From NCBI GenBank assembly GCA_963814585.1, contig CAWFDF010000003.1, positions 224,001-288,000 of the forward strand: DNA of 64,000 bases, given 5' to 3'. The notes under the pieces were generated by a model that saw only the letters and a program-made list of their open reading frames with translations, had not been told where the DNA came from and searched no databases. The translations under genes and the position numbers were made by a program. The stretch is from an uncultured delta proteobacterium. Lineage in GTDB: Bacteria; Myxococcota; Myxococcia; Myxococcales; Anaeromyxobacteraceae. Positions 1-64,000 of the stretch are shown piece after piece (within the stretch, counting starts at the first letter, position 1; the number at the start of each line of letters is the position of its first letter).

Positions 1-376
1 TCCGCTCCAGCCGGCGCAGGTTGGGGCCGGTGTCGAGCGGCTCGACCAGCATCACCAGGTCCACGTTGGCGGCCAGCACCTGCTCGCCGGTGGCGGCTCC
101 GGCCGACTGGCGCGAGAGCGCCGAGCGCCGGGCCAGGACCCGGCGAAGCACCGCGCCCCCGTCCGGCAGCCGCTCGCAGAGGACCCAGTCGCCCACCGCG
201 GCGGCGCCGTGGAGCGCCGCCGGCAGCATGGCCGGCCGCTCCTCGCCGCCGAGGTCGAGGAGGAGCCGCGCCCCGAGATCGACGAGGACGCGCGCGGGGG
301 CGAGCCCGGCCTCGGCGGGCAGGTCGAGCTGCCGTGAGAACCATGGACCGAAGCCGAGAGCTTCGAGCGGCGTCAT
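1..376 (-). CDS. rsgA: Ribosome small subunit-dependent GTPase A, N-terminal part (runs off the window; not in the ORF track)
   Basis: Manual translation from ATG at 376: MTPLEALGFGPWF...AAVGDWVL...RRSALSRQSAG...EQVLAANVDLVMLV...NLRRLER. These are RsgA OB-fold and pre-GTPase motifs. Confidence 0.85.
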   Translation of the reverse strand, partial: MTPLEALGFGPWFSRQLDLPAEAGLAPARVLVDLGARLLLDLGGEERPAMLPAALHGAAAVGDWVLCERLPDGGAVLRRVLARRSALSRQSAGAATGEQVLAANVDLVMLVEPLDTGPNLRRLER

Positions 377-613
377 GCGGACGGGATGCTAGCCCGTGTT
401 CGACACCGGCAGGGATCCCTGGGCCGGCGGCCTGTCCGGGGGCGGGTGGGCCGGGCGCGCCATGTAGGTGATTGTCTTCCTTTTCCCCTGCCCCCTCGGG
501 GCGTTGGCGGCGTCCGCGGCTCCGTGGGAGCCTGTCCCTCGATCGCGTGACGGACCCTTCTCGAGCCCGTCCCGGCGATCGACGACCTGCATCGCCGCAC
601 GGGGAACCGCCAC

Positions 614-2182
614 ATGCGCCACCGCCTCACGCCCATCGCCGCAACCGGCCTCACCCTCCTCCTCGCCGTCCTCCTCGCCGCCTGCGGGCAGGCCACGGTC
701 ACCGAGACCGTGCCCTCCATCGCCGTGGCGATCGACCCGGCGGCCGCCACCCTGGTCGTCGGCGGCACCCGCACCTTCACGGCCACGGTCACCGGGACCG
801 GCAACACCAGCGTGAACTGGACGGTGCGGGAGGGCGCCACGGGCGGGGGCATCTCGAGCGGGGGCGTCTACACCGCCCCTTCCCTGCCCGGCACCTACCA
901 CGTGGTGGCGACCAGCGTGGCCGACGCGACCAGGAGCGGCGAGGCCACCGTGACGGTGACCGCACCGGCCGGGGTGAGCCTGGTGGTGAGCCCGCCAGCC
1001 GCCACCCTGGTCGTCGGCGGCACCCGCACCTTCACGGCCACGGTCACCGGGACCGGCAACACCAGCGTGAACTGGACGGTGCGGGAGGGCGCCACGGGTG
1101 GCAGCGTCTCGAGCGGGGGCGTCTACACCGCCCCTTCCCTGCCCGGCACCTACCACGTGGTGGCGACCAGCGTGGCCGACGCGACCAGCAGCGGCGAGGC
1201 CACCGTGACGGTGAGGGCCCCGCCCACCGGCGGGTGGCTCACCGTGGTCGGCAACCAGATCCGGACGCCGGACGGGCTCCCCTGGCGCGGCCGCGGCGCC
1301 AACCTCCACGACACGCGCGGCTGCAATGCCTGCACCTGGAACGCCCCGAACCCGGCCGAGGTCAAGCGGCGCGTCGACGAGCTGGTGGAGGGCTGGAACG
1401 CCAACTTCATCCGGCTGGACCTGGAGAGCTACGGCTCGGCCGGCGGCCGGGTCCACTGGCAAGGCGTCCTGGACGACCCCGGCTACCTGGCCGACATCCA
1501 GGACATCGTGGCCCACGCCACGGCCAAGCCGGGCGTCTACGTGCTGCTCTCGCTCTGGATCGACCCCAGCTTCACCGCCTCGGGCTGGCCGACGCCGGCC
1601 ACCAACCTGGTGTGGGCCAGGCTGGCGGAGGTCTTCAAGGACGAGCCGGGCGTGCTCTTCGGCCTGGTCAACGAGCCGCAGTCCAACTCCAACGGGGCGC
1701 AGGACGCCCAGGTGTGGGCCGCCATGGACGAGGCGGTGCAGGCCATCCGTGACGTGGAGACCGCGGCGGGCACGCCACCCCACGTCGTCGCCGTGCAGGG
1801 CACCCGGTCCTGGGCCAGGGTCCTCGACTACTACCTGACCCACCCCATCACCGCCGGAGGCGGCGTCAACATCGCCTACGAGACCCACGTCTACGATCCG
1901 TCCAGCACCTTCGCGGCCCGCTTCGAGACCCCCTCGGAGACCGTGCCGGTGATCATCGGAGAGTTCGGGCCGGCCTCCGGCTACATGACCGAGGCCGACA
2001 CCGCCGAGCTCATGGCCCGGGCCGAGGCCCACGGCGTCTCCTACCTGGCCTGGACCTTCCACGGGCGCTGCCCGCCCAACCTGCTGGTGGACAACTCGGG
2101 CGGCGGCTGCGGCGTCGGCATGCCGCTGACGCCGACCTCCTGGGGCCAGCAGCTGAAGACCCGCCTGGCCACGCCCTGGTGA
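614..2182 (+). CDS. Lipoprotein: two Ig-like repeats plus a GH5-family glycoside hydrolase domain
   Basis: Lipobox LLAAC; two near-identical 85-aa beta-rich repeats; GH5 clan-A motifs FGLVNEP (acid/base), YETHVY, IIGEFG (nucleophile) and LAWTF. Confidence 0.8.
   Translation: MRHRLTPIAATGLTLLLAVLLAACGQATVTETVPSIAVAIDPAAATLVVGGTRTFTATVTGTGNTSVNWTVREGATGGGISSGGVYTAPSLPGTYHVVATSVADATRSGEATVTVTAPAGVSLVVSPPAATLVVGGTRTFTATVTGTGNTSVNWTVREGATGGSVSSGGVYTAPSLPGTYHVVATSVADATSSGEATVTVRAPPTGGWLTVVGNQIRTPDGLPWRGRGANLHDTRGCNACTWNAPNPAEVKRRVDELVEGWNANFIRLDLESYGSAGGRVHWQGVLDDPGYLADIQDIVAHATAKPGVYVLLSLWIDPSFTASGWPTPATNLVWARLAEVFKDEPGVLFGLVNEPQSNSNGAQDAQVWAAMDEAVQAIRDVETAAGTPPHVVAVQGTRSWARVLDYYLTHPITAGGGVNIAYETHVYDPSSTFAARFETPSETVPVIIGEFGPASGYMTEADTAELMARAEAHGVSYLAWTFHGRCPPNLLVDNSGGGCGVGMPLTPTSWGQQLKTRLATPW
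743..1214 (+). repeat. Intragenic direct repeat, two ~217-bp copies (743-959 and 998-1214), period 255 bp
   Basis: Both copies start gccgccaccctggtcgtcggcggcacccgc and end gaggccaccgtgacggtga, with only a few mismatches. Confidence 0.95.
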
Positions 2183-2216
2183 GCGGCGGCCGGCGGGCCC
2201 GCCCCGGGGTGCGGCC

Positions 2217-3080
2217 CTACCCCGCGGTCCCGTGCCCGGCGCCGCGGGTGTAGTCGTACTCGGAGCCGAAGATGCTGTGCGGGATGAAGTAGACCGCCAG
2301 CGTGACCGCCAGCGCCAGGACCACGGCCGCCCGCACCCGCCTGGCGTCCCGCGAGGTGAGGAGCGCGCCGCCCGCCAGCAGCCAGGCCGCCAGCTCGACC
2401 ACCACCTTGTTGTCGGTCCAGTCGTAGCCGAACGGGAACCCCGACCACCAGACGCCGAAGGCGTACCACTGCACCAGCGGCCCGAGCGCGAAGGCGCCCA
2501 GCAGCAGCGACCCCACCGTGGCGGGGAGCAGCCGCCCCAGCGGGCCACCGGAGAGCGCCGCCAGCCCGGTACGGACCGCCAGCGTCATGGAGAGGAAGAC
2601 CACCAGGATGTGCGGCACCAGCACGAACGGCGGCACCGGCGCCTTGTAGCGGGCGAAGATGGGCCTCTCGCCGGTGACCGACCTCGGCCCCGAGCCGTCG
2701 TCGAGGTCGACGAAGAACTCGTACTTGCCGGCCCGCTCGGGGAGCGATGGCAGCGAGGCGCCGACGCCGCGCAGCTCCTCGCTGCTGCCGCGGCGCGTGA
2801 AGCGGAAGGTCCCTGGCGCCATGGACGTGGTCCGCCACGCGTCGTGGGACTTGTGCCGCCGCCAGCGGATCGACCCGGCCACGCCCGCCGGCACCGGGTC
2901 CGCCAGCATGAGCTGGAGCGGCGTGCCGATCTCCTCGCTGCGCAGGAACTTGTAGCGCACCGGGCCACGCGCCGTGTCGACGGTCCCCTCCAGCGGGTAG
3001 GTGGGGCCGGTCCTGTTCTGGAAGACGAAGCAGGCCACCGTCAGCGCCGCCGCGGCCAGCCACAGCAACATGCTCTTCAC
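2217..3080 (-). CDS. Hypothetical membrane protein (N-terminal anchor, extracytoplasmic domain, about 4 C-terminal TM helices)
   Basis: 287-aa ORF with GC3-biased codons and hydrophobic segments; no recognised motif. Confidence 0.7.
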   Translation of the reverse strand: MKSMLLWLAAAALTVACFVFQNRTGPTYPLEGTVDTARGPVRYKFLRSEEIGTPLQLMLADPVPAGVAGSIRWRRHKSHDAWRTTSMAPGTFRFTRRGSSEELRGVGASLPSLPERAGKYEFFVDLDDGSGPRSVTGERPIFARYKAPVPPFVLVPHILVVFLSMTLAVRTGLAALSGGPLGRLLPATVGSLLLGAFALGPLVQWYAFGVWWSGFPFGYDWTDNKVVVELAAWLLAGGALLTSRDARRVRAAVVLALAVTLAVYFIPHSIFGSEYDYTRGAGHGTAG

Positions 3081-3108
3081 GTGGTGCTCCTCGTTCCCCT
3101 GGCGCCGT

Positions 3109-3900
3109 TCACCTCCCCAGGAACCTCGGCGCGCGCCGCTCGGCGAAGGCCCGCCGCCCTTCGAGGATGTCCTGGCTCTCGAAGGCGCGCCGGCGCAGCT
3201 CGGCGATCTCGCCTCGCTCCGCCCCGGTCAGGCCGCGTTCGTGGGCCGTCTCCAGCAGCCGCAGGATCCGCTTCATCCCCTGCACCGCCAGCGGCGCGTT
3301 GCCCGCGATCTCGGCGGCCAGCGCCAGGGCCGCCCCTTCCGCCCCCTCGGCCGGCACCAGCCGGTTCACCAGCCCCCAGGCGTGGGCCACGTGGGAGTCG
3401 ATGGGCCGGCCGGAGAAGAAGAGCTCGCGCGTCCGCGCGCCGCCGACCAGCTGCAGGAAGCGGCGCAGCCCGCCCTCCGGGTAGACCACGCCCAGCTTGG
3501 CCGGCGGCAACCCCAGCAGGATCCCCTCCCGCGCCACGCGCAGGTCGCAGGTGGCCGCCAGCTCGAAGCCGCCGCCGTAGGCCGGCCCGTTGAGGTAGGC
3601 CACGGTCGGGCAGGCGACCGCCTCGAGCGCCTCGGCGGCCCGCTCCACCGCCTCGTCCGGCCGCTCGCCGCGCCCGTTCACCTGGCCCATCTCGGCGAGG
3701 TCGAAGCCGGAGGAGAAGGCCTCCTCGCCGGCGCCCCGCAGCAGCAGGCAGCGCACCCCGGCCAGCGCCGTGGTCGTGCAGGCCGCCTCCAGCTCGTCGA
3801 GCGCCCGGAAGTCGAGCGCGTTCCGCTTGGAGGGGTTGTCGAGGAGCAGGACCCGGACGGCCCCGAGGTCCTCGACCCGGATCCGGGCCGGCGGGCTCAT
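3109..3900 (-). CDS. Enoyl-CoA hydratase/crotonase-family protein
   Basis: Motifs AFSSGFDL, AYGGGFELAATCDLR and NAPLAVQGMK. Confidence 0.85.
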   Translation of the reverse strand: MSPPARIRVEDLGAVRVLLLDNPSKRNALDFRALDELEAACTTTALAGVRCLLLRGAGEEAFSSGFDLAEMGQVNGRGERPDEAVERAAEALEAVACPTVAYLNGPAYGGGFELAATCDLRVAREGILLGLPPAKLGVVYPEGGLRRFLQLVGGARTRELFFSGRPIDSHVAHAWGLVNRLVPAEGAEGAALALAAEIAGNAPLAVQGMKRILRLLETAHERGLTGAERGEIAELRRRAFESQDILEGRRAFAERRAPRFLGR

Positions 3901-4112
3901 CCCAGGATGACGAGGAGGTCGCCCTCGTTGACGGCCTGGGCGGTGACGCAGCGGATCTCCAGCACCGTCCCACCCACCAGCGCCTCGACCGGCATCTCCA
4001 TCTTCATCGACTCGAGGATGACCACCACGTCCCCCGGCGCCACGGTGTCTCCCATGGCCTTCTCGATGCGAACCACGGTCCCGGTGATGTGGGCTGCCAC
4101 CTTCTCGGCCAT
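3897..4112 (-). CDS. Stand-alone biotin/lipoyl carrier protein
   Basis: 71 aa with the biotinylation motif LESMKMEM; overlaps the start of the crotonase gene. Confidence 0.85.
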   Translation of the reverse strand: MAEKVAAHITGTVVRIEKAMGDTVAPGDVVVILESMKMEMPVEALVGGTVLEIRCVTAQAVNEGDLLVILG

Positions 4113-4203
4113 GTGGATCTCCTCACGTGATGCAGTGGGTCCCGGAAGGCTAGCCGCTCCGGGAGCGGCTGGCCACCACGGGTTGCAGGGCAGGTGGGGG
4201 AGC

Positions 4204-5064
4204 TCAGCCGCGCGCGGTGGGCTTGGGCGCGCCCGGCCGGGCGCGGCTCTCGTCCGAGTCCACCAGGGACTTCGGGTTGGGCTCGACCGGCGAGACCACG
4301 GCGGCGCGCGGCGGGGTGGTGACCCGGCCCTGCCGCGCCCTGAGGAGGAAGCGCACCGTGTCGGCGAGATCGAGGTACTTGATGGGCTTGTGCAGGAAGA
4401 GCGTGACGCCCATGGCGGCCAGCTCCTCGCGCTCCCGCTCGCCGCCCGAGGTGATGACCACCACCGGCAGGTGGGCCAGGCGGGGCTCGGCGCGGATGCG
4501 GTCCACCAGCTCGGTCCCGGAGACCTCCGGCATGAAGACGTCGGTGACCAGGACGTCGATGGACGGCCTCCGCAGCAGCCGGTCCCAGGCGGCGGCGCCG
4601 TCGTTGACCACCTCCACCGCCATCCCCTCCAGCTTGTCGGTCTCCGCCATCCGGCGCAGCGCCGCGGCGTACATGTTGGCCACCAGCCCGTTGTCCTCGC
4701 AGAGGAGGATGCAGCAGGTCGGTGTCGGGCGGCGCGAGGCGTTGGCGACGAAGCGGGTCACCTCGGCGAGCCGGGCCCGGTGGTCGGGCAGGTCGTCGGG
4801 CACCCGCACCGCCACGCCGCCGGGCTGATCGCCCTGTCCCGGCATGGAGCGGACCACCTCGACCGTCAGCTCGACCGGCTCGAGCAGCTGCGGAAAGGAG
4901 AGGACCAGCGTGGTCCGCTCACCGGGGGAGAAGTGCCGCTCGGTCCTGATGAGCAGGCCACTGCCGGAGAGGTTCTCCGTGTAGTCGAACACCGACTCGG
5001 CGTCGGGATACTTGACGGAGAGAACGAGTGGAAAACGGGGAAAGGCTCGGCGCTCCCTGGACAT
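4204..5064 (-). CDS. PilZ domain plus response-regulator receiver protein (myxobacterial type)
   Basis: N-terminal ERRAFPR...ENLSGSG (PilZ RxxxR and [D/N]xSxxG); C-terminal receiver LCEDN...VTDVFMP...LHKP. Confidence 0.8.
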   Translation of the reverse strand: MSRERRAFPRFPLVLSVKYPDAESVFDYTENLSGSGLLIRTERHFSPGERTTLVLSFPQLLEPVELTVEVVRSMPGQGDQPGGVAVRVPDDLPDHRARLAEVTRFVANASRRPTPTCCILLCEDNGLVANMYAAALRRMAETDKLEGMAVEVVNDGAAAWDRLLRRPSIDVLVTDVFMPEVSGTELVDRIRAEPRLAHLPVVVITSGGEREREELAAMGVTLFLHKPIKYLDLADTVRFLLRARQGRVTTPPRAAVVSPVEPNPKSLVDSDESRARPGAPKPTARG

Positions 5065-5307
5065 CTCGACTCCCGTAGGTCCCCCGGCGAACTGGCGTGA
5101 TCCGCGAGTCCGTGCAACACCTACATCCTAGCCCAGAGCCCTTCGGGGCTGAATTTTCTGCCCAAATTTTCTCTGGCATCCCCCATGGCCCGGCCCGGGT
5201 GGCAGCCCGGCGGCCGGCCTCGCCGCTGCGACGGCCGGCACTCCTGGCTTGACGAGGCCCGTCCGGCGTTGCCTAATCGACGGTTCCCCCCGCCTCACGA
5301 GGACCTC

Positions 5308-6663
5308 ATGCAGACCAAGTTCCTGCTCGGCGAGAACCGGATCCCCACCCACTGGTACAACGTCGTCGCCGACCTGCCTGCGCCCCCGGCCCCGGTGCTC
5401 CACCCCGGCACGCTCAAGCCGGTCACGCCCGCCGACATGCTCCCGCTCTTCCCGCCCGGCCTGCTCGAGCAGGAGATGTCGGCGGAGCGCTGGATCAAGA
5501 TCCCCGACCAGGTCCGCGAGATCTACCAGCTCTGGCGCCCCAGCCCGCTCATCCGCGCCCATCGCCTGGAGAAGCTCCTGGGCACGCCGGCCAAGATCTA
5601 CTTCAAGTACGAGGGGGTCTCGCCGGCCGGCTCGCACAAGCCCAACACCGCGGTGCCGCAGGCCTACTACAACAAGCTGGCCGGCACGAAGCGGATCGCC
5701 TCCGAGACCGGCGCCGGCCAGTGGGGGTCGTCGATCGCGCTGGCCTGCCAGATGTTCGGCCTGGAGTGCACCATCTACATGGTGAAGATCTCCTACGGCC
5801 AGAAGCCCTACCGGAAGTCGATGATGGAGCTCTGGGGCGCCGAGGTGCTGGCCTCGCCCAGCCCGCGCACCAACGCCGGCCGCTCCATCCTGGCCCGTGA
5901 GCCCGACAACCAGGGCTCGCTGGGCATCGCCATCTCCGAGGCGGTGGAGGACGCCGCCACCCACGACGACACCCGCTACGCGCTCGGCTCGGTGCTCAAC
6001 CACGTCTGCCTGCACCAGACCGTCATCGGGCTGGAGGCGAAGGAGCAGCTCAAGGACGCCGGCGACTACCCCGACGTGGTCATCGGCTGCCACGGTGGCG
6101 GCTCCAACTTCGCGGGCATCGCCTTCCCCTTCCTGGCCGACAAGGCGGCCGGCAAGCAGGTCCGCCTGCTGGCGATGGAGCCGACCTCCTGCCCCACGCT
6201 GACCAAGGGCGTCTACGAGTTCGACTTCGGCGACACCGCCAAGATGGCCCCGGTGGCCAAGATGTACACGCTCGGTCACGACTTCATGCCGCCGGGCATC
6301 CACGCCGGCGGCCTGCGCTACCACGGCGCCTCGCCCCTGGTCTCGCAGGTGGTGCACCACGGCCTGGTGGAGGCCCGCGCCGTCGGCCAGCTGGCCTGCT
6401 TCGAGGCGGCGGTGATGTTCGCCCGCGCCGAGGCCATCATCCCGGCCCCCGAGTCCTCGCACGCCATCCGCGGCGCCATCGACGAGGCGCTGGCGGCCAA
6501 GGCGGAGGGCAAGCCGCGCACCATCCTCTTCAACCTCTCCGGCCACGGTCACGTCGACATGGGCGCCTACGACGCCTACTTCGCCGGGAAGCTGGAGGAC
6601 TTCGAGTACCCGGCCGAGAAGGTCAAGGAGTCGCTGGCCCACCTGCCCAAGGTCGCGGTCTAG
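5308..6663 (+). CDS. trpB2: TrpB2, type-2 tryptophan synthase beta (PLP enzyme)
   Basis: [16 protein letters not shown] (PLP Lys), [38 protein letters not shown] at 5308 follows a GAGGA RBS. Confidence 0.92.
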
Positions 6664-6684
6664 TCCAGGCGGCGTCGGGTCGGC

Positions 6685-7587
6685 TCAGCGCGGGACCTCG
6701 CCGAAATGCCAGGTGAAGTCGAGCCAGGGGACCGGGAAGCTGCTGCCGCTGGTGAAGAGGAACCCGGCGTCGACGCCGAGCCGGTCGCCGATGAAGCGCA
6801 CCGCGGCGCTGCCGAGCCACTCGGTCGTGCCCTCCACCTGGACGAACCAGTTCTCGCTCACCAGGGCGATGGGGCGGGCGACGCGCCAGTTGCCGGAGAC
6901 CGAGACCACCACCTTCCCGAGCTCGCTGGTGCCGCTGCCGATGGCGAAGGCCGGCCCGGCCGAGACCCCGAGGTTCAGGTTCTCGGTCCCCAGCGTGACG
7001 GTGCCGAAGACCAGGCCGGCCGCGCCGGTGGCCAGGCCTGGCGCGGCGAAGGCCTGGAAGCCCAGCGCCAGGTGGAGGTGGTCGGAGGGCGAACCGCCCG
7101 CCTTGAGGGCCACGGAGAAGGGCAAGGTGGACGGCTCGTAGATCAGCCAGGGGAGGATCGTCCCGGCCTGCAGCGTGAGCCAGTCGGTGAGGCCGAAGCC
7201 GACGGTGGTGAGGATCAGCTCGGTCTGGGAGAGATACCCCTCGCCCTGGCGGAGCATGAAGCCGGTCGGGGAGTAGAGGTAGCGGGTCCGGTTGGGATCG
7301 CGCGGCCAGGCCCCCTCGGCGGCCTCGCTGCCCGGCAGCGCCAGCACCTGGATCGAGCCGGCGGGGACCAGCATGCGCGCGCCCGAGGACTCGATGGTGA
7401 CCCCGCTGGCGTCCTGGCTGACCAGCCTTCCCTTCAGCTTCTGGCCGTCCTTCAGCACCAGCACCACGTCCTGGCCGGGCTGTGGCGCGGGCGCGGCGGC
7501 GGGAGCGGCCGGCGGCGGGGCGGACTGCGCCCGGGTCACCGGGGCGGCGAGGGTGAAGCAGGCCAAGGCGGCGAGCCAGCGGTGCAT
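6685..7587 (-). CDS. Exported hypothetical protein, possibly outer-membrane beta-rich
   Basis: Signal peptide, Pro/Ala linker, short Sm-like segment (VLKDGQKLKGRLV), then amphipathic strands. Confidence 0.6.
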   Translation of the reverse strand: MHRWLAALACFTLAAPVTRAQSAPPPAAPAAAPAPQPGQDVVLVLKDGQKLKGRLVSQDASGVTIESSGARMLVPAGSIQVLALPGSEAAEGAWPRDPNRTRYLYSPTGFMLRQGEGYLSQTELILTTVGFGLTDWLTLQAGTILPWLIYEPSTLPFSVALKAGGSPSDHLHLALGFQAFAAPGLATGAAGLVFGTVTLGTENLNLGVSAGPAFAIGSGTSELGKVVVSVSGNWRVARPIALVSENWFVQVEGTTEWLGSAAVRFIGDRLGVDAGFLFTSGSSFPVPWLDFTWHFGEVPR

Positions 7588-7699
7588 TCGCGAACTCCTC
7601 CTGGCGCCAGCCTACCGGACGGACGCCGGCCCGCAAGTGTGCGGACGGCACGATCCGCCCGGTCGACGGCCGGGCCCGGTCCCGGCCCGCAAGGAGTCT

Positions 7700-7731
7700 C
7701 TGGACAATTCCAGCAAAAGCGTACCAGAATG
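7700..7731 (+). promoter_or_regulatory. Conserved 32-bp element upstream of iorA (copy 1)
   Basis: ctggacaattccagcaaaagcgtaccagaatg matches 35029-35060 at 27 of 32 positions; contains TGGACA-N18-CAGAAT. Confidence 0.75.
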
Positions 7732-7760
7732 CCTGCTATTCCGGATCGGGAGCCGACGTG

Positions 7761-9392
7761 ATGGAGAAGAGACTGCTGTCCGGCGACGAAGCCGTCGCCC
7801 TCGCCGCGCGCGACACGGGCATCGCCCTCGGGACCGGGTATCCCGGCACGCCCTCCACCGAGATCCTGGAGGCCTTCGGGGCCCTCGGCGGCCGCGCCCA
7901 GTGGGCGCCCAACGAGAAGGTGGCGCTGGAGGTCGGGCTGGGGGCCGCGTACGGCGGTGGCCGGGCCCTGGTGACCATGAAGCACGTCGGCCTCAACGTC
8001 GCCGCCGATCCGCTCTTCACCGCGGCCTACACCGGCGTCACCGGCGCCCTGGTGGTGGTCTCGGCCGACGACCCGGGCATGGCCTCCTCGCAGAACGAGC
8101 AGGACAACCGGCGCTACGCCATCGCCGCCGGCCTGCCGATGCTCTACCCGGCGGACCCGCAGGAGGCCTACGACTACCTCTTCCGGGCGGTCGAGCTCTC
8201 CGAGCGCTGGTCGACTGCCGGTCCTGTTCCGGATGACCACCCGGGTGTGCCACTCCAAGTCCCTGGTCACGTCGCGGGACCGGCCGATGGCGGCCCGCCT
8301 GCCCAGCTTCGAGCGGGACATCCCGGGTCGGGTCATGGTCCCGGCCTTCGCCCGCCCGGCCCACCGGAAGCTGCGGGCCAAGCTGGCCGACATCGCCGCC
8401 TTCGGCGAGACCAGCGATCTCAACACCGTCACCGAGGGAAGCCGGGACCTGGGGATCATCACCGACGGGGTCTGCGCCCTGCACGCCGCCGAGGCCTCGC
8501 CCGGGCGCCAGCTTCTTCAAGATCGGCCTGGTCCACCCGCTCCCATCTCAGCCGGCTCCGTGCCTTCGCCGCCAGCGTGAAGCGCTGCGTGGTCATCGAG
8601 GAAGGGCGACCCGGTCATCGCCGACGCGCTCCGCGCCGCCGGCATCGACGTCGAGTCGAAGCCGGAGATGTTCCGCTTCGGCGAGCTCGACGTGGGCCGG
8701 GTCCGCCGCATCCTGGCGGGCGACGTCTCACCCGAGCCGCCGCTCCCCAAGGGGAAGCCGCCGGAGCTCTGCGCCGCCTGCCCCTACCATCCGGTCTACG
8801 CCACGCTGCGCAAGCTCGACTGCATCGTGGCCGGCGACATCGGCTGCTACACGCTCGGCGTCATGGAGCCGTACCGGGCCATGGACACCTGCGTGGCCAT
8901 GGGCGCCTCGATCGGCGTCGGCCTCGGGCTGCGCCACGTCCTCCCCGCCGACCAGGCGCGGCGGGTGGTCTCGATCATCGGCGACTCGACCTTCATCCAC
9001 TCGGGCGTCTCCGGGATCATGGAGATGGTCTACAACCCGCCCGCGCATCGGGCACGTGGTCATCGTCCTCGACAACGGCATCACCGCGATGACCGGGCAG
9101 CAGGAGCACCCCGGGACCGGCCGCACCCTCGAGCACGAGGCGACCGGGAAGGTCTCCATCGAGGGGATGTCCAGGGCCATGGGGATCGAGACCATCGATC
9201 ATCGATCCCTTCGCCGACCCGGCCGGCTTCGAGAGGCTGCTGGTCGAGCGGCTGGCCGTCCCCCGGCTCTCCCTCATCGTCGCCCGCCGCCCCTGCGTGC
9301 TGGCGGCGGCCGACATCCGCGGCTGGGAGAAGGCGGCGGAGACGACCCGGGCGGCCCAGGCCTGCGGCGGCTGCGCCGCGGAGGACGCATGA
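7761..9392 (+). CDS. iorA: Indolepyruvate (aryl 2-oxoacid):ferredoxin oxidoreductase alpha subunit; about 6 frameshifts in this assembly
   Basis: GYPGTPSTEI, NEKVALE, MKHVGLNVAADP, SSQNEQD, LCAACPY, GDIGCY, IGDSTF and LDNGITAMTG are spread over several frames. Breaks near 8214, 8505, 8545, 8606, 9048 and 9200. Confidence 0.88.
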
Positions 9393-9896
9393 GCGCCAGG
9401 GTCACCAACGTCATCCTGGCCGGGCTGGGAGGACAGGGCGTCATCAAGGCCTCGGACATCCTCGCCGACGCCGCGGTGCGGGCCGGGTACGACGTCAAGA
9501 AGGCCGAGGTCCACGGCATGAGCCAGCGCGGCGGCTCGGTCACCTCCGACGTCCGCTTCGGCCCCAAGGTGCTCTCGCCGATGATCCCCGCGGGGCGAGG
9601 CCGACTTCCTGGTGGTGCTGGCCCCCTCCGAGGTCGAGGTCACCCGGCCGCTGCTGCGCCCGGGCGGCGTGCTGTTCGCGCCCGACTTCGTCCCCGAGGA
9701 GGAGCTCGCCAACCGGCGCAGCCTCAACGTGGCCCTCCTCGGCGCGCTCTCCGCCCACCTCGACATCCCCGAGGGGACCTTCCTCGACGCCGTGAAGGCC
9801 GCGCTGGCGGAGCGCCTCCACGCCGCGAACGAGCAGGCCTTCCGCCTCGGGCGTGCCCGCGGGGCGAGGACCGGCGCGGCTGCGGTCGGCACATGA
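9389..9896 (+). CDS. iorB: Indolepyruvate oxidoreductase beta subunit (frameshift near 9595)
   Basis: GLGGQGVI, EVHGMSQRGGSV and NVALLGALS; ATGA overlap with the iorA stop. Confidence 0.88.
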
Positions 9897-9939
9897 CGAA
9901 GGACTCGACGAGGGGCGCCCACGCCCCGGGAGGTCGACG

Positions 9940-11263
9940 GTGAGCACCTGGAACGATCCGGCCAGCGGCTTCCATCCCGTGAGCGCCGCCGACTACCTGC
10001 CGCGCCCCAAGCTGGAGGAGCTCCAGCTCCAGCGCCTCCGATCCACCGTGGCCCTCGCCTACACCCGGGTCGAGCACTTCCGGCGCCGGATGGAGGAGCG
10101 GGGCCTCTCCCCCAGGGACGTCGCCACGCACGCGCGACCTGTCCCGGCTGCCCTTCACGGTCAAGGCCGACCTGCGCGACACCTACCCCTTCGGCCTCTT
10201 CGCCTGCCCCATGGAGGAGATCGTCCGGCTCCATGCCTCCTCCGGCACCACCGGCCGGCCCATCGTGGTCGCCTACACCCAGGCCGACATCGAGGTCTGG
10301 AAGGAGGTCATGGTCCGGGCCTTCGCCTCCTTCGGCGTCCACCGCGGCGACATCATCCAGAACGCCTACGGCTACGGCCTCTTCACCGGCGGGCTGGGCG
10401 TGCACTACGGCGGCGAGGCGCTCGGCGCCACCGTCATCCCCATCAGCGGCGGCAACACCGAGCGGCAGATCATGGTGATGCAGGACTTCGGCGCCACCGT
10501 CATCTGCTGCACGCCCTCCTACTTCCTCCACCTGGTCGAGCGCGCCCAGGAGGAGAAGATCGACTTCTCCCGGATGCGCGTGGGCGTCTTCGGCGCCGAG
10601 CCCTGGAGCGAGGCGATGCGGCAGCGCATCCAGAAGGACACCGGCGTCCGTGGCTACGACATCTACGGCCTCTCCGAGATCATCGGCCCGGGCGTCGGCG
10701 CCGAGTGCGTCCACCAGGCCGGCCTCCACCTCTACGAGGACCACTTCTTCCCGGAGATCATCGATCCGGCCACCGGCGCGGTCCTGCCGGACGGGAGCGA
10801 GGGCGAGCTGGTGCTCACCACCCTCTCCAAGCAGGCCATGCCGATGATCCGCTACCGGACCCGCGACGTGACCACGCTGATCGCCGAGCCGTGCGCCTGC
10901 GGCCGGACGCTCCGGCGCATCAAGCGCATCGAGCGGCGCTCCGACGACATGTTCATCATCCGCGGCGTCAACGTCTTCCCCTCCCAGGTCGAGACGGCGC
11001 TGCTCAAGGTCGAGGGAACCATGCCGCACTACGCCATCGTGCTGACCCGGGAGAAGGGGCTCGACGACATGGAGGTCCAGGTCGAGGTGACGCCAGAGGT
11101 CTTCTCGGACAAGATGCGGGCCATGGAGACGCTCCACCGGAACCTCGGGCTGGCGCTCGAGCAGGTGCTCGGCGTCCGGGCCAAGGTGACCCTGGTCGAG
11201 CCCCGGACCCTGGCGCGGAGCGAGGGCAAGGCCAAGCGGGTGATCGACAAGCGCACCATCTAG
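9940..11263 (+). CDS. paaK: Phenylacetate-CoA ligase family (frameshift near 10130)
   Basis: [59 protein letters not shown] start after GGAGG. Confidence 0.88.
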
Positions 11264-11303
11264 CGGGCCGGGGGCAGCGCCCCGGGTCCCAGGAGGAGGG
11301 CAC

Positions 11304-11729
11304 ATGGAAGTCGCGCAGGTCTCGGTATTCCTGGAGAACCGGTCGGGTGGGCTCGTCGAGGTCGTCGACGTGCTGGCCAAGAACGGCGTCGACATGAAGG
11401 CGCTCTCGCTCGCCGACATGGCCGACTTCGGCATCCTCCGGCTCATCGTCGACGACCCGGAGGAGACCCGGCGCATCCTCAAGGAGGCCGGCTTCACCGT
11501 GGACAAGACGCGGGTGGTGGCCGTCCAGGTGCCGGATCGGCCGGGCGGGCTGAGCGAGACGCTCCACGCCCTCCGCCGCAACAACATCAACGTCGAGTAC
11601 ATGTACTCGGCGGCCCGGCGCCAGGGAGAGAGCGCCATCATCATCTTCCGCTTCGACGAGATCGGGCGCGCCCTCGACGCCCTGCGTGGCGCCGGCGTCA
11701 CGGTGCTCGATCGCCTCGAGCCGCTCTAG
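11304..11729 (+). CDS. Tandem ACT-domain protein (paaK/ior-associated)
   Basis: SVFLENRSG, DFGILRLIV, VPDRPGGL, INVEYMY. Confidence 0.85.
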   Translation: MEVAQVSVFLENRSGGLVEVVDVLAKNGVDMKALSLADMADFGILRLIVDDPEETRRILKEAGFTVDKTRVVAVQVPDRPGGLSETLHALRRNNINVEYMYSAARRQGESAIIIFRFDEIGRALDALRGAGVTVLDRLEPL

Positions 11730-11753
11730 CGATCGCGGCCGACGACCTCCCCG

Positions 11754-12632
11754 GTGACCGCCCTCTTCTTCCAGTACCTGATGGCCGGTCTCACCTACGG
11801 CATGATCTACGCCGTCGTGGGGATGGGCTTCAACATCATCTACAACGCCACCGGCGTCATCAACTTCGCCCAGGGCGAGTTCGTCATGCTGGGCGGGATG
11901 ATCGCCGTCTCGCTCGTCACCTGGCTGCCGCTCCCGCTCGCCATCGTCCTGGCGGTCATGGCCACCATGGTGATCGGGGCGCTGGTGGAGCTGCTCTTCA
12001 TCCGCTGGCTCGCCAGCCCCTCGGTGCTGCGGATGATCATCATCACCGTCGGCATCTCCATCCTCATCCGCGAGGCCGCCATGCTGGTGTGGGGCCAGAA
12101 CGTCCGGGCGCTGCCCTACTTCACCGGCACCGAGGTCACCTCGCTCTCCATCGGCGGCGCCCGCGTCTCGCCCCAGGTCCTCTGGACGCTGGGCGCCTGC
12201 TCCGCCCTGGTGGCGCTCACCACCGCCTTCTTCCGCTGGAGCAGCACCGGGAAGCAGATGCGGGCCTGCGCCTCGAACCGGGTGGCCGCCTCGCTCTGCG
12301 GGCTGCCGACCCGCAACCTGATCACCGCCTCGTTCGTCCTGAGCGCCGGGATGGGCGCCCTGGCCGGCTGCGTGGTCTCGCCCATCACCTACACCCAGTA
12401 CAACATCGGCACCGGCCTCGCCATCAAGGGCTTCACCGTCGCCATCCTCGGCGGCCTGGGAAGCAGCCTGGCCGCGGTGACGGCCGGGCTGGTGCTCGGC
12501 GTCCTCGAGGCCTTCGCCGTCTCGGTGCTGCCCTCGGCCTACAAGGACGCCGTCTCCATCGCCCTCCTCCTCGCCATCCTCTTCCTCAGGCCCACCGGCC
12601 TCTTCGCCGCCCGGGTCGCCTACCGGCCGTAG
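11754..12632 (+). CDS. livH: HAAT/Liv-family ABC permease (LivH-like)
   Basis: GVINFAQGEF motif and multiple TM segments. Confidence 0.85.
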   Translation: MTALFFQYLMAGLTYGMIYAVVGMGFNIIYNATGVINFAQGEFVMLGGMIAVSLVTWLPLPLAIVLAVMATMVIGALVELLFIRWLASPSVLRMIIITVGISILIREAAMLVWGQNVRALPYFTGTEVTSLSIGGARVSPQVLWTLGACSALVALTTAFFRWSSTGKQMRACASNRVAASLCGLPTRNLITASFVLSAGMGALAGCVVSPITYTQYNIGTGLAIKGFTVAILGGLGSSLAAVTAGLVLGVLEAFAVSVLPSAYKDAVSIALLLAILFLRPTGLFAARVAYRP

Positions 12633-12639
12633 GGGAGCC

Positions 12640-13722
12640 ATGCGAGTCAACCGCTACGGCCAGGTCGGGCTCTTCGTGGCTGCCGCCGTGGGGATCCAGC
12701 TCGCCGCGGCGGCGGCGGGGAAGGGCTTCCTGCTCACCCAGCTGACCATGTCCGCCTACTACACGCTGGTGGTGGTGGGGCTCACGCTGCTCATGGGCTA
12801 CGCCGGCCAGATCTCGCTCGGCCACGCCGGCTTCTTCGCGGTGGGCGGCTACACCTCGGCGGTGCTCACCACCCTCGACCTGGCCCCGTACCGGACCCAG
12901 CCGCTGGTCGCCGTCTCGGAGCGGCTGGGGCTCCTGGTGTCCCGCCCCGACCTGTACGGGAGCGAGCTGCTGGTGGTCCAGCCGCTCGTCGCCTGCGTCC
13001 TGGCGATGGTCCTGGCGATCGCGCTGGCCGTGGTGGTCGGGATCCCGGTGCTCAAGCTCAAGGGGCACTACCTGGCGATGGCCACCCTCGGCGTCGGCAC
13101 CATCGTCTACAGCGTCGCGCTCGGGACCCAGTGGCTGGGCGCGGCCGACGGCATCTCCGCGGTCCCGCCCTTCCCGCTCCCCTTCGGCGCCAGCGTGGGT
13201 GGCCGGGCCGCGGGCCGGGTGGTCAACTACTACGTCGCCGTGTCGCTCCTGGCCGTGGCCATGCTGCTGGCGCTCAACCTGGTGCAGGCGCGGGTGGGCC
13301 GCGCGCTCCGCGCCATCCACGGCGCCGAGGACGCGGCGGGCGCCATGGGCGTCGACACCGCCAGCCTCAAGCTGAAGACCTTCGTGCTGAGCGCGGCCCT
13401 GGCCGCGCTGGCGGGCGTGTTCCTCACCCACTACAACGGCGGCATCGGGCCCTCCGAGGCCTCGGTCATGAAGTCGGTGAAGTACATGGCCATCGTCGCG
13501 GTGGGCGGCATGGGGAGCCTCTGGGGCACGCTGGGGATGAGCCTGACGCTCACCTTCCTCTCCCTCCGCGGCACCTTCGGCATCTTCGACGACGTGGTCT
13601 TCGGGCTGATCCTCGTCGGCATCATGCTCTTCGCGCCGGACGGCCTGCTGGCGCTCGAGCCGCGCCGCGCCCTGGCCGCGCTCCGGGCCCGGCTGCGCGG
13701 CGCCCGGGAGGAGCCCCGGTGA
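12640..13722 (+). CDS. livM: HAAT/Liv-family ABC permease (LivM-like)
   Basis: GYAGQISLGHAGF, LKGHYLAMATL, GRALRAI. Confidence 0.85.
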   Translation: MRVNRYGQVGLFVAAAVGIQLAAAAAGKGFLLTQLTMSAYYTLVVVGLTLLMGYAGQISLGHAGFFAVGGYTSAVLTTLDLAPYRTQPLVAVSERLGLLVSRPDLYGSELLVVQPLVACVLAMVLAIALAVVVGIPVLKLKGHYLAMATLGVGTIVYSVALGTQWLGAADGISAVPPFPLPFGASVGGRAAGRVVNYYVAVSLLAVAMLLALNLVQARVGRALRAIHGAEDAAGAMGVDTASLKLKTFVLSAALAALAGVFLTHYNGGIGPSEASVMKSVKYMAIVAVGGMGSLWGTLGMSLTLTFLSLRGTFGIFDDVVFGLILVGIMLFAPDGLLALEPRRALAALRARLRGAREEPR

Positions 13723-14486
13723 CGCCCTTCCTCGAGGTGGGCGGGGTCTCCAAGCGCTTCGGCGGCGTCCAGGCCGTCAGCAGCGTGAGCTTCCAGCTGC
13801 GCCAGGGGATGATCAAGGCGGTCATCGGCCCCAACGGCGCGGGCAAGACCACGCTCTTCAACATGGTCTCGGGCTTCTCGTCGCCCGACCGCGGCTCCAT
13901 CGCGTTCGGCGGCCGCCCCATCCACGGCCTCCTTCCGCACCAGGTCGCCGGCCACGGGATCTCCCGGACCTTCCAGAACATCAGGCTCTTCGAGCACCTG
14001 TCGGCGCTGGAGAACGTCATGGTGGGCCGCCACCGGCGCGCCCGGGCCGGCTTCCTGGCCGGCATGCTCGACCTGGGCTGGGCCCGGCGCGAGGCGGACG
14101 CGGTGCGGGGCCACGCCCTGGAGACGATGGCCTTCCTCGGAATCGAGGCGCTCGCCGATGCCGAGGCGACCAGCCTCGCCTACGGGCAGCAGCGCGCCGT
14201 GGAGCTGGCCCGGGCCCTCGCCTCCGACCCGCTGCTGGTGCTCCTCGACGAGCCCGCCGCCGGCCTCAACATGCGGGAGACCCGGGACCTGGCGGGGCTC
14301 ATCACCCGCATCCGCGACCGGGGCATCACCGTCCTGCTGGTCGAGCACGACATGTCGCTGGTCATGGAGATCTGCGACGAGGTGCTGGTCCTGAGCTACG
14401 GTGAGAAGATCGCGGAGGCCGATCCCGCCACCGTGCAGCGCGACCAGAAGGTGGTGAAGGTCTACCTGGGTGAAGAGGAATGCTGA
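13719..14486 (+). CDS. livG: Liv-family ABC ATPase (LivG-like)
   Basis: GPNGAGKTT, RTFQNIRLF, LLDEPAAGL, LVEHDM; GTG start overlaps the livM stop. Confidence 0.88.
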   Translation: MTPFLEVGGVSKRFGGVQAVSSVSFQLRQGMIKAVIGPNGAGKTTLFNMVSGFSSPDRGSIAFGGRPIHGLLPHQVAGHGISRTFQNIRLFEHLSALENVMVGRHRRARAGFLAGMLDLGWARREADAVRGHALETMAFLGIEALADAEATSLAYGQQRAVELARALASDPLLVLLDEPAAGLNMRETRDLAGLITRIRDRGITVLLVEHDMSLVMEICDEVLVLSYGEKIAEADPATVQRDQKVVKVYLGEEEC

Positions 14487-15226
14487 CCATCCGCACACTC
14501 GACGTGGCGTACGGCGCGGTCACCGTGCTCCGCGGCGTCTCCCTGCACGTCCGGGAGGGGGAGGTGGTGGCGATCGTCGGCGCCAACGGGGCCGGCAAGA
14601 CCACGCTCCTCAAGGCCGTGACCGGCCTGGTCCGTCCCCAGCGCGGCGACATCCGCCTCCGCGGCCAGTCGATCCTGGAGGCCGGCACCGGCCGCATCGT
14701 CGCCAGCGGGTGCTCCCTGGTGCCGGAGGGGCGCCAGATCTTCGGCGACCTGTCGGTCCGGGACAACCTGCTGCTCGGCGCCTACGTCCAGTTCCGGCGC
14801 GGCAAGGCCGGCGAGGTCGACGCCGACCTGGCGCGGGTGATGGGGATGTTCCCCATCCTCGAGACGCGGGCCGACCAGCTGGGCGGGACCCTCTCCGGTG
14901 GCGAGCAGCAGATGCTGGCCATCGGGCGGGCCCTCATGGCCCGGCCCACCCTGCTCATGCTCGACGAGCCGTCGATGGGGCTCGCGCCCCTGGTGGTGAA
15001 GGAGATCTTCGAGGTCATCTCCCGGATCAGCCGGGCCGGGTGCACCGTGCTCCTGGTCGAGCAGAACGCCCGGGGCGCCCTCAAGATCGCCAACCGCGGC
15101 TACGTGCTGGAGACCGGTCGCATCGTCCTGGAAGGATCGGCCGAGGACCTGCTCGCCAGCCGGGAGATGCAGCGCGCCTACCTGGGCCGGGACGTCCACT
15201 CGGAGTCAGAGAGGATCACCACATGA
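14480..15226 (+). CDS. livF: Liv-family ABC ATPase (LivF-like)
   Basis: GANGAGKTT, LSGGEQQM, LDEPSMGLAP, LVEQNA. Confidence 0.88.
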   Translation: MLTIRTLDVAYGAVTVLRGVSLHVREGEVVAIVGANGAGKTTLLKAVTGLVRPQRGDIRLRGQSILEAGTGRIVASGCSLVPEGRQIFGDLSVRDNLLLGAYVQFRRGKAGEVDADLARVMGMFPILETRADQLGGTLSGGEQQMLAIGRALMARPTLLMLDEPSMGLAPLVVKEIFEVISRISRAGCTVLLVEQNARGALKIANRGYVLETGRIVLEGSAEDLLASREMQRAYLGRDVHSESERITT

Positions 15227-16542
15227 CCGCCACCTTGACGCCGGCCGGCTTCTGGCAGCCGGACGAAGAGTGCATGCACCGCGAGGACCTCGGGCAGCTC
15301 CAGCTGGAGCGGCTCCAGGCGACGCTGAGCCGGGTGGCGCGCAGCGTCCCGTTCTACCGGTCGGCCTTCGACGCCATCCGCTTCGACCCGGACGACCTCC
15401 GGTCCCTCGACGACCTGCGGCGCCTCCCCTTCACCACCAAGGCCGACCTGGCCGAGGCCTACCCGTACGGCTTCCTGGCGGTGCCGCTGCGGGAGGTGGT
15501 CCGCCTCCACGGCACCGGCGGCTCGGGGAGCTCCGGCATCGTCATGGGGTACACCCGCAACGACATCAAGACCTGGGCCAACCTCAGCGCCCGGAACCTG
15601 GTGGCCGAGGGGGTGACCAAGGACGACGTCCTGCAGATCACCTTCGACTACGGCCTCTTCACCGGCGCCTTCGGCGTCCACTTCGGGGCCGAGCGGCTCG
15701 GCGCCTCGGTGATCCCCATCTCGAGCGGCAACACCAAGCGCCAGATCAAGATCATGGTGGACTACAAGACCACCGCCCTGGTCTCGACGCCCAGCTACGC
15801 GCTCCACCTCATCGAGGCGATGCGGGCCGCCAACCTCAGCACCAACGCGCTGTCGCTGCGGCGGGTCCTGGTGGGGGGCGAGCCCTTCCAGGAGGAGACG
15901 CGGCGGCAGATCGAGGAGGCCCTCCACGTCACCGTCACCGACAACTACGCGGTGAGCGAGCTGCTCGGGCCGGGCGTCGCCTCCGAGTGCCTCGAGCGCA
16001 ACGGCCTCCACCTCAACGAGGACCACTTCATCCCCGAGATCGTCGAGCCCGGGACCTTGAAGCCCGTGCCGCCGGGCGCCCAGGGGGAGCTGGTGCTCAC
16101 CTCGCTCACCAAGGAGGCCTTCCCGCTCATCCGCTTTCGCACCCGGGATCTCACCAGCCTGGACACGGCGCCGTGCCCGTGCGGACGGACCTCGGCGCGG
16201 ATCACGCGGATGGAGGCCCGCACCGACGACATGCTCATCATCAAGGGCGTGAACGTCTTCCCCTCCCAGGTCGAGGCGGTGCTCCGCGCCGTGGACCAGT
16301 CCGCGCCCCGTTACCAGCTGGTCATCGAGCGGAGGGAGGCCCTCGACGTGGCCACCGTGCTGGTCGAGGTGTCGCAGTCGGTGTTCTTCGACGAGATGCG
16401 GAGGCAGGCCGGCTACCGCGACCTCCTCCGGCACCGCCTGGCGTCGGACCTCGGCGTCAGCTTCGACGTGAAGCTGGTGGAGAAGAGCACCATGGACGGC
16501 GTCGCCGCCAAGGGGAAGGTCGTCGACCTGCGGAGGCGGTGA
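15223..16542 (+). CDS. Second phenylacetate-CoA ligase-family protein with a degenerate P-loop
   Basis: [35 protein letters not shown]; the P-loop reads HGTGGSGS rather than HASSGTTG. Confidence 0.82.
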   Translation: MTATLTPAGFWQPDEECMHREDLGQLQLERLQATLSRVARSVPFYRSAFDAIRFDPDDLRSLDDLRRLPFTTKADLAEAYPYGFLAVPLREVVRLHGTGGSGSSGIVMGYTRNDIKTWANLSARNLVAEGVTKDDVLQITFDYGLFTGAFGVHFGAERLGASVIPISSGNTKRQIKIMVDYKTTALVSTPSYALHLIEAMRAANLSTNALSLRRVLVGGEPFQEETRRQIEEALHVTVTDNYAVSELLGPGVASECLERNGLHLNEDHFIPEIVEPGTLKPVPPGAQGELVLTSLTKEAFPLIRFRTRDLTSLDTAPCPCGRTSARITRMEARTDDMLIIKGVNVFPSQVEAVLRAVDQSAPRYQLVIERREALDVATVLVEVSQSVFFDEMRRQAGYRDLLRHRLASDLGVSFDVKLVEKSTMDGVAAKGKVVDLRRR

Positions 16543-16548
16543 CCGGGT

Positions 16549-17259
16549 CTAGACATACTGCCCGGCGTCGACGCGGATCACCTCGCCGGTGACCATCCGG
16601 GCGGCGTCGGACAGCAGGAAGAGCACCGCCGCGGCCACGTCCTCCACCTCCGGGAGGCGCTTCAGCAGGGTCTCGTCGAGGGCCCGCTGCCGGTGCTCCT
16701 CGGCCAGGGCCAGGGTCATCTCGGTGAGGACCATCCCGGGGGCGACGGCGTTCACCGTGATCCCCCTGGGGCCCAGCTCGCGGGCGGCCGTCTTGGTGAG
16801 CCCGACCAGCCCGGCCTTCGAGGCGCTGTAGTTCGCCTGGCCGAACTTGCCCCGCAGCCCGTTGATGGAGACGACGTTGACGACCCGGCCGTACCCCGCC
16901 GCCACCATGCCCGGGGCCACCGCCCGCAGGACGTGGAAGGCGCCGGTGAGGTTCACGCCGATCACCGAGTCCCACTCCTCGTCGCTCATCTTGAGGAGGC
17001 TGCGATCCCGGGTGATCCCGGCGTTGTTGACGAGGAGGAGCGGCGGGCGCGGCAGCGCCCCGACCGCCGCCGTCACCGCCCCGCCGTCGGTGATGTCCAC
17101 GGCGTGGAAGTGGATCCCGTCGCCGCCGGCCCCGGGCTCCCGGTCGAGGACGTGGACCTCGGCGCCGAGCCCGGCCAGCCGCCCGGCGATGCCGCGGCCG
17201 ATGCCGCGGGCGCCGCCGGTGACCAGGGCGCAGCGGCCGTCGAACCGACCCGTGGCCAT
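16549..17259 (-). CDS. SDR oxidoreductase (3-oxoacyl-CoA/acetoacetyl-CoA reductase-like)
   Basis: TGGARGIG, NNAGITRD, GQANYSASK. Confidence 0.88.
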   Translation of the reverse strand: MATGRFDGRCALVTGGARGIGRGIAGRLAGLGAEVHVLDREPGAGGDGIHFHAVDITDGGAVTAAVGALPRPPLLLVNNAGITRDRSLLKMSDEEWDSVIGVNLTGAFHVLRAVAPGMVAAGYGRVVNVVSINGLRGKFGQANYSASKAGLVGLTKTAARELGPRGITVNAVAPGMVLTEMTLALAEEHRQRALDETLLKRLPEVEDVAAAVLFLLSDAARMVTGEVIRVDAGQYV

Positions 17260-17273
17260 GGGCGCCGGCCCGG

Positions 17274-18212
17274 TCACGTGACCGGCCTCGGGACGGCGGG
17301 CCCCGCGATGGGCCGGGTGAAGGCGATCCGCTGCGAGTGGGTGAAGCCGGTCCGCGACAGGAAGGCGAGGAGCGGGATCTCCCGCCAGTCCGCCTCGGTG
17401 ACCACCTGCTCGGCCCGCAGCCCCTCCAGGTTGAGGAGGAGCTGCTCGAGCAGGGCCCGGCCGACGCCCTCGCCGCGGTCGTCCGGATCCACCGCGATGG
17501 TGTCGAGGACGGCGGTCGGCTCGGTGCGGCCGAACTCGCCGAACTCGACCCGCGCCATGAGGAACCCGGTCAGCCGGGTGCCCTGCTCCGCCACCAGCCC
17601 CATGCGGATGGCGGAGCCGCGCAGCGCCTCGGCCACCATGCGGGCGTAGTAGGCGGAGCGATCGCGGCGGGTGACCTTGCGGTCGAGCCGGATGATGGCC
17701 CTCAGGTCCCTCTCGGTCATCGATCGGACCGGGAGCTCCACGCCCGCGGTCTCCTCGTCGGGGAGCCGGTCGAGGGAGCGCTCCAGGACCAGCCGCGGCG
17801 CCAGGCGGAAGCCGGCGCGGGCGAAGAAGGTGGCCAGCCCGTGGTCCGTCCACTCCACCTGGGTCCTCAGCTCGCGGGCACCGCGAGTCGAGAGCTCCCC
17901 CTCCAGGGCCGCCAGCACCTCGGTGGCCACCCCCTGGTGGAGCGCCCGGGTGTCGACCCCGACGGCGTCGAGGACGCCCACCGGCGCCTGCCCGCCGAAC
18001 TCGCCGTCGAGGACGCGGGCGAAGGCGAACCCCGCCGGCCGGCCGCCTCGCTCCGCCACCACCGCCACGCCGCCACCCGGCTCCTCCGCCAGCCCCCGGA
18101 TCCGTCTGGCGTAGAACTCGCTCCGGGCGCGCCCGGACCGCTCCCGGTCGATGGCCACCACCGCGTCGAGGTCGGCGGCGACGAGGGGACGCGTCGTCGG
18201 GCGATCGGTCAT
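17274..18212 (-). CDS. Tandem (two-domain) GNAT acetyltransferase
   Basis: Two similar halves (DLDAVVAID...GEFG...LHQGVA; DLRAIIRLD...GEFG...RGEGVG), each resembling the single GNAT at 31186-31671. Confidence 0.8.
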   Translation of the reverse strand: MTDRPTTRPLVAADLDAVVAIDRERSGRARSEFYARRIRGLAEEPGGGVAVVAERGGRPAGFAFARVLDGEFGGQAPVGVLDAVGVDTRALHQGVATEVLAALEGELSTRGARELRTQVEWTDHGLATFFARAGFRLAPRLVLERSLDRLPDEETAGVELPVRSMTERDLRAIIRLDRKVTRRDRSAYYARMVAEALRGSAIRMGLVAEQGTRLTGFLMARVEFGEFGRTEPTAVLDTIAVDPDDRGEGVGRALLEQLLLNLEGLRAEQVVTEADWREIPLLAFLSRTGFTHSQRIAFTRPIAGPAVPRPVT

Positions 18213-18224
18213 TCGGTGGCCTCC

Positions 18225-19067
18225 CTAGGTGGCCAGCGCGCCGGCCGGGCGCGCCGAGAGCTTGTGGTGACGGAAGGCGCCCCACAGCGCGGCGCCGATG
18301 GCCCCGGCGTAGATGGCGTCGGGGTGGCTCCTCACCTGGACCGGGAGCTGGGCCTCGGCGCCCGCCTCCTGGATGGCGGCCACCAGCCCGCCGTCGAGCC
18401 CCAGGCCGCCGGTGACCAGGACCGTCCCCTCCAGCGCGCCGATCCCCCGGACCAGCGCGGCCAGGCGCTGGGCCATGGAGACGTGGATCCCCTTGAGGAT
18501 GTTGGCCGCCGAGATGCCGCGCGAGACCATGTTGATGACGTCGGTCTCGGCCAGCACCGCGCAGATCGAGGAGACCTTCTCCGGCGCCGTCCCCTGCAGC
18601 GAGAGGGTGCCGATCTCGTCCTGGGCGATCCCGAGGTAGCGGGCGATGTTCTCCAGGAACTGCCCGGAGCCCGAGGCGCACTGGCTGGTCATCTTGTAGG
18701 AGAGCACCTTGCCGCGGGCGTCGGTGCGGATGGCCCGCCCGTGGAGCGCCCCGACGTCGAGGACCAGGCGGGTCGAGGGGTCGAGGTGGATGGCCCCGCG
18801 AGCGTGGGTGGTCATCGAGTAGAAGTGGCCGGTCGCGAAGGAGATGCTCTCGCCATCGCCGGTGGTGGCGACGTAGGCGAGGTCGGCGCGGCGGAGGCCG
18901 GCCTCGGCCAGGACCGCGTCGAAGGCCTCCCCGGCCAGTGCGTAGGGATCGCGCTGCCGGATCCGATCGACGCGCCGTCCCACCCAGCGCGACGTCCCGC
19001 CGCTGGTCTCGAAGAGCGCCACCTTGACGCACCCGGTGCCGACGTCGATGCCCGCGGTGATGGTCAT
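18225..19067 (-). CDS. bcrD: Benzoyl-CoA reductase subunit D (ATPase)
   Basis: AGIDVGTGCVK, GHFYSMTTHARG, MTSQCASGSGQFLEN, SSICAVLAETD. An alternative start at 19088 is possible. Confidence 0.92.
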   Translation of the reverse strand: MTITAGIDVGTGCVKVALFETSGGTSRWVGRRVDRIRQRDPYALAGEAFDAVLAEAGLRRADLAYVATTGDGESISFATGHFYSMTTHARGAIHLDPSTRLVLDVGALHGRAIRTDARGKVLSYKMTSQCASGSGQFLENIARYLGIAQDEIGTLSLQGTAPEKVSSICAVLAETDVINMVSRGISAANILKGIHVSMAQRLAALVRGIGALEGTVLVTGGLGLDGGLVAAIQEAGAEAQLPVQVRSHPDAIYAGAIGAALWGAFRHHKLSARPAGALAT

Positions 19068-19084
19068 CTGCGCTCCCTGGCCGC

Positions 19085-20416
19085 TCATGCCGTGGCGCCG
19101 CGCCGGGCGAAGGCCGCCGCCCCGAGCGCGCCGGTGTAGATCGAGTCGGGGTTGATGTTGATGGTGACGTCGCCGTAGTTCTCCTTCACCAGGTTGCGGA
19201 GCTCCCGCACCGCCGCCTCGTTCTTGGCGACGCCGCCGGTGAAGGTGAACTGGTCGCGGATCCCGCCGGAGCGGGAGATGATCGACATGGCCCTGAGGAT
19301 GATGGCGCGGTGGAGGCCGGCCAGGATGTCCTCGCGCTTGTCGCCCAGCGCCAGCCGGTCGCGGAGCTCGGCGCCGGCGAAGACCGTGCAGGTCGAGTTG
19401 ATGCGCAGCGTCTTGGTGGCCTGGAGCGCCATGGGGCCGAGCTCGTGGAGCCCCATCTGCATCTCGTCGGCCACGTACCCCAGGTAGCGCCCGGTGCCGG
19501 CCGCGCAGCGGTCGTTCATCTGGAAGTTCTCGACGATGCCGTTCTCGTCGACCTGGATGGCCTTGGTGTCCTGGCCGCCGATGTCGAGGACGGTGCGCGT
19601 CCCCTCGTGCATCAGGTGGGCGCCGAGCCCGTGGCAGAGGATCTCGGAGCGGATGTGCTCCTTGGGGAACGGGAGGCGGACCCGCCCGTACCCGGTCCCC
19701 ACCACGTAGGCCTCCTCGAGCGGGATCTCCAGCGCCGCCCGCACCGGCCGGATCACCTCGTCGGCGCCGAGCGGTGGCCCGGCCGCCTCCCCGCCGGCGG
19801 TGCGCGTGGCGAGGACGCTGTCGAGCGCCTCGAGGAACTTCCCCTCCATCCCGTCCTCGCCCTTGCGGTTCTCCACCTCGATGATCGACTTGTCGTAGAC
19901 GTTGAGCAGCAGGTCGAACGAGAGGCCCGACGCCTTGCAGACCGGATCGGCGGCCGTCATGAACCCCGACCCGGCCAGGTCCCGGAAGAAGTCGGAGCGG
20001 CGGCGGGCCCCGGGCGCGAACAGCGCCGTCGACTCCTCGCGAAGCCTTCGGAACACCTCCCCGAGCGCCTCGGCCAGCGCGCGCTCCTGCCCGGCGAAGC
20101 GCAGGCCCCCGCTGTGGCGCAGGCAGGTCTCCTCCAGGTCGCGGAGCTGGGACCGGAACTGCACCAGCCTGAAGTGGCGCTCGAGGTCGACGAGGAGCCC
20201 GTCGACCCGGCCGGCCAGGGCCGGGGCGGCGGAGAGGGCGCGACGGAAGAGCGTGAAGCGGGCGGCGACGAAGGCCTCCTGCTTGGAGACCGCCGCGGCG
20301 GTGTCGTAGTTGGAGCGGGAGTTGGTGATGCCCCGCCCCAGCACCCTGGCGTCCTCGTCGACGACCACCGACTTGGTGGTCGTCGAGCCGAGATCGATGC
20401 CGATGTAGCACTTCAT
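19085..20416 (-). CDS. bcrA: Benzoyl-CoA reductase subunit A (ATPase)
   Basis: [55 protein letters not shown]. Confidence 0.93.
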
Positions 20417-20436
20417 GGAGGGCCTCCACCCATCGG

Positions 20437-21756
20437 TCAGGCCGCGGACGGCGCGCTGCCGCGCTTCTGGTCGATCATCTGGAAGTAGCTCTCGAGCCGG
20501 TTCTTCACGTTGGCCGCCGAGAAGTAGCGCGGGTCGACCAGGTCGGTCTCGATGAAGGCGGCCGGCTTCCCGGTGCGCTTCTCGACCTCGCGCATGATCA
20601 TGAGCTGGCCGGCCGAGAAGCTGTTGCAGCTCTTGATGGAGTTGATGAGGAGCCCGTCGGCCTGGTACTCGTCCATGTACTTCTCGAGCAGGTCGATGCG
20701 CTGCGGCAGGTTGCGGTTGGTGTAGACCCCCATGCAGTAGTCGGCCAGCGACTCGAGGGGATGATCCGGATCGTGGCGGAAGCCGAGGTCGTAGGTGCCG
20801 CCGACCTTGGTGTAGCTCGAAGCCACCACCACCGCGCCGTCGTCGTAGAACATCTTCCAGAACTCGCGGAAGCTGGTCCAGTTGGGCGGCCCCTCCACCA
20901 CCAGCCGGTAGCGCTGGCTCTTCATGTCGCCCTCCGGCGTGATGGGCCCCAGCCCCAGCCGGATCCGCTCCTCGATCTCCGCGCGCAGGAGCCGGTAGTA
21001 CTCGGTGGCGTCGGGGGTGCCACGGAAGGCCGTGAAGATGGGGCCGATGTAGTAGACGCCGCCGAAGTAGGCGTCGATGGGCGCCGGCGTGGTCTTGGCG
21101 CTCTCCAGGACCCAGACCAGGTCGTCCTCGGCGCGCGCCGACTCCCGCAGGTACTCGCGGAGCCGGTCGATGTCGAACTTCACGCCGGAGACCCGCTCCA
21201 GGGCCGGGATGACCTCCTGGCGGAGCTGCTTGACGATGTAGTCCCGCATGTTCCTCGTCGTCTCGCCGTCCCCCTGGTAGGGAACGTGGAGCATGACGGT
21301 CGGGCACTTGTACTCCTCGCGGAGGAGCTCGAACCACTTCATGAAGGTGAAGCAGCCGGTGTAGGAGAGCAGCAGCAGGTCGGGGCGCGGCAGCGGCTTC
21401 CCGTTGGGCGAGACGTTGCCCCTGGCGATCATCCCCAGGTCGGCCTTCACGTAGGTGCAGACGTCCTCGGAGTGGCCGCGCTTCTCCGCCTCGGCGATGT
21501 AGTCGCCGGACACCTTTCGCATCCCGTTCTGGATGGCGTTGATCTCCGGGAGGTTGTTGAGCATGTCGAAGCACATGATCAGCTCGTTGAGGTTGCCCGG
21601 GACGAAGGTCGAGGCCACCTTGCGGCCGTGCTCGGCGGTGCTGGTGAGGAGATCGTAGTTCCGCGCGATCATCTCCTTCTGCTTCACCATCGACGCCTCC
21701 TTCACGACCTCCCGGGCCGGCGCCTGCGGGCGGTGCGACGAGGTCCTGGTCGTCAT
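20437..21756 (-). CDS. bcrB: Benzoyl-CoA reductase subunit B
   Basis: [55 protein letters not shown]. Confidence 0.93.
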
Positions 21757-22955
21757 GGCGTGCTCCAGAGCTTGATCGAGTCGGCGAAGGTGCCGGCCTG
21801 CTCCCGCACCGGCTGCATCTGCGCGGAGTTCTCGGCGTACTTGAAGCCGATGTGCGGGACGTCGACGCGGTCGAGGACCGCCTCGAGCATGGGCCGCTCG
21901 AGGAGCGCCGGGTCGCAGAAGCTCGGGGCGGCGAAGATGACCCCCTCGGCGGCGTTCCCCTTCACCGCGTCGAGGATGTAGCGCCCCTTGAGCTCCTGGC
22001 GCGGCTGGTACTTGGCCCCGGTCTCGGTCGAGCCGCTGAGGAACGCCGTCGCCAGGGCGGCGATGGGGTCGCCGCTGGTGGGGAGGTCCTCGAGCAGCCA
22101 GCGGTTCACCAGCATGAAGTCGTCGTCGACGATGTAGCAGCCCGACATCTCGATGGCCTTGATGAGGCTGAGCGGCGGCTGCTCGCAAAAGACGCCGCTC
22201 AGGACGATCCGGCAGTTGTCGCGGCGCGGGCGATCCTCGGCCCGGGCGGCGGCCAGGTAGTCGGCCAGCAGCTGGTTGTGCTCCTCGACGGGGAGCACCA
22301 TCCCGGCCCGCAGCACCAGGTACAGCTCGGAGGCCGGCGCCCGCCAGGGCGCCTCGGCGCGGAAGGCGTAGAGCTCGCGGACCAGCCGCCGGTTCTGGTT
22401 GTAGAGGGCGAACGAGGCCCGCAGCGCGTCGTCGCTGACGGGCCGGCCGGCCAGCCGGGCCAGGCCCTCGCGGAGCTCCTGGAGCTCCTGGCGGTAGAAG
22501 GTCCCGCCCACCTCCGGGTCGAAGTTCTGGGGGACGTCGAAGTACCGGACGTAGACCTTGGGGAAGAGGATCTTCCAGATGCCGGAGAGGTTGCGGATGA
22601 CGTCGCAGATGGAGGGGAAGAGGAACCCGTCGACGAAGTCGAGCCGGCCGGTGATCCCGAGGTCGAGGGTCGAGCGCGGGATGCGGCAGATGTAGCTCTG
22701 GTAGTAGGCGTCGCCGTGGATGACCTCGAGGTTCTCGCCGGCCCCCAGGATCCCCAGCGGGAGCATCCCGGCCGCGTGGATCAGCTCCAGGGGCACGTAG
22801 ATGGGCATGTAGGCGACGACCTTCCGTCCCGGGGCGGCGGCCTTCCACTGGCGCGCCGCGCCGAAGGAGATGTCGTCGAAGAGGGCCTGGCACCGCGCCA
22901 CCAGGGCCGCGGTCGTGGTGGTCGCCGGGGCGGCGCCGGTCGTGGTGGTCGCCAT
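21753..22955 (-). CDS. bcrC: Benzoyl-CoA reductase subunit C
   Basis: [52 protein letters not shown]. Confidence 0.93.
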
Positions 22956-22957
22956 GT

Positions 22958-23782
22958 TCAGCGGTCCTCCCAGCGGGCCGGGCGCTTCTCGAGGAAGGCG
23001 GTGAGCCCCTCCACCGGGTCGGCTCGCCTCATGAGCTCGTCGAGGTAGATGGTCTCCAGGGCCGCCAGCTTGGCGCGGACCCGCTCGACGAGCCCCATCC
23101 GGGAGGCGCGGGCGGCGAAGCCGAGCGAGACGGCGGAGCGGCCGGCCAGGTGGGCGTCGAACCAGGCGAGCGCGGCGGCCTCCGGGTCGGCGGCCACCGC
23201 GCAGGCCAGGCCGAGGCGGTGCGCCTCGGCCCCGTCGATGGCGCGGCCGGAGAGGAGGAGGTCGTCGGCCGCGGCCGGGCCGATCCGCTCGGGGAGCAGG
23301 CAGGAGGCCGCCGGGGCGAAGACCCCGAGGACGATCTCGGGCTGGCCCAGCTTCGCCTCCGGGGCGGTGAAGAGGAGGTGTGCGGCGCTGGCCAGCTCCA
23401 GCCCGCCGCCGAGGCACTGGCCCCTCACCGCCACCAGGATGGGGACCGGGAGCTCGAGCATGCGGAGGAGGAGCGCGTGGAAGCCACGCAGCATGGCCGC
23501 GCAGGTCGCCGGGAGGTGCTCCTCGACGCTGGCGCCGAAGCTGAAGTGCGGGCCCTCGGCGTCGAGGAGGATGGCCCGCAGTGCGGGCTGGCCGTCGGCC
23601 CGCAGTGCGGGCTGGCCGTCTCCCCGCCGTGCTGGCGCCTCCGCGGCGGCGCCGGCGAAGGCGGCGTCGAGGGCCGCCACCATGGCCGCGTCGAGGACGT
23701 TGGCCTTGGGCCGGTCGAGCCGGATCCGGAGGAGCCGGCCCTCGCGCTCGCGCCAGGCGCGCACCGGAGCGGCGGCGCCCAT
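22958..23782 (-). CDS. dch: Cyclohexa-1,5-diene-1-carbonyl-CoA hydratase
   Basis: RPKANVLD, GPHFSFGASVEEH, GQCLGGGLEL, GQPEIVLGVFAP; lies between oah and bcrC. Confidence 0.9.
   Translation of the reverse strand: MGAAAPVRAWREREGRLLRIRLDRPKANVLDAAMVAALDAAFAGAAAEAPARRGDGQPALRADGQPALRAILLDAEGPHFSFGASVEEHLPATCAAMLRGFHALLLRMLELPVPILVAVRGQCLGGGLELASAAHLLFTAPEAKLGQPEIVLGVFAPAASCLLPERIGPAAADDLLLSGRAIDGAEAHRLGLACAVAADPEAAALAWFDAHLAGRSAVSLGFAARASRMGLVERVRAKLAALETIYLDELMRRADPVEGLTAFLEKRPARWEDR
23573..23620. repeat. Perfect 2 x 24-bp tandem duplication inside dch
   Basis: ggcccgcagtgcgggctggccgtc at 23573-23596 and 23597-23620; encodes DGQPALRA twice. Confidence 0.95.
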
Positions 23783-24927
23783 CACCGCCCTCCGCCCGAC
23801 CTGGCGGCGGGGAGCAGGCTCTCGACCAGCTCGGGGCTCCAGGGCGTGGCGCGGGCCAGGGCCTGCCGGAGGGCCACGAAGTCGGCCTCGCGGTCGTCCT
23901 TGGTCCCCTCGTTGAAGGCCCGGAAGCCGGTGCGCGCCTCGGTCATCATGTTGAGGGCCAGCCAGGCACGCGAGTTCTCCTTGTTGGCGGTCCAGGCCTG
24001 CAGCTTCGGCTTGCGCAGCTCCTCGATGGTCTTGGTGGTGCAGTCGGGGAAGGTGAGGAGCAGCTTGGCGCAGAGCTGCTCGACCCGCTCGTCGAGCATG
24101 GCCAGGTCCACGGTGCCGCGCTTCATGAGCTCCTTGCCCTCGGCCAGGGCCGTTCCGGTCTTGGGCTCCCCGTGGAGGTAGCGGCCGTACTCGTCGAGGA
24201 GGCGATCGGTCCAGACCAGCGGGTTGGCGACGTACTTCCCGTCGACCCGGAGGGCCGGGACCACGTCGCTGATCATCCCTTCCCGGTAGGCGCGGTGGGC
24301 CGACCACGGCTCGCAGAGCAGGCCGGTCTCCATGGCCCGCTCGCCGCCCAGCAGGACCGGGAGGAAGTCGGTGGCCCCGCCGATGGGCGCCGACCCGTGC
24401 TTCGGCCCGGCCTGCCCGAAGCGGGCCAGGTCCTGGGCGACGGAGAAGTCGCAGGCCATCCCGATCTCCTGCCCGCCGCCGATGCGCATGCCGTTGACGC
24501 GGCAGATCACCGGCTTGTCGCAGCCGAGGATGGCGCTCACCATGTCGTTGAAGAGCCGCATGTACTGCCGGTACTCCTGGGGATTCCCGGCGTAGTACTC
24601 GGCGTACTCCTTGGTGTTGCCGCCGGTGCAGAAGGCCTTGTCCCCGGCGCCGGTGAACACCACCGACACCACGTCACGCGCGCTGGAGGCCGCGCCGAAG
24701 GCCAGGATGACCGCCTTCACCATGTCGGTGGTGTAGGAGTTGTACTGGGCCTGGTTGTCGAGGACGATCCAGGCGTTGAAGAGCCCCGCCACCTCGGTCC
24801 CGTCGGGGCGGCGCGCCGGGCGCTTCTCGAAGCGCACGCCCACGCCGGCCGGCATGGGCGCCAGCTGGTGATCCCTGGCCTGGCTGGGCGCCGTCGATCG
24901 AATCACCTCTTCCGTCCTCTTCGACAT
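23782..24927 (-). CDS. oah: 6-oxocyclohex-1-ene-1-carbonyl-CoA hydrolase (Oah/BamA)
   Basis: QYNSYTT, AFCTGGNTKEYAEYY, GMRIGGGQEIGMACD, GPKHGSAP, NSRAWLALNM. Confidence 0.95.
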   Translation of the reverse strand: MSKRTEEVIRSTAPSQARDHQLAPMPAGVGVRFEKRPARRPDGTEVAGLFNAWIVLDNQAQYNSYTTDMVKAVILAFGAASSARDVVSVVFTGAGDKAFCTGGNTKEYAEYYAGNPQEYRQYMRLFNDMVSAILGCDKPVICRVNGMRIGGGQEIGMACDFSVAQDLARFGQAGPKHGSAPIGGATDFLPVLLGGERAMETGLLCEPWSAHRAYREGMISDVVPALRVDGKYVANPLVWTDRLLDEYGRYLHGEPKTGTALAEGKELMKRGTVDLAMLDERVEQLCAKLLLTFPDCTTKTIEELRKPKLQAWTANKENSRAWLALNMMTEARTGFRAFNEGTKDDREADFVALRQALARATPWSPELVESLLPAARSGGGR

Positions 24928-24944
24928 GTCGGGTCTCCGCGGGT

Positions 24945-26003
24945 TCAGGGGATGAGGATGGCGCGGCGGGAGAGCTTCTTCTGGTGGGCCAGGCCGAAGA
25001 CCGCGTTGGCCTCGGCCAGGGGATGGCGCTCGACGTACGGGGCGAGCTGGACCTTCCCGTCGAGGACCAGGTCGAGGGCGGCCGGGTAGAGCTCCGGCGC
25101 GCAGCCCCAGTTCCCCAGCGCCCGGGCGTGGAAGGCCATCAGGTTGGAGAGCCGCAGCTCGACCTTGTCCATGGTGAAGCCGACCACCGCCAGGGTGGCC
25201 CCGTGGACCAGCAGGCCCCAGGCCGTGAGCTGCCCGGCGGCGGTCCCGGAGCACTCGAAGATGGCCCACTCCCGCGCCGAGGCCCCGCTCTTCCTGGCGT
25301 GCTCCCCGATCTCCTTCTTGAGCGCTTTGGGATCGAGCAGCCTCGGGTTGAACCCGCGGGCCACCCCCCGGGACTCGAGCTGGTCGAGCCTGGCCTGGTC
25401 GACGTCGAGGGCCACCACCGTGGCCCCGAAGGCCCTGGCGATCTGCGCCGCGTAGGAGCCGACCCCGCCCACGCCGATGACGACGGCCAGGGTGCCGGCG
25501 GCGACGCCCGCCTGGACCACCGCCTGGTACGGGGTGGTCACCGCGTCGGCGACCACCGAGACGTCGGCCAGGGTCAGCCCGGCCCCGGCCAGCCGGGTCT
25601 CGTCGACGGCGCAGAGGCCGCGGGCGGGAACGGCGACGTGGGTGGCGAAGCCGCCGTGGATGTCGTTCCCGGGCATCTGCTGGGCGGGGCAGATGGTCCC
25701 CTTGCCACGCCGGCAGGCGTCGCACTGGCCGCACGGGATGACCGCCGGGACGATGACGGCGCGCCCCAGCCACGGCTCGGCGCCGGGCCCGGCGGCCGCC
25801 ACCCGGCCGCTGATCTCGTGGCCGAGCGCCAGCGGCAGCGCGTGGTTGGTCCTGACCCCGTCGTAGTAGAATCCGAGGTCGGTATGGCAGACCCCGCAGC
25901 CGGCGACCTCGACCCAGACGCCACCAGCCGGCGGCGCCTCCAGCGCCATCGGCTCCATGGCCAGCGGCTCGCCCGCCGCCCTCATCACCCAGCGATGCGC
26001 CAT
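24945..26003 (-). CDS. had: 6-hydroxycyclohex-1-ene-1-carbonyl-CoA dehydrogenase (Zn-ADH family)
   Basis: [51 protein letters not shown]. Confidence 0.93.
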
Positions 26004-26069
26004 GGCCTCGGCCTCCCCTGGTGAACCGCTCCCGGCAGCCCCCCGGTCAGGCCGGGACCCGGTCGCCGA

Positions 26070-26110
26070 TTGACTGGATCGATCTCAAAGTGGTAAACTA
26101 GTACCAGAAT
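26070..26110. promoter_or_regulatory. AT-rich divergent control region between had and gcdH: GTACCAGAAT core, TGGTA-N6-TACCA and TTGA-N11-TCAA inverted repeats
   Basis: ttgactggatcgatctcaaagtggtaaactagtaccagaat; the last 10 bp are identical to the core of the elements at 7700 and 35029. Confidence 0.6.
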
Positions 26111-26181
26111 CCAACGTTCGCCGTCAACGGTCGTCGTCCACCTGGTCCCGGGTCCCCCGGAACCACCCCGAGGAGGCCCGA

Positions 26182-27366
26182 GTGAGTGCCAGCGATCCCG
26201 TGTTCCGCTGGGAGGACGCGCTGCGGCTCGAGGACGAGCTCACCACCGAGGAGCGGCTGGTGCGCGACAGCGCCCGGGACTACTGCCGCGACCGGCTCAT
26301 GCCGCGGGTGCTCGAGGCCAACCGGCAGGAGCGCTTCGATCGCGAGATCCTCCGCGAGCTCGGCGAGCTCGGCATGCTCGGGCCGACCATCGAGGGGTAC
26401 GGCTGCGCCGGGGCCTCCCACGTGGCCTATGGCCTGGTGGCCCGGGAGGTGGAGCGGGTCGACTCCGGCTACCGCTCCGCCATGAGCGTCCAGTCCAGCC
26501 TGGTCATGCACCCCATCCACGCCTACGGCACCGAGGCGCAGCGGCAGAGGTACCTGCCGCCGCTGGCCCGCGGCGAGCTGGTCGGCTGCTTCGGCCTCAC
26601 CGAGCCCGACGCCGGGTCGGACCCGGGGAGCATGCGGAGCCGGGCCCGGAAGGTCGGCGACGGCTGGGTGCTCACCGGCACCAAGATGTGGATCACCAAC
26701 TCGCCCATCGCCGACGTCTTCATCGTCTGGGCCAAGGACGACGAGGGGGTGGTCCGCGGCTTCATCCTCGAGAAGGGGATGAAGGGGCTCTCGGCGCCCA
26801 CCATCGAGGGCAAGTTCAGCCTGCGAGCCTCGGTCACCGGCGAGATCGTCATGGACGAGGTGGCGGTCCCGGAGGCCCAGCGGCTCCCTGGCGCCTCCGG
26901 CCTGAAGGGGCCGTTCGGCTGCCTCAACAAGGCCCGCTACGGCATCGCCTGGGGTGCCCTGGGCGCCGCCGAGTTCTGCTGGCACGCCGCCCGGGCCTAC
27001 ACCCTGGACCGCAAGCAGTTCGGGCGGCCGCTGGCCGCCACCCAGCTGGTCCAGCTCAAGCTGGCCGACATGCAGACCGAGATCACCCTGGGGCTGCAGG
27101 CCTGCCTCCGCGTCGGGCGGCTCATGGACCGCCACGAGGCGACGCCGGAGATGGTCTCGCTCATCAAGCGCAACAGCGCCGGCAAGGCCCTGGCCATCGC
27201 CCGCCTCGCCCGGGACATGCACGGCGGCAACGGCATCTCCGACGAGTTCCACGTCATCCGCCACCTCATGAACCTGGAGTCGGTGAACACCTACGAGGGC
27301 ACCCACGACATCCACGCCCTCGTCCTGGGCCGGGCCCAGACCGGCATCCAGGCCTTCTCGACCTGA
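26182..27366 (+). CDS. gcdH: Glutaryl-CoA dehydrogenase (decarboxylating type)
   Basis: [46 protein letters not shown]. Confidence 0.93.
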
Positions 27367-27412
27367 GTCATCGAGGCGGGGGCCAGGGGCCCCTGCCAGC
27401 GGGAGCGTCCAC

Positions 27413-28600
27413 ATGGCCGAAGCCTGGATCGTCGACGCCGTCCGCACGCCCATGGGGCGCTACGGCGGGGCGCTGGCCGGCGTCCGCCCCGACGACCTCG
27501 GCGCCGTGGTGCTCCGCGCCCTCCTCGCGAGGACCGGCGTCCCCGCGGCGGACGTCGAGGACGTCTACCTCGGCTGCGCCAACCAGGCCGGCGAGGACTG
27601 CCGCAACGTGGCCCGGATGAGCTCGCTCCTGGCCGGCTACCCCATCGAGTCCGGCGCCTGCACCGTGAACCGGCTCTGCGGGTCCGGGCTCGAGGCGGTC
27701 GCCGCCGCGGCGCGCGCCGTCATGGCCGGCGAGGCCCACGTCTACGTCGGGGGGGGCGTCGAGTCGATGTCGCGCGCGCCCTGGGCCATGGCCAAGCCCG
27801 ACCGGGCGCTCCCCCGCGGCAACGCCACGGCCCACGACACCGCGCTCGGCTGGCGCTTCACCAACCCGGCCCTCGAGGCGCTCGGCCACACCGACTCGCT
27901 GGGCCAGACGGCCGAGAACCTGGCGGCCGAGCTCGGCATCTCCCGGCAGGCCCAGGACGCCTACGCCCTCCGCAGCCACCAGAAGGCGGTGGCGGCGCAG
28001 GACGCCGGCCACTTCGCCGCCGAGCTGGTCGGCGTGAAGGTGGAGGGTGGCGAGGTGACCGCCGACGAGGGGCCGCGGCGCGACACCACGCTGGAGCGGC
28101 TGGCCCGGCTCTCCGCCGCCTTCAGGAAGGGCGGCACCGTGACCGCCGGCAACTCCAGCACCCTCAACGACGGCGCCGCCGCCGTGCTGGTGGTCTCGGC
28201 GGACTACGCCCGGGCCCACGGCCTCGAGCCGCTGGCGCGCATCCGCTCGATCGCCGTGGCCGGCGTCCCGCCTCGGACCATGGGGATCGGCCCGGTCCCG
28301 GCCACCAGGAAGGCGCTGGCGCGCGCCGGGCGAACCCTGGCGGAGCTCCACCGCATCGAGCTCAACGAGGCCTTCGCGGCGCAGTCGCTGGCCGTCCTGG
28401 CCGGCTGGGAGCTCGAGGCCGACGACCCGCGGGTCAACGCCAGCGGCGGGGCCATCGCGCTCGGCCACCCCCTCGGCTGCTCGGGGGCCCGGCTGCTGGC
28501 GACGCTGGTCCACGGCCTGGTGCGGACCGGCCAGGCGCTCGGCCTGGCGACGATGTGCATCGGCGTCGGGCAGGGCATCGCCATGGTGGTGGAGCGGTAG
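27413..28600 (+). CDS. Acetyl-CoA C-acyltransferase (PcaF/PaaJ-like thiolase)
   Basis: CANQAGED, NRLCGSG, NEAFA, GHPLGCSG, MCIGVGQG. Confidence 0.9.
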   Translation: MAEAWIVDAVRTPMGRYGGALAGVRPDDLGAVVLRALLARTGVPAADVEDVYLGCANQAGEDCRNVARMSSLLAGYPIESGACTVNRLCGSGLEAVAAAARAVMAGEAHVYVGGGVESMSRAPWAMAKPDRALPRGNATAHDTALGWRFTNPALEALGHTDSLGQTAENLAAELGISRQAQDAYALRSHQKAVAAQDAGHFAAELVGVKVEGGEVTADEGPRRDTTLERLARLSAAFRKGGTVTAGNSSTLNDGAAAVLVVSADYARAHGLEPLARIRSIAVAGVPPRTMGIGPVPATRKALARAGRTLAELHRIELNEAFAAQSLAVLAGWELEADDPRVNASGGAIALGHPLGCSGARLLATLVHGLVRTGQALGLATMCIGVGQGIAMVVER

Positions 28601-28656
28601 CGGTCGCCGCTCCGGGGCCGCGGCGCGGCCGGTGCCCGGCCGGCAAGGTCTCGGGA

Positions 28657-29016
28657 CTAGTTGGGGGTCCAGACGCCGGCCGGCGGCTCGAGGCAGAAGG
28701 CCTCGGCGTCGGCGGCGACAATCGGAGCGTAGAAGCTGTAGACCTGCTCGGGGTTGGTGCCGGGCATCCTGCACCGCCCGACCCGGTTGGCGGTCGGGCA
28801 ACCCGATCCCGCGGTGCCGCCGGCCGTGGCGCACTCCGCGTTGAACGCCGAGGTGTCGGCCGCGGTCGGGGTCCCGGTGGCGGCGAGGCAGTACGCCTCG
28901 GCCGGGACGTTGCAGCTGAGGGTGACGGTGGCCGGGGCGGGGGGGTCGTCGCTGCCACCGCAGGCCGCGGCCAGGATGGCGAGCAAGCCAGCGGCGGCGA
29001 GGTTCTTGGCGTTCAT
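28657..29016 (-). CDS. Small cysteine-rich lipoprotein
   Basis: MNAKNLAAAGLLAILAAACGG lipobox, then six further Cys in about 100 aa. Confidence 0.7.
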   Translation of the reverse strand: MNAKNLAAAGLLAILAAACGGSDDPPAPATVTLSCNVPAEAYCLAATGTPTAADTSAFNAECATAGGTAGSGCPTANRVGRCRMPGTNPEQVYSFYAPIVAADAEAFCLEPPAGVWTPN

Positions 29017-29197
29017 GGGGATTGGACCTTTCGGGGTGGAGAGGAGCGCCTCGATCTGCTGACCTGCGCCAGCGCCCGGTGTGACATCCCCGGGGCCGAA
29101 AGAGCGCTCGCCCGCCACGCCGTGGGTCCCGCCGCAGCGACTCCTTCCGGCCAGGGAAGCATGCGAAGCTGCAGGCTGGAGCCTGACGGGGGGACCC

Positions 29198-30592
29198 ATG
29201 CCCAGCCTCGCCGAGACCCTTCGCGCCGCCGGGATGGCGGCCACCGACGCCGGGCGCCCCGAGGCGCTGCGGCCCGCGCTGGGCCGTGATCTGCAGGCCG
29301 ACTGGGCGGTGGCCGGTCCGCACCTCCAGGCCTGCGTCGACCTGCTGCGTCAGCTGCCGGCCAGGCCCCGTCGCAGCCCGCCCGAGCAGGCGGCCGCCGC
29401 GGCGCTGCTGGAGGAGGGCCGCTCGGCCCGCGAGGCCCTGCTGCGGCGCCACGCCCCCGCCATCTACGCCCGGCTCACCGCCGGTCGAACCCGCCTGGTG
29501 CGCATGGTGGAGCTGGCCGAGGCGGCGGCCGCCGCCTTCCCGGGCCTGGTGCCGGACGCCGGGCAGGTGGCGTCCGAGCAGCACCACCCGCTGCCGGAGC
29601 AGGACGGCCTGCAAGTCGACCAGGGGATCTTCTTCGCGCACGTGCTCGCCAATCCGGCCTCGGGCCTGCACCTGCTCCAGGCCATGGGACAGGCCACCCC
29701 GGCGGCGCTGGAGCGGCTCCCCGCGCTGCGGGCCGCGGGACGGGTCGAGCTGCCCCAGGCCACGCTGGAGCGGGTCGGGGTGCGGGGGCACATCACCTTC
29801 CACAACCAGCCCTGGCTCAACGCCGAGGACGACGAGACCGAGGAGGCGCTGGAGACGCTGGTGGACCTGGTGCTGCTCGACGACGCCATCCAGGTGGGGG
29901 TGATGCGCGGCGCGCCCATGACCAAGGCGAAGTACGCCGGGCGCCGCGTCTTCGGCGCCGGCATCAACCTGACCCGGCTCTATCACGGCCAGATCTCGCT
30001 GGTGCGCTTCATGCTCCAGCGGGAGGCCGGCCCCCTCGCCAAGGTCTACCGCGGCCTGGCCCGCCCCGAGCCGGATCGGGCCGGCGACGACGATCGCACC
30101 GAGAAGCCCTTCATCGGAGCGGTCGACGCCTTCGCCATCGGCGGCCACTGCCAGCTGCTGCTGGTGCTGGACCGGGTCATCGCCCAGCGCGACGCCTACT
30201 TCAACCTGCCGGCCCGCAAGGAGGGCATCGTCCCCGGCCTGGCCAACCTCCGCCTGCCACGCTTCGTGGGCGAGCGGGCGGCGCGCCAGGGCATCTTCTT
30301 CGACCGCCCCTTCCAGGCCGACAGCCCGGAGGGCCGGCTGCTCTGCGACCAGGTGGTGGACGGGGACGCCGAGATGGAGGCGGCCGTCGCCACCGCCGCC
30401 GCCAATCTGCTCGGCGCCGGCACGACCAGCCTCACCGCCAACCGGCGCGCCCTCCGGGTCGGGGCCGAGCCGCTCGACCTCTTCCGCCGCTACCTGGCCA
30501 CCTACGCCCGCCAGCAGGCCCACTGCGTCTACAGCCCGGCCCTCATCGACAACCTGGTGCGCCACTGGAACGCCCAGCAGCGCGCCACCTGA
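29198..30592 (+). CDS. dpgC: DpgC-like crotonase-fold protein ((di)hydroxyphenylacetyl-CoA 1,2-dioxygenase family)
   Basis: Long helical N-terminal extension with DGLQVDQGIF; motifs LNAED, RRVFGAGINL, EKPFIGAVDAFAIGG, LPARKEGIVPG.ANLRL and ANRRAL match DpgC as I recall it. Confidence 0.8.
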   Translation: MPSLAETLRAAGMAATDAGRPEALRPALGRDLQADWAVAGPHLQACVDLLRQLPARPRRSPPEQAAAAALLEEGRSAREALLRRHAPAIYARLTAGRTRLVRMVELAEAAAAAFPGLVPDAGQVASEQHHPLPEQDGLQVDQGIFFAHVLANPASGLHLLQAMGQATPAALERLPALRAAGRVELPQATLERVGVRGHITFHNQPWLNAEDDETEEALETLVDLVLLDDAIQVGVMRGAPMTKAKYAGRRVFGAGINLTRLYHGQISLVRFMLQREAGPLAKVYRGLARPEPDRAGDDDRTEKPFIGAVDAFAIGGHCQLLLVLDRVIAQRDAYFNLPARKEGIVPGLANLRLPRFVGERAARQGIFFDRPFQADSPEGRLLCDQVVDGDAEMEAAVATAAANLLGAGTTSLTANRRALRVGAEPLDLFRRYLATYARQQAHCVYSPALIDNLVRHWNAQQRAT

Positions 30593-30739
30593 TGGCGCCC
30601 CCGGCCGGGTCGAGGTGGCCGGGCCGGCCGGCGCCCACCCCGGCACCCCGCGCTCCAGCGTGGCACGGCCGACCAGCGGCCTCCGGTCCAGCCTCCGGTC
30701 GCTCGTCACGGCCCGCGGCGCCGGACGGGCCGAGGCGCC

Positions 30740-31185
30740 TCAAGCCGGCGTCTTGACCGGTCCCTGCCGCCCGCCTGCCGCGCGCCGCTCCTCGTCGACC
30801 AGCGCCAGCATGGTCGCCAGGGAGATCGAGCTCAGGGTGGCCCGGGCGATGTCGTCGATCTCGTCGAAGACCCGGTGCAGGGACCGGCCCTCGGCCGAGA
30901 GCCCCTCCGCGTCGCGCGCTCCCTCGCCGGCGCCGATGGGCTCGAAGAGCTCGATGACGTCGAGGAGCGTCACCCGCCGTGGGTTGCCGCGGAAGCGATA
31001 GCCCCCGCCGGCGCCCCGGAGCGCCTCGACCAGCCCGGCCCGACCGAGGACCCGCAGCACCTTGGAGAGGTGGTTCACCGAGATCCCGAAGCGGCTGGCG
31101 ATCTCGGCGGCGGCCAGCTGCCGGCGCGGGTCGGCGGCCAGCTGGAAGACGGCGAAGAGCGCGAGGCGGGTCGCCACCTGGACCC

Positions 31186-31189
<4 letters not shown>
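30740..31189 (-). CDS. badM: Rrf2-family transcriptional regulator (BadM-like, no Cys)
   Basis: ISVNHLSKVLRVL, RGAGGGY, VTLLDVIELFE; coupled downstream of a GNAT, as with badL-badM. Confidence 0.8.
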
Positions 31190-32982
<1,793 letters not shown>

Positions 32983-32993
32983 GGCCAGCTCCC

Positions 32994-34959
<1,966 letters not shown>

Positions 34960-35028
34960 GCATTCTCCTTCGCGCCGCGCGGGCGCGCTGGGTGCGCCGC
35001 GCCGGAGCGGCGGGGTCCAGGGATGGTG

Positions 35029-35060
35029 CTGGACAATATACGCAAAACCGTACCAGAATG
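35029..35060 (+). promoter_or_regulatory. Conserved 32-bp element (copy 2) in the divergent region before the panE-fusion operon
   Basis: ctggacaatatacgcaaaaccgtaccagaatg matches 7700-7731 at 27 of 32 positions. Confidence 0.75.
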
Positions 35061-35131
35061 TCATTGAACAGGACAGGCCAGTCGATCCAGGCTCTCCCGG
35101 GGCGGATTGACGCAGGACGAGGGTGTCGGCC

Positions 35132-37411
35132 ATGCGGATCGTGATTCTCGGTGCTGGAGCGCTCGGCGGGCTCATCGGGGCCCGGCTGGGCGCGTCGGGC
35201 GAGGACGTCACCTTCCTCGAGACCAACGTGGCCCGCGCCAAGCTCCTCGGCGAGCAGGGGCTCTTCCTCTCCGAGTCGGACCGGGGCGAGCAGCACGTCC
35301 AGGTCAAGGTGGTCACCACGCTGGAAGGCGAGCCTCCCGCCGACCTGCTCTTCGTGGCGGTGAAGAGCTACCAGACCGAGGGCGCCATCCGCGCCGCCCT
35401 CCCGGTGATCGACGAGCGGACCTGGATCCTCTCCACCCAGAACGGCATCGGCAACGTCGACCGGATCAGGTCGGTGGTGGGCATCGGCCGCATCCTCACC
35501 GGGATCACCTTCCACTCCATCCAGCACACCGGCCCCAACCGGATGCGTTACCGGACCGGCATCAAGCCGGTCCAGATGGCGCCCCTCGACGGGACGATCA
35601 CCGACGAGGTGCGGGCCGTCGGCGAGGTCTTCTGCCGCGCCGGGATGGCCACCGAGGTCGTCGAGAGCGTCGACGCGGTGGTCTGGCAGAAGCTGGTGCA
35701 CAACGCCGTGGTCAACCCGATCTCGGCCCTCACCGGGATGACCTGCAGCGAGCTGCTCGAGGACGAGGACATGCAGGCGCTGATGCGCGGCCTCTGCCTC
35801 GAGACCGCCGAGGTGATGAAGGCCCGGGGCACGCCCCTGGAGGACCCCGAGGATCCCTACCGCCCCATCGTCCGGTCGCAGAAGGCGCTGGCCGCCAACC
35901 GCCCCTCCATGTGGCAGGACCTGGTCCGCGGCTTCCGCACCGAGATCGACGCCATGAACGGCGGCATCGTCGCCGAGGCGGAGCGGCTGGGGATGCGGGC
36001 GCCGCTCAACTGGGCCGTCGTCCAGCTGGTCCACTCCCGGGAGCGCCAGCAGCAGCGCCGCCAGGAGCGGGGCGCCCAGACCCTCGCCGAGGTGAAGGAG
36101 GTGCAGGCCAGGCTGCCCTCGCGACCGGTGGAGCGCGTCCCCTTCGCCGGGATGCCGCAGGGGCGGGTGCCCCTGGAGAGCGCGCCCCGGCTCAAGGAGA
36201 TCCTGAGCGGCTACTGGCGCGAGCTGGCCGAGGCCAGCCGCGGCCGGAACGTCGCCTGGTGCTCGACCCACGGCCCGGTGGAGATCGCCCGCGCGCTCGG
36301 CTACGTCCCCTACTTCCCGGAGAACCACGCCGCCCTCATCGGCGCCAGCCGGCTCACCGGGAAGTACATCCGGCTGGCCCTGGCCGACGGCTTCTCCCCC
36401 TTCGCCTCCAGCGAGATGGCCAGCGACGTGGGCGCCATGATGGCCGGGGAGACGCCGCTGGCCGGCCTCCACGGGCTCGACGGCGTGCCGCCCCCGGCGG
36501 TCCTGCTCTACAACACCAACGTCGGCACCTACGTGGCCCGCTGGTTCGAGTACTACGCCAACCGGCTCAGCGCCCCGCTGCTCGGCCTCCACCCGCCGCC
36601 GGCCCTCCACGACGTCGAGAAGATCGAGGTGGACGCCGCGGTCCAGCAGACGCTCCGGCTGGTCGACCGGCTCGAGGTGGTCTCCGGCCGGACCCTCGAC
36701 CAGGACCGGCTGGCCGAGGTGGTCGAGCGCTCGGCCCGCGCCGCCAAGCTCTGGGGCGAGATCCTCGACCTGGCCTGCCACACCCCCAGCCCCATCACCT
36801 ACTTCGACACCCTCATCCACGTGGCCCCCATGCTGCTGATGCGGGGGACGCAGGAGGCCATCAGCTACTACGAGATCCTGCTGGCCGAGCTCAAGCACCG
36901 CATCGCCGGGAAGATCGCCGCGGTGCCGGGCGAGCGGTTCCGCTTCTTCTGGGAGGGGGCGCCGGTCTGGTGCGCCCTGCGCCCGCTCGCCAGCCTCTTC
37001 CTCGACGAGGGCATCGCGGTGGTCGGCTCCTGGTACTCGCAGACCTACGCGCTGCAGGGGCTGCAGCGCGAGAACCCCATCGAGAGCATGGCGGCCGCCT
37101 ACACCTCCGTCTATCCGAACCGCTCCCGCGAGTACAAGGCCAAGTACCTGGCCCGCGAGTTCGCCCGTCACGCCGTGGACGCCGCCGTCTTCCACGACGC
37201 CCGGACCTCCCCGGAGCACAGCGCGGCGCGCTCCGGCCTCCACATCCGCCTGCGGCGCGACACCGGCGTCACGCCCATCGTCATCGAGGCCGACACCCAC
37301 GACTTGCGGCTGGTCTCGATCGACCACATCCGCTCCCAGCTCCGCGAGTTCGTGGAGCAGCGCCGGGCGGCGGCCGGCGGCAACGGGGTCCGCGAGACGG
37401 CCGCGCACTAG
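35132..37411 (+). CDS. Fusion: ketopantoate reductase (PanE/ApbA) domain plus a 2-hydroxyacyl-CoA dehydratase/BcrB-like subunit lacking its Fe-S cysteines
   Basis: N-terminal GAGALG, VKSYQ, QNGIG, WQKLVHNAVVNP, SMWQD, TEIDAMNG. The C-terminal half aligns along its length with 38218-39494 (VAWC, FPENH, FHDART). Confidence 0.85.
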   Translation: MRIVILGAGALGGLIGARLGASGEDVTFLETNVARAKLLGEQGLFLSESDRGEQHVQVKVVTTLEGEPPADLLFVAVKSYQTEGAIRAALPVIDERTWILSTQNGIGNVDRIRSVVGIGRILTGITFHSIQHTGPNRMRYRTGIKPVQMAPLDGTITDEVRAVGEVFCRAGMATEVVESVDAVVWQKLVHNAVVNPISALTGMTCSELLEDEDMQALMRGLCLETAEVMKARGTPLEDPEDPYRPIVRSQKALAANRPSMWQDLVRGFRTEIDAMNGGIVAEAERLGMRAPLNWAVVQLVHSRERQQQRRQERGAQTLAEVKEVQARLPSRPVERVPFAGMPQGRVPLESAPRLKEILSGYWRELAEASRGRNVAWCSTHGPVEIARALGYVPYFPENHAALIGASRLTGKYIRLALADGFSPFASSEMASDVGAMMAGETPLAGLHGLDGVPPPAVLLYNTNVGTYVARWFEYYANRLSAPLLGLHPPPALHDVEKIEVDAAVQQTLRLVDRLEVVSGRTLDQDRLAEVVERSARAAKLWGEILDLACHTPSPITYFDTLIHVAPMLLMRGTQEAISYYEILLAELKHRIAGKIAAVPGERFRFFWEGAPVWCALRPLASLFLDEGIAVVGSWYSQTYALQGLQRENPIESMAAAYTSVYPNRSREYKAKYLAREFARHAVDAAVFHDARTSPEHSAARSGLHIRLRRDTGVTPIVIEADTHDLRLVSIDHIRSQLREFVEQRRAAAGGNGVRETAAH

Positions 37412-37435
37412 CGGGGCGAAGGCGAGGAGTCGACC

Positions 37436-38209
37436 ATGGTCGTGGCGGGCGCAGATCTCGGGACCGAGTGCGTGAAGACGGTGGTCGTGGACGGCGACGG
37501 CAAGGTCGTCGGCCGGGCCACGGTGCCGACGCGAGGCTACTTCCAGGACTGCTTCCAGGAGGCCACCGGGAACGCCCTCCGGGAGGCGCAGGTCCCGGCG
37601 GCGCAGCTGGCCGCCGTCTGCGTCACCGGCTTCGCCGCCTCCTGCGCGCCCATCGCCAGCCAGACGGTGGCCGAGACCCTCTGCCACGCCCGCGGCGCCT
37701 GGCACAAGACGGGGCGGGAGATGACCGTGGTGGACATCGGCGGCCGCGACCCCAAGGTCATCCACGTCGACGCCCGCGGCGCCGTCACCTCGAGCAGGTC
37801 GGTCCGGAAGTGCGCGGTGGGCATCGGCACCTTCCTCATGTTCGCCTCCCGGCACCTCGACGTGCACCCGACCCGGCTCATGGACCTGGCCTCCTCGGCG
37901 GAGAAGGCGGCGCCGGTGGGGAGCTACTGCTCGGTCTTCGCCGAGGTCGAGGTCATCGAGCTGCTGCGCCAGGGCTCCACGGCCGGCGAGATCGCGCTCG
38001 GGTGCATGCAGTCCATCGCCGACCGGATCCTCGAGATCGACCACTTCGAGAGCCCCATCTTCATCACCGGGGGCGTCTGCGAGTACTTCCCCGGCGTGGT
38101 GAAGGCGCTGGCCGACCGCTCCTCGCTCCCCGTCGAGATCCTCCCCGAGCCCATCCTGGCCGGGGCCTACGGCGCCGCCCTCTTCGCGCTCGACCAGGCC
38201 AGGGGCTGA
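37436..38209 (+). CDS. BadF/BadG/BcrA/BcrD (HgdC-type) activator ATPase, degenerate BcrD-like
   Basis: GADLGTECVK, ETLCHARG, DIGGRDPK, RKCAVGIG, SYCSVFAE. Confidence 0.85.
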   Translation: MVVAGADLGTECVKTVVVDGDGKVVGRATVPTRGYFQDCFQEATGNALREAQVPAAQLAAVCVTGFAASCAPIASQTVAETLCHARGAWHKTGREMTVVDIGGRDPKVIHVDARGAVTSSRSVRKCAVGIGTFLMFASRHLDVHPTRLMDLASSAEKAAPVGSYCSVFAEVEVIELLRQGSTAGEIALGCMQSIADRILEIDHFESPIFITGGVCEYFPGVVKALADRSSLPVEILPEPILAGAYGAALFALDQARG

Positions 38210-38217
38210 GGAGGCAC

Positions 38218-39494
38218 ATGGCCACCACCGACCGCCCGTCCCGCGCCCCCGACGCCACCTTCAGCGCCTCGGCCCGGCTCAAGGAGCTGATGGCCGCCCA
38301 CTTCGCCGGCGTGGACCGCGCCGCGCGCGAGAATCCGCCCCGGTGGCCTGGTGCACGAGCGTCGGCCCGGTCGAGCTGCTCCGCGCGCTCGGCTTCGAGG
38401 TCTTCTTCCCCGAGAACCACGGCGCCCTGCTCGGCGCCTCGCGCGTCGCCGGCGAGGTCATGGGCCGGGCCCACGCCCTCGGCTACTCGCCCGACATCTG
38501 CTCCTACCTGACCAGCGACATCGGCGCCTACCTGGCCCGCAAGAGCCCGCTCTCGCGCTTCGGCCTCTCCGGCGCCCCGCGCCCGGACCTCCTCCTCTAC
38601 AGCACCAACCAGTGCCGCGAGGTCCGCGACTGGTTCGAGTTCTACGGGCGCGAGTGGAGCGTCCCGGTGGTCGGGGTCACGTCGTTCCGCGATCTCGGCG
38701 AGGTGGAGGACTCCCACGTCGACGCCATCACCCGGCAGCTCGAGGGGCTGGTGCCGGCGCTGGAGGCGGTGGCCGGGCGCCGGCTCGAGGGCGCCGCGCT
38801 CGAGCTGGCGGTGGGCCACTCGCGGACCTGCAGCGACCTGTGGCGCGATTGCCTGGGGTCCTCGGCCTCCCGCCCGGCGCCGCTCTCCTTCTTCGACGCC
38901 ACCATCCAGATGGGGCCGGCGGTGGTCCTGCGCGGCACGCCCGAGGCCTGCGACTACTACCGGCTCCTCAGTTCCGAGCTGGCCGGGCGCGTCGCCTCGG
39001 GACACGGCGCCCTGCCCCGCGAGCGGTTCCGGCTCTACTGGGACGGCATGCCGATCTGGGGCCGGCTGCGCGACCTGGCCTCGCTCTTCGCCGGGCTGGA
39101 GACCAGCGTGGTGGCCTCGACGTACTGCAACAGCTGGGTCTTCGACGCCCTCGACCCGCGCGATCCGCTGCGCTCCATGGCCCGCGCCTCGCTCGAGCTC
39201 TTCATCGCCCGCTCCGAGGGGCCCAAGCAGCGCTACCTGGCGCGGATGGCCCGCGAGTTCTCGGTCGACGGCCTGGTCTTCCACGACGCCCGGACCTGCC
39301 CCAACAACTCCAACGTCCGCTTCGGCCTGGCCCAGCGCCTGCGGCGCGCTTCCCACCTCCCGGTGCTGGTGCTGGACGGCGACCTCAACGACCTGCGCTG
39401 CTTCTCCGACGAGCAGGCCCGGACCAACGTCGAGGCCTTCGTCGAGCAGCTCGAGGACGCCAGGCCAGCCGCCGCCGGCGGGGGGCGCCCGTGA
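38218..39494 (+). CDS. 2-hydroxyacyl-CoA dehydratase/BcrB-like subunit with intact Cys ligands (frameshift near 38335)
   Basis: FPENHG, PDICSYL, TNQCRE, DARTCPN, LDGDLND, TNVEAFVE; ATG at 38218 after GAGGAGG. Confidence 0.85.
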
Positions 39495-40285
39495 GCGCCG
39501 GCCCCTGCTGGATCGGGGTCGACTCGGGCTCCTGGAACACCAAGGCGGCCCTGGTGGACGCCGGGGGCCGGCTGGTGGCCACGGCCATCGTCCGCACCGG
39601 CGCCGACGTCCGGGCCGCCGCCGAGCGGGTGGTCCACGAGCTCCTCGAGCGCGCCGCCGTCGATCGCTCGTCGGTGGCCGCCCTCTGGACCACCGGCTTC
39701 GGGCGCCACGCCATCCCCGACGCCGCCAGCTCGCGCACCGAGCTGGATGCCCACGCCCGGGGGGCCCTCCAGTACGTCTCCGGGCCGCTCACCGTCATCG
39801 ACATCGGCGGGCAGGACGCCAAGATCATCACCGTGGACGCCGGGGGCCGTCGCACCTCGCACAAGATGAACCGGAAGTGCGCGGCCGGGACGGGGAGCTT
39901 CCTCGAGGAGATGGCGCTCCGGCTCGACGTGCCCATCGGGGCGCTCCCGGCGCTGGCCGCGGGCGCGCAGGAGGAGATCGAGCTGGGGAGCTTCTGCACC
40001 GTCTTCACCGGGACCGAGGTCCTCGGGCTCATCCGCCAGGGGAAGCGGCCGGCCGACCTGGCCCGGGCCGCCTACCGCTCGGTGGTCAAGCGGGTGCTGG
40101 AGATGGAGCGGGTCGAGGGGACCGTGGTGGCCACCGGCGGCGTCGTCTCCCACCACCCGCTGGTGGTGGAGCTGCTGGAGCTGGCCCTCGGCAGCCGGGT
40201 CATCGTGCCCCAGTTCGCGCAGGAGATCGGCGCCGTGGGCGTGGCCCACGCCGCCCGCGCCGCCGCCAGCGCCACCGCCGCCTGA
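39491..40285 (+). CDS. Second HgdC/BcrA-type activator ATPase
   Basis: GVDSGSWNTK, TGFGR, DIGGQDAK, MNRKCAAGTGSFL, SFCTVF. Confidence 0.88.
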   Translation: MSAGPCWIGVDSGSWNTKAALVDAGGRLVATAIVRTGADVRAAAERVVHELLERAAVDRSSVAALWTTGFGRHAIPDAASSRTELDAHARGALQYVSGPLTVIDIGGQDAKIITVDAGGRRTSHKMNRKCAAGTGSFLEEMALRLDVPIGALPALAAGAQEEIELGSFCTVFTGTEVLGLIRQGKRPADLARAAYRSVVKRVLEMERVEGTVVATGGVVSHHPLVVELLELALGSRVIVPQFAQEIGAVGVAHAARAAASATAA

Positions 40286-40293
40286 GCCCGGAC

Positions 40294-41859
40294 ATGCACC
40301 AGCTCCTCAACATCGGCGAGATCATCACCGTCCACGCCCGGCTCCAGCCGGATCGCCCGGCGGTGCGGGATCTCTCCCGGGCCCTGACCTGGGCGCAGTA
40401 CGAGGCGCGGGCCACCCGGCTGGCCAACGCCCTCCTCGGCCTCGGGCTCCGCCCGGGCGACCGGGTGGCCGTCTACGCCCACAACGGCCTGGAGTGGCTG
40501 GAGCTCTACGCCGCCTGCGCCAAGGCCGGCCTGGTCGCCGTGCCGGTCAACTTCCGGCTCGCCCTCCCGGAGGTCCGCTACCTCGTCGAGGACAGCGGCG
40601 CCGCCGCCCTCTTCGTCGGCGCCGACCTGGTCGAGGCCGTCGGGCCATTGCGCGACACGCTGGGCCTCCCCGGCGGCCGCTGGATCCAGATCGGCGGCGA
40701 ACGGCTCCAGGCCGGCTACCGCGGCTACGAGGAGCTGCTGGCCACCGGCACCGACCGTCCGCCCGCCGTCAGCGTCCGCCCCGAGGATCCCTGGACGCTG
40801 ATGTACACCTCGGGGACGACCGGGAGGCCCAAGGGGGCCATCCGCAGCCACCGCAGCTACGCGCTCTTCTACCTCCTCAACGCCATCGAGTTCGGCTTCA
40901 CCCGCGACGACGTGGGGCTGGCGGTCATGCCGCTCTGCCACGTGAACTCGGTCTTCTACGGCTTCGTGTTCACCTACCTGGGGGCCCAGGTCTGCGTCTA
41001 CGACCGCAAGAGCTTCGACCCCGAGCACCTGCTGCGGGTGCTGGCCGAGGAGCGGATCAGCTTCACCTCGCTGGTCCCCACCCACTACACCATGATGCTG
41101 GGCCTCCCCGAGGCGGTCCGCACCGCTCGCGACCTCGGCCACGTGGACAAGCTCCTCATCTCCTCGGCGCCGGCGCGCCGCGACACCAAGCTGGCCATCA
41201 TGTCCTGCTTCCCCTCGTCGCGGCTCTTCGAGGCCTACGGCTCCACCGAGGCCGGGCTGGTCACGCTGCTGCGCCCCGAGCAGCAGTTCGACAAGCTCGG
41301 CTCCATCGGCCGCGAGATCGTGGGCACCGGCCGGCTCCGGCTCCTCGACGAGGGCGGCGCCGAGGTGGCCGACGGGGAGGTCGGCGAGCTCTGGGCCCGG
41401 ACGCCGACCGCCTTCGACGGCTACTGGAACCTCCCCGAGGCCACCGCCCGCGCGCTGCGCGGCGGCTACTGCACCGCCGGCGACCTGGCCCGGCGCGACG
41501 GCGACGGCTTCTACACGCTGGTCGATCGCAAGAGCAACATGATCATCACCGGCGGCGAGAAGGTCTACCCCTCCGAGGTGGAGAAGGTGCTGGCCAGCCA
41601 CCCGGACGTCCGCGACGTCGCGGTCATCGGGCTGCCGGACGCCACCTGGGGCGAGGCGGTCACCGCGGTGGTGGTGGTGCGGCCGGGCTCGGCGCCGTCC
41701 ACGGAGGCGCTGGTGGCGCTGACCCGCCGCGAGCTGGCCGGGTACAAGTGCCCGCGGCGGATCCGCTTCATCGCCGACGAGGAGATGCCCCGGACCGCCA
41801 CCGGCAAGATCCTGCACCGCGTGCTCCGGGACCGGTACGCGGCGCCGGAGGGCGCGTGA
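40294..41859 (+). CDS. AMP-forming acyl-CoA ligase (FadD/aryl-propanoate ligase-like)
   Basis: YTSGTTGRPKG, AYGSTE, TAGDL, DRKSNMIITGGEKVYP, TGKI. Confidence 0.9.
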   Translation: MHQLLNIGEIITVHARLQPDRPAVRDLSRALTWAQYEARATRLANALLGLGLRPGDRVAVYAHNGLEWLELYAACAKAGLVAVPVNFRLALPEVRYLVEDSGAAALFVGADLVEAVGPLRDTLGLPGGRWIQIGGERLQAGYRGYEELLATGTDRPPAVSVRPEDPWTLMYTSGTTGRPKGAIRSHRSYALFYLLNAIEFGFTRDDVGLAVMPLCHVNSVFYGFVFTYLGAQVCVYDRKSFDPEHLLRVLAEERISFTSLVPTHYTMMLGLPEAVRTARDLGHVDKLLISSAPARRDTKLAIMSCFPSSRLFEAYGSTEAGLVTLLRPEQQFDKLGSIGREIVGTGRLRLLDEGGAEVADGEVGELWARTPTAFDGYWNLPEATARALRGGYCTAGDLARRDGDGFYTLVDRKSNMIITGGEKVYPSEVEKVLASHPDVRDVAVIGLPDATWGEAVTAVVVVRPGSAPSTEALVALTRRELAGYKCPRRIRFIADEEMPRTATGKILHRVLRDRYAAPEGA

Positions 41860-42359
41860 AGGAGAGCCTTCGCTTCGTCGTCAACGGCGACCCGGTCGAG
41901 GTGGCGGTCGAGCCCGGCACCACGCTCCTCGAGTGCCTGCGCCAGGAGCTGGGCCTGACCGGCTCGAAGCAGGGCTGCGACAAGGGCGACTGCGGCGCCT
42001 GCACCGTGCTCCTCGACGGGCGCGCCGTCCTCTCCTGCCTCACCCTGGCCCACGCGGTGGCGGGCCGGCAGGTGACGACCGTCGAGGGGCTGGCCGCCGC
42101 CGGCCGGCTCCACCCGCTCCAGGAGGCCTTCGACACCCAGGGGGCGGCCCAGTGCGGCTTCTGCACGCCGGGGATGCTGATGAGCGCCTCCGCGCTGCTC
42201 GAGGAGAACGCCCGGCCGACCCGCCAGGACGTCCGCGAGGCGCTGGCCGGCAACCTCTGCCGCTGCACCGGCTACACCAAGATCCTGGACGCCGTGGTGA
42301 AGGCCGCCGGCGAGATCCGCGGGGCGCGCGCCGCGCCGCGGGACGGGGGCGAGCCGTGA
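41856..42359 (+). CDS. hcrC: 4-hydroxybenzoyl-CoA reductase gamma subunit (2 x [2Fe-2S])
   Basis: KQGCDKGDCGACT, QCGFCTPG, GNLCRCTGY. Confidence 0.85.
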   Translation: MKESLRFVVNGDPVEVAVEPGTTLLECLRQELGLTGSKQGCDKGDCGACTVLLDGRAVLSCLTLAHAVAGRQVTTVEGLAAAGRLHPLQEAFDTQGAAQCGFCTPGMLMSASALLEENARPTRQDVREALAGNLCRCTGYTKILDAVVKAAGEIRGARAAPRDGGEP

Positions 42360-44714
42360 GCGCCGCGCCGCCCGGCGGGCCCGACGGCACGGGGAGCGGC
42401 GCGGGCGCCGCCTTCTCCGTCATCGGCAAGCGCAACCGGAAGGTCGACGGCCGGCGCAAGGTCACCGGCCAGGCCATCTTCACCGACGACCTGCAGCCGG
42501 CCCGGCTGCTCCACGGCAAGATCCTCCGCTCGCCCCACGCCCACGCCCGCATCCGCGCCATCGACACCGCGCCGGCGGCGGCCCTCCCCGGCGTCCACGC
42601 CGTCATCACCGGGCGCGACCTGCCGGTGCCCTACGGCATCATCCCCTGGACCCAGGACGAGTACCCGCTGGCCGTCGACAAGGTGCTCTACGTCGGCGAC
42701 GGGGTGGCGGCGGTGGCGGCCGACGACGAGCGGACCGCCGAGGCGGCGCTCGACCTCATCGTGGTCGACTACGAGGTGCTGCCGGCGGTCCTGACCGTGG
42801 AGGACGCGCTGGCCCACCCCGAGACCCAGGTGAACGCCTTCGCCGGGAAGGGGAACGTCTCCAAGCACGTCCGGCTCAGCTTCGGCGACGTCGAGGGCGG
42901 GCTGGCCGGAGCCGACGAGGTGGTGGAGGACACCTGGTTCCACGCCGGGACGACGCACGCCGCCATCGAGCCGCACTGCGCGGTGGGCGACCTGGGGGCC
43001 GACGGCCTGCTCACCGTCCACTCCAGCACCCAGGTGCCCCACTACCTGCACCGCGAGCTGAGCCGCGTGCTCGAGCTCCCGGTCGACCGCATCCGCGTGA
43101 TCCAGCCGGCGGTCGGCGGCGGCTTCGGCGGCAAGAGCGAGCCCTTCGACCTCGAGTTCGCGGCGGCCAAGCTCTCCTGCTCACCGGCCGGCCGGTGAAG
43201 ATGCTCTACACCCGCGAGGAGGTCTTCTCCGCGCACCGCGGCCGCCACCCGATGCAGATGCGCTACCGGGTCGGCGCCCGCCGCGACGGCACGCTCACCG
43301 CGGTCGAGGCCCGGATCCAGATCGACGGCGGGGCCTACTCCTCCTTCGGCCTGGTGACCACCTACTACTCGGGGCAGCTCCTCGGCGCGCCCTACCGGCT
43401 CCCCGCCTACGAGTTCGACTCGACGCGGGTCTTCACCAACAAGCCCTCCTGCGGCCCCAAGCGCGGCCACGGCTCGGTGCAGCCACGCTTCGCCTTCGAG
43501 GTGCGCTCGACGAGCTGGCCGACCGGCTCGGGCTCGACCCCATCGAGCTGCGACGCCGCAACGTCCTCGGGCCGGACACCCGCACCGTGAACGAGTTCCG
43601 GATCACCTCCAACGGCTTCCTGGAGTGCCTGGCCGGGGTCGAGCGGGCCTCCGGCTGGAAGGAGAAGTTCCGGCGGCTGCCCTACGGCCGCGGGGTCGGC
43701 GTGGCCGGCTCCATGTACATCTCCGGCACCAACTACCCCATCTACCCCAACGAGATGCCGCAGTCGGCGGTGCAGCTCAAGGTGGACCGCTCCGGCCGGG
43801 TCACCGTCTTCACCGGCGTCAGCGACATCGGCCAGGGCTGCGACTCGGTGCTGGCCTACATCGTGGCCGAGGAGCTCGGGGTGGCGCTCGACTCGATCCG
43901 GGTCGTCAGCGCCGACACCGATCTGACCCCGGTGGACCTGGGCGCCTACTCGTCCCGCATCACCTTCATGGTCGGCAACGCCGCCATCGCCGCCTGCGCC
44001 GGGGTGAAGCGCCGGATCCAGGAGGCCCTGGCCGAGCTCTGGACCGTCCCGCCCGGGCAGGTCCGGCTCGCCGACGGCCTCGCCACGGCGCCGGGCAGCC
44101 CCGCGCACGCCCTCCCCATCGCCGAGGCCTTCCAGGCCGCCGAGGCGCGCTTCGGCACCCTCGGCGGGGTCGGCTCCTACGACACGCCCAAGGACGTCCA
44201 CGGCAGCTATCGCGGCGCCACCATCGGCGCCTCGCCGGCGTACTCCTTCAGCGCCCACGTCGCCGAGGTCGACGTCGACGACGAGACCGGGCAGGTCCGG
44301 GTCAGGAAGATCTGGGTGGCCCACGACTGCGGCCGCGCCCTCAACCCCATGCTGGTCGAGGGGCAGATGGAGGGGAGCGCGGCCATGGGCTTCGGCGAGG
44401 CCATCCTCGAGGAGCAGGCCTACGACGGGCGCGGCCTCCACCGGGGCCCTTCCCTGCTCGACTACCCGCTGGCGACCACGCTCGACACCCCCGAGCTGGA
44501 GTCGATCATCGTCGAGAGCGGCGACCGGGAGGGCCCGTACGGCGCCAAGGAGGCCGGCGAGGGGCCGCTCCACCCGTCCATCCCGGCCATCGCCAACGCC
44601 ATCCACGACGCCGTGGGCGTCCGGCTGACGCGCCTGCCGTTCCAGCCGCCGCGCGTGCTGGCCGCGCTCGAGGCCCGGCGCCAGGCCGGCTTGACCTGGA
44701 AGGGGCGACGCTGA
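42356..44714 (+). CDS. hcrA: 4-hydroxybenzoyl-CoA reductase alpha subunit (molybdenum cofactor; frameshifts near 43177 and 43505)
   Basis: ILRSPHAHARI, GGGFGGK, GPKRGHG, DIGQG, GAYSSRITFMVG, VEGQMEG, YGAKEAGEG. Confidence 0.82.
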
Positions 44715-45751
44715 TGCTGCCGCTCCCTCCCCTCCGCCACCTGGCTCCCCGGCACCTCCACGAGGCGCTGGCGCTGCTCGAGGAGGGCAGCCGCGGCCGG
44801 ACCACGCCGGACGGCGACGGGGCCGGGCGGCGCGGGCCGGTCCTCCCCATCGCCGGCGGCACCGACCTGGTGCCCAACCTGAAGCACCGGCTCCTCGACG
44901 TGGAGCTGCTCGTCGACCTGACCCGGCTCGAGGATCCCCACCTCCGCGGGATCCGCGAGGTGGCGGGGAGCCTCCACCTGGGCGCGCTCACCTCGCTGGC
45001 CGACGCCGCGGCCGATCCGCTGCTGCGCGCCCGCCACCCGGTGCTGGCCGGCGCCTACCGCCAGATCGGCTCGCCGCAGCTCCGCAACATGGGGACGGTG
45101 GGAGGCAACCTCTGCCTCGACACCCGCTGCAGCTACGTCAACCAGAGCGCCTTCTGGCGGGCGGCGCTCGGCCACTGCCTGAAGCGCAAGGGCACGGCGT
45201 GCCACGTGGTGCCCGGCGGCACCCGCTGCGTCGCCGCCAGCAGCTCGGACGGCGCGGCCCTGCTCACCGCGCTCGGCGCCGAGGCCCGCGTCGAGGGCAG
45301 GGCCTCGGAGCGCTGGACCCCGGTGGAGGCGCTGTTCCTCGGCGAGGGGCGGCGGCACCTGGCCCTGGCCCCCGGGGAGCTGGTCACCGAGCTGCGCCTC
45401 CCGGCGGCGCCGCCGGGCCGGCGCGCCGCCTACGAGAAGCTCCGGCTGCGCGAGGCCATCGACTTCCCGCTGCTCTCGGTGGCGGCCGTCGCCGACCTGG
45501 GGCCGGCCGGCGCCTGCCGGTCGCTGCGGGTGGTGGTCTCCGCGCTCGGCGCGCGCCCGCGGGTCGTCACCGGCCTCGGCGCCCTCGCCGAGGGCAGGCC
45601 CCTCGACGACGAGGCGCTGGAGCGGGTCGCCGCGGAGGCACATCGCCAGTGCCACCCGCTGGCCAACATCACCGCGGACCCGGCGTGGCGCCGGGCCATG
45701 GTGCCGGTGCTGGTCCGGCGGGCGCTGCGCCGGGCCCTGGGGGGATCGTGA
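44714..45751 (+). CDS. hcrB: 4-hydroxybenzoyl-CoA reductase beta subunit (FAD plus extra [4Fe-4S])
   Basis: AGGTDLVPNLK, QLRNMGTVGGNL, and the diagnostic Cys insert RCSYVNQS.FW...CLK...CHV...C. Confidence 0.88.
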   Translation: MLPLPPLRHLAPRHLHEALALLEEGSRGRTTPDGDGAGRRGPVLPIAGGTDLVPNLKHRLLDVELLVDLTRLEDPHLRGIREVAGSLHLGALTSLADAAADPLLRARHPVLAGAYRQIGSPQLRNMGTVGGNLCLDTRCSYVNQSAFWRAALGHCLKRKGTACHVVPGGTRCVAASSSDGAALLTALGAEARVEGRASERWTPVEALFLGEGRRHLALAPGELVTELRLPAAPPGRRAAYEKLRLREAIDFPLLSVAAVADLGPAGACRSLRVVVSALGARPRVVTGLGALAEGRPLDDEALERVAAEAHRQCHPLANITADPAWRRAMVPVLVRRALRRALGGS

Positions 45752-46665
45752 CCGGCCCCGGTGACGAGCGCGAGGGACCGGGCGGCGCCGAAGGTGGCCG
45801 CGGCGACGACGTCTACGAGGCCCTGGCGCGGGCCCGGCGAGAGCGCGTCCCGGCGGTGCTGGCGACCGTGGTCGAGGTGGCCGGCTCCACGCCGCAGGCC
45901 CCCGGCGCCAAGCTCCTCCTCCTCTCCACCGGACCGGCGATCGGGACCGTCGGCGGCGGGGCCGTCGAGCACCGCGTCCTGGAGGAGGCGCGGGCCATGC
46001 TCGCGCCCGGCGGCCCGGCCCGGCGCCTCGCCGTCTACGAGCTCTCCCGGGACCTCGGCATGTGCTGCGGGGGACGGATGAGGATCTTCCTGGAGCGGAT
46101 CGAGCCGGCGGCCCGGCTCCTGCTCTTCGGCGCCGGCCACGTCGGCCGGGCCATCTGCGCGGCGGCGTCCCGCGCCGGGTTCGAGGTGACGGTGGTCGAC
46201 GAGCGGGAGGCGTGGACGGCCCCCGGCCAGCTGCCGTCGGCGCGGCGGGTCCTCTGCGAAGAGCCCGCCGCCGCGGTGGCCGAGCTCCGGCCCGACGCCG
46301 CCACGGCGTGCGTCGTGGCCACCCACGCCCACGCCATCGACCAGGCCACCGTGAAAGCGCTGCTGGCGACGCCGGCCGCCTTCGTCGGGATGATCGGCAG
46401 CCGCCGCAAGCGGGACAGGTTCCTCCAGCGGCTCTCCGCGCAGGGCGCGTCGCCGGCGCAGCTGGCCCGGCTCCGCACGCCCCTCGGGCTGGACATCGGC
46501 GCGGTCACGCCGGAGGAGATCGCGGTCAGCGTCGTCGCCGAGCTGGTGGCGGTCCGGCGCGGACGGCCGGTGGACCGGTCCGGTCGCCGCGAGGAGCCGG
46601 CTCCTGAGGTCCCGGCGTTGCGGCTGCTCCCGGCCGCCGGCTGGCCGGATCAGGAGGGCGGGTGA
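45748..46665 (+). CDS. xdhC: XdhC/CoxI molybdenum-cofactor insertion chaperone
   Basis: GSTPQAPGAK, GTVGGGAVE, GMCCGG, GMIGSRRK, TPEEIAVS. Confidence 0.88.
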   Translation: MTGPGDEREGPGGAEGGRGDDVYEALARARRERVPAVLATVVEVAGSTPQAPGAKLLLLSTGPAIGTVGGGAVEHRVLEEARAMLAPGGPARRLAVYELSRDLGMCCGGRMRIFLERIEPAARLLLFGAGHVGRAICAAASRAGFEVTVVDEREAWTAPGQLPSARRVLCEEPAAAVAELRPDAATACVVATHAHAIDQATVKALLATPAAFVGMIGSRRKRDRFLQRLSAQGASPAQLARLRTPLGLDIGAVTPEEIAVSVVAELVAVRRGRPVDRSGRREEPAPEVPALRLLPAAGWPDQEGG

Positions 46666-47279
46666 GCGTCGCCGCCGTCGTCCTCGCCGCCGGGGCGTCC
46701 AGCCGGATGGGATCGCCCAAGCCGCTCCTCGAGCTCCAGGGCGAGACCTTCCTCGGCCGCATCCTCCGGACCCTCGCGGCGGCGGAGGGCGTCGGTGACC
46801 GGATCGCCGTGCTCGGCCACCAGTCGGCCCGGGTCCGGCAGGGCGTCGGCCTCGCCGGCGCCCGCGCGGTCACCTGCCGGAGCTGGCGGCGGGGGATGCT
46901 GGCGTCGCTCCGCTGCGGCGTCCGCGCCGCGCTGGAGGCGGACCCGGGGCTGCCGGCCGTGCTGGTCTGCCACGTCGACCAGCCCCTCCTCCGGGCCGCC
47001 ACCGCCGCCAGGCTGGTGGGCGCCTTCCGCGCCGGACGGGGTGACGTCCTGGTCGCCACCCATGGCGGCCGCCCCGGGCACCCGGTCCTGCTGGCCCGTG
47101 GCTTCCTCGACCGGCTCCTGGCCGACCGCGGGGTCGAGTCGCTGGCCGCGGCCATCGCCCGGCACGCCCGCCGCCGGGTCGAGGTGGCATGCCGGGACGC
47201 CGCCGTGACGCAGAACATCAATACCAAGGAGGCCCTGGCCGCACTCGAGGTGCAGTTGTCGATTCCCAAGGCGTGTTGA
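46662..47279 (+). CDS. mocA: Molybdenum cofactor cytidylyltransferase (MocA-like)
   Basis: VLAAGASSRMG.PK, GMLASL, DQP, GHPVL; next to an MCD-dependent enzyme. Confidence 0.8.
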   Translation: MSVAAVVLAAGASSRMGSPKPLLELQGETFLGRILRTLAAAEGVGDRIAVLGHQSARVRQGVGLAGARAVTCRSWRRGMLASLRCGVRAALEADPGLPAVLVCHVDQPLLRAATAARLVGAFRAGRGDVLVATHGGRPGHPVLLARGFLDRLLADRGVESLAAAIARHARRRVEVACRDAAVTQNINTKEALAALEVQLSIPKAC

Positions 47280-47352
47280 TGCTGTTAGCGTTTTCTCCAT
47301 CCCCCGCTTCGCGCAACGGACCACTGGGGCCTCGTGCCCCGAGGAGGATCAC

Positions 47353-48489
47353 GTGATGAGGATGCTCAGACCCATTCTGGCCGTGGTGTTGTTCTGTCTG
47401 GCTGGACCGGCGGCCGCAGCCGAGACCATCAAGATCGGGGCGCTGCTGGCGGTGACCGGGCCGGCCTCCTTCCTGGGCGCCCCGGAAGCGCGCACGCTGG
47501 AGATGCTGGTGGAGAAGGCCAACGCCGCCGGCGGCATCAACGGCATCAAGTTCGAGCTGCTGATCAAGGACACCGGCGCCAGCCCCGAGAAGGCCGTGTC
47601 CTTCGCCAAGCAGCTCATCGAGGAGCACCAGGTCTTCGCCATCATCGGCCCCTCCACCAGCGGCGAGTCGATGCAGGTGAAGCAGCTGGCCGAGGAGAGC
47701 GGCACCCTGCTGCTCTCCTGCGCCGCGGCCGAGGTCATCGTCCAGCCGGTGTCCAGGTGGGTCTTCAAGTCGCCGCAGAGCGACAGCGACGCCGTCCGGC
47801 GGATCTTCGACCGCATCAAGAAGCTCGGCATCACCAAGGTCGGCGTGCTCACCTCCAACACCGGCTTCGGCAAGGCCGGCAAGGCCCAGCTGGAGAAGCT
47901 GGCGCCGACCTACGGCCTCACCATCGTGGCCAGCGAGGTCTACGACAAGGCCGCCACCGACCTGACCGCCGAGGTCACCAAGATGAAGGCGTCGGGCGCC
48001 GCCGCCCTGGTCAACTGGTCGATCGAGCCGGCCCAGTCGATCGTCCTCAAGAACGCCCGCCAGATCGGCCTGGCCATCCCGCTCTTCCAGAGCCACGGCT
48101 TCGGCAACCTCGCCTACGTCAAGGCGGCCGGGGAAGCCGCCGAGGGCGTGGTCTTCCCGGCTGGCCGGCTCCTGGTGGCCGACTCGCTCCCCGACTCCAA
48201 CCCGCAGAAGAAGCTCCTCGTCGACTACAAGCGCAGCTACGAGGCCAGGTACAAGGAGGACGTCTCCACCTTCGGCGGTCACGCCTATGACGCCTTCCTC
48301 ATGCTCGAGGCCGGCCTCAAGGCCGGCGGGACCAACAAGCAGAAGGCCCGCGACGCCATCGAGAAGATCACCGGGATGGCCGGAACCGCCGGCGTCTTCA
48401 ACATGTCGGCCACCGATCACTGCGGCCTGAACCAGGACGCCTTCGAGATGCTGGTGGTGAAGGACGGCAAGTTCCAGATCCTGAAGTAG
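47353..48489 (+). CDS. HAAT/Liv-family ABC substrate-binding protein
   Basis: Signal peptide, IKIGALLAVTGPASFLG, NAAGGING, IIGPSTSG. Confidence 0.88.
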   Translation: MMRMLRPILAVVLFCLAGPAAAAETIKIGALLAVTGPASFLGAPEARTLEMLVEKANAAGGINGIKFELLIKDTGASPEKAVSFAKQLIEEHQVFAIIGPSTSGESMQVKQLAEESGTLLLSCAAAEVIVQPVSRWVFKSPQSDSDAVRRIFDRIKKLGITKVGVLTSNTGFGKAGKAQLEKLAPTYGLTIVASEVYDKAATDLTAEVTKMKASGAAALVNWSIEPAQSIVLKNARQIGLAIPLFQSHGFGNLAYVKAAGEAAEGVVFPAGRLLVADSLPDSNPQKKLLVDYKRSYEARYKEDVSTFGGHAYDAFLMLEAGLKAGGTNKQKARDAIEKITGMAGTAGVFNMSATDHCGLNQDAFEMLVVKDGKFQILK

Positions 48490-48533
48490 CGCTCGGGCCG
48501 GGCCGCCTCGAGCGGCCAGGCGTGCGGAACATG

Positions 48534-48573
48534 GAGAGGGGACCCGGGTCGAACCCGGGTCCCCTCTCTCTTT
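48534..48573 (+). terminator. Intrinsic terminator closing the aromatic island
   Basis: Perfect 15-bp stem gagaggggacccggg/cccgggtcccctctc, tcgaa loop, followed by tcttt. Confidence 0.85.
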
Positions 48574-48628
48574 GGCGGTCGGCACTGAACATCCCTGCAG
48601 GCACCGGGGTGGGGAGATGGGCGGCCCG

Positions 48629-48693
48629 TTGACTTCCCGACCCGGATCCACCTAGATCCGGACCACTTCGTGGCAAAAAGTGGCAGGAAGTGG
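48629..48693 (+). promoter_or_regulatory. dcw promoter with three MraZ-binding repeats
   Basis: TTGACT at 48629, TAGATC at 48653, then GTGG at 48670, 48680 and 48690 (10-bp period). Confidence 0.75.
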
Positions 48694-48719
48694 ATCGCAG
48701 GGGCAGGATCGGACCGCTC

Positions 48720-49154
48720 GTGTTCTTCGGAACCTACAACCACACCATCGACGGCAAGGGGCGCACCAGCCTCCCGGCCAGGCTGCGCGAGGCGCTCGCG
48801 GCGGCCGGCGAGCCGCGCATCGTGCTGCTGCGCAACTCGCACACCAGGTCGCTGCTGGCGCTGCCCCAGTCGCAGTGGAGCGAGCTGGCGCGCAAGGTGG
48901 CGGCCGCCTCGCCGTTCGACGCCCTGATGCAGCGCAACGTCCTCAAGTTCATCGCCTCGGCCCACGAGGTGGACCTCGACGTCCACGGCCGCGTGCTGGT
49001 GCCACCGGCGCTCCGCGAGTGGGCCGGGCTGGTGAAGGACGTCGTCTGGGTGGGCATGGGTGGCTACATCCAGCTCTACGACCAGGCGGCGTACGAGGCG
49101 GAGATGGCGGCGGAGATCCCCGCCGAGCAGCGGCTCGACTTCTTCAAGGTCTAG
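48720..49154 (+). CDS. mraZ: Division/cell wall cluster repressor MraZ
   Basis: [14 protein letters not shown] and [10 protein letters not shown] (two DxxGR motifs); GTG start. Confidence 0.92.
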
Positions 49155-49172
49155 GGCGTGGAGGGCGAAGGC

Positions 49173-49475
49173 ATGTACGAGACCAGGCAGGGGGACGAGG
49201 TGACGGTGATCCGGGGCGCCGGCGAGCTCTCCCGCGAGGAGCTGGCCGCCATCGCGCGGGTGGCGGCGCAGGCGCGGGCGCTGGGTCGGACCGTGGTCGT
49301 CGACCTGAAGCGGGTCACCCACCTCCACTACGCCGGCGCCGCGCTGCTCAAGGCCATCCCCGGGCTGCGCGCCGCGGGCGCGACGCGCTACGTGCGCGAC
49401 CTGGTGCACGCCGGCGGGGCCGGAGGGTACGTCGAGATGTTCGCCGACGTCGAGACCGCCATCCGGGCCGCGTGA
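49173..49475 (+). CDS. STAS/anti-sigma-antagonist-like protein
   Basis: [10 protein letters not shown]...[15 protein letters not shown]; lies between mraZ and rsmH. Confidence 0.7.
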
Positions 49476-50404
49476 GCGAGGCGTATGTCCATGAGCCGGT
49501 GCTGGCACACGAGGTGGTCGAGCTGCTCCGTCCCGGGCCGGGGATGCTGTTCCTCGACGGCACCCTCGGTGGCGGCGGCCACTCGTCGCTCTTCCTCGAG
49601 GCGGGGGCGCGCGTGATCGGCATGGACAAGGACCCGCGCGCCCTGGCGGCGGCCAGCGCCCGGCTGGCCCGCTACGGTGAGGCCTTCCGCGCCGTGCGCG
49701 GCGACTTCCGCGACGCCCGCAACGTGCTGGCGGCGCTCGGGCTCGACGGCGTCGACGGCGCGCTGGTGGACCTCGGGGTCTCCTCCCCGCAGCTCGACGA
49801 CCCGTCGCGCGGCTTCTCCTTCCGCGACGGCGGCCCGCTCGACATGCGCATGGGGCCGGAGGGCCAGACGCTGGCCGACCTGCTGATCCGCCTCGACGAG
49901 CGCGAGCTCTCCGCCATCCTCTCGACCTACGGGGAGGAGCCGTTCGCCCGCCCCATCGCCCGCGCCATCAAGCGCGCCGTCGAGTCCGGCGACCCGCTCG
50001 ACACGGCCCGGCTGGCCGAGCTGGTGGGCGCCGCCATCCCGCGCAAGGCCTGGCCGAAGCGGATCCACCCGGCCACCCGGACCTTCCAGGCGCTCCGCAT
50101 CGCGGTCAACGACGAGCTGGGGGCGCTGGCGGCCTGGCTGGAGTCGCTCCCGCAGCTCGTCAAGCCGGGCGGCCGCGCCGGGGCCATCGCCTTCCACAGC
50201 CTCGAGGATCGGGCCGTCAAGGAGAAGTTCCGCGCCCTCTGCCAGGCCTGCACCTGCCCGCCGGGCATGCCGGTGTGCGGCTGCGGCGCCACGCCCACCT
50301 TCTCGCCGGTGACCCGCAAGCCGGCCATGGCCAGCGACGCCGAGGTGGCGCGCAACCCGCGCGCCCGCAGCGCGCGGCTGCGCGTGGTGGAGCGGCGCCG
50401 GTGA
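49472..50404 (+). CDS. rsmH: 16S rRNA m4C1402 methyltransferase
   Basis: [42 protein letters not shown]. Confidence 0.95.
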
Positions 50405-50856
50405 TCCGCGCCGCCTCCAGGCGGCCCGCCGTGGCCGGCCCCGTCCTGCGGACCACCCTCTTCGTCGCCCTGCTGGCGGCCATGCTGGTGGCCTTCACCT
50501 GGTCGCGAACGCGGACGCTCACCGCCGCCTACCAGCTGGGCCTGCTCCAGAAGGAGCACGCCCGGCTCACCGCCGAGCACGACCGGCTGGTGCTGGAGGT
50601 GGAGGCGCTCAAGGCGCCTTCGGCGCTGGAGAAGTTCGCGCGGACCAAGCTCTCGATGGCTCCACCCGCGCCCGGCGCGGTGATCGCGGTGCACGCCGCG
50701 GCGATCGCCTCCCGGCCGGCGCTGGAGCCCAACCCTGGACGGGCGGCGGCGGGTGCCCGCACGGCGTCGGCGAACGCCGGGCGGGACGCGGAGGTCCCCG
50801 GGGCGCAGCGGGTCGCGCTCCGGGGGCCGTCGCGGGTGGCCTCGTCGACGGAGTGA
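50401..50856 (+). CDS. ftsL: Cell division protein FtsL
   Basis: One TM segment, then a coiled coil ([17 protein letters not shown]...[11 protein letters not shown]); canonical position. Confidence 0.75.
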
Positions 50857-50865
50857 TCGGCCTCC

Positions 50866-52899
50866 ATGCGCCCCGGGCCGGACCCCAAGGCAACCCGCTG
50901 GATCGCCGTCCGCATCGGCCTGATCGGCCTGCTCTTCCTGGCCGGCTTCGCCGGCCTGGCCTGGCGCGCCGTGCAGCTGCAGGTGGTGCAGCGCGAGCGG
51001 CTCTCCTCCGAGGCGCGCGACCAGTACCTGCGCCAGTTCGAGATGAAGCCGCGCCGCGGCGTGGTGACGGACCGGGCCGGCGTGCTGCTGGCCGGCAGCG
51101 CCGACGCCGAGTCGGTCTTCGTGGATCCCGAGCTGCTGGGCGAGCGGGCCAACACGGTGCTCCGGCCGCTGGCCGCCGCGCTCGGCCTGGACTGGAAGGC
51201 GCTGGCGAGGAAGGTGGAGCGCGGGTCGCGCTTCGTCTGGGCCAAGCGGCGCATCTCGCCGGCGGAGGCCAGCGCGGTGCGCCTGCTGGCCGTCCCCGGC
51301 GTCGGCCTGGTGGCCGAGAACCGGCGCTACTACCCGAAGGTCACGCTGGCCGGGCAGCTGCTCGGCGTCACCGGCGACGAGGGCTCCGGGCTCGACGGCG
51401 TCGAGCTGGCCTTCGACGACCTGCTGCGTGGCGAGCCGACGCGGGTCCCCTCGCTGCGCGACGGGAGGGGGAGACTGGTGCTCCAGGACGCCCCGGGCTC
51501 GGCCCGTGGGCGCGAGGGGGCGCGGATCGAGCTGACCATCGACCAGGGGCTGCAGCTGGCCGCCGAGCGGGCGCTGGCCACGGCGGTCCGCGGCAGCCGG
51601 GCGCTCTCCGGCGTGGCGGTGGCGCTCGATCCGGCCACCGGCGAGATCCTGGCCATGGCCAGCGATCCGCCCGTCAACCCCAACTCGCCACGCGGCGGGC
51701 CGGACCAGCGCAACCGGGCCGTCACCGACGCCTTCGAGCCCGGCTCCACCGTCAAGGCCTTCACCCTGGCGGGTGCGCTCGACCGCGGCGTCCTCAAGCC
51801 CACCGACGCCATCGACTGCAGCGCAGGGTACACCGTGGGTGGACACATCATCCACGACCACAAGCCCATCGGCTGGACCGGCCCGGCCCAGGTGCTGGCC
51901 GCCTCGTCCAACGTGGGCGCCGCCCGCATCGGGGCCCGGCTCGGCAAGCAGGGGCTCTCCGAGGTGCTCGCCTCCTTCGGGTTCGGCGAGCGCGCCGGCA
52001 CCGGGCTCCCCGGCGAGCGGCGCGGCCAGCTGCCGTTCCCGAGAGCCGACATCACCCTGGCCACGCAGAGCTTCGGCCAGGGATTCACCGCCACGCCGCT
52101 GCAGGTGGTCCTCGCCATGGGCGCCATCGCCAACGGCGGCACGCTCATGAAGCCGCTGCTGGTGAGGCGCGTGCTCGACCCGGCCGACGGGTCGGTGCTG
52201 GACCAGGCCGAGCCGGCCCCGGTCCGGCGGGCGGTCTCGGCCGCCTCCGCCGCCACCATGGTCCGCTGGCTCGCCGGGGTGGTCGAGGATCCGGACGGGA
52301 CCGGCAAGCGGGCCCGGTCCGACGGCTGGCGTGTCGCCGGCAAGACCGGCACCGCCCAGAAGTCCGACCCGGTCTCGGGCGGGTACTCGGCCGACCGCCA
52401 CTTCAGCTCCTTCGTCGGCTTCGCGCCGGTCGAGGCTCCACGGGTGGTCATCGGCGTCTTCATCGACGAGCCCAGGGGGGAGATCTTCGGCGGCGAGGTG
52501 GCCGCCCCGCCGTTTCGCGAGATCGCCGAGTACGCCCTGAAGATGCTGGGGGTTCCGCCCACCGGGCCGGGTCCCGCCAGCGGGCCGGCACCCCGCCTCC
52601 CGGCCGCCCAGGCCGCTGCGTCCCTCCCCGCGGAGATCCCGGCTGGGGAGCCCGACGTGGAGCCGGCCGCCCTGGCCCCGGTCGCCGTGGCGGCTCGCCG
52701 GAGCGCCGGCACCACCGGCGGCGTGGCGGTCCCGGCGCTGGCCGGCCTCCCGGCGCGGAGCGCCATCCGGGCGCTGGAGGCCCTCGATCTCGGCGCCGAG
52801 CTGACCGGCTCCGGCCGGGTGGTCCTGCAGGCCCCGCCCCCGGGCCGGGTCGTCGAGCGCGGCGCGCGCGTCAAGATTACCCTCGCGCCCCCGGGCTGA
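50866..52899 (+). CDS. ftsI: Penicillin-binding protein 3 with C-terminal PASTA domain
   Basis: RRGVVTDR, EPGSTVK (SxxK), SSN, KTGTAQK. Confidence 0.92.
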   Translation: MRPGPDPKATRWIAVRIGLIGLLFLAGFAGLAWRAVQLQVVQRERLSSEARDQYLRQFEMKPRRGVVTDRAGVLLAGSADAESVFVDPELLGERANTVLRPLAAALGLDWKALARKVERGSRFVWAKRRISPAEASAVRLLAVPGVGLVAENRRYYPKVTLAGQLLGVTGDEGSGLDGVELAFDDLLRGEPTRVPSLRDGRGRLVLQDAPGSARGREGARIELTIDQGLQLAAERALATAVRGSRALSGVAVALDPATGEILAMASDPPVNPNSPRGGPDQRNRAVTDAFEPGSTVKAFTLAGALDRGVLKPTDAIDCSAGYTVGGHIIHDHKPIGWTGPAQVLAASSNVGAARIGARLGKQGLSEVLASFGFGERAGTGLPGERRGQLPFPRADITLATQSFGQGFTATPLQVVLAMGAIANGGTLMKPLLVRRVLDPADGSVLDQAEPAPVRRAVSAASAATMVRWLAGVVEDPDGTGKRARSDGWRVAGKTGTAQKSDPVSGGYSADRHFSSFVGFAPVEAPRVVIGVFIDEPRGEIFGGEVAAPPFREIAEYALKMLGVPPTGPGPASGPAPRLPAAQAAASLPAEIPAGEPDVEPAALAPVAVAARRSAGTTGGVAVPALAGLPARSAIRALEALDLGAELTGSGRVVLQAPPPGRVVERGARVKITLAPPG

Positions 52900-53005
52900 C
52901 GTAGTATCGGGCCGCGCCGGAACCGGCCGGCTGCGGCGCCACGCAACCTCCCGCACGGACGCCGGAAATTGGCCGGTCCTCCCCGCGCGTGAGAACCTTC
53001 CACCG

Positions 53006-54501
53006 ATGCGGCTCTCGGACGTCATCGCAGGCACCGGCGCGCGCGGCGCGCTCCCCGACGACCCGGAGGTCCTCCGCGTCACCGGCGACTCCCGGGAGGT
53101 GGTCCCGGGTGCGCTCTTCTGCGCGCTCCCGGGGACGCGCACCGACGGCCACGCCTTCGCCGCCGAGGCCGCCCGACGCGGCGCCGTGGCCGTGATCGCC
53201 GAGCGGCCGGTGGACTGCGCGCCGGCCGGCCTGCTGCTGGCGCCGTCGGCGAGGCGGGCCATGGCGCTCTGCGCCGCCAACTTCCACGGCCGGCCCGGCG
53301 ACGCCATGCAGATCGCTCGGCGTCACCGGCACCAACGGCAAGACCACGGTCTGCTACCTGGTCGAGGCCTGCGCCCGCGCCGCGGGGCGGGCGCCCGGGG
53401 TCCTGGGCACGGTCACGCACCGGTTCGGCGGCGTGGAGCGCGCCGCCACCCACACCACGCCGGAGTCGACCGCCGTGCAGGCGTTGCTCGGCGAGATGCG
53501 CGACGCCGGCACCTCGCTGGTGGTGATGGAGGTCTCCTCCCACGCCCTGGCGCAGGAGCGGGTGGCCGGCCTGCGCTTCGCCGCCGCCGGCTTCACCAAC
53601 CTCTCCCGCGATCACCTCGACTACCACGGCGACATGGAGGGGTACTTCGCCGCCAAGCGACGGCTCTTCGTCGAGCACCTCGCCCCCGACGGCATCGCGG
53701 TGGTGAACGCCCGCGACCCCTGGGGCGCGCGGCTCGCCGACCAGCTGCGGCCCGGGCCGGACCGCCTGGCGCTACGGCACCCGCGCCGAGGACCAGCTCC
53801 GGGCCGAGTCGGCGGACCTCTCCATGGCCGGGATCAAGGCCACGGTGCGGACGCCGCGTGGCCCGCTCGCCCTGCGCTCGCCGCTGGTGGGCGCGCACAA
53901 CCTGGAGAACCTCCTCTGCGCCGCCGGGCTGGCGGTGGCCGCGGGGCTGCCCATCGCCGCCGTCGAGGCCGGGCTCTCGGCCTGCCGTGGCGCGCCCGGG
54001 CGGCTGGAGCGGATCGACGGGCGCGGCCTCTCGGTCTTCGTGGACTACGCCCACACCGACGACGCGCTGGCCCGCGCCGTCGAGGCGCTCCGCTCGCTGG
54101 GGCCGCGCCGCCTGGTGCTGGTCTTCGGCTGCGGCGGCGATCGGGATCGCGGCAAGCGGCCGCTCATGGGGACGGTGGCCGGGCGCGGCGCCGACGTCAC
54201 CGTCGTCACCAGCGACAACCCCCGCACCGAGGATCCGCTCCGCATCATCGCCGAGATCGAGCCGGGGCTGGCCCAGGCCGGGTGCGCCCGCCGCACCGCC
54301 GCCGAGGCGGTCGCCGGCGAGCCGGGCTACGTGGTCGAGCCGGATCGGCGCGCCGCCATCGAGCTGGCGCTGGCCTGCGCCCGCCCGGGCGACGCCGTGC
54401 TCCTCGCCGGCAAGGGGCACGAGGCCTACCAGCTGGTGGGCTCCGAGCGCCGCCGCTTCGACGATCGGGACGAGGCGAGGAGGGCCCTGGGCCTGGCATG
54501 A
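53006..54501 (+). CDS. murE: UDP-MurNAc-tripeptide synthetase (frameshifts near 53315 and 53760)
   Basis: DSREV, GVTGTNGKTT, TTPES, MEVSSH, DHLDYH, DYAHT, DNPR (meso-DAP type) and AGKGHE over three frames. Confidence 0.92.
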
Positions 54502-55886
54502 CCGCACCGCGCTTCACCGCCGAGGAGCTGGGTGCCGCCACCGGCGGGCGCTGGCTCGATCCCCCGCCGGCCGCCATGGCCGGTGTCTCCACCGACACCC
54601 GCACCATCGCGCCCGGCTCGCTGTTCGTGGCGCTGCGCGGCGAGCGCTTCGACGGCCACGCCTTCCTCCCGGCCGCGGCCGGCGCCGGCGCCGCCGCCGC
54701 CGTGGTCTCCAGCGAGGCGGCCGCCCCGGCCGGCCTGCCACGGCTCCTGGTGGAAGACACGCTGCGGGCGCTGGGGGCCGTGGCCCACCATCACCGGCGC
54801 CGCTTCACGCTGCCGGTGGTGGGCGTCACCGGCTCCAACGGCAAGACCACCACGCGCGAGATGATCGCCGCCATCCTCGCCGAGCGCGGCCCGGTGCTGC
54901 GGACCGAGGGGAACCTCAACAACGAGGTGGGCGTGCCGCTGACCCTGCTCGGCCTCACCGGCCAGCACCTGGCGGCGGTCATCGAGATGGGCATGAGCCA
55001 CCCGGGCGAGATCGCGCGGCTCACCGCCCTGGCGGCGCCCCAGGTGGGCGTGGTCACCAACGCCGCCGCGGCCCACCTCGAGGGGCTCGGCTCCATCGAC
55101 GGGGTGGCCGACGCCAAGGCCGAGCTCTACGCCGGGCTGCCCCCCGGTGGCGTCGCGGTGGTCAACGCCGACGACGCGCGGATGCTGGGCCGCGCCCGGG
55201 CCTCCGGCCGCCGCCTCCTCACCTTCGCGGTGGGCCGCCAGCGCCGCGGCGACGTGGCCGTGCTGGAGGTGCTCTCCCAGGACGCCGACGGGATGCGCTT
55301 CCTGCTCGGCGTCGGCAACCGCGAGCTCCAGGTGAAGCTGCCGCTGGTGGGGGCCCACAACGCCACCAACGCCGCCGCCGCGGCCTGCGCCGCCATCGCG
55401 CTCGGCTGCAGCGACCAGGAGATCGTCCGCGGCCTTGCCGGCGTCCGGCCGGTGGGGCGCCGGCTGCGGCTGGAGCGCCTGCCCGGCGGCCTGCTGCTGC
55501 TCGACGACTGCTACAACGCCAACCCACTCTCCATGGTGGCGGCGCTCCGCACCCTGGCCGAGCTGGCCCGCTCCGAGCGGGGCCGCGCCCTGGCGGCCCT
55601 CGGCGACATGCTGGAGCTGGGGCCCGGCGAGGCGGAGCTGCACCGCGAGGTCGGGGCCGAGGCGGCCCGCCTGCCGGTGGCGCGGCTCTTCGGCTTCGGG
55701 CCGAGGTCGCGGGAGACGCTGACCGGGGCGCTGGCGGCCGGCCTCCCCGCCGACCGGACCTTCCACGGCGAGGACGTGGCGGCCCTGGCCGCGGCGGTGC
55801 GGTCCGCCGCCGCCCCCGGCGACGTCCTGCTGGTCAAGGGCAGCCGGGGCATGAAGCTGGAGCGGCTCGTCGAGGCCCTGCGCTAG
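54498..55886 (+). CDS. murF: UDP-MurNAc-pentapeptide synthetase
   Basis: TGSNGKTT, NLNNEVG, EMGM, DCYNANP, KGSRG. Confidence 0.95.
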   Translation: MTAPRFTAEELGAATGGRWLDPPPAAMAGVSTDTRTIAPGSLFVALRGERFDGHAFLPAAAGAGAAAAVVSSEAAAPAGLPRLLVEDTLRALGAVAHHHRRRFTLPVVGVTGSNGKTTTREMIAAILAERGPVLRTEGNLNNEVGVPLTLLGLTGQHLAAVIEMGMSHPGEIARLTALAAPQVGVVTNAAAAHLEGLGSIDGVADAKAELYAGLPPGGVAVVNADDARMLGRARASGRRLLTFAVGRQRRGDVAVLEVLSQDADGMRFLLGVGNRELQVKLPLVGAHNATNAAAAACAAIALGCSDQEIVRGLAGVRPVGRRLRLERLPGGLLLLDDCYNANPLSMVAALRTLAELARSERGRALAALGDMLELGPGEAELHREVGAEAARLPVARLFGFGPRSRETLTGALAAGLPADRTFHGEDVAALAAAVRSAAAPGDVLLVKGSRGMKLERLVEALR

Positions 55887-57029
55887 ATGATCTACGAATT
55901 CCTCTACCCGCTCTCGGCCAAGGTCGGCTTCCTCAACGTCCTGCGCTACCCGTCCTTCCGGATCGTGGCGGCCGGCCTGACCGCCATGGTGATCGGCCTG
56001 CTGCTCGGCCCGGCCTTCATCGAGCGGATGCGCGTCCTCCAGTACGGCGCCAGCAACGTTCGCGAGGACACCCCCGACGGCCACCAGAAGAAGGCCGGGA
56101 CGCCATCGATGGGTGGCGCGCTGATCCTGCTCTCCCTCTCCGCCTCGACCCTCCTGTGGGGGCTGCTGGAGAACCGGCTGGTCTGGGCGGCCCTGCTGGT
56201 GACGCTGGGGTACGGCGCCATCGGCTTCGCCGACGACTGGCTCAAGATCTCCAGGCGGGACTCGAAGGGCCTGGCCGGCCGGAGGAAGCTGCTCTTCCAG
56301 GTGCTGGTGGTGCTGGCCGTCTACTACGGCCTGCTCACCGACTGGAACTTCCACGCCGACGCCCGCTTCCCATGGCTCTTCGTGGGCAGCCGCGTCGACA
56401 CCCACCTGACCCTGCCGTTCATCCCCACCCGGCTCTTCAACCCCGACCTGGGCTGGGTCTACCTGCCGCTCATGATCTTCGTGGTGGTGGCCACCTCCAA
56501 CGCCGTCAACCTCACCGACGGGCTGGACGGGCTGGCCATCTTCCCCACCATCATCTCGGCCATCACCTTCCTGGCGCTCAGCTACGTGGCCGGCTCCACC
56601 ATCGCCGGCTTCAGCCTGGCCGAGTACCTGCGCATCGTCTCCATCCCGGGGGCCGAGGAGCTGGGCGTCTTCTGCGCCGCCATGTTCGGCGCCGGCGTGG
56701 CCTTCCTCTGGTTCAACACCTACCCGGCGCAGGTCTTCATGGGCGACGTCGGCTCCCTGGCGCTGGGCGGCGGCCTCGGCATGCTGGCGGTCCTGACCAA
56801 GAACGAGGTGGCCAGCGCCATCCTCCACGGCGTCTTCCTCGCCGAGACCGTCAGCGTCATCATCCAGGTGGCCAGCTTCAAGTACACCGGCAGGCGGGTC
56901 TTCCGCATGGCCCCGGTCCACCACCACTTCGAGCTGAAGGGGTGGGCCGAGCCCAAGATCATCGTCCGCTTCTGGATCGTCTCGGTCATGCTGGCCCTGG
57001 TGGCGCTCATGTCGATCAAGCTGAGGTAG
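55887..57029 (+). CDS. mraY: Phospho-MurNAc-pentapeptide transferase
   Basis: KAGTPSMGG, NAVNLTDGLDG, FMGDVGS, APVHHHFE. Confidence 0.96.
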   Translation: MIYEFLYPLSAKVGFLNVLRYPSFRIVAAGLTAMVIGLLLGPAFIERMRVLQYGASNVREDTPDGHQKKAGTPSMGGALILLSLSASTLLWGLLENRLVWAALLVTLGYGAIGFADDWLKISRRDSKGLAGRRKLLFQVLVVLAVYYGLLTDWNFHADARFPWLFVGSRVDTHLTLPFIPTRLFNPDLGWVYLPLMIFVVVATSNAVNLTDGLDGLAIFPTIISAITFLALSYVAGSTIAGFSLAEYLRIVSIPGAEELGVFCAAMFGAGVAFLWFNTYPAQVFMGDVGSLALGGGLGMLAVLTKNEVASAILHGVFLAETVSVIIQVASFKYTGRRVFRMAPVHHHFELKGWAEPKIIVRFWIVSVMLALVALMSIKLR

Positions 57030-57031
57030 CC

Positions 57032-58414
57032 GTGCCGACTCCACTCACCCTGCGAGGCAAGAAGATCACCGTGGTCGGGCTGGCCCGCTCCGGGCTGGCC
57101 GCGGCCCGCCTCTGCGTCCGCGAGGGGGCCTCGGTCACCGTGACCGACTCCCGCCCGGCCGCGGCGCTGGGACCGGCGCTGGAGGCGCTCGAGGTGCTGC
57201 CGCTGCGGCGCATGCTGGGAGGCCACGACCAGCGCGACTTCACCGCCGCCGACCTGGTGGTGGTCTCGCCCGGCGTCCCCATGACCATGCCGCCGCTGCA
57301 GGCGGCCCGCGCCGCCGGCGTCCCCATCTGGGGCGAGGTGGAGCTGGCCTCCCGCTTCCTCGGGGCGACGCCGCTGGTGGCCGTCACCGGCACCAACGGC
57401 AAGTCGACCACCACGGCGCTGGCCGGGGCCCTCTTCTCGGAGGACCGCCGCAGCTTCGTGGGCGGGAACCTCGGCACGCCGCTCTGCGAGCACGTCCTCT
57501 CCGGCCAGCCGGCCGACGTGGTGGTGGCCGAGCTCTCCTCGTTCCAGCTGGAGGGGATCGAGCGGTTGCGGGCGCGGGTGGCGGCCATCCTCAACGTCAC
57601 GCCGGACCACCTCGATCGCTACGACGGGCTGGACGGCTACGCCGCCGCCAAGGCGCGCCTCTTCGAGACCCAGCAGCCGGGCGACTTCGCGGTGGCCAAC
57701 CTGCGCGACGATCGGGCCATGTCCATGGCGGCCGCCTCCCGCGCCGCGCTCTACACCTTCGGCTTCGGGCCGCCGGCACGGGCCGCCGCCCGGGCGCCCG
57801 AGGACGGCAGCGGCGAGCTCTGGTTCTACCGCTACGCCGCCGGCTCACCGGAGCGGTACCGGCTCGCCAACCGCGCCCTGCGCGGGCGCCACAACCTCGA
57901 GAACGCCATGGCGGCGCTGGTCTGCGCCCGGCTGCTGGGCGTCCCGGGCGCGGCGGTGCAGCGTGGCCTCGACCACTTCACCGGCCTCCCCCACCGGCTC
58001 GAGCTGGTGCGGGAGCGGGACGGCGTCGAGTGGATCAACGACTCCAAGGCCACCAACGTCGACTCCACCGGCGTCGGGCTGGCGGCCTTCCCGGCCGGCG
58101 CCGCCCGGGTGGTGCTGATCCTCGGCGGGCGCGGCAAGCACGCCCCCTACGCGCCGCTCCGGCCGCTCTTCGCCGGCCGGGTCAAGGCGCTGCTCTCCAT
58201 CGGCGAGGACGCCCCGGCCATCGAGCGGGAGCTGGGCGGGGCCGCCGCCACCGAGAGCTGCGGCACGCTGGCCGCGGCCGTGGCCCGCGCCGCAGCCCTG
58301 ACCGCCCCGGGCGACGTGGTGCTGCTCTCGCCGGCCTGCGCCAGCTACGACCAGTTCAAGAGCTACGAGGAGCGCGGCGAGCGGTTCCGCCAGCTGGTGG
58401 GGGCGCTGCCGTGA
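57032..58414 (+). CDS. murD: UDP-MurNAc-Ala-D-Glu ligase
   Basis: GLARSG, TGTNGKST, ELSSFQL, NDSKATN, SPACASYD. Confidence 0.95.
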   Translation: MPTPLTLRGKKITVVGLARSGLAAARLCVREGASVTVTDSRPAAALGPALEALEVLPLRRMLGGHDQRDFTAADLVVVSPGVPMTMPPLQAARAAGVPIWGEVELASRFLGATPLVAVTGTNGKSTTTALAGALFSEDRRSFVGGNLGTPLCEHVLSGQPADVVVAELSSFQLEGIERLRARVAAILNVTPDHLDRYDGLDGYAAAKARLFETQQPGDFAVANLRDDRAMSMAAASRAALYTFGFGPPARAAARAPEDGSGELWFYRYAAGSPERYRLANRALRGRHNLENAMAALVCARLLGVPGAAVQRGLDHFTGLPHRLELVRERDGVEWINDSKATNVDSTGVGLAAFPAGAARVVLILGGRGKHAPYAPLRPLFAGRVKALLSIGEDAPAIERELGGAAATESCGTLAAAVARAAALTAPGDVVLLSPACASYDQFKSYEERGERFRQLVGALP

Positions 58415-59589
58415 CGGCCGGCCCCGCCACCGCCCGGCGCCCGGCGCCGTTCGACTGGCTGCTGCTGTTCGCCATCCTGGTGCTCTCGGCCGGCGGCGCG
58501 GTGATGGTCTACTCCTCCAGCGCCATCACCGCCACCCGCAACCTGCACGACGAGTTCCACTTCCTCACCCGCCAGGTGGTGGCCTTCGCCATCGGCACCG
58601 GGCTGCTGGTCCTGACGCTGCGCCTGGGCTACCGGCGGCTCATCCCGCTCGCCTACCCGCTGCTGGCCGTCACCCTGGTCCTGCTGGTGCTGGTGCTCAT
58701 CCCCGGCGTCGGGCGGGTCGCGGGGGGCGCCCGCCGCTGGATCCCGGTCGGCATCGTCAACTTCCAGCCCGCCGAGCTGGCCAAGGTGGCGCTGGTCCTC
58801 TACCTGGCCCGCTCGCTGGCCCGCCAGCGCGACAAGGTGAAGCTGTTCTCCATCGGCTTCCTCCCGCACGTGCTGGTGACCGGCGTGCTGGTCGGGCTCT
58901 GCCTGCTGGAGCGCGACATGGGCACGGGCGTGATCATGGTGATGGTGCTGTTCACCATGCTCTTCGCGGCCGGGGCGCGGATCTCCTACCTGCTCGGCGG
59001 CGTGCTGCTGGCCATCCCCATCGGCTGGCGGCTCATCGCCGGCACCCCGTACCGGCTGGAGCGCTGGCTCGCCTACCTCGATCCCTGGGGCCACCGGAAC
59101 GGCGTCGGGTTCCAGCTGGTCGAGTCGCTGCTCGGCATCGGCAACGGCGGCTGGATCGGCCAGGGGCTCGGCCAGGGGAAGGGCAAGCTCTTCTACCTGC
59201 CGGCGGCCCACACCGACTTCATCGCCGCGGTGATCGCCGAGGAGGTCGGCCTGCTGGGGATCGGCGTCCTCATCCTCCTCTACGTGATGGTGGTCTGGCG
59301 CGGCCTGCGCGCCGCGCTGAACGCCGGCGAGGCGTTCGGCGCCTACGCCGCGCTCGGCCTGACCACGCTGATCGGCGGCCAGGCGCTGCTCAACCTGGCG
59401 GTGGTCTTCGGGCTCCTCCCCACCAAGGGGCTGACCCTCCCCTTCGTTTCCTACGGCGGCAGCTCGCTGATGACCCTGCTGGCCGCCGCCGGCGTGCTGC
59501 TCTCCGTCTCCGGCGAGCGCGGCGGCTTCCTCCGCCAGGGGCTGCAGGCGGTCCGGGTGGCGCCCCCGGCGGGCGCGGAGGCCGCGTGA
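58411..59589 (+). CDS. ftsW: SEDS peptidoglycan polymerase FtsW
   Basis: [33 protein letters not shown]. Confidence 0.95.
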
Positions 59590-60731
59590 GGATCATGATC
59601 GCGGGGGGCGGCACCGGCGGCCACGTCTTCCCGGGCCTGGCGCTGGCCGAGGAGGTGGTGACCCGCCACCCCGGCAACGACGTGGTCTTCGTGGGGACGC
59701 CACGCGGCCTCGAGGCCCAGGTGATCCCGGCGGCCGGCTTCCCCATCGAGCTCATCGAGGTCCGGGGGCTGAAGGGGCGAGGGCTGCTGCAGTCGCTGCG
59801 GAGCCTGCTGCTGCTCCCCCGGGCCCTGGCGCGATCGATGCTGATCCTGCGCCGCTGGCGGCCCGACGTGGTGGTGGGCGTGGGCGGCTACGCCTCGGGC
59901 CCGGTGGTGCTGGCGGCCTGGCTGCTGCGGTACCCCACCGCGGTGCAGGAGCAGAACGCCGTGGCCGGGCTCACCAACCGGCTGCTGGGCCGGGTGGTCG
60001 ACGCCGCCTTCACCGCCTTCCCCGAGACCGGCGCCTGCTTCCCTTCCGGGAAGGCCATCCAGCTCGGCAATCCCATCCGGCGGCAGCTGCTGGAGAACCT
60101 CATCCACCCGGGCGCCGACCACGACGTCCCCGGCCTGCTGGTCTTCGGCGGATCGCAGGGGGCCCACGGGCTCAACATGCGGGTCATCGAGGCGCTGCCC
60201 CACCTCGCCGACCTGCGCGGCCGGCTCCGGATCGTCCACCAGACCGGCGGCCGGGACCGCGAGGCGGTGGTGCGCGGCTACCGGGCCGTCGGCTTCGACG
60301 CCGATGTGCGCGACTTCATCGAGGACATGGCCGCCGCCTACGCCGCCGCCGACCTGGTGGTCTGCCGCGCCGGGGCCACCACGCTGGCCGAGCTGACCGC
60401 CTGCCGCAAGCCGTCGATCCTCATCCCCTTCCCGGCCGCGGCCGACAACCACCAGGTGGTCAACGCCACCAGCCTGCTCCAGGCCGGCGCGGCGGTGATG
60501 ATCGAGGAGCGGGACCTCACCGGCGAGCTGCTGGCGTCGGAGATCCGCGCCATCCTCGCCCACCCCGAGCGCCGCGCGGCGATGGCCCGCGCCGCCGGCC
60601 GGCTCGGCAGCCCGGCCGCCGCCAGCGAGATCGCCGACTCCTGCGCCGGCATGAGCGAGCGGCGCTGGGGCTCCCGCTTCGGCCAGGACCGGGGCCCCGA
60701 CTTCAAGCCGGTCCGACCCGGCAACGCCTGA
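59586..60731 (+). CDS. murG: Lipid II GlcNAc transferase
   Basis: GGGTGGH, EQNAVAG, GGSQGA, RAGATT. Confidence 0.96.
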
Positions 60732-60751
60732 CGGCCCACCCCGAGGAGCCC

Positions 60752-62128
60752 ATGACCCTGTTCCGCTCACGCCACGCCCGGATCCACCTCGTCGGCGTCG
60801 GCGGCATCGGCATGAGCGGCATCGCCGAGGTCCTCCTCAACCTCGGCTACGCCGTCTCCGGCTCCGACCTGAAGGGCAGCGAGACCACCCGCCGGCTCGC
60901 CGGGCTGGGAGGCCGCATCGAGCTCGGGCACGACGCCGCCCACGTCCGCGACGCCGACGTGGTGGTGATCTCCTCGGCCGTCCAGCGGGACAACCCCGAG
61001 GTGGTGGAGGCCCGCGCCCGGAAGATCCCGGTCATCCCGCGCGCCGAGATGCTGGCCGAGCTGATGCGGCTCAAGCAGGGCATCGCCATCGCCGGCTCCC
61101 ACGGCAAGACCACCACCACCTCGATGGCCGCCCACCTGCTGGCGCACGCCGGCCTCGACCCGACCGCCGTGGTGGGCGGCAAGGTGAACGCCTTCGGCTC
61201 CAACGCCAAGCTGGGCAAGGGCGAGTACATGGTGGTGGAGGCCGACGAGTCGGATGGCTCCTTCCTCCACATCTCCCCCACCATCGCCGTGGTCACCAAC
61301 GTCGACCCGGAGCACCTGGACCACTGGAAGACCGAGGAGGCGCTGCGGCAAGGCTTCATCGCCTTCATCAACCGGGTCCCCTTCTACGGCCTGGCCATCC
61401 TCTGCGTCGATCACCCGACGGTGCAGGGCCTCCTCCCCGAGGTGGGCAAGCGCTACGTCACCTACGGCGAGAGCCAGCAGGCCGACTACCGGGCCGAGCG
61501 GATCGAGGTCTCCGGACACGCTGTCCACTTCGACGCCTCCCGGCGCGGCCAGCCGCTGGGGCGCTTCGAGATGGCCATGGTCGGACGCCACAACGCCCTC
61601 AACGCCATGGCCGTCGTCGCCCTGGCCGACGAGCTGGGGATCGACCCCGACACCACCCGCGCCGCCTTCAAGGCGTTCCAGGGGGTGCAGCGCCGGTTCA
61701 CCATCCGGGGCGAGGCGGGCGGCGTCACCGTGGTGGACGACTACGGCCACCACCCGGCGGAGATCCGGGCCACCCTGCGCGGCGCCCGCGAGGCCTTCGG
61801 CCGCCGCGTGGTCTGCGTCTTCCAGCCCCACCGCTACACGCGCACCCGCGACCTGCACGACGAGTTCGCCACCGCCTTCAATGACGCCGACGTGCTGCTG
61901 CTCACCGACATCTACTCGGCCGGCGAGCCGCCCATCCCCGGGGTGACGGCGCCGGCGCTGGTCGAGGCGGTGCGCGGCTGCGGCCACCGCGACGCCCACC
62001 ACCTCCCCCGCGCCGGGCTGGCCGCCGCGGCGCGGGCCCGGCTCCAGCCTGGCGACATCGTCATCACCCTCGGCGCCGGTGACGTGACGCAGGTCGGCCC
62101 CGAGCTGCTCGGGCTGCTGGGCGCGTGA
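60752..62128 (+). CDS. murC: UDP-MurNAc-L-Ala ligase
   Basis: [30 protein letters not shown]. Confidence 0.96.
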
Positions 62129-63036
62129 CCTGGCGCGGCGAGATCGCCCGCCGCGTGCGGGGCGAGTGCCGGCCCGACGAGCCGCTGGCCCCCCGCACCT
62201 CGATCAAGGTGGGGGGCCCCGCCGACCTGCTGGTCCGCCCGGCCGATCCGGACGACCTGGCCGTGCTGCTGGCCGCCGTCCGGGAGCTCGGGCTCCCGCT
62301 GGCCGTCCTCGGCGGCGGCGCCAACACGCTGGTGGCGGACGCCGGCGTCCGCGGCGTCGTGGTCCGCCTCCCCGCCGAGCTGGGCGAGGAGCGCTGCGAC
62401 GGGGAGACGCTGCTGCTCCCGGCCGGCGCCCCCATCGCCCGCCTCGCCTCCCGCGGCCACGCCCTCGGCCTGGTCGGCGCCGAGTTCAGCGCCGGCATCC
62501 CCGGCACGCTGGGCGGCGCCACCGCCATGAACGCCGGCACCCGGCTGGGCGAGATGAAGCAGCTCCTCACCCGCGTCGAGCTGGCCACCGCCGACGGCAT
62601 CGGCTTCGTCCCGGCGGCGGACCTCCGGCTCGCCTACCGCCACTGCGAGCTGCCGGAGGGCGCGGTGGTGACGCGCGTGGAGTGCCGGCTGCGGCCGGGG
62701 GACGTGGCGGCCAGCCGGTCTGCCATGGAGGCCGACCTGGCCCACCGCCGCAGCACCCAGCCGCTCCACCAGCCCAGCTTCGGCTCCACCTTCTGGAACC
62801 CGCCGGGGCGCCACGCCGGCCGGCTCATCGAGGAGGCCGGGCTCAAGGGGCATCGAGTCGGCGGCGCCATGTTCTCCGAGCGGCACGCCAACTTCATCGT
62901 CAACCTGGGCCAGGCCACGGCCAGGGACGTGCTGGCCCTGATCCGGCTGGCGAGGACGCGGGTCGAGGAGCGGTTCGGGGTGCGGCTCGAGACCGAGGTG
63001 AGGCGGCTCGGCCAGTTCGACGCCGGCGAGGTATGA
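62125..63036 (+). CDS. murB: UDP-N-acetylenolpyruvoylglucosamine reductase
   Basis: [30 protein letters not shown]. Confidence 0.95.
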
Positions 63037-63077
63037 CCGGGGTGCAGCGCGGGCGCCGCGACGATTCCGGAGGGACC

Positions 63078-64000
63078 ATGGGCAAGTGGACGGGCAAGAC
63101 GGTGGCGGTCCTCTACGGTGGGCGGTCCTCCGAGCGCGAGGTGTCGCTCAAGACCGGAGCGGCGTGCGCCGAGGCCCTGAAGTCCCGCGGCCTCGAGGTG
63201 GCGCTCGTGGACGTCGGCCTCGACGTGGCCGACCGGCTGCGCGCCTGCGGCGCCGCGGTGGCCTTCGTCGCCCTCCACGGCCGCTACGGCGAGGACGGCA
63301 GCATCCAGGGGCTGCTCGAGTCGCTCGGCATCCCCTACACCGGCTCGGGCGTGCTGGCCTCGGCGGTGGGCATGGACAAGGTGCTCTCCAAGCTGCTGTT
63401 CAAGAGCCTGGGGCTGGCGGTGGCCGAGTACCGGGTCTTCTCCCCGGAGCGGGCCGCGGCGCTCCACGCCAGGGACTTCCCCTTCACCTTTCCGGTGGTG
63501 GTGAAGCCGGCCTGCGAGGGGTCCAGCGTGGGCGTCTCGCTGGTGAAGGACCCGTCCCACCTGGGCGCTGCCTGCGCCGAGGCCGCCCGCTGGAAGGGCG
63601 ACGTCATCGTCGAGAAGTACGTCAAGGGCAAGGAGGTGCAGGTGGCGGTGCTCGACGGCCAGGCCATGGGCGTCATCGAGGTGGTGCCGGCCAACGAGTT
63701 CTACGACTACGCCGCCAAGTACACCGCCGGAACCACGCAGTACTTCTACCCGGCCCGCATCTCCGAGGCCGACACGCGCAAGCTGCGGGAGGCGGCCGAG
63801 CTGGCCCACCGCGGCATGGGGTGCGGCGGCGTCACCCGGGCCGACTTCATCCTCGCCGCCGACGGCACGCCCTACATCCTCGAGGTCAACACCCTGCCGG
63901 GCATGACCGCCTCGTCGCTGGTGCCCAAGATCGCCGCGGGGAACGGCATCCCCTTCCCGGAGCTGTGCGAGCGGCTCCTCGACGGGGCCTCCCTCAAGAG
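63078..64000 (+). CDS. ddl: D-Ala-D-Ala ligase (runs to the window end; not in the ORF track)
   Basis: GGRSSEREVS, LHGRYGEDG, EGSSVG, YDYAAKY, EVNTLPG. Confidence 0.95.
   Translation, partial: MGKWTGKTVAVLYGGRSSEREVSLKTGAACAEALKSRGLEVALVDVGLDVADRLRACGAAVAFVALHGRYGEDGSIQGLLESLGIPYTGSGVLASAVGMDKVLSKLLFKSLGLAVAEYRVFSPERAAALHARDFPFTFPVVVKPACEGSSVGVSLVKDPSHLGAACAEAARWKGDVIVEKYVKGKEVQVAVLDGQAMGVIEVVPANEFYDYAAKYTAGTTQYFYPARISEADTRKLREAAELAHRGMGCGGVTRADFILAADGTPYILEVNTLPGMTASSLVPKIAAGNGIPFPELCERLLDGASLK

Follow-up and report, generated by a model that had tools for sequence, protein, structure and literature searches.

The gene at positions 35132-37411 on the forward strand of the window, by which we mean the whole 64,000-nucleotide stretch analysed, is a genuine, widely conserved single gene in which a PanE/ApbA-fold reductase is joined to a dehydratase-family domain that has lost its Fe-S cysteines. 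The reductase half likely makes an (R)-2-hydroxy acid for a radical dehydratase predicted to consist of the second half of the fusion (B'), an intact subunit (B) and two activators (A' and A). Databases carry the fusion as 2-dehydropantoate 2-reductase, an annotation that is corrected here, and the literature searched, through listings and abstract openings and with few subscription journals covered, yielded no description of it. The fusion belongs to a previously unstudied module of seven genes, namely the fusion, A', B, A, a CoA ligase, a dehydrogenase-hydratase and a thiolase. These and the surrounding features are as follows.

18255..28600: two activator-type genes, bcrB, bcrC, dch, oah, had, an acyl-CoA dehydrogenase (likely glutaryl-CoA dehydrogenase) and a thiolase; central benzoyl-CoA pathway
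31700..32982, reverse strand: thiolase; module-specific, left end approximate
32994..34960, reverse strand: 3-hydroxyacyl-CoA dehydrogenase fused to enoyl-CoA hydratase; module-specific, assembly error at 34157
35132..36043, forward strand: PanE/ApbA-fold 2-oxoacid reductase domain, residues 1-304 (Pfam, NCBIfam and alignment)
36044..36166, forward strand: linker, in frame, about residues 305-345, with a conserved GGMPSGRVPLE motif at its end
36167..37411, forward strand: B', HGD-D (HadB/BcrB alpha-type) domain without the three catalytic-cluster cysteines
37436..38209, forward strand: A', divergent activator ATPase (BcrAD_BadFG)
38218..39494, forward strand: B, intact alpha-type subunit with five invariant cysteines and the catalytic Glu; assembly error near 38332
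39491..40285, forward strand: A, canonical activator ATPase
40294..41859, forward strand: AMP-forming CoA ligase; module-specific, nearer to FadD5 and feruloyl-CoA synthetase than to benzoate-CoA ligase
41856..47279, forward strand: hcrC, hcrA (frameshifted), hcrB, xdhC and mocA; 4-hydroxybenzoyl-CoA reductase-like, in the same gene run

A single reading frame of about 760 residues had been proposed from the sequence alone, and the frame is found to be stop-free and 759 residues long, with ApbA (residues 3-152), ApbA_C (181-303) and HGD-D (380-743) each above the Pfam gathering score. Among the NCBIfam models, apbA_panE scores 239 bits against a cut-off of 141, and HadB (143 bits) and BcrB (113 bits) both fall far below theirs. 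An assembly or frameshift artefact is ruled out by the composition of the linker, the architecture of the homologues and gapless independent contigs. Third-codon-position GC is 0.97-1.00 in every 30-codon block over the linker, and all three Pfam domains are present in 117 of the best 120 of 398 homologues (identity 56-94%), the remaining three of these 120 missing the N-terminus. An assembled contig from run X1, possibly the source sample, spans 35737-36785 with two differences, and a contig from run X5, a separate study, spans 36064-36328 with seven; neither contains a gap. Since the same comparison reveals one-base indels at 34157 and 38332, both in neighbouring genes, but none in the linker, the frameshifts of the neighbours are assembly errors. 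The earlier description of a clean linker without stop or indel and with strong third-position bias is thereby borne out, its bounds being adjusted from about 45 residues at 36040-36175 to about residues 304-345. Mean column agreement in the linker is 0.59 versus 0.75-0.79 for the domains, and the HadB-like fold begins near residue 341-354. The fusion occurs in metagenome-assembled genomes (MAGs) from at least six phyla, and its close homologues are mostly not split into separate genes, PanE standing alone in only 4 of 56 close loci and unfused B' being seen in none of the 56. Stand-alone B' was considered as a common form and rejected, given that close matches of 230-734 residues are mostly partial or on short contigs; the two clusters of short matches examined (P0128 and P0064) also contain full 762-residue members. 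RNA contigs on the gene are short pieces (X15 at 35216-35446; X16 in relatives) and say nothing firm on expression.

The reductase half carries the GAGALG motif (residues 7-12, a GxGxxG signature), K187 in WQKL and E271 in TEID, all as read earlier from the sequence, together with N104, N191, N195, N256 and S259, and is thus a member of the PanE/ApbA-fold oxidoreductases by domains and active-site Lys, Glu, Asn and Ser alike. It is not a ketopantoate reductase proper by sequence, scoring below all equivalog cut-offs and above that of the subfamily model only, and its pocket differs. At the E. coli PanE positions V179, N194 and N241, which we take to be pantoate pocket residues, the domain has H190 and C205 in place of the first two and keeps the third; in the subfamily alignment, His replaces V179 in 119/119 and Cys replaces N194 in 121/121. 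NADH preference goes with an acidic residue where the second strand ends; position 30 is Glu in 115 and Asp in 3 of 118 aligned sequences, and by Glu30 the domain is likely of the NADH type. The fold and the Lys, Asn, Ser and Glu set for binding and reducing 2-oxo acids are shared with ketopantoate reductase and with PanE-fold D-2-hydroxyacid and D-mandelate dehydrogenases (Lactococcus PanE, the Enterococcus enzyme, Pseudomonas KPR2). Unlike these, the PanE half forms a subfamily of its own (branch length 2.36, support 100; identity about 55% within it and at most 37% outside), shows invariant pocket residues peculiar to it and mostly occurs as a fusion. In a quick PanE tree, the root of which is unresolved, 25 stand-alone rows form a group (support 92) and three others are nested among the fused ones. 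Of the two roles proposed earlier, a 2-oxoacid reductase tethered to a dehydratase complex is supported by this long-branch subfamily, by the presence of PanE in the same operons when unfused, and by P0391, in which a PanE only 23% identical has been fused independently to an intact five-cysteine B.

The C-terminal half had been described as a dehydratase/BcrB-like subunit. Its HGD-D family membership stands, but a catalytic role does not, as the Fe-S cysteines are lost; catalysis falls to the copy encoded separately at 38218-39494. B' retains Glu397 (at the HadB Glu55 position), Cys377 and Cys614. Across 121 fusions the number of cluster-ligand cysteines is zero in 104, one in 17 and never two or three, such that two of the three sites are without Cys throughout and the third has Cys in the 17. 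The three [4Fe-4S] cysteine ligands of a catalytic alpha subunit are therefore missing, and B' is predicted to be unable to bind the catalytic cluster. B' and B group together in a single clade (SH-aLRT 100) separate from canonical alpha subunits, each has HadB as its closest relative of solved structure, and B' is, judged from its sequence, an old duplicate of the intact B two genes downstream. The cysteine loss had gone unremarked in the sequence-only reading.

All three cluster cysteines and the catalytic Glu are present in B in 33/33 sequences and in 35/35 of a second set, the ligands aligning to HadB C84, C117 and C346 and the Glu to HadB E55. B matches HadB with 166 bits versus 97 for BzdO and 93 for MbdO, and has Gly at the BzdO Trp46 position; BzdO His131 was tried as a marker of reductase versus dehydratase and is useless, MbdO having Phe there. 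B also matches five of the six ligand positions, within a seven-cysteine motif, of the double-cubane protein DCCP (6eno/7yyl; motif from PMC7317905), the fifth and last ligands being aligned directly and the N-terminal three placed by spacing and via HadB. Unlike DCCP, it lacks the sixth motif cysteine, and so the six ligands of a double cubane, and has Glu in place of the non-ligand Cys94; its profile scores are 232 bits for HadB versus 44 for DCCP. The two cluster cysteines per activator are kept (A' 44/44, A 31/31), the second phosphate loop of A' is changed from DIGGQDAK to DIGGRDPK, and the two proteins are a heterodimer-like pair of activators. A HadC/BcrC-type beta subunit was found in the module in none of the 56 loci, bcrC-like genes occurring only with canonical alpha subunits or Bcr, so that of the marks of a two-component HadBC/FldBC-type dehydratase the activator cysteines are present and the beta subunit is missing. 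B'-A' is not directly followed by B-A in 11 loci, and for this reason a B'/B dimer is an assumption; genomes having B and A alone suggest a B homodimer, as in DCCP.

Among 61 related genomes, 24 are BcrB-positive, and the fusion is found in 14 of these and in 0 of the 37 BcrB-negative relatives. The dehydrogenase-hydratase and the thiolase each occur in 13 of the 14 fusion genomes versus 1 of the 10 fusion-less BcrB genomes, and the CoA ligase in 13/14 versus 0/10, which indicates that these genes track the module rather than the core pathway, although such co-occurrence overstates the case because linked genes are inherited together and related genomes do not count as independent. The dehydrogenase-hydratase gene is transcribed divergently from the fusion gene; the thiolase has two frameshifts in the present assembly and is intact in relatives. 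In the PDB the ligase scores highest against FadD5 (307 bits), followed by feruloyl-CoA synthetase (266 bits), with benzoate-CoA ligase at 158 bits. In various loci activator A is followed by a ligase, and the three unrelated forms of this ligase imply a free-acid substrate. The Hcr-like genes are often linked to the module, but the molybdenum enzyme was rejected as a module-specific part: one module genome (G027) lacks it, and genomes without the fusion have it. In 7 relatives the module has an IOR-like gene no more than about 30 kb away (in the present window it is in pieces); this gene was likewise rejected as a specific marker, 35 of the 36 genomes of the host's taxonomic family having one. 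A tungsten enzyme near the module in one locus (L105) is not the class II reductase BamB, since it matches aldehyde oxidoreductases better (309 vs 222 bits). No class I reductase subunit was found in two fragmentary MAGs carrying the module (G063 and G064). Bcr and Hcr-like genes occur in the genome under study and in five congeners that also carry the module, yet none of the six has a TIGR02262 match, and a search of the genome under study gave no phenylphosphate carboxylase above cut-off; another source of aroyl-CoA is therefore needed. Benzoate-CoA ligase is missing in 8/14 module genomes and 4/10 others and does not separate the groups.

What, then, would the module do? The reading that we favor, with about an even chance of being right, is conversion of arylpyruvate via aryllactate, its CoA ester and cinnamoyl- or coumaroyl-CoA to benzoyl-CoA or 4-hydroxybenzoyl-CoA. 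Phenylpyruvate or 4-hydroxyphenylpyruvate would be reduced with NADH to aryllactate, which the ligase would activate to aryllactyl-CoA. The A'/A ATPase pair would deliver an electron into the cluster of B, and elimination of water would give cinnamoyl- or coumaroyl-CoA. The hydratase-dehydrogenase and the thiolase would then release acetyl-CoA and benzoyl- or 4-hydroxybenzoyl-CoA, from which the Hcr-like enzyme and Bcr would continue. B' would serve as a non-catalytic dimer partner by which the reductase is anchored to the complex, perhaps with CoA-ester binding retained. However, the dehydrogenase-hydratase and thiolase could be there for crotonyl-CoA or some other product, and benzoate or 4-hydroxybenzoate may themselves be substrates of the ligase.

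There is precedent for NADH-dependent D-2-hydroxyacid dehydrogenases of the PanE fold (10.1101/2024.01.05.573888), and PMC5897657 describes a 3-aryllactate route. Closest in kind are the pathways of Clostridium sporogenes for phenyllactate (FldA and FldBC; same source) and Clostridioides difficile for 2-hydroxyisocaproate (HadA and HadBC; PDB 3o3m), whose further members are FldH and FldI, and LdhA and HadI, respectively. Both share with the module an NADH-dependent 2-oxoacid reductase, a CoA-activating enzyme, an ASKHA activator and an HGD-D dehydratase (here B) in which the catalytic Glu accompanies three cluster cysteines. Unlike these pathways, the module has a fused PanE-fold reductase, a ligase instead of a class III CoA transferase, a cluster-less alpha duplicate instead of a HadC-type beta subunit, two extra invariant cysteines in B and two different activators, and its product would be beta-oxidised into the benzoyl-CoA pathway instead of being reduced to arylpropionate.

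A bolder version, possible but doubtful, has a radical enzyme of novel construction convert arylpyruvate to cinnamoyl-CoA within one complex. Here the five-cysteine B would hold more than one cubane and hence dispense with a beta subunit, the metal-free duplicate would carry the reductase, and a heterodimeric ATPase would drive the reaction. The whole would form an undescribed oxidative route by which uncultured bacteria of many phyla, in sediment and soil, turn Phe and Tyr into benzoyl-CoA.

An alternative, which we consider unlikely, is that the same chemistry acts on a 2-oxo/2-hydroxy dicarboxylate formed after ring cleavage of a hydroxylated benzoyl-CoA such as 3-hydroxybenzoyl-CoA: PanE would reduce the 2-oxo end, the ligase would activate it, B would remove water to give a glutaconyl-type CoA ester, and the chain would be finished by the dehydrogenase-hydratase and thiolase. 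Consistent with this, the PanE pocket is lined in the alignment by invariant polar and basic residues, of which the conserved H190, S249, K255 and R257 could hold a second carboxylate, and the molybdenum enzyme, HcrA-like yet below the cut-off (773-910 vs 995 bits), may use another hydroxyaroyl-CoA. A had-like gene occurs in 36/56 loci, and a hydratase directly upstream, a BadI/Oah-like hydrolase and an SDR are common as well. Outside the host's taxonomic family the fusion is flanked by an enoyl-CoA hydratase and a had-like gene, and a BadI/Oah-like hydrolase and an SDR adjoin it; these neighbours also fit a lower or parallel ring pathway. Within the family, however, the module is self-contained without extra dch, had or oah, its ligase resembles phenylpropanoid and fatty-acid ligases, and more steps must be assumed.

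Could B'-A'-B-A instead be a second class I aryl-CoA reductase, one that arose by its own duplication and acts on a substituted ring, with PanE catalyzing a side redox step? The class I enzymes BcrCBAD, BzdNOPQ (8s02) and MbdONPQ (9g87, 9gai) share with the module the HGD-D and ATPase families, the layout of four subunits with two unequal ATPases, and the gene island; the heterodimer-like activators recall BcrCBAD in particular. The module also has MbdQ as the closest PDB match of A', had/dch/oah-like neighbours, and a B in which five cysteines and Gly at the Trp46 site mean that a larger, electron-storing cluster could be held. We nevertheless judge this distinctly improbable. HadB is nearer to B than any reductase subunit, and the scores of B and B' are 119 and 113 bits in the BcrB model (cut-off 487) and 80 and 51 bits in the BzdO model (cut-off 449). 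The module contains no BcrC/BzdN electron-storage subunit, and the cluster that BzdN supplies, according to PMC11971306, is one that B' is predicted to be unable to bind. The asymmetry of the module stems from a separate duplication, canonical Bcr is already encoded apart in the same genomes, and it would go unexplained why a 2-oxoacid reductase has been fused repeatedly.

Still less probable is dehydration of non-aromatic 2-hydroxy acids, derived from branched-chain or other amino acids, with proximity to bcr reflecting shared regulation only; HadB as nearest solved relative would fit, as would the use of branched-chain 2-oxo acids by known PanE-type D-2-hydroxyacid dehydrogenases (10.1101/2024.01.05.573888), but the module was found in none of the 37 BcrB-negative relatives, and the genome under study encodes a canonical HadC-HadB-activator set elsewhere, next to acyl-CoA dehydrogenases (contig C9). 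The second role proposed earlier, a true ketopantoate reductase switched by an acyl-CoA-binding B' and supplying CoA to a CoA-hungry pathway, is scarcely credible: the score above the TIGR00745 cut-off, the high conservation of B' despite cluster loss, as a sensor might show, and the CoA binding to some ketopantoate reductases mentioned in 10.1101/2024.01.05.573888 would suit it, but a separate housekeeping PanE above that cut-off is encoded elsewhere in the genome, the E. coli pocket residues are replaced subfamily-wide, no pan gene is among the annotated neighbouring proteins (a subset of loci), and P0391 pairs PanE with an intact B, so that with the separate PanE and this independent fusion a tethered reductase fits far better.

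PMC11971306 describes evolution of the BCR/HAD radical-enzyme family via sub-cluster loss from a double cubane, and to this the module adds two states that we did not find described, a five-cysteine and a zero-cysteine subunit. The textbook path from aromatic amino acids to benzoyl-CoA is the phenylacetate/phenylglyoxylate route. For a benzene-degrading sulfate reducer, conversion of phenylpyruvate via cinnamoyl-CoA to benzoyl-CoA has been hypothesised with the dehydratase left unassigned (PMC13416013). The module likely routes carbon from Phe and Tyr into anaerobic aromatic-ring breakdown in uncultured sediment bacteria and, if the arylpyruvate reading is true, many uncultured Myxococcota, Gemmatimonadota, Acidobacteriota and candidate-phylum bacteria would obtain benzoyl-CoA from aromatic amino acids without that textbook route.

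The gene at 35132–37411 is a single open reading frame of 759 residues in which a PanE/ApbA-fold reductase half is joined through a linker to an HGD-D half, termed B'. It forms a module with six neighbors, and three domains are matched within it:

31700–32982: thiolase
32994–34960: dehydrogenase-hydratase, divergent from the fusion
35132–37411, forward strand: fusion
fusion residues 3–152: ApbA, Pfam-type domain match
fusion residues 181–303: ApbA_C domain match
fusion residues 380–743: HGD-D domain match
37436–38209: A', activator ATPase
38218–39494: B, intact HGD-D subunit
39491–40285: A, activator ATPase
40294–41859: CoA ligase

The sequence-only reading had proposed one uninterrupted PanE and HGD-D frame with an indel-free linker, and both points are borne out. 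All three domains occur in 117 of 120 homologues at 56–94% identity (the best 120 of 398), and a cluster of 77 members in the ESM Atlas combines these families too. Third-position GC in the linker is 0.97–1.00 throughout. At the level of reads, inspected as assembled contigs, a contig from sequencing run X1, which may be the source sample, covers 35737–36785 of the window with 2 differences and 0 gaps, and one from run X5, of another study, covers 36064–36328 with 0 gaps. The fusion is genuine and conserved. One-base frameshifts are present in the window in the hcrA-like gene (two, 42356–44714), the thiolase (two) and dehydrogenase-hydratase genes (31700–34960) and B (38332); contig comparison proves two of them, at 34157 and 38332, to be errors of the window's assembly.

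B' is 43% identical to B and carries Ser, Gly and Ser at the sites of three cluster cysteines of B and HadB. Across 121 fusions, none of these cysteines is present in 104 and one in 17. Since Glu397 is kept in 120/121 and conservation equals that of the reductase half, B' is under selection, yet it cannot hold the catalytic cubane. The earlier description of this half as a dehydratase/BcrB-like subunit fits its HGD-D domain, but no fusion has more than one of the three cysteines. B keeps all three cluster ligands (33/33) and has five invariant cysteines (35/35). The double-cubane motif has six ligand positions (PMC7317905), and the cysteines of B match five of these, two being aligned directly with DCCP and the others placed by spacing and via HadB; by cysteine count B is not a DCCP. 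Of the two extra cysteines, the first is also present in MbdO and in certain canonical alpha subunits, so the second is the only one to mark the B clade. A quick tree built from 56 chosen rows unites B' and B in one clade (support 100), separate from BcrB and the canonical alpha subunits, and B' makes up a single group within it. A stand-alone B relative, P0411 (413 aa), is without the three catalytic-cluster cysteines, has both extra ones and falls outside the B' group, which may point to a second loss of the cluster.

A is a canonical activator, whereas A' keeps both cluster cysteines (44/44) with an altered second phosphate loop, so A'/A resembles the pairing of unlike activators in BcrD/BcrA. 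A' comes after the fusion in every locus reaching that far, and where B-A is not directly next, B is found elsewhere in the genome (9/9 checked). Two further genomes with a stand-alone PanE (completeness not given) hold B and A, while B' and A' were not found among their 7 and 10 HGD-D matches, which suggests that B' is probably not required for B to function. By analogy, the module would work most like the Fld/Had systems; it falls outside their two-component type because a beta subunit is missing and B' has lost the cluster ligands, whereas BzdNO and HadBC have clusters in both subunits (PMC11971306, PMC7317905). A canonical trio of HadC-like, HadB-like (three cysteines) and activator genes lies on another contig of the window's genome (C9:49077–54119), adjoining acyl-CoA dehydrogenases and a 2-oxoacid oxidoreductase.

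In the reductase half, K187, N191, N195, N256, S259 and E271, equivalent to E. coli PanE K176, N180, N184, N241, S244 and E256, are, with N104, invariant or nearly so (121 sequences). Position 30 is acidic in 118/118 sequences, and an acidic residue at this site indicates NADH by the usual rule, which points to a preference for NADH. C205 replaces N194 of the E. coli pocket in 121/121, and H190 replaces V179 of that pocket in 119/119. Fused and stand-alone PanE members form one clade on a long branch (support 100, branch length 2.36) in a quick tree. NADH-dependent D-2-hydroxyacid dehydrogenases of the PanE fold are described in the KPR2 preprint (10.1101/2024.01.05.573888). One sequence from a Myxococcota MAG, P0391 (728 aa), is an independent fusion: its PanE part shares just 23% identity with the window's and is attached to an intact five-cysteine B. 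That fusion has happened more than once, and to more than one component of the system, favors a reductase that acts together with this system.

A scan with the PanE half gave at least 38 loci in genomes and at least 18 in metagenomes with an identity of 54% or higher; the remaining matches listed have 39% or less. Among these 56 loci, 50 are fused, four have PanE alone (L041, L048, L106, L110) and two are cut by a contig end. By record title, the matches listed belong to Myxococcota, Gemmatimonadota, Acidobacteriota, Ca. Eisenbacteria, Ca. Krumholzibacteriota, Fibrobacteraceae and Planctomycetota; every listed genome locus comes from a MAG. Among named relatives, Anaeromyxobacter sp. MAGs come closest to the window, whose DNA is present in freshwater sediment runs. 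Outside Anaeromyxobacteraceae the genes usually run Mo enzyme, TetR, thiolase, BadI/Oah-like hydrolase, SDR, hydratase, fusion, A', B, A, ligase and had-like gene, the ligase slot holding either of two different AMP-forming ligases or an ADP-forming one. At L051:2341–5172 and similar loci an HcrA-like Mo subunit is fused to its own 2Fe-2S subunit (~935 aa) and the shorter FAD subunit scores as XdhB, not HcrB; this enzyme may not be a true reductase. The had-like gene is followed by a hemerythrin gene at 11 loci (L045:17483–18118 and other Gemmatimonadota loci), perhaps for oxygen protection or sensing for Fe-S enzymes, and by two 2-oxoacid:acceptor oxidoreductase gene sets at L033:7059–12348. 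A conserved tungsten aldehyde-oxidoreductase-family gene (L105:2983–4920, reverse strand; genomes G061 and G062) is 81–84% identical between genomes and nearer AOR than BamB.

The fusion occurs in 14/61 related genomes, B in the same 14, and BcrB above cut-off in 24 that include all 14; no fusion was found in the 37 without such a BcrB. The dehydrogenase-hydratase and the thiolase are each present in 13/14 fusion genomes and 1/10 fusion-less BcrB genomes, and the module ligase in 13/14 and 0/10, counts that form only a pattern because kinship and linkage inflate co-occurrence. The Hcr-like enzyme is not specific to module genomes. BcrB lies within ~16 kb of the module in five genomes reached via loci, including G056 (four above cut-off, the fifth split); a class I reductase was not found in two fragmentary MAGs with the module.

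After the thiolase, a GNAT acetyltransferase and Rrf2 regulator stand in tandem (30743–31671, reverse strand; also in L023), resembling the BadL/BadM pair of Rhodopseudomonas. A DpgC-like ((3,5-dihydroxyphenyl)acetyl-CoA dioxygenase) gene (29081–30592, forward strand; 422 bits, cut-off 530) sits within the otherwise anaerobic aromatic island and is missing at the same place in L023. Adjoining the bcr operon, 7755–16530 holds IOR-like genes broken by frameshifts into several pieces, two genes that resemble phenylacetate-CoA ligase but score below cut-off, ABC transporter genes of the branched-chain type and one small gene. To the right of the island (48690–64000) begins the gene cluster for cell division and cell wall (mraZ, rsmH, ftsL/ftsI-like, mur genes), as read by eye from translations.

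What, then, would the module do? Its 2-oxoacid reductase, its ligase, the HadB-like subunit plus activator and one round of beta-oxidation would together convert R-CH2-CO-COOH to R-CO-CoA and acetyl-CoA. R would most simply be phenyl or 4-hydroxyphenyl, because the module is found alongside benzoyl-CoA reductase and is often continued by Hcr-like genes. Clostridia use the first half of this chain as their 3-aryllactate route (PMC5897657), and the whole sequence is hypothesized, with no dehydratase assigned, in PMC13416013. Consistent with an aryl substrate, the module ligase is more like feruloyl-CoA synthetase than benzoate-CoA ligase, a benzoate-CoA ligase family match is absent in the window's genome and its genus, phenylphosphate carboxylase was not found in that genome, and IOR-like and phenylacetate-CoA ligase-like genes lie near the module. 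Against it, polar and basic invariants line the reductase pocket in the alignment, benzoate-CoA ligase is absent in 8/14 module and 4/10 non-module genomes and so does not separate the groups, and the ring-cleavage neighbors found in other phyla would match a lower or parallel pathway. A dicarboxylate substrate is a possible, though distinctly less probable, reading. That the module is a second ring reductase is unlikely, and its scores place it outside the class I reductases. Action on non-aromatic acids is slightly less likely still. Gated pantoate synthesis is very improbable, another PanE above the TIGR00745 cut-off being present on contig C8 of the window's genome.

A literature search, mostly outside subscription journals, found no description of the fusion or module; the fusion is real, undescribed in that literature and a variant of known systems. 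We give even chances to the reading that the module, whose chemical steps we infer throughout, would be an aryllactate feeder into the benzoyl-CoA pathway.

Follow-up and report, generated by a model that had tools for sequence, protein, structure and literature searches.

An HGD-D domain that has lost the three cysteine ligands of its [4Fe-4S] cluster is encoded in the DNA of an uncultured delta proteobacterium, and the loss is old and selected. The window, the whole stretch of 64 000 nucleotides that was analysed (G000:C3:224001-288000), is ∼73% G+C and has several frameshifts. It carries an open reading frame of 762 amino acids (35123–37411) in which an N-terminal PanE/ApbA domain is fused to a C-terminal HGD-D domain (PF06050), here termed HGDa. 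A paralogue, HGDb, and two activator genes, Act1 and Act2, follow (Table 1), and both paralogues are above the PF06050 cut-off in profile searches. The gene for the clusterless HGDa recurs, conserved, among uncultured bacteria of sediments and soils, and HGDa homologue records carry the names of several phyla. The reading favoured here, which is given an even chance, is that HGDa and HGDb form a 2-hydroxyacyl-CoA dehydratase with a single cluster and a tethered 2-oxoacid reductase, which probably acts on a route from phenylalanine and tyrosine via aryl-lactyl-CoA to benzoyl-CoA.

Table 1. Features of the module and adjoining genes, numbered from the first nucleotide of the window.
Feature	Position	Strand	Remarks
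PanE/ApbA-family 2-oxoacid reductase domain of fusion	35123..36058	+	likely start ATG 35132; TIGR00745
Interdomain helix and flexible linker	36059..36169	+	model helix 294–330; pLDDT <50 at 332–340
HGDa, alpha-type HGD-D domain without three [4Fe-4S] ligands	36170..37411	+	TM 0.92 to HadB
Act1, putative activator subunit, both cluster Cys, remodelled phosphate site	37436..38209	+	TIGR00241 136.5 bits, cut-off 125.4
HGDb, alpha-type subunit, three ligands and active-site Ser, Glu, Tyr	38218..39494	+	frameshifted
Act2, putative activator subunit near canonical type	39491..40285	+	TIGR00241 180.5 bits
AMP-forming acyl-CoA ligase, FadD-like	40294..41859	+	below benzoate-ligase cut-off
4-Hydroxybenzoyl-CoA-reductase-like hcrC, hcrA (frameshifted), hcrB, then xdhC, mocA	41856..47279	+	
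3-Hydroxyacyl-CoA dehydrogenase/enoyl-CoA hydratase fusion and thiolase, divergent	31674..34960	-	frameshifted here; ends approximate

Cluster ligands of HGDa and HGDb

The ligands Cys84, Cys117 and Cys346 of HadB (3O3M_A) align to Ser429, Gly468 and Ser696 of the fusion (codons TCC at 36407, GGC at 36524 and TCC at 37208). HGDb has Cys in all three columns (codons at 38499, 38613 and 39297), and the ligands stated for BzdO, Cys95, Cys128 and Cys380, fall in the same columns. A sequence-only reading of this region had contrasted a fused subunit devoid of cluster cysteines with an intact paralogue, and this is borne out, as HGDb retains the three ligand cysteines in 29/29 rows of a locus set drawn from genome and metagenome scans (rows with at least 85% query coverage and at least 40% identity). 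It had named four lost cluster cysteines, of which three are ligands. The remaining one (codon 39126) does not ligate this cluster; HadB, BzdO, MbdO and BcrB lack it, and it is present in 16/51 HGDa copies. The paralogue that it had placed at 38218–39494 is HGDb, but in the window this gene is not a single open frame, being one base short near 38333–38340 relative to the L001 locus. An additional G stands at this site in two contigs from a related strain, and the frameshift is therefore probably a read error.

Conservation of the loss was followed in 120 listed homologues of 326 protein-search matches (56–94% identity; 106 are full fusions). Cys is found at sites 1, 2 and 3 in 0/120, 0/120 and 18/120 of those listed; 102 have no ligand Cys, 18 have one and none has more. 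Site 2 is Gly or Ala in all 51 HGDa rows of the locus set, site 3 is Cys in five, and one copy, L020, has Cys at site 1. A concerted loss of all ligands, as had been proposed, thus describes the 102 listed homologues, but not the 18 with a site 3 Cys nor L020. More distant full-length representatives (n = 94) have three ligands in 91 cases, two in one and none in two. HGDa also has no equivalents of BzdO Ser44 and Tyr97, and the Glu65 equivalent is kept in 51/51.

Over 13 pairs of the window and another locus, HGDa has a dN/dS of 0.28 and HGDb one of 0.23, values obtained by simple counting in GC-rich sequence. The conservation across homologues, this dN/dS and the position of other cysteines outside the ligand columns argue that the loss is old and selected. 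The orthologue alignment for which the earlier reading had called thus finds the cysteine loss conserved, and the selection for a cluster-free subunit that it had proposed accords with purifying selection and a retained fold. The several frameshifts in the window could point to lineage-specific decay or sequencing error, yet such an origin is refuted, since the same state recurs in the 120 listed homologues, down to 56% identity and under the names of several phyla, with dN/dS at 0.28 and agreement from independent contigs. Short-read contigs of near-identical strains that cover the three HGDa codons have 2–5 differences per 0.6–1.2 kb, and among 40 listed strain differences (253 more exist) none is on the three ligand codons.

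Other cysteines of HGDa are common among the 120 listed homologues (Cys380 in 104, Cys617 in 117, Cys552 in 57), none of them in a ligand column, and His402, His566, His691 and His726 are present in at least 95%. Cys380, Cys617 and the His residues might hold a metal, or HGDa might carry a flavin, as described for some HADs (PMC11574389, partial text), and in either form still relay electrons. This is very improbable: Cys380 and Cys617 are outside the ligand columns, Cys617 falls to 34/51 in the wider locus set, and Cys380 is also present in HGDb. A search for an alternative cysteine cluster site, which the earlier reading had regarded as decisive, finds no second set of three conserved Cys among the 120 listed homologues. 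HGDa almost certainly has no canonical cluster.

Subunit type, pairing and activators

The best profile models for both paralogues are HadB, BcrB and BzdO, all far under cut-off. HGDa and HGDb score 143 and 170 bits on the HadB model NF052455 (cut-off 750), and HGDb scores 119 versus 486.55 bits on the BcrB model and 80 versus 448.6 bits on the BzdO model. The operon has no match to the BcrC or BzdN models of the beta-type subunit. By these matches both paralogues are alpha-type, and the earlier view of an operon with two alpha-type and no beta-type subunits stands. The 170 of 750 bits of HGDb on the HadB model is low for the dehydratase favoured here. The fusion model has a pLDDT of 91.9 with a flexible linker, and the HGDa domain and HGDb models each have a TM score of 0.92 to HadB, with MbdO and BzdO as the next structural matches.

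The complex predicted for the HGDa–HGDb pair of L001 has a score of 0.80, and the best of three controls 0.00; the mark used is reached by 116/157 solved complexes and 2/215 mismatched pairs. Contacts agree between runs to at least 98%, and the partner pLDDT is at least 91. Of the four proteins whose joint modelling the earlier reading had asked for, this pair separates from the controls, but the score possibly reflects likeness to solved dimers, perhaps memory, rather than binding. The model interface is pseudo-symmetric with 35 shared columns; conservation in the interface columns hardly exceeds that elsewhere (0.76 versus 0.72), which is no clear signal, and HGDb interface residues resemble those of single-copy forms. 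In a class sample of 301 genomes, which as kin are not independent, HGDa is found in 19, of which 18 have HGDb (the lone exception is at a contig end) and 18 have BcrB; BcrB is present in 41 in total. HGDa likely pairs with HGDb.

At the gene level, HGDa adjoins Act1 in 20/21 genome loci, the 21st being a distant archaeal match. HGDb–Act2 is next to HGDa–Act1 in 17 and is separated from it in L026, L028, L029 and G345. A phylum sample of 301 genomes has 12 with both paralogues and 15 (Myxococcota) with one Cys-intact copy and one activator, two further weak matches having been left out. No HGDa or Act1 orthologue is found in these 15 genomes, which are 82–100% complete. By gene content, HGDa–Act1 is therefore an add-on and not a required half, and that HGDb-type subunits manage without it in 15 genomes is an observation not readily accommodated by the favoured reading. 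Second matches of ∼490 bits in single-subunit genomes were considered as HGDa and rejected: the five fetched, as well as two of lower score, fall in other clades and retain the ligand Cys where aligned.

HGDa, HGDb, the single-subunit forms and P0124 are one clade (support 100/97). Within the subunit tree, where HGDa is on a long branch, the single-subunit forms are nested among HGDb (support 96–98), which would mean loss of HGDa. In the PanE tree, the PanE of single-subunit genomes stands beside the fused PanE. The two trees point different ways, and the order of events may have been either gain or loss of HGDa.

These data raise the question of whether HGDb and Act2 act alone as homodimers, with PanE–HGDa and Act1 as an accessory module, e.g. 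an acyl-CoA-binding regulator of the fused reductase. The 15 genomes with only an intact subunit and one activator, nested as they are among HGDb, would fit this, as would the HGDa–Act1 and HGDb–Act2 gene pairs that lie apart in several loci. A further point in its favour is the strong conservation in HGDa of those helices which, in BzdO, form the lining of the CoA channel. We consider it rather improbable, since an Act1 dimer with both Cys would face no acceptor in a cluster-free HGDa dimer, HGDa is without HGDb in only the one genome of 19, and the mixed pair passes complex prediction (the mixed pair and controls were those run). The one-cluster heterodimer that had been suggested thus gains from the predicted binding of HGDa to HGDb, but this partner is dispensable for HGDb-type subunits, which may form homodimers here as well. 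A scaffold role for HGDa, also suggested, draws on the PanE tether and the kept interface; for the companion suggestion of an acyl-CoA sensor, the conserved channel-lining helices are the one point in favour.

Act1 has the cluster residues Cys126 and Cys165 in 59/59 sequences. At the place of DCCP-R Thr10 it has Glu11 (59/59), with Arg104 for Gln93 (56/59) and Val or Leu for Asn112; acidic residues are at two proposed base positions (57/59 each), and an Arg kept in Act2 in 28/28 is missing. Act2 retains both cluster Cys, Arg69, Glu81, Asp106 and Asn124 in 28/28, and has Trp at the Thr10 place in 25/28. The BcrD of the window is even more degenerate in the ATP site than Act1 or Act2. An impaired Act1 ATPase is only a guess, because Act2 and this BcrD also depart from canonical residues. 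The sequence-only reading had mentioned neither these parallel changes beside HGDa nor the connection of the module to the benzoyl-CoA pathway. With both Cys present in each, we infer that Act1 and Act2 pair as a two-subunit activator with a bridging cluster.

In DCCP:DCCP-R, the activator cluster is on the two-fold axis, ∼17 Å from the clusters of both subunits, and similar activator complexes are thought likely for HADs (PMC9351452, partial text). Because the activator sits on this axis, a cluster-free HGDa could supply half of the docking surface, and the electron could pass straight to HGDb. The 17 Å in DCCP exceeds the usual electron-transfer distance (PMC9351452, partial text), a difficulty for the favoured reading.

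PanE domain, gene neighbourhood and proposed pathway

The PanE domain scores 239 bits on TIGR00745 (cut-off 141). Lys190, Asn107, Asn194, Asn198, Asn259, Ser262 and Glu274 are kept in nearly all domain-bearing homologues. Residue 33, at the end of the second strand, is acidic in 106/106, and an acidic residue at this place is of the NAD type. Alignment columns were matched to what we take to be the E. coli ketopantoate reductase numbering. In ketopantoate reductase, Asn194 and Asn241 contact the 4-OH of pantoate (PMC10127515, partial text). The fused PanE keeps the Asn241 place and has Cys at the Asn194 place in 111/111; the T. kodakarensis ketopantoate reductase has Asn in that column. NADH-dependent D-2-hydroxyacid dehydrogenases of the PanE family exist (10.1101/2024.01.05.573888, partial text).

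A free PanE gene is found in the fetched stretch of 10/15 single-subunit genomes, in two distant PanE lineages. Four of these genomes (G364, G392, G340, G347) have a free PanE 57–59% identical to the fused domain and the same gene order minus HGDa–Act1. P0124 has a distant PanE fused to a Cys-intact copy. The free genes and the P0124 fusion indicate that PanE and this dehydratase clade were linked repeatedly. The PanE and dehydratase steps are not consecutive in the proposed pathway, and a benefit of the tether is therefore hard to see.

The ligase is 3′ of Act2 in 16/20 genome loci. Among 24 loci of at least 10 kb (from L016–L064), had is near the module and over its cut-off in 18, a hydratase in 17 and an hcrA-like gene in 14. 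The Had and Oah copies tested near the module are above their cut-offs, with oah close by, and glutaryl-CoA dehydrogenase and beta-oxidation genes are among the neighbours. The intact hcr-like orthologue in L012 scores 859 on TIGR03194 (cut-off 994.55). In G055, the row behind bcrCBAD is ligase, PanE, dehydrogenase/hydratase, thiolase, hcr-like, subunit and activator, and would seem to spell a route from arylpyruvate to benzoyl-CoA. Such chemistry has been sketched for another organism (PMC13416013, partial text). No aminotransferase was noticed in the loci examined, though there was no dedicated look for one. One RNA run had only 0.05 of the words present (contigs only).

In the proposed mechanism, PanE with NADH would reduce a 2-oxoacid to the (R)-2-hydroxy acid, and the ligase would form its CoA ester. 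The Act1/Act2 dimer, with one bridging [4Fe-4S], would dock across the HGDa/HGDb two-fold axis like DCCP-R on DCCP and hand a single catalytic electron to the cluster of HGDb with no relay cluster in between, and HGDb would eliminate water via ketyl-radical chemistry. A dehydratase rather than a reductase is quite probable. An aryl-lactyl substrate is as well supported as not; the likeliest would be phenyllactyl-CoA and 4-hydroxyphenyllactyl-CoA, and beta-oxidation enzymes encoded next to the module could then trim the resulting enoyl-CoAs to benzoyl-CoA or to 4-hydroxybenzoyl-CoA, with the Hcr-like enzyme acting on the hydroxylated product. These beta-oxidation genes might equally well act in the lower benzoyl-CoA pathway.

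The closest solved relative is the aliphatic HadB, and glutaryl-CoA dehydrogenase and beta-oxidation genes adjoin the module. Perhaps, then, the same architecture acts on 2-hydroxyglutaryl-CoA or another aliphatic 2-hydroxyacyl-CoA derived from an amino acid, and feeds the lower benzoyl-CoA pathway. This is a good deal less probable than an aryl-lactyl substrate, given the recurrent hcr-like genes (HcrA-like in 14/24 long loci) and the presence in 21/22 clade-bearing genomes of the class sample of BcrB, for which a general route of amino-acid breakdown would have no use. A Gly at the place of BzdO Trp46 and HadB Phe39 would also suggest a larger pocket.

The flanking had, oah and hydratase genes suggested the module as the main benzoyl-CoA reductase, as did the lack of a BcrB-like gene in 12/15 single-subunit genomes (BzdO is over cut-off in 0/15). 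This was rejected. Among the 20 genomes with HGDa, BcrB is present in 17 and BamB in one; among the 15 with a single subunit, the numbers are three and 11. A separate ring reductase thus accompanies the module in 18/20 and 14/15, i.e. 32/35 genomes. BamB is found in 11 of the 12 genomes from which the argument of a missing reductase came. G340 has, on the contig of the module, an AOR-family gene that was considered as BamB, but at 199 bits it is not BamB. By gene content, the module does not act as the main ring reductase.

A second, BCR-like ATP-dependent reductase for substituted benzoyl-CoA is a related alternative, and an improbable one. Its activator of two genes would be comparable to BcrAD, 18/24 long loci have had over its cut-off, oah and a hydratase lie nearby, and after HadB the best structural matches are MbdO and BzdO; but another ring reductase is present in 32/35 genomes, a two-electron reduction would proceed without a storage cluster, and the PanE link would be left unexplained. 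The module is also present in class II users, described as too energy-limited for stoichiometric use of ATP (PMC11971306, partial text). Given this energy limitation, its presence beside class II reductases would fit an enzyme whose ATP use is confined to starting the reaction.

Relation to known systems

The boldest form of the favoured reading is a half-dead tetramer, in which the cluster-free HGDa and an ATPase-impaired Act1 stand beside live twins, with one ATP site sending the electron into the only active-site cluster and no relay. This tetramer would serve an undescribed anaerobic route by which Myxococcota and other uncultured phyla convert phenylalanine and tyrosine to benzoyl-CoA through aryl-lactyl-CoA and cinnamoyl-CoA. 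It is less probable than not. Earlier iron determinations on the A. fermentans and C. sporogenes enzymes reportedly pointed to a single cluster per dimer, and for Archaeoglobus fulgidus an aryl-lactate pathway ending in benzoyl-CoA is said to have been put forward; each would make the present reading less novel. The literature covered, which leaves out most subscription journals, yielded no description of a PanE–HGD-D fusion or of the module, and none was found on MbdONPQ structures. Protein cluster look-ups gave no relative with an experimentally based name.

A dimer with one empty site, together with the single-subunit forms, would be a natural test of the need for a relay. Engineered one-cluster BzdNO variants are described as unstable, which blocked the assignment of EPR signals (PMC11971306, partial text), and the HGDa/HGDb family would supply a natural one-cluster protein for this purpose. 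The module also marks an as yet unassigned step tied to anaerobic aromatic degradation, occurring in about half of the BcrB-bearing genomes of the class sample (21/41) and in class II users.

The phenyllactate system FldH/FldA/FldBC/FldI is a close relative, and with HAD systems (HadBC and Fld) the module has in common a gene set of reductase, CoA activation and dehydratase. It shares the fold of HadBC/HadI (3O3M, 4EHT; TM 0.92 for both paralogues) and an ATP-dependent activator, and HGDb shares, as judged by sequence only, the three-Cys active-site cluster site with Ser and Glu. The module differs from HadBC in the absence of a beta subunit, both subunits being alpha-type and one without ligands, and in a fused PanE-family reductase, an AMP-forming ligase and a location in benzoyl-CoA pathway clusters. 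It has two activator genes where HadBC has a homodimeric activator; the 15 single-subunit genomes have one gene. The literature describes the catalytic dimers of HADs and class I BCRs as having one cluster per subunit (PMC8473912, PMC11574389, PMC7317905, PMC11971306, partial texts).

Compared with PanE-family enzymes (D-mandelate dehydrogenase 3WFI; ketopantoate reductases 5HWS and 2OFP), the fold and the catalytic Lys, Asn, Ser and Glu are common. The module PanE differs in its fusion to HGD-D and in a Cys for the 4-OH-binding Asn, and its 22–30% identity to proteins of this type is too low for substrate assignment.

Class I BCRs (BcrABCD, BzdNOPQ, MbdNOPQ; 8S02, 9GAI) likewise have two catalytic-fold and two activator subunits, and the neighbours dch, had and oah. 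The module, in contrast, has no C/N-type subunit and no second or double-cubane cluster, scores far below cut-off on all BCR models, and coexists with a canonical reductase. DCCP/DCCP-R (6ENO, 7YZM) resembles the 15 single-subunit genomes in its single subunit gene and single activator gene, and Cys304 of HGDb (L001 numbering) fits the spacing of the fifth Cys of the DCCP motif. The seven-Cys motif is absent (NF040772, 38 versus 350 bits). A double-cubane cluster in HGDb was thus rejected, the three proximal ligands and Cys304 being the only ones present and the next motif Cys missing. By these comparisons, the module falls outside the HadBC-type HADs, the class I BCRs and DCCP, and most likely works like an HAD.

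Benzoyl-CoA genes and their surroundings

The benzoyl-CoA gene cluster of the window includes a complete bcrCBAD set, and profile scores place BcrA, BcrB, BcrD, Dch and Had above their model cut-offs. The accompanying Rrf2 and GNAT genes are presumably BadM/BadL-like. No benzoate-CoA ligase above cut-off was found in the source genome, which is 91.7% complete. The indolepyruvate-oxidoreductase-like, ligase and transporter genes upstream of bcr may form a competing route for arylpyruvates. A gene for a DpgC-like dioxygenase sits within this anaerobic cluster, and is present at two other loci (L005 and L048).

Among loci L016–L052 there is an Hcr-like molybdoenzyme, the FAD subunit of which is only 25–30% like that of the window and has a TIGR03195 match confined to its start. 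In a Myxococcota family (f12; L085, L119, L120, L127; G364, G340, G347), the class II benzoyl-CoA reductase subunit BamB is found in nine of ten genomes and Oah in all ten.

Features and their locations
Feature	Location	Remarks
Indolepyruvate-oxidoreductase-like genes, two PaaK-like ligases, branched-chain amino-acid ABC transporter	window 7758–16542	upstream of bcr
bcrCBAD with dch, oah, had, glutaryl-CoA dehydrogenase, thiolase, Rrf2 and GNAT genes	window 18228–28600, 30740–31671	Thauera-type
DpgC-like dioxygenase	window 29081–30592	score 422 vs cut-off 530
Hcr-like molybdoenzyme	e.g. L028:1466–5193	divergent FAD subunit
Third alpha-type subunit, with an activator	G000:C9:51694–52875	all three ligands kept
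Additional HGDb cysteines	window 38352, 39126; L001:10055–11329

Relatives of the dehydratase subunits

The third alpha-type subunit of the source genome belongs to a different clade, and is common in the family. P0124 (GAB4289179.1) has a PanE domain fused to a Cys-intact subunit; this domain shows only 20% identity to that of the window and probably represents an independent fusion event. P0162, from the same clade as HGDa (the PanE-fused, ligand-less subunit) and HGDb (its Cys-intact paralogue), also lacks the three ligands. It is placed away from HGDa in the tree and is possibly a second ligand loss.

Additional cysteines of HGDb

Two additional Cys residues of HGDb are kept in 29 of 29 copies, as well as in all 15 single-subunit forms from Myxococcota genomes without HGDa. 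One of these fits the spacing of a ligand of the double-cubane cluster, and this residue would line the substrate pocket.
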